From Phoronis australis (taxonomy: Eukaryota; Animalia; Phoronida), in contig NMRA01000529.1 of NCBI GenBank assembly GCA_002633005.1, positions 237,768-301,767 on the forward strand: a DNA stretch of 64,000 bases. Reading direction: 5' to 3'. Positions 1 through 64,000 of the stretch are shown here, one piece after another. Position 1 is the stretch's first letter; every line of letters starts with the position of its first letter. The notes under the pieces were generated by a model. That model worked only from the letters and a program-made list of their open reading frames with translations, was not told where the DNA came from and did not search any database. The translations under genes were made by a program, and so were the position numbers.

Positions 1-1930
1 AGAGCTAAGGCATAGCCTACCAGTTCCGTGGAATAGCATGTTAAGTCACCAACCAAAGAAATTGTGTCATAAGTGACAACACGCCAGCACTTCGGCTTCA
101 AATGATGTCTAGAAGTCTCCGAGATGAGGAAAGTACGGTATCATTAGAATGCAGTAAGCCCATAAAATGGATTTAGTTTTGATTCGCAATACAGTATGCT
201 TGGATGATTTATGAACCATTGTCATTAGTTGAACCTGTCTATTTAAAGCAGATCAATGACGACAGTCACCTGGTAGGACACACCATTTCGGATCTTCCGA
301 CGGACGCCATATTAGCCCGGCTACATTCAACTTCTTGCGCATAACGTTGACCTAATTCCAGTGTACATGTGTAATACACCAAAGAGCATCTTTTTAAAAA
401 CTATCTTGTCAAAAAGTATCATCATGACACCATCTTGACATTTGAGGGGATTCTGCTGTCATAATATAATTTAGGCTGCCTGATGCAGCTTTGGAAACAG
501 CGTGATCCTCACATTTCCCATTTTTTTCAATACTTTTATTTACCCAGAAAGCATGTCATTAATGAATAGTAGATACGGCTGGGGTTGGGTAGCCCTAACT
601 ACGTATCTTTACAACTTACTAGAGTACATGTATAATACATCATATTAATTAAACAAATAACTATCTGGAAAATACTCCTAATGATTGGGTGAATAATTAG
701 CCGAGAATTTTATGAAAGGAGGGACGGGAAGGGGAGGACTTTCACGCACTCATTCACACTCACATTCACACAGTTTAAGTAACTTAACTTATGCTTACAT
801 TTACGTGGGTGCATATTTATGAAAAGGTCAATTTTCTTATTGTAGTTTTGCGACTGGGAAGCAAATGAAAGACTTTCAACAACAATTTTAGCTATCGATG
901 ACGTCAGACCGGATGCTAGCACGCTTTGGAGGACAAAGGAGAAACGTAACCTTTGGTTTATTGAATCACGTTCAACCTCATACATTACAGAAAGATATTT
1001 TCACTTCCAAGTCAAAGTTACCCCCTTTCTCTCGCTGCCATGGAGTGCCTGCTGGTTGGTCAATAGAGGCAAACAGTCACCAAGTGTGTTTAGACGTTAT
1101 ACCTGTAAGGGTCCCTTCTCTTTTGTTGCTTTCGCTTGAACAGTAAGAAACTTAAAACTTGCCTTCGCTAACTTGTGTTCCATTGACGTCAACAATGGTG
1201 CCGTTGATGTATTGGATGCCAATCCATAAACTTACGTTCTGCCTGTTGCCATTCAGCTGGGTCGCCTAAAACATCCAAACATTAGCGTTCGCTGAGAACG
1301 TATCCTTTCATTTTAGTTTTGGCTCTGCGTCTAATCTAGAAAGTTTGCCTCTTTTCGTTTAAAGTAAAAGTACCAGAAAATTGACGCATAAAATGAAAGC
1401 ATACGTTAAAGGAGAATGCCACCCAAAAAAACAAACCTACATGTATTTTGTATCAATATAGATAGGGTCGTTCTACATGATAAGAGCACCTTCGGTTGCG
1501 TTACCTGACACCTCACGGCAGACGGAGGTGTTGAAATTATCCAATGACGTCATCGGTTTCACGCGCAGTCTGTTCAGCAGTTCACAACAGGGTTTGCTGG
1601 TGTCAGCTTATCGCTTGAATTCATCGTATAACACCAAAAATTCATCAAAATTTGATACAAAATCCTTAAAAATGCACCGAGTTCTTATAGAAACGGGTTG
1701 TTTTATTTCGCTGTTACGGATTTATTGGTATTTGGACACACCGTAGCCTACAAAGTTGGTCAGGCCAATTTAGGCCTACCAAGGTCCGTAGCAGGTCGAG
1801 TTTTGGCTTCTGTTCGGAGATAAATTCGAAATATTCTTCTTTGAAATACAGACCGTAGAACCTAGATCTGTGTTGTTTAGACTTGTGATTTTTTTAGGTC
1901 TAAACTCACAAAACGCTTGTTATCCCGGCC

Positions 1931-2026
1931 AGTGGCTCGGAACCCGATCAGGCCCGTCGCGGCCGGACTGACTCGTTATTTCGGTTAGTGGCTCGGAACC
2001 CTATCAGATCCGTCGCGGCTGGACTG
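1931..2026 (+). repeat. Two near-identical ~40-bp direct repeats inside the Kolobok element
   Basis: AGTGGCTCGGAACCC(G/T)ATCAG..CCGTCGCGG..GGACTGA occurs twice, about 56 bp apart. Confidence 0.8.
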
Positions 2027-2777
2027 AATACATCATGAACATAAACCAGCCTAAAATGGAAACTAAACTGCCAGTCAAGAAAGTATTTTACTAGTGAGCC
2101 AAAGAAGTAATGTACACGTGATTATGTTAGTGATTTAGCCAAGAAACTGCAAATCTATACTGTACTTACTCGTCGGGCCAGACCGCGAATTCAGGTTCCC
2201 CTTTGGCCACAGAACCGTCATCGCAGAAGTTGTACATTGACAATGATGATTATTTAAGTAATGTATATGTAAATAAAGATTCCGCTAATGACCTGGCCGT
2301 GGAACAAAAAATCGATTTATTGTCTCACAACAGTTTCTGTCAGCAAACACTAAATTAGCATGTGCTCATTTGGTCGTGATGTCCGCCGGGTCAATTAGTT
2401 TTATTGCACCTAAAGTCGTTAACGCAGTGATTTATTCATTGCTGGCTTCTCAAATCATTTGCACTCACGAACACTCCAAAGACATGATTACAAATTACAT
2501 CTAATGAGACAGACATTGTTTCAGTTTTATATAAGTATTGGTTAGGGTGATAATAATTCATTTTGAAACAAAACGCTCAGTAAAAAACGTCAACAAGGCA
2601 ACTCGAAATTCCGATTTGGAGGAGTGCTCATCTGACGAAGACTTCCCAGGTATAGATACATGTAGTTAGGTTTCTCAGGATATCAGTTCGAACCAGAATA
2701 CGCGTACCGATCAATAAATATTAGGGAAGCGCCGCGAACGTGCACAGACAATGGAAAACACTCTCAATAACCTGTCA

Positions 2778-2960
2778 TTGTGTCAATGCGCTAACTGCAC
2801 CATAATGGAAACGACTGACGCATGCGTTTGTTGCCACGAAATTCAACATGTGGAACGCCTCTTGGAGAAATGCGTCTCACGGATCAACCTGGTTTTGCAC
2901 CGCATCTGAACAGAGGTGTGCTCACGACGTTTTTATGACTGGGAAAAGGAACTTACGAAA
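2778..2960 (+). pseudogene. Remnant of a P2X7-ballast/nanor-like Cys-rich gene
   Basis: Manual translation LCQCANCTIMETTDACVCCHEIQHVERLLE, then a frameshifted ..QPGFA.. segment. Matches the CxCxxC..CxCCxE motif of the intact gene at 48317. Confidence 0.7.
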
Positions 2961-3155
2961 ACATCCTACACTCAGAGGATCAAACAGAAGCCTGTCGAAC
3001 GAGTAAGTCACCAAACAGGTTATTTAACATGCTCGCACCCACCCTAAAATATAGCGGGGGACCTGCCGAACGCAAACCCACTAGGCACAGCATCTGACTT
3101 CAGCCTCGGTCGCTTTTTCTGCCCTAACATGAACTGTTTGGCAAGCCGAAATTCG

Positions 3156-3374
3156 TCAGTGAAATCCCGTCCTCGAAATGTCGGTCACAGAAACGGAGAT
3201 GTTCACGGCCTCGTACTTGGTATGAACGCCGTACTTTTCATATTTCAATGCCGCGAGCCACTTTCGAAGCATTTCGGGCTCGATCCCGAGGAAATCGAGA
3301 AAACGTTGTACCCGCTTTCCTCGCAGCTTCATAGTTTGCGCAAGCGGGAACGACTCATCACACCATGGCGGCAC
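3156..3374 (-). pseudogene. THAP domain remnant (transposase N-terminus)
   Basis: Across frameshifts it reads MPPWC..VVPACANYEAARKAGTTFSRFPRD..EMLRKWLAALK..HLRFCDRHFEDG, the THAP C-C-FP-W-CxxHF pattern. Confidence 0.75.
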
Positions 3375-4921
3375 TCATTTGCAGATGAACCACTGAAATC
3401 GCTGCGGAGTTTCTCACCTTCCTCACAGGTTAACGCGACACCTCTCGGCGAGGTGAGAACCACCGTGTACGAGCCGATACGGCCACAGACCGATTAAGAC
3501 GGTAAATAAGACTAATCACATCGGGTGGCATTGTCCTTTAAGTTGGAGGTTCGTTTCTTGAAACTAAGCTGTACCTAAAAACAAATAGTACAGCTCACTG
3601 TAACATATGCAGATAGTCAACATTCTAAACCAACTGCAAAATCGACATGGGATAATTCGAGACTTGAACGACATACAGCTGTACATGTGTATTCACCGAA
3701 ACCAGGCTATACCAAAAGTGCAACCCTCTGATGTGGAATGCAACCATTTTCGTTCGATGCAATGTTCGTTAGTCTCCATGTGACGTGTACAATCTATGGT
3801 GTACACGTACAGTTCTACATAAAAAATGCAAGCTTGTACAATCAATTTTAAGTCAAATTCCTAAGCAATAGAAATATTTCCTCGATGGTAAAACAACGCA
3901 AGATGTAAGATTAACGATCGAATGCCAAAGTATTTACTTGTTTACCAACTGTATATGTATTGGTTTCTTTTGATCAGCTAAAACTTGTATCACTCGTATC
4001 TAGGAAACACAGTTTTAATTCACTCAAATCAATCGAACCTTGATTTTCAGATATACAACTGAACAATTATTGGAAGTTAATAAAGTTTTCACAGTTCCGA
4101 CAAAAGAGCTACCTGTATTAAACATTTTCTCTGGCCCCTACGCTCTGTAAAGTTTGCCTCGAGTGTCACCCAATCGAGAGGCTACGCGCATAGGACATTT
4201 GAATGCACGTGATGATAAATGCACAGGTTATTGCTAATAACCAGTAAGCACAGTATTAGCCTGGCCATATCAATATGACCATGCTCCCAAAATGAAAATG
4301 AAGTTGCCTTATTTTTTTAGTTGGCTGAGTTTTTGTGTCTCAGATTCAATCTTGGGATGGAATCGTGAGTTTCTTTGAAACATAAATGAAAGTAACGCCA
4401 CTGACTGTCCTCTGAGTCACAAAATTTGCAGGATTCGCAGAAGCAGTTATTCACCACAATATACGACTTACACTGAAACTGTGTTGCACAAGTAATTATG
4501 ATTATGTGCACACAATAACGTCGTAAGGAAACGAAAGAATGAGCGAAAGTACAATCCAAGTTTTGCAATGAATTTGCTAGTGCAAGTATTTTGAATGTTA
4601 ATCTCGCTTGCACCAGTAGCGATCGTTTACAAGTGCAAACGTATACACTGAAGAATTAAGCGGTACAATTACAACTACTGAGAAGTGTTGACTTAAGAGG
4701 AACATATTCAAAGATACTTTAAGCTTTGTGCAAAAATTGGTTCAACTATTTCCTTTTTCACAATCAATTGTTTTGCGCAGCATCAAGCTCGCAGTTCCCT
4801 ATATGTGTGTTGTCTGCAAAACTCCACCCTTTGCAAAGGCCACTCTCGTCTCTTCAACCGCTCTCAGCACATAGCCTTTCCCTGAGCCCCTCCATCCCAA
4901 ATCAGTAACGTAAAATCTAAC

Positions 4922-5082
4922 CTGTTCCCCAATCCAGATTTGTTCTTCTTTGTCCTCCGGCACAACCAGTTGTAGTACTCTTTGCTGGCAATAGAGGGAT
5001 GCATTATACCAATCCATGGTGCTGTTAGAGAACAAGTATTGTACACCTTTTCTTGACACCCAGCTGTCTGCATTGTATAAGT
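4922..5082 (-). CDS. C-type lectin domain exon (N-terminal half); rest of the gene not found
   Basis: DLYNADSWVSRKGVQYLFSNSTMDWYNASLYCQQRVLQLVVPEDKEEQIWI fits the CTLD pattern W..Y.F....W..A...C......L....EE. Acceptor tttttttgttgctag and candidate donor cag|gttag; the 3' boundary is uncertain. Confidence 0.6.
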
Positions 5083-5773
5083 CTAGCAACAAAAAAATAC
5101 GTGAAATAAGTTTTCGACTATAGATAACCTAATGCGTAGTGTGCTGTCCGAACAATGTTCCTCCGGCGAAATGCCAAGCCAACATGAGCAATTATATGGA
5201 TCATAACGTCAAAGCTATTGTTTGTACTAATAAGATTTGTACAGATTATGAAGTTGAGGTAATCTCCTTAGTGGCCTCTCATAAATGTATGTTTATTAAC
5301 GCTATTTTAATATTCAGACACTGACTTTCACCGAGGTCAATGCAATGGTTTTCAGATCACAAATGTGATAATTACCAAGGCAGGGTCCGAAAACATGAAC
5401 ACTCCGACCGAATGTGAAAGTTCATAACAGTTTAATATTATATGTAGGATAGCGTCCGCTAAATAATTCATCCGGGATAGAGGCTGTGTTTGCTCTTTCG
5501 CCCGGGTCGTAACAGCATGGTCGATCGATCATTCGATAACCTTTTTAAGCTGTCTCTTACGCATAACTTGTGGAGACATAATAAAAGACGATCAGGAAAT
5601 TGTAGGACTAAGAATTAGTCAGTAAAATTAATAGAGATTAAGAATTTTCACTTTGCGATAGAAAGGAGTTTTGCAAGCCGTTCTGCCATTCAAAGTCCCC
5701 AATGCACACCACACATTGCGGAAGTACAAGGTAGTTAAATAGTCTTATCAAGGCAAGTGCAAACCTTGTTTGA

Positions 5774-6913
5774 GCCCCCGTCACACCAGAGGCGCGGTTT
5801 TTGGTCAAAACCGCCATCACCGTAGTGACACCACCAGTATTGATTCATACTTTCCCCTACCCGTCACACAAGTTTTTCTCTGCAGGGCTACTAATTAACC
5901 AAGGCGGAGCCACGACGGTGTCACTGCAGACAGGGCGATCCTATTGAGTTAACAATGTAGATTGATGGCAGTGCCCCGCCGATCGTTGGCGGAAGGAGTG
6001 CGGTGTTGGCGGCAGCACTGCGGGGCCAGTGAGGTAATACTGAGGGAATGGGGGCACTATTGCGGTGCCTTTGCGGCAACAGGACGGCTCCATGACGTCT
6101 GCGCGGTGGCTATAAATGGGAGGTGGTTTTCGGTGGAATTCATTAACGTATTTGCTCCCAATGAGGACGTTGCTACTGTTATTACTGTTATTATCACTTA
6201 GTGATACCGCCTAAACGTGCTACAACAGGACAGACTGTCGGAGTGGGGAAAGCCAGCAAGAAGACACGTACTCTAACACCAGCAGATGGTGAGCAAGGAT
6301 GGTTGGGCTGCTGGTGCTGAAGATGCTGCTGAGTCTGACTACCAGTCCGAAGCCAGCCAACCAAAGAAGAAATAGGTCCGTGCTGATGAGGAGGAGGAAG
6401 AGGACATGGCGGAGTACTTAGGTAACCACCCAGAGCTTTATAACAAGAAGCTCGATGCTTATAAAGATAAAGTGAAGAATGGAGTGATGTGGGTTTAGCC
6501 AGGTTTGATAAGCCAGTAGCATTCCTGCTGGTATGGTATTGGGCATCAGACATGTGTCCATATCCACCATTATCTATCCAGAAGAATTCGTAATCGGCGT
6601 CAACAAGTTCCATCAACACCATTTCTTGTTCATGTTCTGCCTGCTGTTGCTGCACATACAGCAACTGCTAAGGCCATCAAATGTGTATTATAACATGTAT
6701 CTATCATTCTGTTGAGCTTTCGATACTGACTGTCGATCTGAGCTGTTTGAATATTATTAGAACGCTAAAATTTCAGATAAAAACCGCCGTACCACCGAGA
6801 AAGTCCACGCTTTTGACAGATTCCGAGGGGCTACGGTGATCAATGGCGGAACCACTGCGGTTTATGCGGTACAAGCACCACAGTGCCACCCGCACCTCCG
6901 GTGTGACGGAGTA
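5774..6913. mobile_element. PIF/Harbinger transposon, internally deleted
   Basis: Imperfect ~24-bp TIRs (CCGTCACACCAGAGGCGCGG / CCGCACCTCCGGTGTGACGG) with TGA/TTA flanks. Minus-strand transposase fragment VLMELVDADYEFFWIDNGGYGHMSDAQ at ~6541-6625. Plus-strand MADF/Myb-like fragment EEEEDMAEYLGNHPELYNKKLDAYKDK at ~6382-6480. Confidence 0.8.
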
Positions 6914-7260
6914 TTACCTGCTTGTACCTATGTATCGTAAATTCTGTTAGCTGTAAACCCTACGAAGTATGAATTTTCTGAAAGATGAATAAATTTACTA
7001 ACAACATGTTCTGTTTCTATGTATGTGTATTTACTTTAAAGTCCTTGTTGCAAACTGCCCATGTGGTTCTAGTATCCGAAAATACTTACTACATAAAATC
7101 TTATGTTCGACACCCTTTCTTTACATTCTTTTCGCCTTTCTTGCCAAAAGCGATTTTTCAACCGTATTTGACCCTTTTCTCTGAGCGTATGATTACCGGT
7201 TGTCATCGGTTATTTCCGTACCCACATTTCCGGCTCATCAGTTCAGGAACTTGTCCTGAA

Positions 7261-8124
7261 NNNNNNNNNNNNNNNNNNNNNNNNNNNNNNNNNNNNNNNN
7301 NNNNNNNNNNNNNNNNNNNNNNNNNNNNNNNNNNNNNNNNNNNNNNNNNNNNNNNNNNNNNNNNNNNNNNNNNNNNNNNNNNNNNNNNNNNNNNNNNNNN
7401 NNNNNNNNNNNNNNNNNNNNNNNNNNNNNNNNNNNNNNNNNNNNNNNNNNNNNNNNNNNNNNNNNNNNNNNNNNNNNNNNNNNNNNNNNNNNNNNNNNNN
7501 NNNNNNNNNNNNNNNNNNNNNNNNNNNNNNNNNNNNNNNNNNNNNNNNNNNNNNNNNNNNNNNNNNNNNNNNNNNNNNNNNNNNNNNNNNNNNNNNNNNN
7601 NNNNNNNNNNNNNNNNNNNNNNNNNNNNNNNNNNNNNNNNNNNNNNNNNNNNNNNNNNNNNNNNNNNNNNNNNNNNNNNNNNNNNNNNNNNNNNNNNNNN
7701 NNNNNNNNNNNNNNNNNNNNNNNNNNNNNNNNNNNNNNNNNNNNNNNNNNNNNNNNNNNNNNNNNNNNNNNNNNNNNNNNNNNNNNNNNNNNNNNNNNNN
7801 NNNNNNNNNNNNNNNNNNNNNNNNNNNNNNNNNNNNNNNNNNNNNNNNNNNNNNNNNNNNNNNNNNNNNNNNNNNNNNNNNNNNNNNNNNNNNNNNNNNN
7901 NNNNNNNNNNNNNNNNNNNNNNNNNNNNNNNNNNNNNNNNNNNNNNNNNNNNNNNNNNNNNNNNNNNNNNNNNNNNNNNNNNNNNNNNNNNNNNNNNNNN
8001 NNNNNNNNNNNNNNNNNNNNNNNNNNNNNNNNNNNNNNNNNNNNNNNNNNNNNNNNNNNNNNNNNNNNNNNNNNNNNNNNNNNNNNNNNNNNNNNNNNNN
8101 NNNNNNNNNNNNNNNNNNNNNNNN
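7261..8124. other. Assembly gap
   Basis: Run of N. Confidence 1.
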
Positions 8125-8821
8125 CTGAATGAATTGTACTTCCGGGTTCGCGGCAAGTTCAAAATGGCGGTGTTTCTTCGGGTGCGAATCGTGAGTGGCG
8201 CGATCATTTAAACTGTTTTCGAGTACGGATCGTGTATTAGTTATGGGGTAGGTACTTCTTGGATCCTTATAACATCTTCTAACCATGTAATAAGGGTTAA
8301 CAACGCGTGAGACAAGGACTTTAATAGGAGATACTTTAGTAAAAATGTATGTTTTGATTTTGAAATGAAATCTTAATTGTTTTGTTCTTCCAATTATGTT
8401 GATCCTTTTTCAACAGGTTGATAACGGCATTTTTGAGGGAATAGCGTCCAGATTTTTATATTAGGTCCTAGGTTTTCGGAACGACTTCTTCAATAATCAG
8501 GAGTACGATCGTTATTGCTCAAAATGCTCTAAGACGTCGATAATTAAAAAATAAGACCTATTTCAGAAATCTGAGACATGGTTCCCTCGGACCGAGAAAT
8601 GCAGTTATCAATACGTTGACAAAAAAACCAATATGATTGGAGAAACAACATTTTAAGTCTCTGTTCAAAGTAAACTTAAAGTTGTTTCATTAAAAATGAA
8701 TATTTTGGGAAAATGACAACTGATCAAGAGTAATTGATTGTGTTAAGAAATTGACGAACCCATCAGAAAATGTGCATTTTGCAGTGGTTAGACCCAGGCC
8801 TGTAGCNGGGGGGGGGGGGGG

Positions 8822-9279
8822 TCACACACAAACACCTTGACTTGCCACTAGACCATAAGCTTACATTTACTCAAAACTGTCGCAAAAGTATACAAATTAA
8901 TCAATCCAATTATAATATTGTGTCTCGTCATCTCAACGCCATGTATCTTGAAACTCTGTTAAAGGCTGTTGTACTACCACATCTAGATTACTGTGACATA
9001 CTCTATCAACTGGCAAACGCTGGCATACTTCTTCAATTAGAAAGACTACAATACCAAGCAGCGTTAGCAATAGCAGGAGCATACAAAGGGTCCAACACAA
9101 TCAAGGCTCTGAATAGTCTCAACTGGAGCAAACTAGCAACCCTTCGTAAACTCCACCTGTCCATGTATACATTCAAAGTACTAAACAAGATAAACAATTA
9201 TTCAAACAAAATCCTCTTTGACTCCTACATCTCTTCCAGTACACGAACAATACCAAAATGTTTACAAAAAATATTCTGA
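8822..9279 (+). mobile_element. CR1/L2-group LINE fragment (C-terminal RT region)
   Basis: HKHL..LDHKLTF, LKAVVLPHLDYCDILY, LERLQYQAALAIAGAYKGS and LNWSKLATLRKLH are typical motifs downstream of the RT core. Confidence 0.8.
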
Positions 9280-9374
9280 CATTCCTCAAATGTATAACAA
9301 AATATTTTTTCTATATGGATGTGAACAAATCAACCCAAATGAAAATAATTGTTTCTAGTCATTGTAATCTTAAT

Positions 9375-9377
<3 letters not shown>

Positions 9378-9430
<53 letters not shown>
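9378..9430. repeat. (TA)n microsatellite
   Basis: Direct reading. Confidence 0.98.
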
Positions 9431-9433
<3 letters not shown>

Positions 9434-11314
9434 CTTTGTATGTATTTAACACACATTCAGTACGTTTTTCTGTGCATGTATATTTAATTGTTCTGAAGAT
9501 TTCATGGTCAATCTCAATTCTTGAATTTATCTAAAAGACTCATTTTCAAGCACAGGTCGATATCTGGGGCATATATCAGGCCTGCAGGAACCAACGGAGG
9601 TTTTAAATTTAAGAGTTCTGATCGGGACCCCCCCACTTCGTGAAGATTGGCAGGGACAAGTTTGCCTCATAACTACATGTGCATTCCGTTTTCACTCGGC
9701 GCGTGGTTCCGCTGAGTGAAGCTGAAGTACAGTGGCCATGAACGTTTCAGTAAGGCTGTGAAAGTATGCGATCTTGACATGGATTTGATGCTTCGTGGTT
9801 GACAATTCATCAATATTACTACTTCGTGTTCTTTAAAATATGCAAGTATGTACTCAATTTTTCGTATTTGTAAGAGTTGCGATTAATTTCTCATGCGCAT
9901 AAAATCCAAAGAAAGTGTTTTAGTACCCGGTCATTGTTTTCGGCAATAGATGCACCACTCATGGCATTCAATAACAGAAATATCATTTATTTTTGCATGT
10001 AAAAGTATGAAAATTTCACCTGAGTCTGAAATTTTCGGAATAGCTTTAACCTTCGAAGAAGTGGACCTTCGGAAATGTAATTTATTTTTCAGAGTAGTGA
10101 ACCTTCGGAATAGTGGGCTGTTACAGTTCCCATTTGCAGCGTTGTAAGCAATTTAAGTAACACGCAGACAACCAATTAAAAATTCTCCGACTAAATATAT
10201 TTCTGTCTGAGTATGTAATGAGGTGTAATCACTCATTGAATCACGCCTGATTTGAAAGTTTGTCAGGAGGAAACGTGAGGACTTTCTTTTCTGGACCACA
10301 TCGCACCCAAAATTAAGTCCCGTTCTCTGCAATCGAGTAATCGTCACAGCATCCTCATTTCTGATATTACAAATGCATGTGTCTCCTTTCAGGAACACAT
10401 CTAGAGCTGAGAGTCATCGTTTTGTGTAAATATTTCCCTTCCCCCCTAGTTGAGCTGCGTCAAGGCCTTTACCGAAAAATCTACAGTGTCGACGTTTGCA
10501 AAATGTCGAAGGTCCACTGTTCTAGAAACTATACCCCGCGCAATGCTGGCTATGGACCTACATGTAACATAGTTTAGGATATTTGCAATTAAATACAACT
10601 GGGTAAACAAGGCTCACAGTTTCCTTAAGGGGGTCTATACGGTTGCGCTATCATCAACGATAAGACGTTACTGTACTGGTGTTAGTTCACTACTTACCTG
10701 CGTGAAATGCTAACAGCACGTTGATCAAAATGATATCGAAACTTCCCATTAGTTACGGGTAAAGACACCTTCAGAAAGGTTAATCGCCTCTGTTTGTGGT
10801 TGTAGATGTCCTCTACAAGAAAACCATGTTCTTTTCCTGGATCTCCAAGAAGGAACTGAGGTATTATGTTGTGCCGGCTGGCTTATAACTACTAAAGCCG
10901 GGTTTTTCAAAACATTCAGCTGCAGATAAAGGATATATAACTATACAAAAGACACGGAAATACACTGTAGCTTGAACTATACATTCACGTGGTCTTTAAA
11001 CTCAGGCAACGTGTTGGTCTTAGATGCTTACTTCCAAAAAATGATTCTCGTAATTAGGTCGTACTTGGCAATTGTTATGTAAAGGTTTTGCCAGCTGAAG
11101 TAGTTATTTGTGCTTTGCAGTTTTACGTTAACATATATAAATCATCTCAGAAACTAAAGCAGATTTGTATGTATAGCCTCAGCGACTGCGCACTTCAAAT
11201 AGTAGAGACTCAACTAAGCCCCCAAAATCTTGTACACATTTGCTTCCTTAATTGCTGACGAATGTAATTATAGATTTCAATCATTTTATCGTTATCATAA
11301 TATTTAATATTTAA

Positions 11315-12490
11315 TAAATATAAATATTTAGGATGAATTTTAAATGAACATTTGAAGTTTACTGAAACTGCTAAAACTCTATCAGAATCTGCCGGAAGAG
11401 CTTTGGACGCTTTACTTAATAAATTTAAAAAGAATAAAAATATGAGGTACAGAACAGTCACTACATTATTCAATGCTTGTGTTGTGCCTGTTAGAGATTA
11501 TTGTGTAGGGGTCTGGGGCGTCTCTAGTCTACAGGATTATGATGTCATTCAGAATAGAGCCGCGCGATTTTTATTGGGCGTTCACAAATTCGCTCCTAAT
11601 CATGCTGTTATGGGTGACATGGGGTGGGAAATCCCCAGTGTTAGGCGGAAAATTGAGCTTTTGAGAATGTGGAATCATATTATTAATTTCGAGGATGATA
11701 GATTAACATACCGAATATTTTGGTGGGACTACACTACCTGTACTAATAATTGGTCGTCTGAAGTCTTGAGCGGATTGTTTTCATGACTTACATGTACATG
11801 TACTTGTACGTTCAGTTAATCTGTCTCGCTGCAAGAGTATTTTGCATGATTTAGCCTGTAATAGGTGGTTGTTTGAAAGCCGTTCGAAACCAAAGCTAAG
11901 AACCTATGTTTTGATAAAGAATGTCTTTGAAGTTGAGCCTTACGTGCATTTAGCCTTAACTCGGCCTAGTAGGTCAATTCTTGCTCAAATTAGAACCGGA
12001 ACCCTACAGCTATTGTTTGAGGTTGGGCGTTTTCTTTCTCTAGAATTTGATGACAGAATTTGCTGTCTTTGTCACACTGGTCAGGTCGAAACTGAACTAC
12101 ATTTTCTGTTTGAGTGTCCGTTTTTCTTAGATGACAGAAACACCTTTTAATTGTCAAGTTGAGATTAAATATCCACGATTCCGTGCAGAAAGCTGTGAAA
12201 ATAAATTAATTACAATCATGCAAAAATATGTTATTAGAAAAACTTCAGTTTTCATCAAAATTATTTTTGAAGTAAGGAAAAATTATATTTATTTATGATC
12301 ACTTTTATCTCGGCCTTCTCTTTCTGGTCCTCTTGCAATGCGCGTACACTTGTCTTTTCTTTTTTGTATCATGTATCTAAAGTGACTTATAAGACCCGTG
12401 GAGGGCTGGGTGTTCCTAGTCTTTGTAACGTATTCATAGTTTAAATTCATTTGAACACATGTCACTATAATAAAAAATTACTTACTTACT
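11315..12490 (+). mobile_element. 5'-truncated non-LTR retrotransposon (RTE-X-like 3' end)
   Basis: Motifs KYKYLG, LFNACVVPVRDYCVGVWG, IQNRAARFLLGV, MGDMGW, KPKLRTY, RSILAQIRTG and the zinc knuckle RICCLCHTGQVETELHFLFECP. Ends in AATAAA plus a (TTAC)n tail. The clade call is tentative. Confidence 0.8.
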
Positions 12491-14440
12491 CACATAAACT
12501 CAGATATGACAAATTATTTTTAATATGACCAAAAATGAGCCGTTATTTTAGTTACGTCTTTAAATTAATTGCATGAAAAATCCCAACAATTTTTACATAA
12601 ATATTGAGAATTCAACATAGCCTTGATTGTCAATTTGTATCATTGCCAAAATTGATTTAGTAATTTATTTCAAACAGTACAATAAAAGACAACCAGCGTT
12701 TTCATAAGCCCGTAAATACACTGTAAATTCAGGGAACTTAGTTGGATCAGTTATTTGGGACTTTTTCGTGCAACCAGGCAATAGAGTCCTCCTATGCGTA
12801 TTATCCATTTTAACATTTAGGGATAGCACCGGTATCGCGAGTTATTTAAAATGACGTTATGCCCATGCATTTTATCAAAAACAAGTTTAGATTCGGGGTA
12901 CTTAACGTTATGAAGTTGACATTAAATTGTTCGTCAATCAAAATGCAGTTAAGTGAGTCAGTGTAGGTAACGTGTATGACTGTGTAACCAGACGCTTCAC
13001 GATTTCTGGCTCAGGCTATAAAGACGACTAATTTTCAGGCGTTAATGAGCACAGACATCACAATATCTTACTAAGTAAAAATTCAAGTCCAATTAGTGAC
13101 TAACCAAAACTGTTTCCTAATAAATCTATGGAGACTTTTTCAGAAGACTTATGCTCGCAGTGGTGGATCTAGAATACCATAATAGGGGCCCAACATTCGA
13201 AGAATGTTGTCTTGGATAATTTGACAAAGCCTGATTGTGTTTGCAGCAGAGGCCCGAAAGTTGCGGGGGCCGGTTTTTGTGACCCTCNCCCCCCCCCCGG
13301 TTCGTCTATTGCGTGCTTCAGTTACTTCCTTGTTGTACATGTAAACATACTCATGTACCTGAAATTCCAATAAGAATTGAAAGACGTGCGACGCCGTTTA
13401 CAATAACATTGCATTGTACATGTACGTATTGTACATGTATTTGCACAACCAACGGCCATTTGAGGTTGACCTCATATTATTTTAGAACAAATCCAATAGA
13501 TTCGCTGGTACATGTATCTGCCGTACACTCCCATTAGATTAAAAACGACTGGCTTCAATTCATTTTGGGGTAGTTTTTTATCCTATATTAAGTGTTCACC
13601 CAAGTTGCCGAAACAGCCGGGCTGTTGCAATCAAGGATAATACTCAGATGTGTTCGTGTAATAGCCACAACTTGAATAAATCACGATACTGAAGTTCACC
13701 ACTTTGCCTTTGATTTTGTTTTAGATACACTGTAATTGACACCTCGCTTTCGAGCGTCAAGTACATGTACACAGTTTAGAGTGCTCATATTTGGTGTTGC
13801 TGATTCATATCGTATTCGATCACGTACGCCCAAACGTGACACAATCCAAGCTTAAACTTTTGTGTTAAAATTCTGTTAAAATAATTCAAATCATGTAAAC
13901 AGAAAAGTCAGCAAAGCGTTTAACTGTGAACCTGATGGGTGCCTTTGAACTCGCATACACATTTATTATTGCTACACAACTCGTTTGATTCTATTTGGTC
14001 AGGTCAGACTGCGACTACGGTTCAAATATTGCTTTTGACTGCCGATGAATGAGTGAAGTACAGTAATTTCACCGGTTTCTATTCAAAGTAGTTTTCAATA
14101 ATCAAGATTGCTTTATTCGATCTAGTTCCTTGTTGATTCAGGTATTGGAACTGAATAATACCTTCAGAATGTGTTCCCCTGGTCTTGTTTAAACACGTCT
14201 CACCCTGTTTTAACGGACACGTGTCTGTCGATATACATGTAAAATTTTAATTTTTAAATGTTAAAACAGTTAAAAATGACACGAACATTCATTCTCAATC
14301 GTGACATATGGTGAAGCCCGTTTTCAGCTCACCCCAGAGGATGTCCGAAGTCATGGATCAACGTCAAGAGTGAGACCTTCAAACTAAAAGAAAAATATGT
14401 CTAATGTGCGTGCTGTGTCTTATGACCGGCTACAGTTTAA

Positions 14441-17400
14441 GAATGATTCCATATAAAAACCATATGAAAATGAAAAATCACTATATACTCAAAAATTCAT
14501 ACAGAGCTAATACTTTGTGCATGTGTTGGGATGCTGGCCCAAAGTATACTGCTGCAATATTTGCACTCAATGACCTTTGGTTACCGAGATATGACCTATT
14601 TGGCTATAAAGGCATATTTTGCACTTTTTCATGTCAGTAAAACTGCATTTTTTGAACGGCAAAAAATCAAGACTTGGAAAACTGGTGACAAAATTTGACA
14701 TTGATGGTCATAAAGACTCATGTAAGGTTAGTAAGAAAATGAAATTTGCAACTCATAGGTACAATTAAATTTCCAGCAGGGGAGAAAACTCCGAGACCAC
14801 TTTTCAGGTCAGTCACTAGTGGCAAGATGTTGCTTAATTTGCCTGCTATATCGGAATATATTTGAAGTTGAAATTCTCTGTGTAGACACTTCTAAGGTTG
14901 AACTTTGATAATTGCTTTTAAAAAAACTTGTCTCTTATATATTTAGAGATAAACGTGGCCCTCGAATTTGGGCATTTTTGTGATGTGGCCTTACTCTGAC
15001 TGACAAGAGAATTGAGGCTACTCTTTTAGTTTAGAGATATCACCTAAAATATATGATCTAATATCAACAATGCGATATCACAAAAAAACTTTAAATTTCA
15101 CTTTTGAGACCCCAATTTTCTAAAACACACCATGCTTTGTTTAACTTTACCAATAGCACTTTAGGGTTCGAGATTACATGCACTTCCTGTCACTGCAAAG
15201 AGTATGGAGGAATTTCCTTCTTGTACATTTGGTTAATTTTCGTTACATTGGTGTAATCGCGGAGGAAATGTGGCCTTCATTAGCTGTGTTAAAGACGCCA
15301 GAAGTCATCTGAAGTCGTGCAAAGTGCCACAGAAGTTTGAAAGTATATCGGAATTACAGCTGATTCTTGCCAGAGCTGGAGATAGGAGGCTGGACTGGCA
15401 AACCAATGGAAATGCGCTGTGATATATTTACACATCGACAAGAGTTTGGACTTGGCTTTAGACAAAAATTGACGTGCTGTTATCCAGAACACACAGCATC
15501 TTGTCAGAGGGATAAACCAGGAACAAGCAAAACAGGATCTGACGTCATTCTGCACCTCACACCAAGTTTTGGTTGTAATGGATTTTGCAATGATGAATGT
15601 TCAAACCCATCAGTTTCCGTGAGGCACAACCCGACTGGTTTGGAAAAAGGATCTCATGGCATGTGGCGGCTTGTATCCCAAAGAAAGGTGAAAGCCACCA
15701 GGTAAAAATAAATCCTCAATTAGTATTCAAGGTGTTACAAAGTAATTCTCAGATGTGCTCAATATTAAACAGAAAGCCAGTGATGAACAATGTTGTTGCC
15801 TTTACCTCTTTTTAGTATATTGATTTACTGTAACAGTACAAGATACAGGGAATTTGCACTTAATATCTAGTCTTCATCTTGCCATTTCCCAACAAAAGCT
15901 TGACAGTGATGCATTCTTTGTCTCTTAGTAGATTTTGCTCACAAACCTTCATTTTAACTGAAGCCGGCATTTTGTACTCATGGATGATTTTCATATCTTT
16001 GTGAAGGGGAAATTTCCCCCTCCCTAGAAATGTTTTGAAGGAGCTACTGATATAATAACGTGTTGAGACGAACCATGTTTGAAGTTGAGTGGTGTGATTG
16101 TGGTTTAGGTGGTAATAAGATGTAATAAGGTAGTTCTTTAAACAAGCTGACCTATTTGAGTTACATAATTGTTGTATTTCAGGTACATACTTACATCCAT
16201 ACTTTAGATGCCTGCAAACAAGACTTTTTCATTGTTTGCTGTTTAACGCTAGATGTGCTAAGGCAGGTGAAACCTAGGGATCCACAAATAACGGAAGCTC
16301 CGACAATGCCACTTGTTACCATTCAGCCGCCCTTCTGTCTCATGTGTTCTACATATCTGGTAACACCGGCATCTCCATTCTGCGCTATGACTTCAGTGAA
16401 AGTCAGAAGGGAAAAAACATCTGTGACAGGAAAATCACACCCTTGAAGTACCATGCCAAGTACTTCGTCAATGAAGGCAACAAAATGCAGTCGACCTGAA
16501 TGCGCTAGAGTCTAGAGGAGGTGTCAAAGGCTGCTATGTGTCGTCCTGTAGTGTGAATGCCCCAAAGGTCCTTCGCAAGCACAGTATCCCAGGGATAAGT
16601 TTGCTAACAAACTTTGAGTATTCCGCCGATGGCATTCGAGCATGGAAGGCCTATGGAGTAGGGGAGTTAAAACTTGTCACCAACAAATCATGTATACTGT
16701 TGCCTCTGAAAAGTCTTGACCTTGCAACACTCGAGTGTTTTACGACTCCAAGGGTTGAGTCGGGCTGGTATCCCGTGAACGTCATACGAAGTTCACATGC
16801 ACACACTATGGGTGCTCGAAATATTTTCCTACAGGTGCTGAGCTAAATGAGCACTTGGATGTTGGTGCTCATTCATCATCTCTCCAGAACGAGACTCAGT
16901 TCGACCACATTTCAAGACAATCTGATATGTTATCTACTACCACAGCTGTAACATCACCTGAGTTGTCTGCCGTTTACGTTGTTGATCAAGTCGCCGCAGG
17001 ATTGGGCCCTGAAAAGTATTAGAAAAGCGGTCCGCTTCTCTGAGAAGGTAAAGACTTAACCCAGTGATATATTTCCTGAAGGTGAACAGTCAGGCAGAAA
17101 ACAACAGCCAGCTGAGGTTGTAAAGATGATGCGAGAAGCCAGGAATAAGCAAGGAAAATTTTTCTCCTCTGAAGAGTGGCTGTCGGAGCAGCAGATTGCT
17201 GGATTTTTCTCCCGTATGGTTGCCGCGTCTCGAATCCGAAATATTCAGAATATTGAAATGCTGATGTTGCTGCTGCCCACGAGTTTGCCTCAAAGAATGA
17301 CTTGGAGCTTGAAGTCATGAATGAGTTATCATCGTAAACTGTAGGAAATTATGAACATGTTTTAGTTGTTGTCTATTCTTATGATATTGTTGTGGTCATC

Positions 17401-19168
17401 ATTATCGTAGCTAGGGGACTGGGGTCCACCCTGGGCGAAATTGGGAAACATGGAAGTTGACGCAAATTCGGGGCTTCCATGGGGGAGAGATTTGAGTGGT
17501 GGCCGTTTGGGAAAAATAATCCAAGCCACTGATGGTCAACATTGAAATCTTCTGCCACTTTTTACTTGTTTTTTTGTTTTATGTTCAGTTTGAGACTCGT
17601 AAAGCATACTTTTTACATGATTGATTCTATTGAAACTACTGAGATTTTTGTAGGAGTGATTATCTAGTTTTGAGAAACGTCTATCTTAGACATGTGTACT
17701 GAGCAAAATAAAAAGACTTTGTGTTTCAGTAGCTCTTGTTTTCTTCAAGAAAAATGCAGTTTTTTGAAGTGTTGTGTAGAAATGCATCATACACTAAACC
17801 TAGCATACCTTCAAGAAACTGTGGTTTTGAGTCGGCTGCATGAACGAAATTTACATATTGTGAAACTTTTAGCTGGTAAGTCGCAACAACACCCAATTGC
17901 TTAAATACTGGTTTGGAAAACCGGCACCATGGATATCACTGAAGGTATTATGTTTTTAATCGTAAATATCCGTACCTGTTATTTTTCTGAAATTGCAAAT
18001 GCCATTGGCGCACTGCTACCATGCTCGACCGCTTTTGTGTAGTACAAGAAGCATTGCGTGACACTTTTTATGTCCAATAACACGACACTTCTACTCGTAT
18101 CCACCGTCCTCTTTTCACTTGTGATCTCGAAGATCTTTATTAGTTTTAGTATGAACTTTGCTAATTGTTTGAGAGGACTTTTTCAAGCGAATATACAGGG
18201 ATTTGTTCAGGAGGTCTGAAAATGGACCAGCATGCACTGCAGGCAGTGCTTGGGATTCTTAGTAAATTACGGTGTTTGAAAACTGACCAAGCAATGGGTA
18301 ATGGGCACTCTTAATAAGAATAAAACCTGCTTCTCTGAAGTACGAGGTGGTGATGGGTTTGTATTATTAACTCACAAGTACATTAAACTTGATTTTTTTG
18401 ATTTCTGTAATCATATAACAAATTTTTAGTTTTGCACCAAAAAACTGAAAATCCGCGAAGAAAAAATCTCCCATACAGCTTCCCATGATCTCCTTCGTCA
18501 CTGATGTAGCAAAACGAATGATATATTTTGTTCTATTTGGCATCTTGGTCGATAGATAATTGCACAATCGAGTAGCGCCTCCTAGAGTCTTTTAATCAAA
18601 CTGACAGTCACAGACTGGCAGAAATGTGTGTAAGTGAGTTATGTAAAAAACTGACTGCACAAAAACTATGAAAGAGACAAGATTTTTTATTCTTGTGTTG
18701 GGCTGAACAAAGACAGCAGTAACAGATGGAAGTTAACTCAAGTTCCAAAAAAATCCGATATAGATTTTGGAGAGTGATAAAAACGCGTAAAAATGGCCTT
18801 AATAATAAGTAGTGAAAACGATATTTTTGTAGGCTAAAATGGGAGGACATAAAAAATCACTAAATCCATCCGAACTAGTTTTTCTTGTACGTTATTCTTT
18901 CTTCTTTCTGCTATATAGTTATTTTTTCAATAGCGTGAAGCGATGATGTGCTGTTGCTGACAAAAAGTCACCTACTTCCAAGTACTATTATTTGCTATTT
19001 TTCAGAAAACGTACAAAGTGGTCGTAAAAAGGGTTAAAAAAACTCGGAAACTCTTAAAAATTCAGGCTCGGGTTTCTTTTGACAAGGCCAGCTGATGTGC
19101 TAAGTTTCAAAAAAAATTGGTGATTTTGCATATATAGCCCACCATCTGGTTTTTATATGGAATTGCTC
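14441..19168 (+). mobile_element. Sola3-type DNA transposon, decayed
   Basis: TTAA at 14437-14440 and 19169-19172. Imperfect TIRs GAATGATTCCATATAAAAACCA / TGGTTTTTATATGGAATTGCTC. Frameshifted transposase pieces SDNATCYHS, RYDFSESQKGKNICDRK, LKYHAKYFVNEG, GGVKG and WLSEQQIAGFFSR. Confidence 0.75.
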
Positions 19169-19654
19169 TTAAAGGGTACAGTAGGTGTCACAATGTATCA
19201 TTTAGCTCAGGGTTCAATGTGGGTGAAGCTGAATAAACGACAAGGCTGAAACAGGCTCTTTTTGTTAAAAAATACTTGTCCAATTGAAACGAATAATTAC
19301 GGTTCTGAATCTCAGCGAGACAAATTCAAAGCGAAAACTAACGTTTTCCATAAACACAATTATATCTTGAAATCAAATCGATGTTGGAATGCCGTGCAGT
19401 TACCGACGAATAAAAATATATAATAGTACAACTAGTAAAACTAAAACGACGTCCGTTGGTACTAAAATATTAAAATATCCCCAAGTTCCGAGCGATGCGC
19501 TCTTTGTCAAGGGTGTGCTACAGACTGCTGAGTACATGTGGATGGATCTAAAATAAAATGGCACAGGAGACCATAGTGACATACAATAGACAACGGGAAC
19601 AATATGAACACTATAGGACCCACAACTACCTGTATTAGTGCGTAGGCCTACGTA

Positions 19655-19690
19655 TGAGAGAAAGAGGGAGAGAGAGAGAGGGAGAGAGGG
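19655..19690. repeat. (GA)n-rich microsatellite running into the assembly gap at 19691-19969
   Basis: Direct reading. Confidence 0.9.
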
Positions 19691-22600
19691 NNNNNNNNNN
19701 NNNNNNNNNNNNNNNNNNNNNNNNNNNNNNNNNNNNNNNNNNNNNNNNNNNNNNNNNNNNNNNNNNNNNNNNNNNNNNNNNNNNNNNNNNNNNNNNNNNN
19801 NNNNNNNNNNNNNNNNNNNNNNNNNNNNNNNNNNNNNNNNNNNNNNNNNNNNNNNNNNNNNNNNNNNNNNNNNNNNNNNNNNNNNNNNNNNNNNNNNNNN
19901 NNNNNNNNNNNNNNNNNNNNNNNNNNNNNNNNNNNNNNNNNNNNNNNNNNNNNNNNNNNNNNNNNNNNNAAAAAAAGGAGGGGGGAGAGTATTTTGGAAT
20001 GATAAAATATCCTTACATTGCTATCAAATTATGCATTTGTGACCACCTATTTGTAAATTTTTCCATTTGTAAATTTTTTGAATAAATATTTTTTTCACTG
20101 GAGTAATAACTGTTAATTTCTTTTGTTAATACAACTAAATTTGGAGGTTTACCCTTGAGACGTTGCTTATATAAATGGAACTTGCTGAGACACAAGATTA
20201 AATTTTGAATTGGCTGGCTTCTACATCTGTTTCCAAAGAAAACTGTAAGCACCATGTTACCTTTACGGAATTCTGCCATTGTTCTGCGGACGATAAAATA
20301 TAAAACGTACATTTCGGATTTCTATTTTGCACTACTTTATGATTCACCCATCTAATATCAAAAAACTTTGTACCCAGTATCCTAAACCAGTCGGATCGGA
20401 ACACGTTCCAGTTTTTGTGAGACCTAGAACTTTGCTTGCTCTCGTGCTGAATTTGAATTTCCATCCTTTACTTGATTTCCAAGAAATGCTACATGTGTAA
20501 GCTTTCGTGTTTTCCAACTCTAAAGAACTGTAACACTCTTCCAGGGAAAACTGGACATCTGTTTGGTTAAGCACTTTTCTCCAGAGGTAAAGCGACTCCT
20601 ATGAAACAGCTATGGTATATGCCTGAGCATTTCGTTTAAAACGCTCCTACGGCAATAGACTTTTGCATTTTTTGAAGTTTTAGACCGTGTATAATATTTT
20701 TGTGACTCAAAGTCTAACCAAACTAGTTTAATTATTTTGGGAAATTGTTGAAGAATTTTTGAAATTTAAAGAAAGTATGTGATGTCATCAGTGGAATACG
20801 TAGATCAGTTGGCAGCATATGCACTGTATACATTTTTTAAGTAACTAAGACTTAGAGAGCGAGCTTAAGGAATTTTATGAAAACAGATAAGGAGATGGAA
20901 GCAAAAACGAAACTCGGACCACAGGTGAAGCAGGCAATGAGTTAGACCCTGACAAACCTCGTATTGGCAGACTTTGCGTGTTTGAGGCCGTGTGAAATCC
21001 ACCGTCAATGGCGAATGAAGCTGAGTGGAAGCCTACAACAGTTTACGGAGAGTCCTTTTACTGAATCACAATTTAATATTCTAACCACTTACTTGTCCAG
21101 TAACATGCGTGTTGAATTGTAAATATATCCGAACTTTTTTCCATGACTCTCTTCAATTGTAAACAGCGTACACTGATTTCATTTCTACAAATACCGAGTT
21201 TATTTGGCAGGAACGTTGTTCATATCTAATTGTAGTGATGCTAACTGGATTTTCTTTCTGGTAAATAATAATAGTTTCTGACTTGCCTGTTCAAAAAATC
21301 ACGCAAGCTTTGTACCGTTGTCACTTTTCGATTATTTCGGTCCAGTGTCCGACTCCAGACTCTGCTGGCTGCTGTGGTGAACTACAGTGTTATTGGCGGG
21401 GCATCTACATCCCATTTTTACTACTGAGAATTGGTGGATATGTAGATGGCATGCATACCCACGACATTTTGAACAAGGAGAACTAGTAGAAACTTACTGA
21501 TCATAGTCATTAACTCAGTACAATTTGATGCTGATTGACAAATACAACATGTGCCTGACAACTACGTTCCCAGCAGTGGTACAGCACACTACATTTTCTC
21601 TTCATCAAATGCACTTGCACGTTGGAGAAACCTTCTGTGACGGACCGAAGCACAATTTTTGAAAACGGGATGAGCACAGCGTTCCCCCTGAACACTGGAG
21701 ATTGCTTTCTCCACGGTGTACTGCCTTACCCATGTCCAAGTCACGAATTTGACCTGTTTCTGGGCGATCTTAGGGTCTTTAGAAACTAAAGAAAAAGAGT
21801 TTGCCCAATATTTTCACTGCATCCTTCCAATCTGCAAGTTTTCATACTGTTCAGTCGAACTCAGTTTTCGAGACGTCTACAAGCGGCTGGTATAGAATAC
21901 ACTGTAACAACAAGATGGAGATCGGATCCACGGATGACGTCACACAACATTGATGTTTTTCGATTTTTGTGTTTATTTCAGATCTAGACTGTGATGCGCT
22001 ATCTTCCTGACTGGATTCAGCAATTGTGAAGAGGAAGCGTAGACGAAATTTCAATCTAAGTTTTAAGTCACTTTAATAGACCCAAGATAACCTGCTGAAT
22101 ATATTGTTTTGTTGCATCAATTCTCAAAATCTCCCTAACGATCGCCAAAGTATTAGTTTCTCTCCTTAAATATGGTATACATTTACGTGCATACTGTGGT
22201 GTGGCTGTTTCCAGCCATATCCCATGATAACCATTCATCAATTGAATGACATTCAATTAGAAACTGAAGTGTCATATATTACCAGATGCTATGTTTGGAA
22301 CCTTGTGGCATGTTGAGTGTTCTTTATACTGCTTCAATTTTTGGGGAAAGTTTGATGATCGAACGGGCCACCACGTCTAGTCGCGACAAAGGGTACCGTC
22401 AGTGCAGTCTGGGGAGTGCAATACGGAAAACAGTTCTACACTCCTGTGATTGTATTTATTAGTTCATTGTTTGCTGCAATGATTATTTTTATCTCAACCA
22501 TATTGAAATTGTTTACAGGAAGATAAGAAAGACAAATCCAAATGCATTACATTTTATTAAAAGCATGTTCTCCTTTTGCAGATATCATGCTGACAAGGAA

Positions 22601-23667
22601 AAACCTGACCTCTCCCCAAAGCCTAGTGTAACAAGAAGTTACATGTGTATCTTGGAGAATTACAATGATTTGTCAGAGAGTGTTGTTCGGAATGAACACG
22701 CAGTTTATGTTCATTACCAGTGACAAGACTCTCCGGTTGATGCATTAAATCGCTTCAACGAAACAGAAAGCCATAATAATAGCCAGTAGTGTCATTAAGT
22801 TCAAAGAGGTTTGCCATGAAGTGTTCACATTGTATACAACGATTGTACCACAAGCGCCTGTCGCAGAGACTGGAAGTGAACCTTCTCGTAGTCCATCGAA
22901 TGCAATCCCGTGCACACCCACAGAATCTAAACGTCAGCCTACCCCTGGTCCATCTTCTGCAAAGCCATTTATACCACGGAACATTCCTACGCCTAGGAAA
23001 GTAAAGCTTAAAAAGCACCTACAGTAACTGTCCAAGCCCAAGTTAACGGGTAAAAAAGAAATAACAAAGTCGCGTCAGAAACTTAAAAACAGACCTAAGC
23101 ATTCAAAAGTTTCGCAAATAAAACATCTGACTCGATGCAGATTAAACGCAAAAACGTAACTATCACTAAGAAGAACGCCCTTAAAACACTGCTTAGACAG
23201 ACTACGAATGGTCAACTCCAGAAGGAATTGACACTACTAAGAGGGAGACATAAGAAACTCAAGAGGTATACATCTTCTTAGTGTTTGGTTACTATGCTCT
23301 ATTAAACTAAAATTGAATTTTAATTCCACAGCCTTTCGTACGAATTTGATGTAATAATAGACTTATTTCTTGTAATCTGTTGGGACAATAAAGCCTCATA
23401 ATGCAATACTACCTGTAATTACCAACACAGTACTGACTGCATAGCATCAAAAATCTTAAACAGTTGGCCATTACAGGACCATTGATATTCATAGCATCAC
23501 ATCAACGTATATTTTTATTTGGTTTTTTAACACAGGTATGAAGTTGCCCTGCAAATACCATTTGTATTAGCTACGGGTTTTTATAAATTTCATTTAATAA
23601 ATAAGAATTTCATAACAAATAAATATGCATACCTAAAGTGTATATACATATATATATATATAATAAG

Positions 23668-23713
<46 letters not shown>
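23668..23713. repeat. (CA)n microsatellite
   Basis: Direct reading. Confidence 0.95.
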
Positions 23714-23717
<4 letters not shown>

Positions 23718-25007
23718 AATCTACAGTCCACATTAGGGAGACAGCATTATTTTTCATGATTAGGGGGCCAAATGAATATTTCTCATTATTGCAAATTTTT
23801 GTTCAAAAACCTGCATATATATGAGACCAGGAGTACAGGCATGAAGTTGCTTGAAATGTATAATTTTGCAGTCCCCTATTTGTTTTTATAATACATACAG
23901 ATCATTATATTAGGGGGCCCAAAATTATATATATATATATATATATCTATAAATCCGCCATCAGTGAGACCATCACCAATTTCCACTTTTCTTGCATGTC
24001 ACTGTGTATTTATATAAACGAAGAAGTCATTCAGTGTTTTAATGTTACATATTTCTTTTTAGATCTAAAAAGAGTTATATTTCACTTAAGCTCTATCTTC
24101 TGTGATATATATTTGAAATCGATGATTTCCACATGAACTGTTTGGACAGCTCGGTGGGGAGTCCATCCATATAACAAGCGATACATTCAAATGCACAAGT
24201 GTAGAAACTGACACCCGGTTGTTTAAAATTAAGTTCATTGATGATTAAGCAATGGGCGAAAAATTTGCCAAACGAATTGTGGTCATTTGGACTCACCCGA
24301 GCTATAATGTGCACATTAGGAGTGCCAGGTTTGAATGGCAAGCCAAACTAATCTTTTAAAATTGTTTGTATAAATTCATATTCCATCAAAGAGTATTACT
24401 ATATGATGCTAAAAAATATGACCATTTACTATTTGTCCGTCAGGATAGTTAATACAAGCAAAAGTAGTTTGGACCTGCAAGTGTGAGGGCATAACATATT
24501 TTATCATAATGATTAGGCACGTGTCAAATAAGTGTTTTGTGTTTAAATTGCTTGGAGAAACATGATTTCTCCGCAGTATAACTGGATCTCTAGCAAAAAT
24601 TTCCATTTATGAAAAAGGACTTTCGAAATGGTGTCATTGCGTTCTGTGCAAGGAACTGTTGAACAATTTCAACGTCAAATTTTGCAACCTTGACCATACT
24701 TTCATTGCGCGTGCACTCTCAATTCATCTCTGCTTAAATGTATCAGAGTTTGAACCACATTAGATTAGCTATAGTAAACACTAATCCACAAGATGGCATT
24801 AGTTTAGCCTAGGAACTGAGTCATTGATGAATACGTATCCCGGCCTTGGTCAAGTACATGTAGGTTGCTGTAAACTGTTGAGGATAGTCAAGAACTAAGT
24901 AATTTGTGGGTCCTCCTATAGGTCCAACTATCTTGCAAAGTCTTTGCAAAGAACTGTTCATCCCGACTTGACAACCTAATTAGTGACCCCTGATTCATGC
25001 CCCACCA

Positions 25008-25261
25008 TCATACAGTATCTTCCACTGTCGAACTATACACGTAAGAGGATGTGGTCTCCGAAAATAGTGCTCGTTGAGTTCCACCCGCCTGCTGTTTCTT
25101 TCTGCAAAATAGGCCCCGCCAGGCACTGCGCACTTGTTTCTCACGTACGTTAAAGAATATGAATATAAAGAAGACTTGCAGTGAATTACATATGCAGAAG
25201 ACGTACTGGAATGCAAGACGAGCTCCGTTAATGGCAAGAAATCCAAACACCCAAGTGAGTC
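25008..25261 (-). CDS. aGPCR last coding exon: TM6 end, TM7, C-tail, stop
   Basis: GLTWVFGFLAINGARLAFQYVFCICNSLQVFFIFIFFNVREKQVRSAW...TVEDTV*. Acceptor ttccag, phase 1. Confidence 0.93.
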
Positions 25262-28200
25262 CTGGAACGAGAAAAAGCAAAAAAATTACTGTCGTTAGCC
25301 AAATGCTAGTGAATTAAACAAACACAACGATTCACAAAGTAAAGTGCCCACTGCTCTCTTCTTTGGAAATGTGGAGATACGGTACTCAGAGAACAAACCA
25401 GTAATAAAACTGGACATTCATTTGGTTGCAACTGTGTTACTGGCAAAAGGTAGAGGCCCTTACACTAAATGCCTGCTATGATGCAGGACCCCTTGTAACA
25501 CGAAGGCTGCCTTGAATTTCTTGTCAAACTAAGAAGGGATCAAAGGATTATCTTCACTACGATGAGCAATGTAGTCGAATCTCCCACTTCTGGGGATTGT
25601 TCTGCTTTTTGAAGATTTGTCAACCGGCGTCCTGCCACTGACACCATACAAAGGTCCCACTTGTTGGTACAGGCCGGAATTGATTTATCACAATCCACGT
25701 TGCCATATTTTCCCGTTGTACTAAGAACTTTGTCACGTACTTCCCCAATTTGAAAACCCACCCATTGCACGTAGCCGTCCAGGTTTCTTTCATTTCGCAC
25801 AGATCCCTCCTATACTACAAAGTATTCGGTTATGAATGAGACAGCATCAAGTTAAGCTTGAACAACCTCTCTGGGTTTGGTTCGCGCGTGTTAAACATCG
25901 CTCTTATCTAGCTTTACGAAACATTGATTCTACTTCTGTTTTGTATTATTTTGGGCTTAATTTGTCTTAATTGTAAACATACATCAGTAATTAGTTATTG
26001 AAGCATCAAATCCACCCATGAATAGGAAAGTTATGACCTTTGATAGGCTTGAATGCAAGTCTTCCAATACACTGTGCAAAAACACGTAACTCACATGCAA
26101 TTACATGAAGCTGCTACCAGTGTGTTTGATATTGCCTCCGGCGAATCATTAGAAAACAACCTCACGCAATATGTCTCTTGGTGACTCATGTACCTAGCGC
26201 ACTCAACGAATATAAAATGCTACTGGATCGTTTTTGTGTGTTTCGCCAGACAATTCAAGCTTGCGTTTTGGCCTTGACCTACATGTATGTATGTACGTCC
26301 TGTTTTTTCAAACAATGTCTTCGGTGTTTTTTAATTGGGAAATGTTGGCAACTATGAATGACTCGGAAATAATTTCAAAAATTGTAAAATCAGAAGTGGC
26401 CAGTGATGGAGTTTGAATTCAGATCAGATACAGATCCTGGCCATCCACTTCATGAGGACTCTGGTTTTGTTAAAATATATAGTATCATGTAGAATTAACC
26501 ACTGATATATACCTATGGGACTGTCGTTTTCAACCTTGTAACACCAAAGGTTTACCTTTGAGCTATTAACAATTACAAAAATGAACGACAAAAGCTTAAC
26601 ATAAACCTAGACCGATTGCGTCATTTCCACTGACTATGTGTCGACCCTATATTGGTTCCTAGGTCGACCATACCTACCCATCAATACTAGAGTAGACATC
26701 GCCGCGTACAGATGTAAGATGGCGATTTTACGTTCAGACTGGTTCACTGATAAACGAGTATTTCTCGCGCACGAGAGCCCGCGCATCACAAGAATGAAGA
26801 CGACTGTGTTGGTTGCTATGATGGTGCACACCGGAATCAAGAATCCGTAGTAAAAAAGCTCACGTGACAACCAGCAACTGAAACATGTAATCAAGGTTGC
26901 TCTTAATAAGAACAAGAAATGTCATATTCTGACGAAATTTGATGCAAGACTAACTTTGCCTTTGTTTCCACGTAAATGCTCTTCCACCCTATCATTCAAG
27001 ACTTTGCTTTGAAAGAATGTGAGCATTCTCACGACGTTATAAGTCCTAGTCGTAACTTAACAGAATTTGAACATTCTCAAGACATAACATGTTCTAGTCG
27101 TAACTTAAAAGCTATGCTTAAACCACATCACTTACTAGTCTTTACCGCCATACAGGTTGGGGTTGACTGCTAACGGCGTGACAACGCACAGCAAGGGAAC
27201 TCCTGTGGGCAATCAAATACGGCTAAGTATGCAACATGTGAATTTATTAAAATGATAATAATTGATACAATTGCTTAACAATTAATGCATTCTTCACGAT
27301 TATGTAGCTCTGCTTATTTCAAATTAATAGTTTAACATATATGATTCAAGGTCTACATTAAGGGCTTGTCTGCTTGTTTCATAACAAACGAAGCTGTTTC
27401 TTTTTGAGATGTCCTTATCAACATGACTTTTTTACGAATACATCCTTCTTTGAAACACACAAATGGCGGATTAAAAAAGTGTTTTGAATCGTTTTATTTT
27501 CCAGCATTTATACAGTATATCCGTATCAGTTCAGAAGGTTCGTGTCTTCATCTACCCCATGCGGTAAGGCTTGTACAGGTCAATATGTGATGTGAACTGA
27601 CTGCATCCGCGATATGTATGCGACTAAACTGTGTACAATTGCAGCATACAAATCTCTTTGAGATTCTAAATTGCTTTTTGACCAACTGAATAGCCATCCT
27701 ACATGTAACTGAATAGCCATCCTACATGAAACTGGCGTTCACCTAAAGATGTATTACAGTTTTGTTGCCTTGGGTCTCCATTTCCCGAAAGAAATAAACT
27801 TTACTGCGAAATCTGAACACTGCACATTACAGACAATGTTTCTCGAAGTCACCTGAAGCCCCTATGAGGTACAGTACATCACCTGTCCACAGACTTCTGC
27901 TGAAAAAATGTTGTCGCGCTTCCTTGATTCGCTGCTACTTAAGCTGCAACATGTATGCATTTCATGAAGGTGCTCTCTCAGTTTTATGGCAAGAATCGTA
28001 TGCACTTTTTTACACGCAGTTTAAATAGCGCCGCGGAGAAAAGCCTGCATCGATACGTTTTAAGAGACATGTTTGTAAATCTGACATTAACGCTGCGGCT
28101 TTTCGTTTCCCTGACCAACAACTTTGGATTTCACGAGCTTTTTTATCCTAAAGGATGGACATTTTTCCCAGAAAACGATCTTGAAATTCAAGCATGGAGC

Positions 28201-31200
28201 CTGGGCAGATTTCAGTAAATCGTGAGACCTTGAAGCTACGGCGGAAAATCTTTGCCTATGAAAATTCTTGCCCGCAATTTGTTAGGTCTACACCATAATT
28301 CAACATCTCAACATCGCCGGTCAATCATGTTGCTAGGAAATGATAGTAAGTTTTGTACCCTTCTTACGAAATACTCCCTTTCACTCGTATGTATTTTTGA
28401 GACCGTGCTTTTTTCACTAGATAACTGACATGGGTTCCGTAGAGGCGACAGTTTCCCGAATACGTGAGAACACGCAAGAGTATTCAGTATATCGTTAAGT
28501 GGTACCACGTATGATAAATCACATCAGCTTGCCTAGCGGCATTTTTGAGTTTTCAAAGCTTTATCCAGGTCTAAGAAAAACTACACCGGATTGTTTTCTT
28601 GTGTGCTTGAAAAGACTACGAAATCCTTCATGGAAAAATCCAGTGAAAGCGAGGCATGTGACGTTACTATCAATAGCGAAGAGTAATTCTTGTTAGAGAG
28701 CTAGCTCCTAACCAGCAGACCTAACTCACCACAGCTCGGCCAGTGACACACCTTGGGGACTGTTGGTACTACTCACCCCACGCAAAGAGACATGCCTTCA
28801 TCATGAATCGTGGCACATAAGTACCGAGCACCTTCACAAATTTTAAATATTGCAGAATTCCTTCGACCAGCATCCAGCAGAAGGAGACGAGAATCAAGTA
28901 ATGAAGTAGAACAGCCACCGCAACACAACCGCTTCTGTTGGTCGTCTGCTCCACTCCGGCTAAGAACACAATCATACTCAACAAAAGGGCTACGGAGAGA
29001 TTGAAGAGGGACTGTTGTGAACGGCCTTTGCCTAGCTTTTTGAACCCTGCGATGGACCTGTTTGATTTGCAGCATCGGCTGAATAACCTATGTGTTGATA
29101 AAAAAGCGAATCATCAGCTGTATTAATAAAGATAAAACCTTTGCAAAAACATGAAGCACTCGACAATAAATAATTCTTAGAGTCGATGTTGCGAAAATGT
29201 TTTTGACGTCATAATATAAATAAAGCAGGGGCGTTGGGAAGTAGGAACATGTCCATGTAGTCTGCGCTTTACCTCAAGTAGGACTACATTTGTATGTCCA
29301 TGTGGTCTGCGCTTTACATCAAGTCCCACCTGTGAAGGGCGGAGGCCTTGCAACATTTATTTAATTTACAGGCTACGTTCGACAACGTTTTGAAATTGCA
29401 TCACATTGTTTAACGAGGAGTAAGTATGATGATTTACTTTACGCTACCGCGAAAATAACAGTTATCTCATTTTCACATATTGGTTCCTTAGATGGAACAT
29501 AGTAGCATCGATTAAAACAAATGCTGCCGCAAACTAAAAAGCCAGCGCACTGCATCTGTCAATCTACAGACAATTCTTACATTTTACAACTAATTGCTCA
29601 CCTGAATACGAGGAAGGTGCTTATAGTGCAGAAAAGGCCGATGATAGATAATGACAGGCCAACGATACTGATGATGGACAAAGCAAGCTTGTGACCTTCG
29701 TCAATTGGCGTTCTGTGTACATCCTGGAGAAAATAGACCCAGGAAACGTATATAAAGCAGCTTTACATAAAGCACACAGCTTATCAAGAGTTCACGTGTA
29801 AACCAGATGTGCACACCAACGTGGGAAGGCACACACACACGTACACGCACGAGGCACAAACACACGTACACGCACGAGGACACGCACGAGCGCAAGAACA
29901 TGCAATGTAAAGTTGTAAGTGATTTAATGGATGAGTAGCAACACGTGTTTCAAACACCTTTTGCACACGTATTCCATCGTGAGATTGGTCAACGATTCCA
30001 AGATGTTGAAAATATCACATGGCATTAAGCTTACTACGCTTCACGTATTTACTTCAAGAACTCTTTTTAGTTGCATGCATACACAATGATTACTCCTTTA
30101 CACTTTTAAACATCTGTTTTTGAGGGAAATGATGTTTGTGTTTCGCGTTATTCGGTATTTTCCCATCCCACTTGATACTCCAATCAGCAACTCACGTTGT
30201 TGTAACTCGCGTGACAACTTTGTCACACTTAGTGTGGCTATGTTCCCTGGAGAATGAAATGTGGCCATAATTCACTGAAGGTATATGGTACCAATGGCAG
30301 ATGATGTACTAAGGATTTTCAGTCCACCCTATTTATACTCGAAGGGCCTGTTCACCAGTGGCTAGCTGGAGTTGGTGAAGTTTAATTATGTAATGGATAA
30401 AACGAAAGGGTTGAAATTGATTTTTCGCGAGGATTATGCTTCAAGAATTGTGCTTGCAAACCCACCAATATTGGTCTATGTGCCATCAATATAGTTATCA
30501 ATTCTGGAAGGTTTACGAATGAAGTAAGAGAGCACTGCTTGCCAGTTTAAACTAGGTAAAAGTGGAGTGCTCAAAACTAAGTATACATAATCGGTTGTAA
30601 AAACTTTAAGTCACCTTGCAAATAGCGAAGTACTTTATATTCCACAAGGAAGGTTTACTAATAGACACGCTGTTCAATCTATTGCAGTAGATTTTCCCAA
30701 CATTAAAACAACACAAGTAGCGTGGTGTGCTCATATTGGACCGGTGACATGGAACCAAACACCTGGACATTTGTTATTTCACCTACCTACTATTTTGAAC
30801 TTTAACCTACACAATAAACTATCAGAGAGTTTCTAACACTAGTGCTTTCATTTAAAAATGAAAGCACGAGTGTTTGCTTAAATTTGAACAGATGGATTTC
30901 AGTAACCATGTCCAACTAAGAGTTTTCAAAGTAACGTTTGCTGAATATTGTACTCACCAAAAGTATTGCAAAGTTTGTGAGGTGGTTACACATGCAAATA
31001 TGTCGCTCATTTACACTACCGTTGCTCCAACATCCGTCTTGACTAAAGTCTGAAAGGCCATGGTCCCAGTAACCGCACGCAACGGAGCCGCTTGAAAAAT
31101 CACCCTGAGAAAAAAAGTATGTCACTTTAACACAGGCCTATGACTTAACAATAAAATTTGGTTCATTTCTATACTTTGACAGTGTAAGGGTTACCTTAAG

Positions 31201-34200
31201 CTCGGAGTCAAGTGGTCCTCAATGCATTCCAGCAACATACTGCAGTTGTAAGAGGAATCGGTAGAGCGACCAGCACCGATCTACTTACAATCTAAAATGT
31301 CGACTGTTCGTAGCCGTTGTGTCCTTTTTTACTCGTTAGTATCACATGCGAGAGAGCCGTAGTGACAACTGATAGAGAGTGAAACAAGAGAGAAGTAGAT
31401 ACATGTAAATTTACTGCGCTTATTATGCGCTAAATGTAAAATACATCATTAGCCTCCTTCTTCATTGTACCCTCACAAGGTTTGGACGGCTCCCAAATCG
31501 CCAATGTGGAGCAATGAAAAATTTGTAAGCTAAAGTAAAAGCTAAAAAGTAGAGAAGTCGAGACTCTAACTGGACATTAAAGAGACCCGATAGAGTTACC
31601 AAATTGAGATTTTTACCAGATAGAAACGGTACCCGGCAGAATCCGAAGTTGACTGTGTGGGGCCAATATTTATAGGCAAATTGACACCGCGAATACACCA
31701 GATTGCGCTAAAATAGGGGTCTCAAGTTAAAGCAAAAAACAAACAAAATACAACAAAAACTTTCGTCATCGGAAGTACCAAATAAGAGAATTGACCAACA
31801 TACACCCCTTTAAAATATAATAACCTACTCTAGCTTCTGGAATGGGGCTATTCGGAGAATTCTCCACGCGGTGTCGCTGCTGTACTAGTGGTGGTTGAAT
31901 TGCGCATGCGTGGCTGTCTGCACGTAAACAACTGGTAAAAGATGGCATTTTTATCAAAATAAGTCGTCGCGCTAAGCCTTATTACTGCTAATTCCCTTGG
32001 TGCAAGTTTTCGACAGGTGGCCACAAATTCCCAAAAGACCTAAGGTTGCTATATTCGTGGACAATTGCGGTCAACAGGGTCAACTAACTGACAAAAAGTG
32101 TGTGGATGCTGAAGCCCCGTGTGTGCTCTATGACTATGCAGTTCCATTCGGAGGCTACACAACATTACTTGGTAAGTTTTTAGCAATCAGTTTCTATCAA
32201 CATCGTTCGGTGATGTTATCCCCACCAGTTACCCCACTGTGTAACAGGTTTATTGAGTGGAACTAAGTGTTTCTTTTTGGAAACTCACCCGATGCCGGGT
32301 AGGCTAACAGCACATATTCATATTGTCCTGAGTGGGAGAGCTCCCAAAATAAGATGTGTATGGTACGTGATGCACAGTAGTCAAGAGTGACTTTTTCACA
32401 GCAGTCTCTCTTCAAAACTATGCTGTTTCCAATCAAATTCTCTAGATGAGTGAGTTTCCTTATTTTATCGTGGACCCCACCCCCAGGACCACCAGCTCAG
32501 TTATCGAATTAACATGAATAAGCCTTAATTCAGTAAATGTCCTAACATTGCATTGGAAAAAAATTGCTTGTTGAAATCAGAAGCACATTTTAAGTGTCAT
32601 GAAAAATACACATTGTTAAATCACTTTTAGCCTGTTTCACATATTTTAATTCAGATATTAAGTAAGACTTGGGTACAAAGGTTATTAGTTTCTACACATA
32701 AACAAGAAGATGAAATATCAAGTATGTTCTGCCTTACAAATGTAGTTTTGCCTTGTCTTTTCTTTTACAATTTGCTAATATTTCTATTCTGTTACAGGCA
32801 AGAAAAAAAACAACTGAAACCAACCGCCTGACCATCTATTTCACCGTTGGACAAAGTGAAAAGCAATCCTTCAGCAATAACCTGAGAGAATTGAACGTAA
32901 TTCTGAAATTCAGCACCTGATATGCCTGATTATGGACTCCCTCGCAATGTTGCTCCTTTCTGTGCTTTTTCAGTTTGCCATTTGTTTTTAAATACACTGA
33001 TAATTGTTTATTCTCGAATCTTGTGCATANACTTTCACGTATAAGAAAATCGAAGATTTTTATTAAAAATCTCCAAACAACTGTTGAAGTGTAATTCTCA
33101 ATTGAACTTTGGGCATTTCATCCATCGGCTTCATTGTCACCCATTTTGTCTCTTCACTAGTACTTATTCTGTGTCACGTACGTATGGCAAGACTATCGTT
33201 AAAGACGTTTATAATGTGTTATTACCTCTTTTGATAAATATTCTTGATGTAGTAAATTCGCGTTTTGAGTTTTGTTGCATGAGACACTTTTACAGCGGAC
33301 GAACACATTAGTGCATAGCAGGCGTGCGTTCTGTAACACTAGGACCTACGCTAGGACGTAGTTAAAACCTAGCCAGTGACATGTTCTCATTTAAAATGCA
33401 CGGCAATAATTTCACGTATCTTTCGAAATTTTGCTTTTTAACGAGGTCGTTACTGAACAACGGGAGGCAGGTCTCCTGCAAACAGAGCGTGTGACAGCTT
33501 GCGTGTCAACTTTCCCAGCCAGCTGTAGTCGCACTCATATCCGTCAAACTGAAAAATAGTTCGCGATTCCTGTCCGTCGTCGTCATTCCTGTCGTGCTAC
33601 ATGTCACAAAAAGAGCGTCATCCTGCCTTTCGATGCTTCGGACGTCCGTCTGCCGTTTCTCTCAGAAAAGGTGCATTGTTCCTGTTTCGATTATATTCTG
33701 TACATCTTGTTTATGGTGCGTTTGAAACGTGCAGTTGTCTGCCGCTAGTTGCGCCGGTTTGTGCAGCTGTACAGACCCATAGAAGCCATAAGTGAGTCGA
33801 TAACCTGACGGAGCCGAACCCGGCTTTGGTCGAGGGAGTTGTGGGTCGAGGGAGTTGTGGGTCGAGGGGGTCGTGGGTCGTGTGGTCGAGGGGTTGTGGG
33901 TCGAGGGGTTCGAGGGTGTCGAGGGGGTTGGAGGGGCTTTGGAACTATCCGCTACTTGACAGTGTTTTGCCAACAGGACTGACACCTATTGAATACCACA
34001 TTTAGCAACAGCTTGAGTTCTAACCTGTTTCACGGTATTATAATTTTTCAATTGAGACGGCCGAGGGTAAATCAATCAATAAACATTTGGGTTTACTTAA
34101 ATCTACCACATTTGATTGTTTGTTTCTAGCAGTGCCTTTAAATTGCGCTTTACATGTACTTCTTCGTCGAGTTAAATCATTGACATTCAGAACTGCAAAC

Positions 34201-37200
34201 ATCATATTGGAATATTGTGACTTTAGCTAGATCTGATATGAATTTACATAAGCAGTCAACGTAATATGGACGGTGTGACAGGGAAGAATTTTTCCATAAC
34301 GTCGAACTTGCCAATCAGCTATCATATAAGTGAAATCATGTATCGAATCCCCGGGCAAAACCTGCTAAAGATTGCGATATACGTGGTTTTAGCGACATAA
34401 AATTAAACTTTTAATAAAGTTTCTTCATTGCAAAGTCTTGTTGTTTCAATGCTACACTTCACTAGAGTGATATTTCGAGCACATCCGTTGACTGATAGCA
34501 TGATTGTATTTCTTGACCTGCTCTCTCTTTGAATGAATGAACTTCACAGAACCTATTTTTGGTTAATACCTGGTGTACGGTTTTATCCAAAATCCTACCC
34601 ATGGGCTTATCTTCACGAAATTAATATTTTATCACACAATGAGCGAGGGGATCTTATTCATTTGTAATATTATTGTGATATTGTGTCCTTTAGGGGACGG
34701 ACTTGTCAAAAAACGAATCAAGCTTTTTAACTAACGCCCATAGATATTGTTGTGAGAAATTCGACGGACCAAAATATGTAATGTTATAATTTATCTTGGG
34801 AAACCAAAGTAGGTTGAATTTTTTATAAATATTTCATTGTAGCATAACAAATAATATGAATTATTAAACGCACATTCACCTACACATACACGCACATGCG
34901 TGATTATTTTATTTTCTCCAAAATCACATATTCACGACTTCCTGCTCACAGAGCGGTGACAGCAATTCTAATGCTCTTGCACTTAGATTCCTGAAATACA
35001 TGATAAATATATCATTCTCAACCAGAGTNTTCAGCCTCAATAACATCCACAATTAGACCCTTGAAGGTAAACACAGCAGCATATCACTTGAATCGTTTTG
35101 AGCCCAAAATCAGACTCTGAACTAGACCAGAGTGTGACTAGGTCTTCTTTAGCTTCAGTCCCTCATGTTTCTTCCAGGAAAGGAAATAAGCTATTGCACA
35201 CACATGACTCATTGCCTATGAAAGGGCATCCTCACCAACAAGGCTTATTTGTGTAGCAGTCAAATATAGTTCGTCTGGATACACAGACAGTCCACTGGCA
35301 CATCGTCTTATGGTAACTTAGTACTGTGATTCACATTTCTCCAAGGCCACTGACTTGCACATTGTGCCATGCAGCACTGCTGGTGTGTGGAAGTGCTGTG
35401 GGAAGAGAACGGAGTAACAAAGCTTGTATATGATACAGCTCGAAGTGGCCTTGAAATGTCACTGAACCTGGAACAAATATTGAAATATGAATAATTAAGT
35501 ACTCCAGATTGGATCAAAAATGTTATCCTGTTTTTCAAAAATATGTGGTGATTGGTCTACAGTTTCACATAAAAGTAAATAATTACTATTTTCAGAAACC
35601 AAGGGTGTATATAATGAGTATTGCATAAAACTGTGTCTTTAGTTTTTATCCATAGCCATAACAATTCTTTAAACGCATCACTTGTCTGTAAAATATACAA
35701 GTTATTTTAGACAACTTCAAACCTTTGTTACCCATTTTCAAGCCTTTTTAATTTTGATACTTTCAGCAGTTTTAAACTCAGATTACAGGTTCATGGGTCT
35801 GTCAAGCATACTTCTAGCCTAAGGTTGAGGGAACCGTTTTTCTTTTAATAGAAGATATGAAAAATTGGGTCATTTAAAAATTATGGATAATCTTTCTGTT
35901 GTTTAAGAGTAATTACAAATCGTAAGGCACCATCAAAAATGCAATTTTCACAAAAATGGCAGTCATTTGAATTTATAACGACTTGCAACATTTCAAGGCA
36001 TGAGTTAAGACTATTCAGTCACTGTGAATTCGGAAAATGTAATATATTTTCGTGGTTTTACAATTGATACAAGTAGCAAAACAGTTTCATGAAATCAACT
36101 TGAAGGGACCTCGTGAAGGTTAAGAATTACCTCACCATGCTCTTTTCCCCAAACATGTATTACCTGTTATTTCCACACAATCAGTTGTACCAAATATCAC
36201 AACCCCCCCTATGCCAACCCCCCTCGGGACCTGAATAAGTAATTTAACAAAATGACTTTAAAAATAGCTGTTCCTTTTCAAAGGCTTTGTTCGTTGTCTC
36301 CAATATTGAAAGTAGGCTTTGACAACAGATTTGCACTGGATGGGAAGATCTTGTTGGTTAGCTGCAGTCAAATGCTAAAAAACATTTTTTGTCCATTCAG
36401 GGACGGTGCAGAAGCGATGCATATCTCCTCTGCACGGTACAAGCCTTCAAACCTAAAAACCAAAGGTTACGTGAAAACTGACGTGATAGATTTCCATTTC
36501 AACGTCTAATAGATTTCCAGAAGACATATGATAGGGAGTAAACAAATAGTCTATTGCAATGGATATTTATCACTCACGTAGCCTTTGCCATTGGGATTGG
36601 ATTGTAATCTTAACTCATTAACCTCTATCAGAGTTGACAGCATGAACATTCAGCATTGATTGATGTAACTGTCACTGATAAACTTTTAGAAATCATTCCA
36701 AACAATAATAATACTTTGATGTAAGAAAAAATCCCGATTGCTACGTCAAGTATCGTATCACATATCACAACATACAAAGATTAACCAGACTCTGGCTGGC
36801 GACTGANTCGAGCACAGTCTGATAACCAATTATCTTAAGTTCGCACTAAAGGAGCAGAGAAATTGCCAAACATAGTTTCGAGTTCGTTTCGAGTACAAAG
36901 ATTAGAGACCGGGCCCAGGATACACAGACAGTCCACTGGCACATTGTCTTATGGTAACTTAGTACTGCGATTCACATTTCTCAAGGGCCACTGACTTGCA
37001 CATTGTGCCATGCAGCACTGCTGGTTTGTGGAAGTGCTGTGGGAAGAGAACGGAGTAACAAAGCTTGTCTATGATACAGCTTGAAGTGGCCTTAAAATGT
37101 CACTGAACCTGGAACAAATATTTAAATATGAATAATTAAGTACTCCAGATTGGATCAAAAATGTTATCCCTGTTTTTCAAAAATATATGGTGATTGGTCT

Positions 37201-40200
37201 ACAGTTTCACATAAAAGTAAATAATTACTATTTTCATAAACCAAGGGTGTATATAATGAGTATAGCATAAAACTGTGTCTTTATTTTTTATCCCTAGCCA
37301 TAACAGTTCTTTAAACGCATCACTTGTCTGTAAAATATACAATTTTTTTGAGACAACTTCAAACCTTTGCTACCCATTTTTAGTTAGCCTTTTTAATTTT
37401 GATACTTTCAGCAATTTTAAACTCAGATTACAGGTTCATGGGTCTGTCAAGCATACTTCTAGCCTAAGGTTGAGGGAACCGTTTTTCTTCTAATAGAATA
37501 TATGAAGACTTGGGTCATTTAAAAATGATGGATAATGTTTCTGTTGTAATTACAAATCTTAAGGCACCATGAAAAATGGCAGTCATTTGAATTTATAAGG
37601 TCTTGCAACATTTCAAGGCATGAGTTAAGACTATTCAGTCACTGTGAATTCGGAAAATGTAATAAATTTTCGTGGTTTTGCAATTGATACAAGTAGCAAA
37701 ACAGTTTCATGAAATCAACTTGAAGGGACTTCGTGAAGGTTAAGAATTACCTCACCATGCTCTTTTCCCCATACATGTATTACCTTTTATTTCCACACAT
37801 CCAGTTGTACCAAATATTGCAACCCCCATGGCAATCCCCCCACGGGACCTGAATAAGTAATTTAACAAAATGACTTGTTGTCTCCAATATTGAAAGTAGG
37901 CTTTGACAACAGATCTGCACTGGATGGGAAGATCTTGTTGGTTAGCTGCAGTCAAATGCTAAAAACCAATTTTTGTCCATTCAGGGACGGTACAGAAGCG
38001 ATGCATATCTCCTCTGCACGGTACAAGCCTTCAAACCTAAAAACAAAAGCTTACGTGAAAACTGACGTGATAGATTTCCATTTCAACGTGTAATAGATTT
38101 CCAGAAGACATATGATAGGGAGTAATTAAATATTAGTCTAATGCAATGGATATTTATCACTCGCGTACCCTTTGGCATTGGGACTGGATTGTAATCTTAA
38201 CTCATTAACCTGTATCGAGTTGCCAGCATAAACATTCAGCATTGATTGATGTAACTGTCACTGATAAACTTTTAGAAATCATTCCAAACAATAATAATGC
38301 TTTGATGTACGAAAAGATGCCGATTGCTACGTCAAGTATCGTATCACATATCACAACATACAAACATTAACCAGACTCTGGCTGGCGACTACCTGCCGCG
38401 AAGTCGACATCGGCGAGTGCCTCAGTTAACAAGCATCGGTAGAATAGTCATGGAATAATCGTTAAAATAATCACAAACCTTACCTTTGTATGAGGTCGTG
38501 CTTACTTGCTCTCATAGAAGCACCCTTTTTACGCAATCTCAGATTTAGTTGGCACGGCTGCAAGCCATTTCACCATGTATTTAAATGGCTCGCGAAATCG
38601 AGGCTGTTAATCTATCACCACTAGTACACGCACGCCCTCTAGTTATTGTAGATTTTCCGAATAGCCCCATTAAACATAGTCTTAACTCACGACTCGACCA
38701 ATGGACGGCGCTCCCGTCACAAAATGAATAAAAGTACAAAAAAGTTAAGGTTATGTTAAACTTTATGTAGTGATTCTTTAACTCGTATATCAGACATCCA
38801 GGCTACACTAACTAGTAAAATACATATTTCCTGAAAGAACAAAAATCAGGCAGCATAAAAATATCTCATTATGATTATTATATTAGCTGTTTTGTCGGGT
38901 TTCAATGCATAGAGGAAACTATGTTAAGGGAGGAGGTAACGTTGGTAAGTGAATAGTGCAACACATGGACCATGCGAGAGACTGGAGAATCAAGAAATGA
39001 AATGGAGATACATGGACATCGCCCATCAACAAATATACGTGTTGTTTCGTTTTTGTGCTATAGGTAACCGATTTTTGCATTTTAAACAACGAAACATGTC
39101 AACGGTCATTTCGAATTGCACGATACTGATTAGTTTAAACTCGGGAGATTACCTCCCAAAACTCTCTGCGTTGACGGTCCCACGCGCTTTACGTGACAAT
39201 GATAATTAACTTTTATTGCAATAACAACTCGTAACATAAAACTCTTAGTTGTAGGTTGCATATTACATATACTTACTCTTTTTACAGGCAGAAACGTGGC
39301 TGTGAGGGGTTCATCTAATTCGACTTTCACTGATCTTGTGTTGACTTTTGCCGAGACAATTTTACTGAAGGTGACCCACTGTTTAATGCCTGGGCTGCTA
39401 CCGGATACTTCGTATCGAGTTTGGAACAGTTTCCAGTTGTTGTAAATGATAAAGCTTATCTTCTGACCAGCTGCCCACTCTAAAGACGAGTGCATAAGTT
39501 TTCGGTGAATCAGCTGATATCGCCTGAGCAGTTAAATGACGGAATTCCATATACAGTTGTAAACATGTCTTTATCTATGGTACAATAGACTTATTAAAAT
39601 CAAAAAAGCTAAAATCAAACACTAACCACTTAGTTACAGTACAGTGGGTACACCAAATCGCCAACTGGGCTACAACAACCTGACAAAGCAAGTTTTTGAC
39701 AAGCTGAGTGAGCGGATCAGCCGTAGTGATAATAGACGTACATGTACACGTGTATTGTAAGGAACGTGATGTTGTGGCTCAGTTTGTGCCGCATGGGAAG
39801 GATTGCTGATGGGTGAACAACCTTATCTATGTCATCCAAGTGTCCAAAACAAAGAAATGTTGTGTAACCATCATCAACCTTCAAAGATTGGAGAATTTTT
39901 CAAAAATTCTTTAAAAAATCCGCTAAACAGGCAAGCATGAGCTACACTTTAGGTAAATTACACATGTGTAGCGAAAGACCGCTCACCAATTTGCGACATA
40001 GCGTGTGTGTTTTTAGACGAAGCCCACTTTTATAGATCAAGTGAGACGCTAATGGTGCATAAGTACATACATGTACACTGAGCTGTACCTGTATAACCTG
40101 GTTACTTGATATTCTGGTAAAACAGGTATTGGTATAGTCTTTCTAGAAACACACAGTTGTCTACGTCAACATACCAATCGAAGAGCTGCGTTTAAATATA

Positions 40201-43200
40201 CACGGTCACCTGAAAAACCTGTTACAGTGGCATGCATTTCCAAACCTTACTTACCTGGGACATACACATGTGATGTCCAGCCTTTTACGCGATCTAATGA
40301 CTCATAGGATGTAAACGTGCTGCACAGTTCGCACGTTCTTGACGTTTCGTCGAAATTAAAACCGACACAAGTGTACGGGAAGTTGGACGAGTTTGAGTTC
40401 TTGCGTGTGTCAGCACATACGAAGGCACAGTATGCGGCACTAGAGGGTGTGGCAGCATCTGCAAACTCCCAGGCACAACCGACAATCCTGGTATTCCGGG
40501 ATTCGTTGAATAGGTGCAGAACACCTAGAAGACCAAGACAACAATGAGAGCGTTTTGTGAAAATCACTAGTACTTAAGTTAGGCCATGTTTCATTTTATG
40601 AGATTTGTGTTTGGCGACCCATCATCTGGTCTCTTTCATACATATGCAAGTCAATTCTGATCTGATTAATGACCAAGTTTGGACCATGAAACGATATCAA
40701 TTCAACAGGTGGACTAGTAATAGTCCGGAAAAATTACTAGAACTTTAGTGGCTTTAGGTCGTTAACTTTGCATTGTGATATACATGTACATGTTAACGAT
40801 TTGTTTTCGTTGAGGTGTTGCGTTCTCAGCGCTAAGCGATGAAAACGTGGAGAGTACTAAACCTTTTGATTTCATTCACACATCGAGTGTTCGTTCAAGA
40901 CTCGCACTATAGATAATCGTGTAGGCTATGATTTCGGATTTCAACAACATGAACCTTTAGTGGATGTAGACTTCGGAAAGACAGAGATATAGAACATCAT
41001 CCACTAAGTGGATAGGATTTCGCCATTCGTAACATTCCACTGGGTTTGTGAATATCGTAAGCTGGGTAAAGCACGAAACCTTTTGGTTCTACAACCGACT
41101 TGGGCAGTCTGATAGTCAAGTCAGTAGCGTTGCTGCTTCTGTCGACTCCAGCATTGTACAACGCCTCCACCGACCTCTGTTCCAATCCACTTTTCCTTGC
41201 GCTACTGACAACTTGAATGCCACTGACTTTGTCCGTTGCGTTAACGCCTTCTTGAAAAACTGCTATGGCAATGTTGGGTAAAACGTCTACAAAACTCGAG
41301 TTTGGGTCAAGTTGAATTTGGCTGGCAATGGATTCTAGTATCTTCGTTAACCTACAAAAAGTCATTAAGAGCTTGCTATACAGATATAACCGTAGTCGTA
41401 GATTTAATACGTTTCCTTGCACTTCCCGTAACGCAAAAATGCTGCTAACACCATCTGATTACCATCTGATTACCATCTGATTACCATCTGATTAATCATC
41501 AGTGAGGGACATTATACATGCCGTTGAACCACATTGACGAATTAAGGTTTTGAGGACTGACCAATAAGAAATTTGAAAAGCTGATCATTTGACCATTAAC
41601 GTAAACTCTGTCCATTCCAGTTGACCCAAATTTCTAAAACTCTCTAAGCTACCCCTGATGGCCACCAACTTTGAGCTAACCGGCTGCCACAATTGATGGC
41701 AATAGTTTTGTGGGGATGCTCTCGTTGCTGATTGAAGCCCTCTGAAGATGTATCTTACTTAGCATAGTGGATAATATGGGACTGCACTAAGGTCTGTGAG
41801 AGAGTATAGACTGTATCGTCGGGTCAAAACGTGAAAAATTCATTTTCTCCAACGAACATCTTCATTGATCTGTTTGAAGACCTTTGATTGAGCATTGAAT
41901 AACTACAAACCTCGGCACTGTATCGTACAGAAACATCACATAGCGAGGCCGTGGCATTAGAAAAGGAAACGCCAGCTGCTTTACAGAGCGCCACTTCTGT
42001 TTGAGTTCGGGAAGATCATGCAATGACTATACATGGTGCATTAGTCCGCAGGTGCACCACTCCAAAGGTATATTTATTCTAAAGTTCGTTAGTCCGAAAA
42101 ATATATATTTTAGACTCGGCAGTATTTTTCAGTTCTTCTACATCCAATAATAAACATCACTTCGGTTGACAGACTCAGTAGCGCAGGTTAACACAGTGCA
42201 GGGCTGGAGGACCAAGTGCTTCAGAAAATTCCGATCCCAAAGAAAATCCCCCAACATTTACTACGTTGACGTCCTTGGATAGAAGTTACAGCAATGACGT
42301 ATGACCTATGTAGAATGGTACACATTAAACACCATGGTCATAAACGCTTGGAATCGGTTACCAACAATTGTGATGTTCTACTTTTAAGTATTTCTTCTTC
42401 AATTTATGCACTTCTAATCAAGAAATAAATGCAAAAATTTAAGAGACAGTCCATATAAAAACCAGTAGATTTTCAAAAATCAGTCTATACGTCAAAATTT
42501 AAAATAACTTCATTTTTTGTACATGAGTAGGTATCCTAACATAAATCCAAATGCCAAATTTTGTGCACTCAATGACTCCTAATTTCGCCGCTGGAGCATG
42601 ATAACACAAATTGGCACAATTGGGCATATTAGCCGTCTCAAAAATCGCATGTTTTCAGCAACAAAAATGAGTAACATACAAAATAGATCGAAAGCTATAT
42701 TTTGGTGGCTGAAATAACCAACGTATACTGTACATAATTATGTGCCATTTATCAAAATCTGACAGTTTTGTGCTAGACAGGGGAGATAATCCACAGACCA
42801 CTTTTGGGGGCTAATTTTAGTGGCCATTTTTGTGACCTTCTCACTGCCATAAAACACCTTGTAGCCTTATGTGACGTTTTGAACGTACAGTTAAAGAGTT
42901 AGTCTTGATGACTGAGCAATAAAAAATCTTGCCTCAACTTTGCACCTTAGTGAAAATTGTCTTGCAAAACTGTCTATTTTCATAGTTTGGAAATGACGAA
43001 CAGACTTTACAGACCATTTGAACAAACTTTTAGGCAAGAAGTCTGCTTTACATAGTCATAGAAACAAAGTCTAAACTCTTTCAAATGAAAACAAGATGTT
43101 TTCCGGATTTATTACGCGGCTAGTATCAAAACTGAACCCGATGACCTTTGCCCACCTTTGAGGGAGTCAGTTGAGGTTAAGCTTGAGGATATATAAAAAA

Positions 43201-46200
43201 TGTACGTGTAACCCTCTTGTATTCTTTCATTTCTTTTACATTATCAGGTTAATTTAAACACCCTGTAGAAATTTTAAATGGAAATACATGTAGATGCCTT
43301 TAAGATTAAACGAGAATGAATTGATAGTTGTAATGACTGGTTTTGAGAGAAGCAAGCGCATTTTAAAAAGACAAAATGGCGGACGATTTCGATGGGCCTT
43401 CATGTTCCTTTAGAGTTTATTCTGCAAAAAATCCGATCACAAAAGCTTTGTGCTTTAGTGAGTTATGTCAAAGACACCACAGAACATTTGCGATACAGGA
43501 AACTACCTCCTAAAACAAGGCCTGTGCCAGAGTACGCACTCGTACTACCCAGATTCGGTGAATTTCTGACTGAACAGGACCAGTCATGGAAGAGTCAGGT
43601 AATGCTGGATGTTACCACTCTGCTACTCTCCTCCTGAACGTAGCAGCCTTGTCAAATTCTACCGGCATTTCTGTTTCGAGATATGACTTAAGTAAAAGTC
43701 AGAATGGAAAGGATCTCTGTGATGGCAAGATCGCTCCACTCAAACAACATGCAAAGTACTTTGCAACCGAAGGTAACAATATCATAAAGTTTCTGGATTT
43801 GAAAGAAGCATTACTTTCCACTGGCCATGTGAAGGGATGTTATGTGTATGCATGTTCAGTCAATGCAACAAAGTCTTTTCCAAAATACTCAGTTCCTGGT
43901 ATAAGCACATTCAAAAATTCCCACTATTCCACCCAAGGAATTCGCGTGTGGAAATCATTCCATGCAGGTGACGGTAAGTTCGTACAAGTACTGGGAAAAT
44001 GGGAAACCTATTTCTCTAAAATACACTAACATCTCTAGACGTGGCGGATTTTCATTACCAAGAATTAAGGTTGGCATTGTATCTAGTGAAGAGCCTCAAC
44101 AAAGTTCCCTTGTACCCAGCAAGGTTACTCGAATTTTTTCTTGCTACAGACGTAGAACTAGGTCAGCATTTGGATGTGGGTAACTACACTGAACATTTAC
44201 AGAGGGAAACCACGTATGACCACATCGCACGGCAGTGGTCAGAAGTGCTTTCAGATGCAAGAACCGGAGCGTCATTTGAGGCAGCCTCAGAGTACTATTT
44301 GGATGAGACGAATGATGAAGCAATAGGTTAGGCTTTGAAAACAGGTAACGTGTCAACAAGATTTTAAGCAAAGGTAAAGAACTTTGTGACGAACATATTC
44401 GATGAAGGAGATAAGTCAGGTAAAAACGTTCACCCTCGGAAGACCCAAAATGGAGAAAACATTACGAGAACCCACTGGTAAAGTGTTTACCTGTGATATT
44501 AAGTGAATCGCATATTGGTGGATTTTTTCGAGGTTGTCTGCAGCAATGTTTATGACGATGCAATTTCTGCTGAAGATGTTGTTATATCGTTACGTTTACT
44601 GAATGAAGTGGTAAATGAGCTCAACGGTTAGCCTAGTTTTGTATCATACCAGTCAAAGATGTGTGATATATGAAGTCGAGACCGTTACTTCTGTTTACTT
44701 CATGTCTGTCATGAATGAGTCATTAAAAAATTGTCTCTCGTGAATCATTTTCTAATGACTGTGAATGTGTACCTTTTTATACCACTGATGATCACACTGA
44801 CAGAAATATTCAGCGTTAGGGTGCCTGGTGTGTGGGGGGAACACCAGATTTCTGGCGACTGGTGGCGACTAATATTTGTAGAAACCAGCAGGGACATTAC
44901 AATATGAACCCAAAGTTACAATGACTATTGACAAGTTGAAAGATTTTTTGCACTGAACACTAGGGGGGCCATATCCACCTTGGGTGCCTTCCTTTGCCTG
45001 TGGCACCAACAAGGCAGATAGAAAACAAGGCAGGGGTGAGTTCAGTAACACTAGAACCTCTTTAAAATTTATCCAAAACCACGTGTTCTCATTTGAAATG
45101 CAGGGCAATATCTCGCGAAGTCTTGAATTATAGTAAGGTACTCGTGTTACTGCTCTTATTCTAGATGCGTCTTCAGTCTCTACGCAAACAAAAGCAGCGC
45201 CATCTACTCATTTAGAACCCCGCATGCCAGTTGATTTACGTTACATATTTTTTGTAATAAGCAATAATCATCAATGCCGTTTTCAGAGAATGGTAATTAA
45301 TAATGCTGTCTGCCTTTTCTCCAAAAACAAGGTTTTTATTTCGTGTTTCGCAAGCTAATTATATGTTCCAAGAGCCCCCTATTGGCAGCAGAGGCAACTG
45401 AGAACATGCAAAAAGGACGAAGTGCATTTCGTGTAATGCTTCGTACGCATAAACTACATTAGAGGCAAGATTTTTTATTTTAGATTATAAACAGGTTAGG
45501 AATGACTAAACAAATTATTATAAAGTCAATTTCAGAAAAGGTGCGTTATGGCTTCTACAGAGTGCCAAATTTGGCCGAAAATGGCTTCAGTCAAAACCTG
45601 AAAAATAGCCGTTTTTGCCTCACAAATTCAAAACGCACAAATTTAAAAATGGATTTTGAAAATTATGCCGTTGAATTATTCAGCCACTGCGCTTTCATTT
45701 CGTATTATTAATTTGTTTTGACCTTATCACACATGCTAGTAAAATGCATTCAAACAGGCCTACTTCAACGCCCAATTTTGTTGCAAAATGGAGGTACAGG
45801 TCATAAAAAGAAAAATAATGAATGAAAATTCTTAAAAAGTGAGGTTTTTCTACATCTCAACAAACCAAATTCATGTGCTAAGTTTCAAAAAAATCGGTGA
45901 TTTTGAGTATAGACTCTACCTGTTGGTTTTTATATGGAGTCACTCTTAATAGTTAAAACGTTTTTGTGACGTCATCAGTGGATCTGGCCTTGTCTCGAAA
46001 ACTGATATCGCCTGAGTATTATGAAAAGTTGCATGTGTGAAGGGTGAATTAACAGCAATATGACAAACAAGATTTCAGTTTTTGCGTTTCCTGATATCGT
46101 TCGGTAATGACACAGGCCCGTGCGACTGACACTACACAGTGGGGTAAGTGATGAAAAGTTCTGCGGCCACTCTGTGCTCAGCAAACTATGAAGAATCGTG

Positions 46201-49200
46201 CTTCGATATGTCACAGAAATGGAGATTTGGCGAACGTTTTCCAACGTGTAGATGTATTTGATGGAGAAAAAGTATACTTCTCTTTTGTTCCAGACAGAGC
46301 ACCGTAGGGGGCTGGGCGGCTATAGCCCTCCCACTTATTTGAGTGTAGCACAGCCAATGTAAAAACTTAAGTTTACAGTTTCAAAAACATATTTCTCAAC
46401 ACTAAAAAGCTTAGAAAATTAAATCGGGATTCATCAAAAGGCTTTAATTACCACTCTGAAATCAGTACTGTCCGCAGACTGAGCAGGCTCTGATTTGGCT
46501 CACATGCAAAACACAACGTTGCGGAGGGGTCGAGTTCGTACAGCCTTAAACACGCAATGTGGGTGCAGAAAATACTTAGAGCCAGGGACAGTACGTACAT
46601 TTGCGCTGTAGCGCTACAAAACGTTAATACAGACCTCATCTCGCAAGTGCACATCGAGGGGAGCACAACCTTTTCGAGAGCTTAAAGTGTAAATTGCAAG
46701 GTCTCAGCCAATCTGAACAACAATATGCTCTAAATTCGTGTTTATAATTATTCTTGCTATATTCTTAACATTAACTGAATTGTACGTCGCTATAAAAAGT
46801 TATTTACATATTTGTTGCCGTGGCGTTGCAACGCCTTGTTGTAACGGAAAATAGAAACGGCGCCATTTTCCTTCGTTACACATCTATGACGTGGTGTTGG
46901 GGAACACAAAGAAAATAATATGGATCCCAGTGAGTACAGCAGCGTAGATGAAGAATATTTTGAAAGATACAGGGAGGGTCAGGTGGAGTTTTCAGACGAT
47001 TCTGACGTTTCGGGTGTGGAGGAGGAGGCGATAGACCCCATAGGAACAATTTGTGCTCACACCTTCTCTCTAGTAGAACCGTTTTCCCTCGATCCCCTTG
47101 CTCCGGTTGTCGACGATCCAGCCCCAGCCGGTTCGTGCAGTGAATATCAACGGGCAGAAGGTGCGCAGGAGTTGCGACAGAATGTTAGTGACTGGTAAGA
47201 ATATTATAAATATGCATCATACTACCGCAAATTACTACTTGGTCTTTTTTAATTTTAAGTTCAGTAGCTTTACCGGTCACTCCCAGGCGCTCTCGTCCCC
47301 ACTGATGAATCATTTTTCAGCCGTGGATAAGTACCAGTTTCAGTGATAAAAAATGGGACTCGTTGCACTTACGCAAATCACTCAACAATGTGTGGTCTTT
47401 CATTATTTGTAGACAGTGGCGCATTGGTTTGGGCCCCGGACTCTTGTTTGTGAGACTCGGGTTCGAATCCTGGCTTTCACTGGCAGACAATTGGGCATTG
47501 TACGAAGTTGTCTCCTACTCCCCTGAGCTCAGTCTTACTAGTGAGTGAATAAATGTATGCATGGGAAAGAATGAGAACCACCTCCCAATACTCAACTGTG
47601 TAGTGTAAACAAGAGGAAAAAAGAATTGCAATTTTGCAACTTAGACTTTCTTACCTGGGGGCCGGAGGGAATTCCATGGGTTATAAAACAGGTCACTTCA
47701 TTTTCATACTCTAGGGCCAAGTCAACTTGGACCCAGAGCAATGTACACACGTTTTTCTAACCAGGTTTAGTTTGTGTAAGTCAATGCTTTCATGCCTATG
47801 TACCTAATGTTGCTGTTATTTGTGAAAATTGGTACATGGCTTGGGTGCGAGTTGACTTGGGAAGGAACCGTCTGGTAAAGTTTCTAAAGAGTATAGAAGG
47901 CATCGGATATTGAGAAGTTTTTAAAAATGTTTACTGTAATATTCACGATTATTAACAAAACAGACCCCTCCATCAATGAATCAGGTGTCAGCAAATCAAA
48001 CTAAGTATGTCCATTCCTATATATATATCCCCCAGGCATGATCTGCCACTGCCCTGGGTGTAGCAGTATTCATTTGTATGAAAAGTAAATATCTTTACTA
48101 TTTATGTGATGTTTCAAAGCTTGTTTTTTGGAATTTAGTTTCATTTTTGTTCTGTTTTAAACAGGTCGCTGCTCAACAATCAGTCTTCTCGAAAACTGAG
48201 GTCATTGCAAACCCTCAATTAATTTGGCCGAGACACTCTTGGTAAATCAGTAATTTTTTCAATTCGACATTTTGATGTTTACTAAAGTAATGTATACATA
48301 TTGTCACATCTTGCAGGTGCACGTGTGACAACTGTCAGACTACTGCAGTCATTGAAGAAAGAGTATGTTGTCAAGAAGTCGACAAAGTTATTGCTAAACT
48401 TGAGGACGAAATGAAGAGGGACAACTTAAACGGAAGAAAAAAATGTATCGTGTACCATGGAAGTTTTCAACCTGTGTGCATCAATCGTGATGTTTTGGAG
48501 ACTGCATGGTTGCAGTATAAAAGCCAATATCCGGATGGCTATGACGGACCCTTTGATAAAAGGATGCGACACATAGCCTACAGACAGTTCCAAAGATGGG
48601 TGCATGGTCACCTAGGACGAACTGTCCGTGTTGTAATTCCAGCATGCGCAGTAGCCTGCATCAGAGCTTTTTACCCTCCACCGGGAAATGAGGAGGACTT
48701 TGAGTTTCAAGGGTTTTCTTATTAGTTTCATTTATGTATATATATATCGAGTTGTCTTATCCCTGGAATGCCAACTCCAGCTCATTACCTAAGTACTCTA
48801 TTACTAAAACTTGTGACTCGGGGAGTATCTACTTTGGACGAGTTGAAATAAGTGACAAGTTCCATAGAGAGAACAAATATCCTAACAAACGAATGCAATC
48901 ACAGCGCAATCTCAGTGGTACAAAAATGAAGTTGGCATTCCATGATGGATTTCTGTGTTTTCAGAATGGTAAACAATTGACAAAGAAAGTAGCATATATT
49001 GATGTTCAGGAACTTATAGTGACATGGTCATGACAAGTGTAATGTTACTAGAACTACATTATAAACCTCTAAACTCAACATCAGTTATGGTTTACTTAGG
49101 AATTGGTCTCACTGGAGTTGTTAGTGAGTTTCAAGTGAACACATTCAACAATATTGCTGTTACATAAAAATCTGGACTATTGTCTGAGGTAGAGACTGAA

Positions 49201-52200
49201 TCTCCTGCCCTCTTCTTATACAGTAGGACTCGTTACATTGGTAGTGCTTCATTGGAAACTAGAAAGGCTAGCATGCATTAATTCCTGTAACGCCTCCAAG
49301 TAACTTTGACTTCGATGAAATATCTGTCTCACTGGCTCCAACTTACCGAGTTCTACTGTAATTCAACAAGACATTAACTACCATGACGTGGCAAAGTACT
49401 GAATTTCCACCCAAAAGCTACAGTATGCAATAGCTTCAGATGTCTATGACATGGTATAAAACACACAAAATTATACACATGTATAGGAAGTGAGAAATCT
49501 GGAGAGAGTGCTTGGACCACTCGCAAAAAAACTCGCAAGAAAATGTTAGACAGTAGAGTTGGGATTCTGTGCAAATGATTATTCTGTCGTACAATTTGAA
49601 TGATATTGGCAGACACGAGAAGACTGACGACCCATGTATATTTTCATCACTACCAATGTTTTAGGGTTTTTTTTTTAAGCTGTACAGATAGCAATGCTAG
49701 AGTATTTATAGTACCAGTATTGGAAATCGTGAAACACTTTTGAGCGTGCCATATGGCTGTCCGCTTTGTATAAACCCTGCGACATACTATGTTCTAACAT
49801 TGAAACATTTCAATGTTACTTCAATATAATGACTATAAATATTGTGGCATAGCTTTTAGGTTTATTTGATTAACAGTAAACTGTTGCCGTCCCATATAAT
49901 GCATCGGTAAGGGGGCGAAAAGGTACCTGTGTGGGTCGTCAGTCTTTTCGTGCCCCAATATCATTCATTGTCATGTATGTGATGGAAAGAAATATCAGTA
50001 CTGTCCATTGACAAAACAAGCAGTCTAATTGAATTTGTCTGGATATCGGCTCCTCATCCGTGCCACGGCCTCCTCCTTGGACACGTCTGGAGCACCAGCA
50101 CTCAGCATTGGAGGGGCGTCAATTTCCAAACAAATTTCGAGGTCACTGGCTTCTCTTTTATTTCGCAACAAGTGTAACGTATTCTTCCTTACTTCGTTCA
50201 CATACTCTGAAAAGCACAACTGCAATTTAAAGTAAAAATCATTTTGAATCAATGATTTAAGTTAAACACGACGTCACCTAAGTGCAAGTTTTCGCCTACT
50301 TTTATAACCTTCAAGCAAAGGCCAAAACCAGAGTTAACCCTGTTTTATTTTTGAAGCAGGTTACTTTAATAATCAAAACCGTGCAACTTAAGTACCATCG
50401 TTAGAACAGTTCAAACTTTTGTCAGCACACCACCATCTATTACTTGGTTGACAAAACCCCACAAAGAACCTCCTGATGCTCAAATACAGTGGTCTCTGAA
50501 GCGCACCATAGCCTCGTAGGGGGCTGGGGGGGGCCTGTAGTAATAGCCGAGATTACCCGACTCAGGAATCGAACCCACGACCCCCATAAAACCGGCAAGC
50601 GTGCTAACCATTCAGCTAATAGGCAATTTCCCATTAGCGAGTAGCTAACAGAGGCTCATATGATTCACCGGAAGCACATCTACAACAGGGCTATAGTACA
50701 TGTATGTAGTTACTTCAGAGCTGGGCCGCCCATCGGCATGGGCGGTGTGCACCATAGGGGGCTGATGGTATTGTCCCCCCAAGTGCTGCTCTCCCCATAG
50801 TACCAGGTGTATATCTCCACTCTAATTTGGCTGAAGACAATGATTCTCAAAAATATGATACCCTAAATGATCCTTACTGACTTCGCGTGACTTGACTTTG
50901 AGAACCATCAGCAAATGAAATTGCATTGGGTCAACATGATGCTCAACTAGCGCTGCTACACACACAACACCAAGAACAGTTGAATCAACAAATAGCCTAC
51001 TGGGCAACATTCCAAAGAAATACCACCGGCAACACTCAGCAATTGTTGACCGCGAGAACTATGGTGATTGCGAAAAAAGATCGTTATAGTTCAAGCACTG
51101 AGAAAGCGTCATGGATATAAGCCATAAATTATGAAGATAACTTACCTTTTCACAAGACCAGCTTCAAACTTCATGATATGTTTGTCGTCGAAGCAGCCGT
51201 CCTCAAAGTGGTCGGAGCATATTTCGGCTCCGACAGACTGGCCGACTCGACAGTCATTTTACAATGACGAGCAGTGCACACGAAAACGTGCCATTTCGCG
51301 GCCAGATGCTTGTCTTTGGGAAACCTAAATAGGGTCACGCCTTCCACCTGGCTGGTGTTAGCACAGTTGGCGCACACACACCGATGTACCATGTCTAAAT
51401 CACGCCAAGATTGAACGCTCCTTGTTCGTCTTCCACTGTTTTGTATGGGCGGTAAACTGCATTGTGGGATATTGATCTAGTTTGTGTTCCCCAACACCAT
51501 GTCACGGCGCCAAAGGTCAACTTTTCGCGGATTTTTTTTTAATTTTCGCTTTTTAACGTAACTACAGACACAATAACATGATAATTGGAAGAAGATATAT
51601 CCAACTAACAATATCTTGAAAATATTATTACAATTTAACATACTTAGACCTTGCAATTTACACTTTAAGGAATTTTAGTAGTTGTCCGCATTTATACTCG
51701 GTATAATTAAGTGTAAAATGTAACTGATGAAACCATTTCACGAAATAATAAGCATTAGTTGCCAGTATCAAAGCTGATATTTTGATAACCCATCAACAGT
51801 GAAATTATTGAAGGAAATAATTTTGAAGGCAAATAAGTTGAATACACAGTATTTAGTTGGCAGGGTAACAAATTGGATTTGTGCATTCATCTGCAGTTCT
51901 AATTTTATTGTTGTTTATTACTGTAGCTCAACAACTGATGTGGTCCCATGTCAGACTTGCATCGTTCAAAATCTTTTCAAAAGTTCGACTGTTGCTCCTC
52001 ACACAACGTTGAGAACTGAATCTCCCCTAGCGCTATTCAAGTGCAGCGCTACACTTGCTACAGTGTATCAGCAGATGTCATACTGCGTTTTTAAGAGACA
52101 GTTCACAGTAACGTAAAAAGTCTTGGCTGGTCGACCGGCAAACACATGGTAGTGAATCTAGGGATTGACTTGATTATCTTTATGGTTTCCGGGCACATCG

Positions 52201-55200
52201 ATGAGTTTCGTAGAGCACCGACGAAAATTGCATTTTAATATTTTTTGGCTTAGTTCCGCCTAATTTGTAGCCCTTTGGACTAGTGCACTTTCGGACTAGT
52301 GCATTTTCGGACTAGTGAACGTTAAGGCTAGTGTACCTTTAGACTTGTGAGCTGCCTCACATGGTGACGGCTTCGCTAGTCAGTTCAAAACTATGCTAGA
52401 TTACACGTACATGTGGGTTAGAAAATGGCTACTGGACGGCGTGGGTGGATTTTTTAACATGAGCAAGTCTTTCATGGCCAATACCTTAAGATTTTATCTG
52501 CGTTACAGAAAACCCCAAAATGCATTTCGATTGGCATGTAGTCACTCCCATTGACCACACAATACTCGAATGTCTATTGGATGCAATATGTGAACATGTG
52601 TTAGCAGTTGACTTTGCTAGACCTGACGCAGAATCTTGACGCAAGCATCCCGCGTTCGATGAGTACGATACCTTGACGACGTATTGTGATCCTTCTGAGC
52701 AATTGCAAAGGTAGTTGTATTAGCACCCAGCACATTGTCAAAGGTCCTCAATATGTTTTTCGTTACCTGCAAGAAAAATTTAGAGAAAATCATGTAGGTA
52801 GTCTGATGATAAGTAACACGCTGTTTGACTTTTTGAGTGTTGAAACGCTAATGGATAACATTGGTCACTATTCTGTTGTATAACAAGAAAAAATCAAACT
52901 TGAGCATACGTGAAATTGTTGCATTAACGCGTGTATAGTTAACTCTAAAAGTAGCCGAGTTTCGCGTTATTTTTTTTTAAATATGCATGTAACATTCCAG
53001 TTACAAATAAGTAATTACGCACGTTATCCTAATACACTGCCTTACTGACACGTGCATGTTTCAGACAGCGCTCTGTCAACAGGTGATCCAGTCGCTCTCT
53101 AATGTCTCGAACATGGCTCCCCTCCCAAATCCAACACTCTTCTCTGAGCATGCTTTTACCTGCTTCGAAATATTTGTTAGCTGGCTAACACTGCTGACTA
53201 TGGATGATACCAAAGTGATATCGGCAGAGTTCAGCTCTGTTCTATTCGACGTTAGCTCAGCTGTTTCCCTGGTCACGGACTCAACGTTTGAAACGTTAAC
53301 AGTTACCTGATAAGACGAATACAAAGCTAAAATAGAATCAGGTATAACCCGCATTATTGGAAAAGCGCAGGATGACAAATGTGTTCACCAGGGGAAACTT
53401 TCCAGAAAAGTAATTAAGTCAAAAATCTTGTCTGACACACAAAAAGAGTATTTCAGAAACACCGTATCGCAATTCAGCAAAGTAGGGCGATGAGAATATT
53501 TCCCAGCGTCCCGTTCCAAGGAAACTGACTTAGCTAAGACAAATGTTAAATGTTAGCCAATTTCAAGATAAAGCCCCAATTTGTCTTACGTCTGGTTCAA
53601 GAAAGAGATCTTAAGATTGGCTTGAGTTTTTGACTGAAGGTTTGTCTTCATTTTCACTAACATGCCAGATGTGGAAGTTTTTAAAATTGAAGGTTGACAC
53701 AAAAAATAAACTTGACTCAAAAAATAATGAACTTTTAAGTTCATTTCCTTTCTAACGGGTCCTAGGTTTCTAAATATTCACTTACTTGTGTAACTTCTTT
53801 ATTAAAAATTGTAAAATAAGTATTCAGATACAATGTAGCCAAATGAAAACACAAGATTTCGGACCTGTACGTGGGCTGATCTTTAAATGTATGGCTAACA
53901 ATATATGCAAAGAAATAGTCGTTTTTTACAAAAGCGCATTTCACAATGAATGCGCTTTTCTTTTGACCTTCACAGAACTTATTTCGGTAGCTCATCCACA
54001 CGACCATATCCATGATGGTGAAAAAAGACCTTTTCTTGTAATAGCGAAAAAGGATATTCTGATGCAAAAAATTTCCTATAATGGCGAAGAATATTTTCTG
54101 AAGTCCCCAGTTCAACAGGTGCTTGTGACCAGCGGATAAATGATAAATAACGACAGCAAGATCCAACATTTACATGTAATCGTCAATAAAAATCTAAAAA
54201 ACTCGATCGGAAAGTACCTAGAGCCTATTTCATGAAAATGACATACATGTAAGTCTTAAGACAGAAATTTTGTCTTAAGCTCGTCTCCTTTCACAGTTGC
54301 TGAATAAAGGCTTAGTCGACTAATAATGAGCACATCGCAGTCTAAAAACAATTAATAGAAATTAAATTAGTAACTAGTGGTTATGTGAATAATTTTAGAG
54401 GCTTTGATCATTTTGTCAAGTGAAATTTCATAATTTCTCGGAAGTAGTAATGTGGAGTGGAAGACATGTATCTTAAGTCATACCCATAATACAATACCCT
54501 GCAAATGGAAACAAGCGCCCGATTTAGAGCATTGGGCATGCGTAAAACTTACATGTATAGCAAAATCTATCAATAGCGGATTTGCAGCGCAAACAAACTA
54601 CGCATTGCGCATGTGCGAGTTACTTCCTGCGCGAAGGCTCATGGGATAGCTTGTGGTCAGGCATGTCTTGAGCAGGCTGGATAGTGTGTGCATTTGGAGT
54701 GATTTGCAAACTAAAAACCATGTTTCATTTTTTTGCTTTATAATACCAAGCAAGTCCTCTCTCTCGTTTGTAAACACAGCGTAGCTATGATCAGTGACCG
54801 TGTGACCGAGGGCACAACNNNNNNNNNNNNNNNNNNNNNNNNNNNNNNNNNNNNNNNNNNNNNNNNNNNNNNNNNNNNNNNNNNNNNNNNNNNNNNNNNN
54901 NNNNNNNNNNNNNNNNNNNNNNNNNNNNNNNNNNNNNNNNNNNNNNNNNNNNNNNNNNNNNNNNNNNNNNNNNNNNNNNNNNNNNNNNNNNNNNNNNNNN
55001 NNNNNNNNNNNNNNNNNNNNNNNNNNNNNNNNNNNNNNNNNNNNNNNNNNNNNNNNNNNNNNNNNNNNNNNNNNNNNNNNNNNNNNNNNNNNNNNNNNNN
55101 NNNNNNNNNNNNNNNNNNNNNNNNNNNNNNNNNNNNNNNNNNNNNNNNNNNNNNNNNNNNNNNNNNNNNNNNNNNNNNNNNNNNNNNNNNNNNNNNNNNN

Positions 55201-58200
55201 NNNNNNNNNNNNNNNNNNNNNNNNNNNNNNNNNNNNNNNNNNNNNNNNNNNNNNNNNNNNNNNNNNNNNNNNNNNNNNNNNNNNNNNNNNNNNNNNNNNN
55301 NNNNNNNNNNNNNNNNNNNNNNNNNNNNNNNNNNNNNNNNNTTACTCCCAGCTCTCCTAATGTTGTTTATCCATTTTTCACGAAGTTCTTGGTTTACAGG
55401 GAACACATAAAAACTCAGATTTTTATCTGTCTTGTTGTTTTTGAAGCAGCCAGGAACACAAGTGTATCCGCCGTAAGTTTTCTTCGCGCTCATACCGCGT
55501 ATTATACTTGTTACTATGGCCGCTTTCGGAATCCTGACCACAGCACCCACAATGCACCATTTTAACCTAATTTCAATATGGCGTCGCTGCAAATCCGCTA
55601 TTAACGTACTCTGCATTATATAGAGAATGATTTGGCGCCGTGTATCTTACTCAGTGCTGTACAAAACAAATGTACTGCAAATTCAGAAGTGATTACCGTG
55701 TTATTAATGTAAGTTTGAACATTCACATTCACATTTACTTTTCTGTTGTAAGCGTATTAATACAGTTTAGTGGGATTAACAGATCCGAGTACTTACAGAA
55801 GATAGGTTTCTGAGTAAACCGGTCACAGCGGATTCCTGCTCAGCACAAGGAGTGACTCCAGAGATTTCGTTAGATAAATTTCTCAAGCACCTTAGCTGAA
55901 TCGACAGTGCACCAGCTACAACCAAAACACTTCACTGTGTATCACCAATAAGCAAAAGACGTGTTGCCGGGTTGTAATACCTAGTACAACCGTTGAGCTC
56001 CTGAATACCCTTGTGAATGCATAATGACGTCATAAACTGGAAATTGCACTGTTTGTGGGGCGCGCGAAAAGAAAACGGTATTTTTCAAGTGGGTCAACAG
56101 GATGAGGCACAGTTAGGTCATTTTAAATCTAATTAAATATCCCCTTAAATTAAATGATATTGAACATTACATGCTTTATATTTATCTTGTGACCCCATAT
56201 GTAAACTTGGTGTCTTAACGGAGACCTTGTGGTTTTTGCGGAGAGTTATTGATACTTGACGATTGAAAATGTTTTGAAAGAAAATTTCCAGTAGAAAACA
56301 CTTCGGTGAGGAAATCCTAATAGGTCAAAACAGGGTTTTAACATGTTTTGAATTGATAAAAGGTTATAAAAATATCTATGAAAGGAGACTCCAGAACTGC
56401 AATGCGAGTACTTACGAACACAACTGTTTTTGGACACCTGACTATGATTCTTGGTAGTATATCCTTCTTTACATGGCACGCAGACTCTCTGCAAGGCTTT
56501 GGGCTGGTAAGTACCAACAGGGCAGTTGACACACGCTCCATTTACCGACTTCTGGCCTGCAGTGCAGTTACCTGAAAGAAACGCGAAAGGGTCAATATGA
56601 ACAATTGAACACTATCAACAAGCATTCTGAAAAATGTATCATCAAAACCTGCAGTATTTCTTAAATAAACAATTTATGGGAGAAAAATAAATTGGAATAT
56701 ATAGTTTTCAAATTGGAGCAGGTTAAGCAACACAATATACACCAAAGGAATGTATGTTGTTCTTATTCTATAAACTAGAGACAACTTATCAAATATTCCT
56801 CCAGATATGTTGCAGTTTACAATAAATGATCAGTTATTTTTTGAAATACCAGTACATAATATTAGAAGCACATGTATGACCATCCCATAACGTGTCTTAA
56901 ACAAGCACCGGGTAGAGAGATCGGCATATTAAAAACGAAATAAAACCATACACGATAATCTATGAAAAGGTTTTAATGCAAATTTAGAAAAACGTTTAAA
57001 TAAATACCAAAAGGAACAGGAGACATTTCGAACATAATACGCTTAAGGACGATACTAAGACCTAAGCGACGTGAATTGAAGATGGCAAAAAGCCTACAAA
57101 ACACTTTAATCTGTAGTCTGGAAAAAGAAACTACATTCACAAGTGACGATTACTAAACTAAATAATGATTTCCTCTATAGAGGTCGCTCTCAGTAAAATT
57201 CACGTCTTTTATGTCTTTTACTGTAGCCTTTACATCTCAAAATCAATAATACTCATCAAATCATAATCTTATTGTGTGCAGGCGTCACTGTCACAAATAT
57301 GGATGGGTAATATGTTCTAACAAATTATTAAATGAGTACGCCAATTTTCAGGCCTTAAATCAAATATCGAAAAAACTCGGTGTGTATGGATTGGATGCAT
57401 GAAACATTTAATTTGCGTTTTTAACTCAATTTGCATTTATTTCATTGTAGATGTAATTTTTCTGTTGTTATCTATATTGTTCTTCTTAATTGTCAATATC
57501 TATGTAACTTATTGTTAGTCCGTGGTCAGCTATTAGCGGTGCCTTTGCTGGCCACACAGTCATATGTTTTATATGATTTTAAAAATAAACGTTTCTCTCT
57601 CTCTCTCTGAGATCATTTTGTGCCTGGAAAGAAAGTTTAAAATGAAGTAGAGGAACATTTATCAATATGGGAGTTACATGTACATACACGTATAGTGTAG
57701 ACCTGGAACATATTTAAAATTTGAACAGCGGCGAAAAAAGGAAGGAAATAAATAGAATATTGAATGCCTGTCTTACAGCGCAGTTATCTTTCACCAAAAT
57801 TTGCCCATTACTTTGCCACACTCCCGTCTCTTTCCCAAGCATCATTTTTAAAATTCATTGATGGTCAAAAGAATGATAAAATAGCTAGAAAGTATACGAC
57901 CCAAGATTATGACAGTGGCAGATTTAGAATGGTCCACCTGGCTTCTCACACTGAAACTTACGTGGATCCGTAATCCAAACTATACTTGAGGATATACAAG
58001 TGTTTGTACTAAAGCATTTTGTAAAAATTGGCATTTGTGGTGTTCCGGAGCTGATTGTTGTAATGCTAGCTGTTCTCAACTTAAAAATAAGTTCTGGATT
58101 GAAGTATTCTCGGTCTTGAAAAATTTGTCAAGATGACCCAAGAGACATCGGCGGAATTTGAAAATCTTACTTATAAGCCGCTTTGGTACATTGATTCTTC

Positions 58201-60889
58201 AGTCAGCCTCAACAAAGAGTCATACCCAGGGAGTGATAAAGGAATAAGATTTGTATATGATATAATAGATAATGATGGACTTAGATTACAAGCCTCTACA
58301 TGTACAGGTATAGAGTTTTCCTTTAGACTTATGATGGACTTAGGAATGCAATATTGTCTGCCTCGGTCGGTGAGAGAATGTCAAATACTAGAGTGCTACA
58401 CGCACGCCTACCACAATATCCGGAAGTGTTCAAACAGATAACAAAAATAAGAAAGGGTCTAGTACAGTGTGTGATATATCTATTCGTTATACGAGGATAA
58501 AACTGATAGCACAGGCTAAAGGAATTTCAGAGATCGGTAATGAATCAACTATGGGTTGGAAAACAAAGTACATTACATATTTAATAATTTTCTCTTGGTG
58601 TAAAACTAAGATGGTTTCAGTGTGGATTAGTTCATATAATAATACAAGAATATGTACAAACTTCGTTTTTTTATAAGTGCGTATAGGATGAATATAGGTT
58701 ATCCCACATACTCAAGAAAACAACTGCCATATCCTATCTCCGGAGAATTCATTTCATCTGGGAATGTCCCAACGAGATCGAAGATCGAGTTCAGTCATTC
58801 CCAGATGAAATGAATTCGAGGATATTGCAGTAGTATTCCTAGGTATGTGGGAAAACCTATTTATCCCATATATTTTAACTTGTTTGCATCATCGTGGTAG
58901 TACCTTGTTGCCGTGTGATCCGGCTTTTTGGTATATAACCTCATAAATATACCCCGGAAAACAGGTAAAGCGAAAGACAATCAGTGAAACTGATTAAAAC
59001 CAGTCATACCTAAGCCACACGCGGCTGACGAAGTCGATCCCGTTCCGAAAGTGATTCCTTTAGAGCACTTTAGACACCAGTCTTCTGAGGAGTTGTCCCT
59101 GTAATATCCTTGGGCACAAGTCTGGCACTCGGACTTTCCGACCACGTATTCCGAACCAGAAGGGCAATCAACTAAATGTACAGAGGAAAAAACATAACAG
59201 TCTCTCAGTACTTGATTCTATGTTGTGTTTTGGTTAAACACACGTCTGTTAGTTGGGATAAACGATAAGTTTATTAAAAATGCGGGCGAAAGCCAGTGGA
59301 ACTTGAGTCTCATGTTTTAACCATGGACTTTGAAGAAGCCCGCAGGGTACATGTACCTTACCAATAGGTAACCCAAAACGTCACCCTTTTGAATGATTAC
59401 TCCCAATAAAATACATGTACGTTGCTTCTATAGTGAACACTACAAGACGGTACCTCAGATATTCAGAGGAAATGTAAAATAAATGAAGTATTCGGGGTAG
59501 TGGGATTTATCCCGTATTTCTTCGGATTTTGCAGGCATGATAAGGTGTCCATCGCATTACTTCTACATATACATGTACGACTGAAGAGATATTGTGATGG
59601 AACACAAACAAGTGAAATTACGAAAAATATTTTTCCTAAGGTCAAAACCTAACAGTACCCTTCATACTTAACTTCCATGAAGTGGTAAGGCCTAAAATGT
59701 GACCCTTCTTGCGACACATAATTGTAGCTCTTTCAACTGGGTAAATTACCTGGCGATGATGGGGGATAATAACCTAATGGCACCCACTCTTCGATATTCC
59801 AAGCATTAAAGAGTATCCACAATCACCCTGTGCTTCATAAAGAATTTTATTAATACATCACAAGTGAATGAATAGCCTTTAGAATAACTATTGCTAAGAA
59901 ATAAGCCAACAACTAAAATGTTTTTCTGTTATCGGTGTTGTTTATAATGGGTAGAAGACCGTTTTCGCGGTTGTTTTTAACAATGCGATACAAAAGAGTT
60001 GTGATGGAAAAGACCGAGGAGAGCCACCTTTTTCAGACATGAAAAGGTGCGTTTGTGATGACTGAGAACGTCTGTGCTCAAATTACTCAAACACGTGAAA
60101 GTTGCACAGAAATGTCATCGGTTTTTGTGCCACAGAGAGTGTGGAATGTCAACGGGGAACATGCGATTCAGTCGACAGCCACACTTTATTCGGCACATTT
60201 CAAGGAACCGTGTTTCGACCAAGCACAAAAAACAGCGTTACGATGAAGGACTTGACATCTTGAAATTGTGTTTGCAAATTTGATAAATAACGGACAAATT
60301 ATTTGCATTGTCTGATTCTTCAAGTATTTAAGTGCGGTGTTCTCCCTCTCCCTCTGCCTCCCCCTCTCCCTTCCACTCCTCCTCCCCCTCCTCCTCCCCC
60401 CCTCTCTCTCTCACTGCATAACAATTGTCCAGTTCTCGATCAAATTCTTCTGATATGCCGTGTTCCACCATTGCAATTGATTGTAAAGTGGCCAACCGTC
60501 TTCAGACCATTACATCATTTGGCGGGAAAATTGGAATAACTAATTTCTCATGAAACTTAAAAATCGTGATTATCTGGTATAAAACGTTCTTTTTAGTTAT
60601 AATTTCCAACAACTTTGCTTACAATGGCTATAAATCGTGAAAATTGACTTAAGAGTACATGATTTTGCACTAATTTTTCACCTAATTCTAAGACTGCAGT
60701 GTGCCAACTTACGTATGCACTTCAGCGCTGTTCCACTCCATGTCTTATCGAACTGGCATGTTCTTGAAAGGTTGCCGCCATATTGTTTATGTCCCGTATC
60801 ACATGCATACTTGGCAACATCCTCAAAAAGATTGGTGGTTGTATTTACGTTTGAGTTGGAGTTAACATCAGGAATACCGCAGCTGACTC
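25008..60889 (-). CDS. Adhesion GPCR gene span (Sushi, 2x ephrin-receptor-like, GAIN with PAN insert, 7TM); 5'-incomplete
   Basis: The 15 exons listed individually all have GT-AG boundaries and compatible phases. They total 2702 nt, about 900 codons, with no internal stop. Confidence 0.92.
26678..26877 (-). CDS. aGPCR exon: ECL2 CW motif, TM5, ICL3, TM6
   Basis: CWLSRELFYYGFLIPVCTIIATNTVVFILVM...AAMSTLVLMG. Phase 2 to 1, 200 nt. Confidence 0.93.
27136..27202 (-). CDS. aGPCR exon: TM4 (not in the ORF track)
   Basis: cccacag|GVPLLCVVTPLAVNPNLYGGKDY|gtaagt. 67 nt, phase 1 to 2, which exactly bridges its neighbours. Confidence 0.9.
28777..29087 (-). CDS. aGPCR exon: ICL1, TM2, TM3, ICL2
   Basis: LFSRCCKSNRSIAGFKKLGKGRSQQSLFNLSVALLLSMIVFLAG...GCVAVAVLLHYLILVSFCWMLVEGILQYLKFVKV...FAWG. 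Phase 2 to 1. Confidence 0.92.
29602..29723 (-). CDS. aGPCR exon: stalk and TM1
   Basis: DVHRTPIDEGHKLALSIISIVGLSLSIIGLFCTISTFLVFR. Boundaries ctccag and gtgagc, phase 0 to 2. Confidence 0.93.
30958..31104 (-). CDS. aGPCR exon: GPS motif with HL|T autoproteolysis site
   Basis: GDFSSGSVACGYWDHGLSDFSQDGCWSNGSVNERHICMCNHLTNFAILL. 147 nt, phase 0-0. Confidence 0.95.
33828..33925 (+). repeat. GGTCGAGGG(A/G)-based ~16-bp tandem array, likely a transposon subterminal repeat
   Basis: Several degenerate GGTCGAGGGAGTTGTG units. Confidence 0.75.
35277..38390 (+). repeat. ~1.5-kb near-tandem duplication (35277-36804 and 36918-38390)
   Basis: Both copies run from GGATACACAGACAGTCC to CTCTGGCTGGCGACT with scattered substitutions and indels. 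A single N at 36807 lies between them. Confidence 0.93.
39277..39479 (-). CDS. aGPCR exon: GAIN subdomain B strands
   Basis: EWAAGQKISFIIYNNWKLFQ...SKIVSAKVNTRSVKVELDEPLTATFLPVKR|gtaagt. Phase 1 to 0; an alternative in-frame acceptor lies 9 nt downstream. Confidence 0.9.
40255..40524 (-). CDS. PAN/Apple-like domain exon within the aGPCR GAIN region
   Basis: ttctag|GVLHLFNESRNTRIVGC...SAAYCAFVCADTRKNSNSSNFPYTCVGFNFDETSRTCELCS...GWTSHVYVP|gtaagt. 270 nt, phase 1-1, open. Shows the CxxxC...CxxFxF.....CxL pattern. Confidence 0.8.
41080..41351 (-). CDS. aGPCR exon: end of GAIN subdomain A and start of subdomain B
   Basis: RLTKILESIASQIQLDPNSSFVDVLPNIAIAVFQ...TDLTIRLPKSVVEPKG. Phase 2 to 1, 272 nt. 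Confidence 0.88.
41450..41494 (+). repeat. 11-bp tandem repeat (ACCATCTGATT) x4
   Basis: Direct reading. Confidence 0.95.
42443..45945 (+). mobile_element. Sola3-type DNA transposon, second family, internally deleted
   Basis: TTAA|GAGACAGTCCATATAAAAACCA ... TGGTTTTTATATGGAGTCACTC|TTAA, i.e. GAG..CTC termini. ORF 43586-44029 contains NAGCYHS, RYDLSKSQNGKDLCDGKIAPLKQH and GHVKG, homologous to the element at 14441. Confidence 0.8.
46920..48725 (+). CDS. Intact two-exon gene (46920-47194 + 48317-48725, 227 aa) encoding a P2X7-ballast/nanor-like Zn-binding protein; probable Kolobok accessory ORF
   Basis: The splice TG|gtaaga...ttgcag|G rebuilds a Trp codon. Acidic N-terminus, then WCTCDNC..ERVCCQEV..CIVYHGSFQPVCINRDVL..RMRHIAYRQFQRWVHGHLG..RVVIPACAVACIRAFYP..FQGF. 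Confidence 0.88.
47412..47560 (+). mobile_element. tRNA-derived SINE fragment in the intron of the ballast-like gene
   Basis: A-box TGGCGCATTGG and B-box GGTTCGAATCC at tRNA-like spacing. No full cloverleaf is evident. Confidence 0.55.
49597..49967. mobile_element. MITE nested in the Kolobok element
   Basis: ~37-bp inverted repeats TGAATGATATTGG..CACGA(G/A)AAGACTGACGACCCA at both ends. Confidence 0.7.
50025..51392 (-). pseudogene. Kolobok transposase remnant: frameshifted THAP exon and C-terminal exon, catalytic core not found
   Basis: MVHRCVCANCANTSQVEGVTLFRFPKDKHLAAKWHVFV, then a frameshift, then ICSDHFEDGCF..|gtaagt (exon ends 51146). C-terminal piece YVNEVRKNTL...APPMLSAGAPDVSKEEAVARMRSRY at 50025-50207. 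Confidence 0.75.
50560..50624 (-). mobile_element. tRNA-derived SINE head
   Basis: Minus strand carries TAGCTGAATGG (A-box) and GGTTCGATTCC (B-box); the stems are degenerate. Confidence 0.6.
52672..52766 (-). CDS. aGPCR exon: GAIN subdomain A helix
   Basis: ttgcag|VTKNILRTFDNVLGANTTTFAIAQKDHNTSSR|gtatcg. 95 nt, phase 0 to 2. Confidence 0.88.
53160..53306 (-). CDS. aGPCR exon: GAIN subdomain A helices
   Basis: VTVNVSNVESVTRETAELTSNRTELNSADITLVSSIVSSVSQLTNISKQ. 147 nt, phase 0-0. Confidence 0.9.
54575..55599 (-). mobile_element. THAP-bearing DNA transposon (ISL2EU-type) spanning the gap at 54819-55341
   Basis: Perfect inverted ends AGCGGATTTGCAGCG flanked by AT on both sides. THAP fragment GGYTCVPGCFKNNKTDKNLSFYVFPVNQELREKWINNIRR. 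Confidence 0.75.
55797..55915 (-). CDS. aGPCR exon: linker into GAIN
   Basis: ttgtag|PGALSIQLRCLRNLSNEISGVTPCAEQESAVTGLLRNLSS|gtaagt. 119 nt, phase 1 to 0, which the flanking exons require. Confidence 0.8.
56416..56571 (-). CDS. aGPCR exon: ephrin-receptor-like (GCC2/GCC3) Cys repeat 2
   Basis: GNCTAGQKSVNGACVNCPVGTYQPKALQRVCVPCKEGYTTKNHSQVSKNSCV. 156 nt, phase 1-1. Confidence 0.92.
56790..58330 (+). mobile_element. Highly decayed L1/Tx1-like LINE fragments
   Basis: QFTINDQLFFE at ~56810, EDGKKPTKHF..LEK at ~57080 and KPLWY..DKGIRFVYDIIDNDG at ~58175-58280. Interrupted by other sequence, including an AATAAA plus (CT)n-tailed 3' end near 57600. Confidence 0.55.
58682..58872. mobile_element. 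Hairpin (foldback) MITE
   Basis: GAATTCATTTCATCTGGGAATG pairs with CATTCCCAGATGAAATGAATTC, and ATAGGTTATCCCACATAC pairs with GTATGTGGGAAAACCTAT. Confidence 0.8.
59010..59171 (-). CDS. aGPCR exon: ephrin-receptor-like Cys repeat 1 (not in the ORF track)
   Basis: atttag|DCPSGSEYVVGKSECQTCAQGYYRDNSSEDWCLKCSKGITFGTGSTSSAACGL|gtatga. 162 nt, phase 1-1. Confidence 0.92.
60713..60889 (-). CDS. aGPCR exon: Sushi/CCP domain
   Basis: GVSCGIPDVNSNSNVNTTTNLFEDVAKYACDTGHKQYGGNLSRTCQFDKTWSGTALKCI. 177 nt, phase 1-1. Confidence 0.93.
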
Positions 60890-61570
60890 CTGAAACAAAA
60901 GCCATACATGTACATCAGTTGCAAAAATTACCTTATTACGTTTCCTCAATGTTAGGAAACTGACCTTAAATTGACACTGGTTTCAAATATGTGTGATTTC
61001 TGGGTGTAAAGAAATACTAGTTTGCTAATCATAAGGCAAGTTGAAGTATCACTCCCTTGAAGGACCAAAATGTATTGTCGTGTGAGTAAATGACAAGTTT
61101 TCTCCAATTTTGCTATTGCAAGAGGTGTTAATATTCATTTCGTGTACCTATAGAACTGCGGATGTGGTATTGCTGCTTTGATAATCGAATGACAAGTGCA
61201 CGCCCAAATAAAAATTGGCTGGATTATTCGACAATAGACTCCAAACAATTGAAACAAGAAACCCAAGGTGGATGGGTCAACGAAAATAAAAGTAAAATGA
61301 CAGTATACTTAGATCTAGATTTTTGTGTTGTCATCGCATTTCTGTTACAGAACGTCAGATGGAACGTGACAGAATTGCGTTTTATTCCCGTGAACCGTGT
61401 TGATAGAAAAATATTGAGGTTTATGGAAGGTACCCAAAATAAATTTTATTACAGTTATTGTAATAAAACAGAGCGTAGATGAAATAATTGCACAAGGCAA
61501 TGCCGTTCACGTTCACGACTTGAAGTTTCATATCTGATTTAACTTGTAAAAGACCAAAAAAGGAACTTAC

Positions 61571-61613
61571 TTGAACAAATCAACGCAGTTCCGCTCCATG
61601 TAGTATCAGACTG
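61571..61613 (-). pseudogene. 3' stub of another Sushi exon, truncated by a transposon end
   Basis: QSDTTWSGTALICS|gtaagt parallels QFDKTWSGTALKCI of the neighbouring exon. It abuts CAGGGGCGGATCTAC at 61614. Confidence 0.8.
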
Positions 61614-63945
61614 CAGGGGCGGATCTACGTTTTCAGTAACGGGGGGTTTAGGATTCCCGCAAAGGTCGAATCCTAGGCGCGTGGCGCCGAGCGGGGGGAG
61701 GTCGTGTAAGACATTTTTTGTTTTTGGAGCCAAATAGTGAAATTTCCATGCATCCTGGTAAGTTTCTGGCACTTAACATGTCTCTGGAGTTTTTCTTAAG
61801 ATAATTAAAAACCTTCTCAATTTCGTCACATGAACTTGGCTCATAAATTTCATGAAACCTTATTGTGCACATCTGGGTATGAGTCACGCCACCAGCAAAA
61901 TTTTTTGTTGGAACATCTGCTTACACACACCTTTTTAGCATACAAAAAGTCATATACGAAAAAGTGTGGTGTGTATACAGGGGTTTAGACAACTTCCAAA
62001 TAAAGAGCGCAACGAGCACCGACAGGGCGTAAAAATTTGAATATCAGATGATCGCGTAACAGCAGCCTCAAGTTGTTTAAGAACGAAAACCTGTACTGTT
62101 AGTCCGGAAATAAACATGAGTTCTGTCTCGTTACGACAAAAACTAGCAAACGATGGTGCACTCAGCTCATAGTCTATTATTAAAAGCGACAATAAATAAT
62201 TAAGTATCACTTTATTAAGCTGAATCACAGTGACAACAATTGAAAAACGTCAAATGTATCATGTAACAAATCATCTGAAAACAGTTTCAGGAAACCAAAA
62301 CATCCTGTGTACAGTGGTGAAAACACATACTGGACCATTTTGCAGAGGGACCAGATGTACACTGAGAGTACACAAAAAGGCCGACCTGGCCCGTTACAAG
62401 ACCAAGAGTACACCTGTGCTTATTATCCCTATAAAAATAGTCGATCTGTCGCGGGACCAAACAGTACTGGCTGACATAAATAGTTTTAAAAAGCACACTT
62501 TGGTAAAAAATCACAAGACTAGTTCGCCGAGGGACCAGAAGTACACTGAAACTCAACATCTACACAAATCGTGCTGGCCTGGTCCGTTGCGAAATCTAAA
62601 GTGTACTATGCAAAAAATTTTGAATCAAAAACCTCTCTATAAACACTTTTTAATCCCCAGTGGTTACTCATACATTCTATCCTTCTGTTGTCTACACTGC
62701 CAAGGAATCTGTATATAGGATCCAATGGTTTGCTCGTCTTGGAAACATTCTACCCAGATACCTTCTATGTTTGTTCCCAACGCTTGCACTTCGTCAACTG
62801 CTGTGTCAATGAGCTTGTAAGCCTCTACAATGTCAGCATCTCGTTTCGCAGCTCAGTCGGCACGAAAACCTTGAGGTTGCCAAGTCCATTCAAAAGACTT
62901 ACATGTGCAACTTAATTTGATCCGTTCATCATGGACTACTTCAAACCTTGACGATGTATCCCAGGATCCATTTGCATCTCTTGCAATTTTCGAAATAAAC
63001 GTCCCAATGTCTGAACGCTTGAAACCCGAAGTACTAACATCAAATAAATGACCATGGGCATGAGCGTTTCATCGAGTGGGCCTTTCTGCGGAAATTCCCA
63101 GTATAGAAGACGGCAGTGTGCTTATTGCAGGTAGAAAGGCGGTAGGTGTTGAGGTCGGCACTAGACCTCCAAAGGAGGCCTATTGAAAATCGCACGAGTC
63201 CCGCAAGACTTTGTTGTGAAAGAACAGCCTCCGCACAATTTCTGGTACTGTACACTTTTCACGAATGCAATCACTTTGTCAATGTGAGTGCCCCCTTGGT
63301 CATTCTTTGAATAGACAAATAACTTGTTAGAGTGTATCTTCAAACGGACTCTCGACCAGATCACGGCGCCCGCCACAATAGCAATTCTTCGGAAAAAGAT
63401 TTTTTTTTCAAAAAAATTACATGTTCATGTACACTGTATGATATTGCGCAAGACAACTTTACTATACATCAGTTACAAACGAGTGGAGTGTAATAGAATG
63501 ACATGGCATGACAGATGAGGTTAAAACGTTGCACATCAATTCGCTTGAATATCAGAGTTGCGGCACCACAGTATTTCCCCTAATCAAATCAAAACATATC
63601 TTAGAGTAAAGAAGCTAGTTACCAAAAGAAATCAGATATAGAACTGCTCTTTCAGCGGTGGATCTATTTCAAATGCTTGGCTACGTCAGAAGTGTCGACG
63701 GAAGCGCGCGCATAATTGATCTCCGCGCGTTTTGCTGATGAGCCACGAAGACTCAGCAATTCACAATGCAAAAAATTATATTTTCAGAGTGAACCCCCCC
63801 TCAATTTTTTCCAAGTTGGTTTACTTGGGGTTTACACACGCTAGCGGTGCTGTTTTTGTTTTGCTGGAGACATTTATTTTTGGGTCCTGGCCCAAGGGGG
63901 AGTGGTTTAAACCCCCTGAACCCCACCCCCGTAGATCCGCCACTG
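61614..63945 (-). mobile_element. Decayed hAT-like element; far boundary uncertain
   Basis: Terminus CAGGGGCGGATCTAC at 61614. Minus-strand remnant RDADIVEAYKLIDTAVDEVQAL..IPWQCRQQ at ~62690-62850 resembles ZMYM1/PRKRIR-like hAT transposases. A complementary end GTAGATCCGCCACTG ends at 63945, but the 8-bp flanks do not match, and a second left-type end lies at 63653. Confidence 0.55.
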
Positions 63946-64000
63946 ACTCCACTCCATTCCGTAACCTTTTCGTGATGAACCGAAAATTGCCGTCCATCCG

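What the first reader, a model, noticed from the sequence alone, without database searches (positions are those of the whole stretch)
40255..40524. PAN/Apple-like domain exon inserted inside the GAIN domain of an adhesion GPCR
Seen: an open 270-nt phase 1-1 exon with strong splice sites and a PAN-type Cys pattern. It lies between the exon ending TIRLPKSVVEPKG and the exon starting ..KISFIIYNNWKLF. Known: these two segments are consecutive elements of GAIN subdomain B, and aGPCR adhesion modules normally lie N-terminal to GAIN rather than within it. Inference: a ligand-binding module has been shuffled into a GAIN loop upstream of the HL|T site. Because the exon is symmetric it can be skipped in frame, so it could act as a splice switch on autoproteolysis or tethered-agonist release. 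I do not know of this arrangement in characterised aGPCRs.
Basis: partly seen in the sequence, partly recalled or inferred. Interest (0 to 1): 0.8.

Follow-up and report, generated by a model that had tools for sequence, protein, structure and literature searches.

The report
PAN exon nested inside GAIN domain
In an invertebrate adhesion-receptor gene, an intact, in-frame skippable exon for a likely PAN binding module sits inside the receptor's self-cleaving GAIN domain, where it would add a binding surface to a loop predicted to lie near the cleavage site, but the shallow RNA data on hand cover only the flanking exons.

Summary
Window 40524-40255 (-) is a stop-free 270-nt phase 1-1 exon with the best donor of the gene's 13. 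It lies in a 14-exon adhesion GPCR model (sushi, 2 ephrin-like repeats, GAIN, HL|T, 7TM) that reads open with or without it. It is PAN-like: Pfam PAN_1 E=0.0037, below the curated cut-off; Atlas hits PAN at 0.93; fold unresolved. Without it GAIN matches a homolog profile as one piece; with it the match splits at the s5s6 loop. None of 22 informative homologs has a comparable insert. By residue counting the loop likely equals ADGRB2's flap 1B, beside a cleavage-site flap. Three same-species RNA runs put reads on both flanking exons and none on the PAN exon, where about 7 were expected. That is suggestive, not decisive (P 0.002-0.3), and no junction of either form was listed. Best reading: a cassette exon, mostly skipped in these samples. 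An effect on cleavage or agonist release is untested. I found no published aGPCR with a folded domain inside GAIN; polycystin-1 has one at another loop. The scan had not noted this arrangement on other DNA.

The parts
40255..40524 (-). PAN/apple-like symmetric exon (phase 1-1, 90 codons, 6 Cys) in the GAIN s5s6 loop
   Evidence: no RNA reads
41080..41351 (-). GAIN exon B1: end of helix 6 and strands S1-S5, phase 2-1, weak donor
   Evidence: sense RNA reads in X1 and X2
39277..39479 (-). GAIN exon B2: strands S6-S9, phase 1-0
   Evidence: Pfam GPR128_GAIN_subdom_B E=0.011; aligns to latrophilin-1 4DLQ 268-331 at E=0.55; RNA reads
40525..41079 (-). 555-nt intron upstream of the PAN exon
   Evidence: GT-AG, GC 0.39
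39480..40254 (-). 775-nt intron downstream of the PAN exon, with decayed bits of a transcribed repeat at 39643-39791
30958..31104 (-). GPS exon, CGYWD...GC...CMCNHL|TNFAILL
   Evidence: Pfam GPS E=6e-11
52672..52766 (-). GAIN subdomain A exon 2 (phase 0-2)
53160..53326 (-). GAIN subdomain A exon 1; acceptor uncertain (53326 phase 1, or 53306 phase 0 after a missing exon)
56416..56571 (-). Ephrin-receptor-like Cys-rich repeat 2 (phase 1-1)
   Evidence: Pfam E=2.8e-07
59010..59171 (-). Ephrin-receptor-like Cys-rich repeat 1 (phase 1-1)
   Evidence: Pfam E=6e-06
60713..60889 (-). Sushi/CCP exon (phase 1-1); the 5' end of the gene was not found in the window
   Evidence: Pfam E=1.1e-08
29602..29723 (-). 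TM1 exon
28777..29087 (-). TM2-3 exon
   Evidence: up to 71% identical to mollusc aGPCRs among the hits covering most of the query
27136..27202 (-). TM4 exon
26678..26877 (-). TM5 exon
25008..25261 (-). TM6-7 and C-tail exon with stop
   Evidence: sense reads 3' of it in X1 and X2

Best explanation
This is an open, symmetric exon for a likely PAN module that sits in the intron between two GAIN exons of an intact adhesion GPCR gene, and it is likely a cassette exon, skipped in most sampled transcripts and included in others. Shown: the gene model reads open either way; the skipped form gives a normal GAIN domain; the insertion point is the helix-loop between strands S5 and S6. Inferred: the exon arrived by phase-1 exon shuffling into an intron at this loop, in the same phase class as the gene's sushi and ephrin-like exons. 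Inferred: when included, the module folds as an appended disulfide-bonded domain on the N-terminal fragment, about 110 residues before the HL|T site, and adds a protein- or glycan-binding surface close to the membrane without breaking the beta-sandwich. Inferred and weakest: the loop likely matches ADGRB2 flap 1B next to flap 1, so inclusion or ligand binding would tune cleavage efficiency or force transfer to the tethered agonist rather than switch them off.
For: Both forms are stop-free. The skipped form scores 175 bits as one domain against a GAIN profile from 25 homologs; the included form splits into 82 + 84 bits at the insert. The loop is 18 residues when skipped, against 14-29 in 22 homologs. 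An AlphaFold model of homolog P0021 shows 14 main strands with strand 339-345, helix 347-354, loop, strand 362-369 at this site. Intact frame, 9/9 donor, exon-like GC (0.49 against 0.39 in the introns) and an even number of Cys suggest selection or recent arrival. Flanking exons carry sense reads in X1 and X2, the PAN exon none in 4 of 4 runs; about 7 reads were expected under full inclusion. ADGRB2 tolerates a 41-residue disordered loop beside flap 1, and flap swaps change autocleavage (PMC13062082).
Against: No read supports inclusion, and no junction of either form was listed. The zero is weak: in X1 six other coding exons also have zero coverage, and P(0) rises to 0.17-0.31 if reads are 4-fold duplicates. 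Near-perfect splice sites are more typical of a constitutive exon (general knowledge). No homolog or second copy carries the insert, so conservation is untested. The PAN score is under Pfam's cut-off and the single-sequence model (pLDDT 54) did not give a PAN fold. The flap 1B match rests on residue counting and recall, not on superposition; the passages read do not report flap 1B swapped alone.
Confidence: 0.45

Rival explanations
1. The exon is constitutive: every receptor carries a PAN-like domain inside GAIN, and the missing reads are sampling noise.
For: Best donor in the gene and a good acceptor between short introns. Coverage is very thin and clumped; in X1 six coding exons have no reads. 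Simulated P(0) is 0.09-0.31 at 3- to 4-fold duplication.
Against: In X2 the bins of all 8 other scored coding exons have sense coverage and only the PAN bins have none. P(0) is 0.002-0.01 without duplicates and 0.03-0.09 at 2-fold. In X1 about 4 reads lie on each flanking exon with none on the GPS exon; if these are mates, the fragments would be about 410 nt when skipped and about 680 nt when included (my inference from bin depths; pairs are not shown).
Confidence: 0.25
2. The exon is a passenger: a recent or individual-specific insertion, or a silenced leftover, that is never made into useful protein. The working receptor is the ordinary skipped form.
For: Zero reads; no homolog with the insert; the gene region is rich in mobile DNA and one upstream sushi exon looks broken by an insertion. 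The RNA came from samples that need not share this allele.
Against: Frame, phase, both splice sites and the Cys pattern are all intact. No terminal repeats or long direct repeats frame the exon.
Confidence: 0.25
3. The exon is chance intronic sequence, belongs to another gene, or encodes a Cys-rich loop that is not a PAN domain.
For: Pfam score below the cut-off; Atlas shared-feature count 155-156, under the 170 typical of true family members; fold searches found no PAN structure.
Against: Chance rates of 16 of 2000 and 4 of 200,000; PAN is the only Pfam hit at E up to 10; all ten best named Atlas hits are PAN clan; the HGF N domain is among 6 PDB sequence hits, weakly (E=0.84); flanking introns of 555 and 775 nt hold no other exon of note.
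Confidence: 0.05

Closest known systems
Unnamed protostome ADGRG-like adhesion GPCRs (Lingula LOC106166554 = P0007, Tegillarca P0001, Potamilus P0022)
   Same: About 40% identity over GAIN+7TM for P0007 and P0001 with the skipped form; same GAIN layout and HL|T site; P0022 also has ephrin-receptor-like repeats.
   Different: None of 22 informative homologs has more than 29 residues in this loop (108 with the exon); 12 of 12 homologs scanned have no PAN match at E up to 0.05. No close ortholog was found: the window row has no supported group in the tree.
Polycystin-1 / PKD1-like GAIN domains with subdomain C (PMC11697300; section 6, passages and supplement passage read)
   Same: An extra folded module nested inside GAIN subdomain B, in a family with autoproteolytic GAIN domains; shows that nesting is tolerated.
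   Different: Inserted between S9 and S10, an integral beta-sandwich extension and family-wide; here a mobile PAN-like module on its own symmetric exon in s5s6 of a 7TM receptor.
Human ADGRB2/BAI2 GAIN loop 770-810, flap 1B (PMC13062082; passages, section 12 and supplement passages read)
   Same: A long insertion in what is likely the same loop (by residue counting), beside flap 1 near the cleavage site.
   Different: Disordered, poorly conserved, 41 residues; not a folded domain and not reported as a separate cassette exon in the passages read.
PAN/apple domain family (Pfam PAN_1 PF00024, PAN_4; HGF N domain, prekallikrein apples)
   Same: CxxxC ... CxGFxF ... CxL core, about 80 residues, phase 1-1 exon.
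   Different: Score below the curated cut-off; two extra Cys (possibly a third disulfide, inferred); no close relative found (best hit a diatom repeat protein, E=6e-06).
Splice-regulated aGPCR ectodomains such as ADGRG6/GPR126 and latrophilins (abstract listings; detail recalled)
   Same: In-frame alternative exons change the ectodomain and tune signalling or ligand binding.
   Different: As recalled, those inserts are short linkers outside GAIN, not a whole domain within it.

Membership tests
Adhesion GPCR (class B2) | Secretin-type 7TM domain | tested here: met
   TM2-3 exon finds 33 PF00002 proteins among 398 candidates; model aligns through the 7TM
Adhesion GPCR (class B2) | GAIN domain with GPS directly before TM1 | tested here: met
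   GPS E=6e-11; 175-bit continuous GAIN match of the skipped form
Adhesion GPCR (class B2) | Cleavage-competent motifs: H-x-T/S, aromatic residue in C-x-F/Y-W, Gly-Cys | tested here: met
   CGYWD, DGC, CMCNHL|TNF in the sequence; criteria from PMC13062082; position of the aromatic residue mapped by spacing on the ADGRL3 alignment
Adhesion GPCR (class B2) | Actual autoproteolysis and tethered agonism | not testable with these tools
   needs expression
Adhesion GPCR (class B2) | N-terminal adhesion modules and signal peptide | tested here: inconclusive
   sushi and two ephrin-like repeats found; 5' end not found in the window
PAN/apple domain | Profile match at the curated threshold | tested here: inconclusive
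   PAN_1 17.5 bits against 21.4, E=0.0037; Atlas PAN clusters 0.93
PAN/apple domain | Four-cysteine core pattern | tested here: met
   CAFVC...CVGFNF...CEL; 4 of 200,000 shuffles, pattern written after the fact
PAN/apple domain | PAN fold | tested here: inconclusive
   single-sequence model pLDDT 54; Foldseek no hit at E up to 0.001; VIA best Z 5.1 to unrelated chains
Cassette (alternative) exon | Symmetric phase, frame kept when skipped | tested here: met
Cassette (alternative) exon | Both inclusion and skipping junctions in RNA | tested here: inconclusive
   no joint listed in 39150-41500; 0 reads on the exon, few on its neighbours
Polycystin-type extended GAIN (subdomain C) | Extra beta-sandwich between S9 and S10 | tested here: not met
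   insert is between S5 and S6; the S9-S10 region has normal length

The most novel reading that the evidence does not exclude
A natural splice switch places a ligand-binding PAN domain on the GAIN loop that borders the cleavage-site flap, so that one gene makes a plain receptor and a second isoform whose autoproteolysis or tethered-agonist release is gated by ligand binding or pulling directly on subdomain B.
Probability: 0.15. Interest if true: 0.78.

Novelty: new variant of a known kind. Interest (0 to 1): 0.52.

Why it matters
Adhesion modules of aGPCRs are described as lying N-terminal to an uninterrupted GAIN domain. How ligand or force reaches the buried tethered agonist is an open question. 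If this exon is used, it is a natural example of a binding domain grafted onto subdomain B near the cleavage-site flaps, with a built-in control (the skipped isoform). It also marks the s5s6 loop as a site that likely tolerates a whole folded domain, useful for placing sensors or handles in model aGPCRs. For now it is one gene in one genome with no transcript showing the exon, which limits the claim.

Tried and rejected
No whole genome is held, so paralogs and the donor PAN gene could not be searched; the window holds no second copy. Protein searches with the PAN exon (50 candidates, none at E up to 0.01) and the B1 exon (199 candidates, none) found nothing, so the gene itself seems absent from that database or over 2000 aa; these blanks are weak. 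The 1.84-billion representative search gave one hit, a diatom repeat protein. Metagenome scans with the PAN and B2 exons found no relatives. No RNA holder was listed in the index; the runs used came by species label. The single-sequence fold and two fold searches were uninformative. The spliced GAIN+PAN protein was not folded, so compatibility of the two domains is open. Transposon capture was considered: no terminal or long direct repeats flank the exon. An alternative phase-1 donor about 40 nt into the upstream intron is weak and unsupported. A direct alignment to ADGRB2 (8OEK) across the loop was not obtained, and the construct sequences of PMC13062082 are not among the supplements held (file 4 unreadable). 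A search for a hormone-receptor-like exon between the ephrin-like repeats and GAIN found none. Literature searches: (0 papers with adhesion GPCR + PAN domain + GAIN domain); none of the listings or passages read shows a folded domain inside an aGPCR GAIN, but subscription journals are mostly not searched.

Full report
Observation. On the minus strand, 40524-40255 is a 270-nt stretch bounded by a pyrimidine-rich TAG acceptor and a CAG|GTAAGT donor. It is open in phase 1-1 and encodes 90 residues with six cysteines. Its donor is the only 9/9 match to consensus among the 13 donors scored; the donor of the upstream exon is the weakest at 4/9. GC is 0.49 against 0.39 in both flanking introns. Such an exon of 200 nt or more appeared in 16 of 2000 Markov resamples of the interval.

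Host gene. Fourteen exons from 60889 to 25008, all with GT-AG introns, join into one open frame of 867 residues with the exon and 777 without. Order: sushi (Pfam E=1.1e-08), two ephrin-receptor-like repeats (6e-06, 2.8e-07), GAIN over five exons ending in CMCNHL|TNFAILL (GPS E=6e-11), then 7TM and a short tail. The 5' end was not found, and the acceptor of the first GAIN exon is uncertain: homologs have a small cysteine module there that I could not find, and an N gap lies at 54819-55341. The TM2-3 exon found 33 proteins among 398 candidates, mostly mollusc, brachiopod and arthropod ADGRG-like receptors. The best are 40-41% identical over about 600 residues to the skipped form. A tree of 22 rows (13 stored proteins left out as too short or lacking the GPS motif) puts the window protein in no supported group.

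What the exon encodes. PAN_1 is the only Pfam match at E up to 10 (E=0.0037; 17.5 bits, cut-off 21.4). The ESM Atlas ranks PAN clusters first at 0.93, with ten of ten named hits in the clan, but shared features (155-156) are under the 170 typical of true members; the two Atlas calls are one source. The CxxxC...CxGFxF...CxL core occurs once in the window and in 4 of 200,000 shuffles, with a pattern written after the fact. The HGF N domain is a weak PDB sequence hit (E=0.84). The single-sequence model is poor (pLDDT 54) and neither fold search found a PAN structure. I call it PAN-like, likely PAN, fold untested.

Where it sits. A profile from the GAIN regions of 25 homologs (8 of 33 left out for lack of the GPS motif) matches the skipped form as one 175-bit domain and the included form as two pieces split at the insert. 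From the Pro of the 'I.LP' strand to the Phe of the 'F.IY' strand the skipped form has 18 residues. Twenty-two homologs have 14-29; three truncated or misaligned rows (P0002, P0016, P0032) were set aside. The included form would have 108. The same region holds no cysteine in 20 of 25 homologs and at most two in the rest, against six here. An AlphaFold model of homolog P0021 (GAIN mostly pLDDT 65-90) shows 14 main strands; the insertion point falls at the end of the short helix between the fifth and sixth, i.e. loop s5s6 in the numbering of PMC11697300 by my count. The same segment aligns with latrophilin-1, ADGRG2 and ADGRG6 structures (E 0.04-0.09).

Link to cleavage. PMC13062082 (passages, section 12, supplement passages) reports that human ADGRB2 has a disordered loop 770-810, named flap 1B, beside flap 1 (848-856), which can cover the cleavage site, and that exchanging flaps changes autocleavage. 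In one search, P0007 query position 236 aligns with 8OEK chain position 340, which is residue 849 if L294 equals L911. The 'F.IY' strand starts 51 residues earlier in P0007 and in the window protein, which places its ADGRB2 equivalent at about 798-811. The loop before it therefore likely is flap 1B. This agrees with my recall of the ADGRB2 sequence but is not a superposition. The window protein keeps the features that paper ties to cleavage competence: H-L-T, Tyr in C-x-Y-W, and Gly-Cys.

RNA. No indexed RNA holder was listed; three raw-read runs and one contig set came by species label. About 18-19% of each raw run was read. At 90% likeness both flanking exons carry sense reads at depth 2-4 in X1 and X2 and a trace on B2 in X3; the PAN exon has none in 4 of 4 runs, and no joint was listed. 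X2 reads run past the donors of both flanking exons into introns, so some are unspliced. Over 24400-41500 at 95% likeness, X2 covers the bins of all 8 other scored coding exons at low depth, while X1 covers only B1, B2 and the 3' region and misses six coding exons (its joint list is cut and dominated by repeats). From about 4,300 exon letters, read approximately from bin depths, full inclusion predicts about 7 reads on the exon. P(0) is 0.002-0.01 for independent fragments, 0.03-0.09 at 2-fold, 0.09-0.19 at 3-fold and 0.17-0.31 at 4-fold duplication. So the gene is weakly transcribed, the data lean to skipping, and inclusion is not shown.

Mechanism. Most likely (0.45) this is a cassette exon gained by phase-1 exon shuffling into an intron at the s5s6 loop, mostly skipped in these samples. 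When included it would hang a small disulfide-bonded binding module on the N-terminal fragment, about 110 residues before the cleavage site, leaving the sandwich intact. PAN modules bind proteins or glycans (general knowledge); no ligand can be named here. An effect on cleavage or agonist release is plausible from the flap 1B link but untested. Rivals are a constitutive exon missed by chance (0.25), a non-functional or individual-specific insert (0.25), and chance or a non-PAN loop (0.05).

Comparison with what is known. The host is an ordinary member of the adhesion GPCR family. Nesting inside GAIN has a precedent in polycystin-1-like proteins, whose subdomain C lies between S9 and S10 (PMC11697300: section 6, passages, supplement passage). 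That paper also notes that GAIN loops frequently exceed 50 residues in vertebrate models; its loop-length figure could not be seen and may bear on how unusual a long s5s6 loop is. Passages of the 2026 review PMC13197933 (first 300,000 characters), PMC12716839, PMC2246102, PMC11039983 and PMC6667449 mention no PAN domain in an aGPCR and no folded domain or cassette exon inside an aGPCR GAIN. Eight library searches listed none by title or abstract start. The scan's own notes hold no match by words, sequence or place; one unreviewed note describes a pentraxin nested in a lectin domain of ADGRD2, a parallel that I did not check.

Verdict. A real and unusual exon arrangement: a new variant of a known kind. 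It rests on one locus, without conservation, a confirmed fold or a transcript that includes the exon. Interest 0.52; the splice-gated cleavage reading has probability about 0.15 and would merit about 0.78.

Noticed in passing
window 61580-61619 (-): 40-nt 3' remnant of a second sushi exon with an intact donor, 58% like the 60889-60713 sushi over 19 residues; the DNA 5' of it is non-coding or transposon-like, so the exon looks split by an insertion.
   Followed up: partly
window 53327-56415: No exon found for the small cysteine module that homologs carry just before GAIN; a 523-N gap (54819-55341) next to a THAP-like frame lies here and may hide it.
   Followed up: partly
window 31850-38670: The 8.2-kb intron between GAIN exon B2 and the GPS exon is filled with repeats that draw many reads on both strands; 33030-34400 draws plus-strand-type reads at depth up to about 200 in X2, from this or another copy.
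   Followed up: no
window 41000-41080 and 38675-39277: X2 has sense reads running through the weak B1 donor and the B2 donor into the introns: unspliced or intron-retaining RNA. Read-through at B1 would end at a stop near 40997 and give a truncated, membrane-less product.
   Followed up: partly
window 39643-39791: Three short patches about 92% like a highly expressed sequence from elsewhere (about 100 reads each on two of them in X1 and X2), a decayed repeat in the intron after the PAN exon.
   Followed up: no
window 43574-44331, 46890-47198, 48291-48725, 51171-51476: Transposon-like frames in the 11-kb GAIN intron, including THAP-like and P2X7-tail-like segments (names recalled from motif appearance, not tested).
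   Followed up: no
window 4799-5128 (-): Frame with a C-type-lectin-like motif (WYNASLYCQQ...LVVPEDKEEQIWI), possibly an exon of another gene (label recalled, not tested).
   Followed up: no
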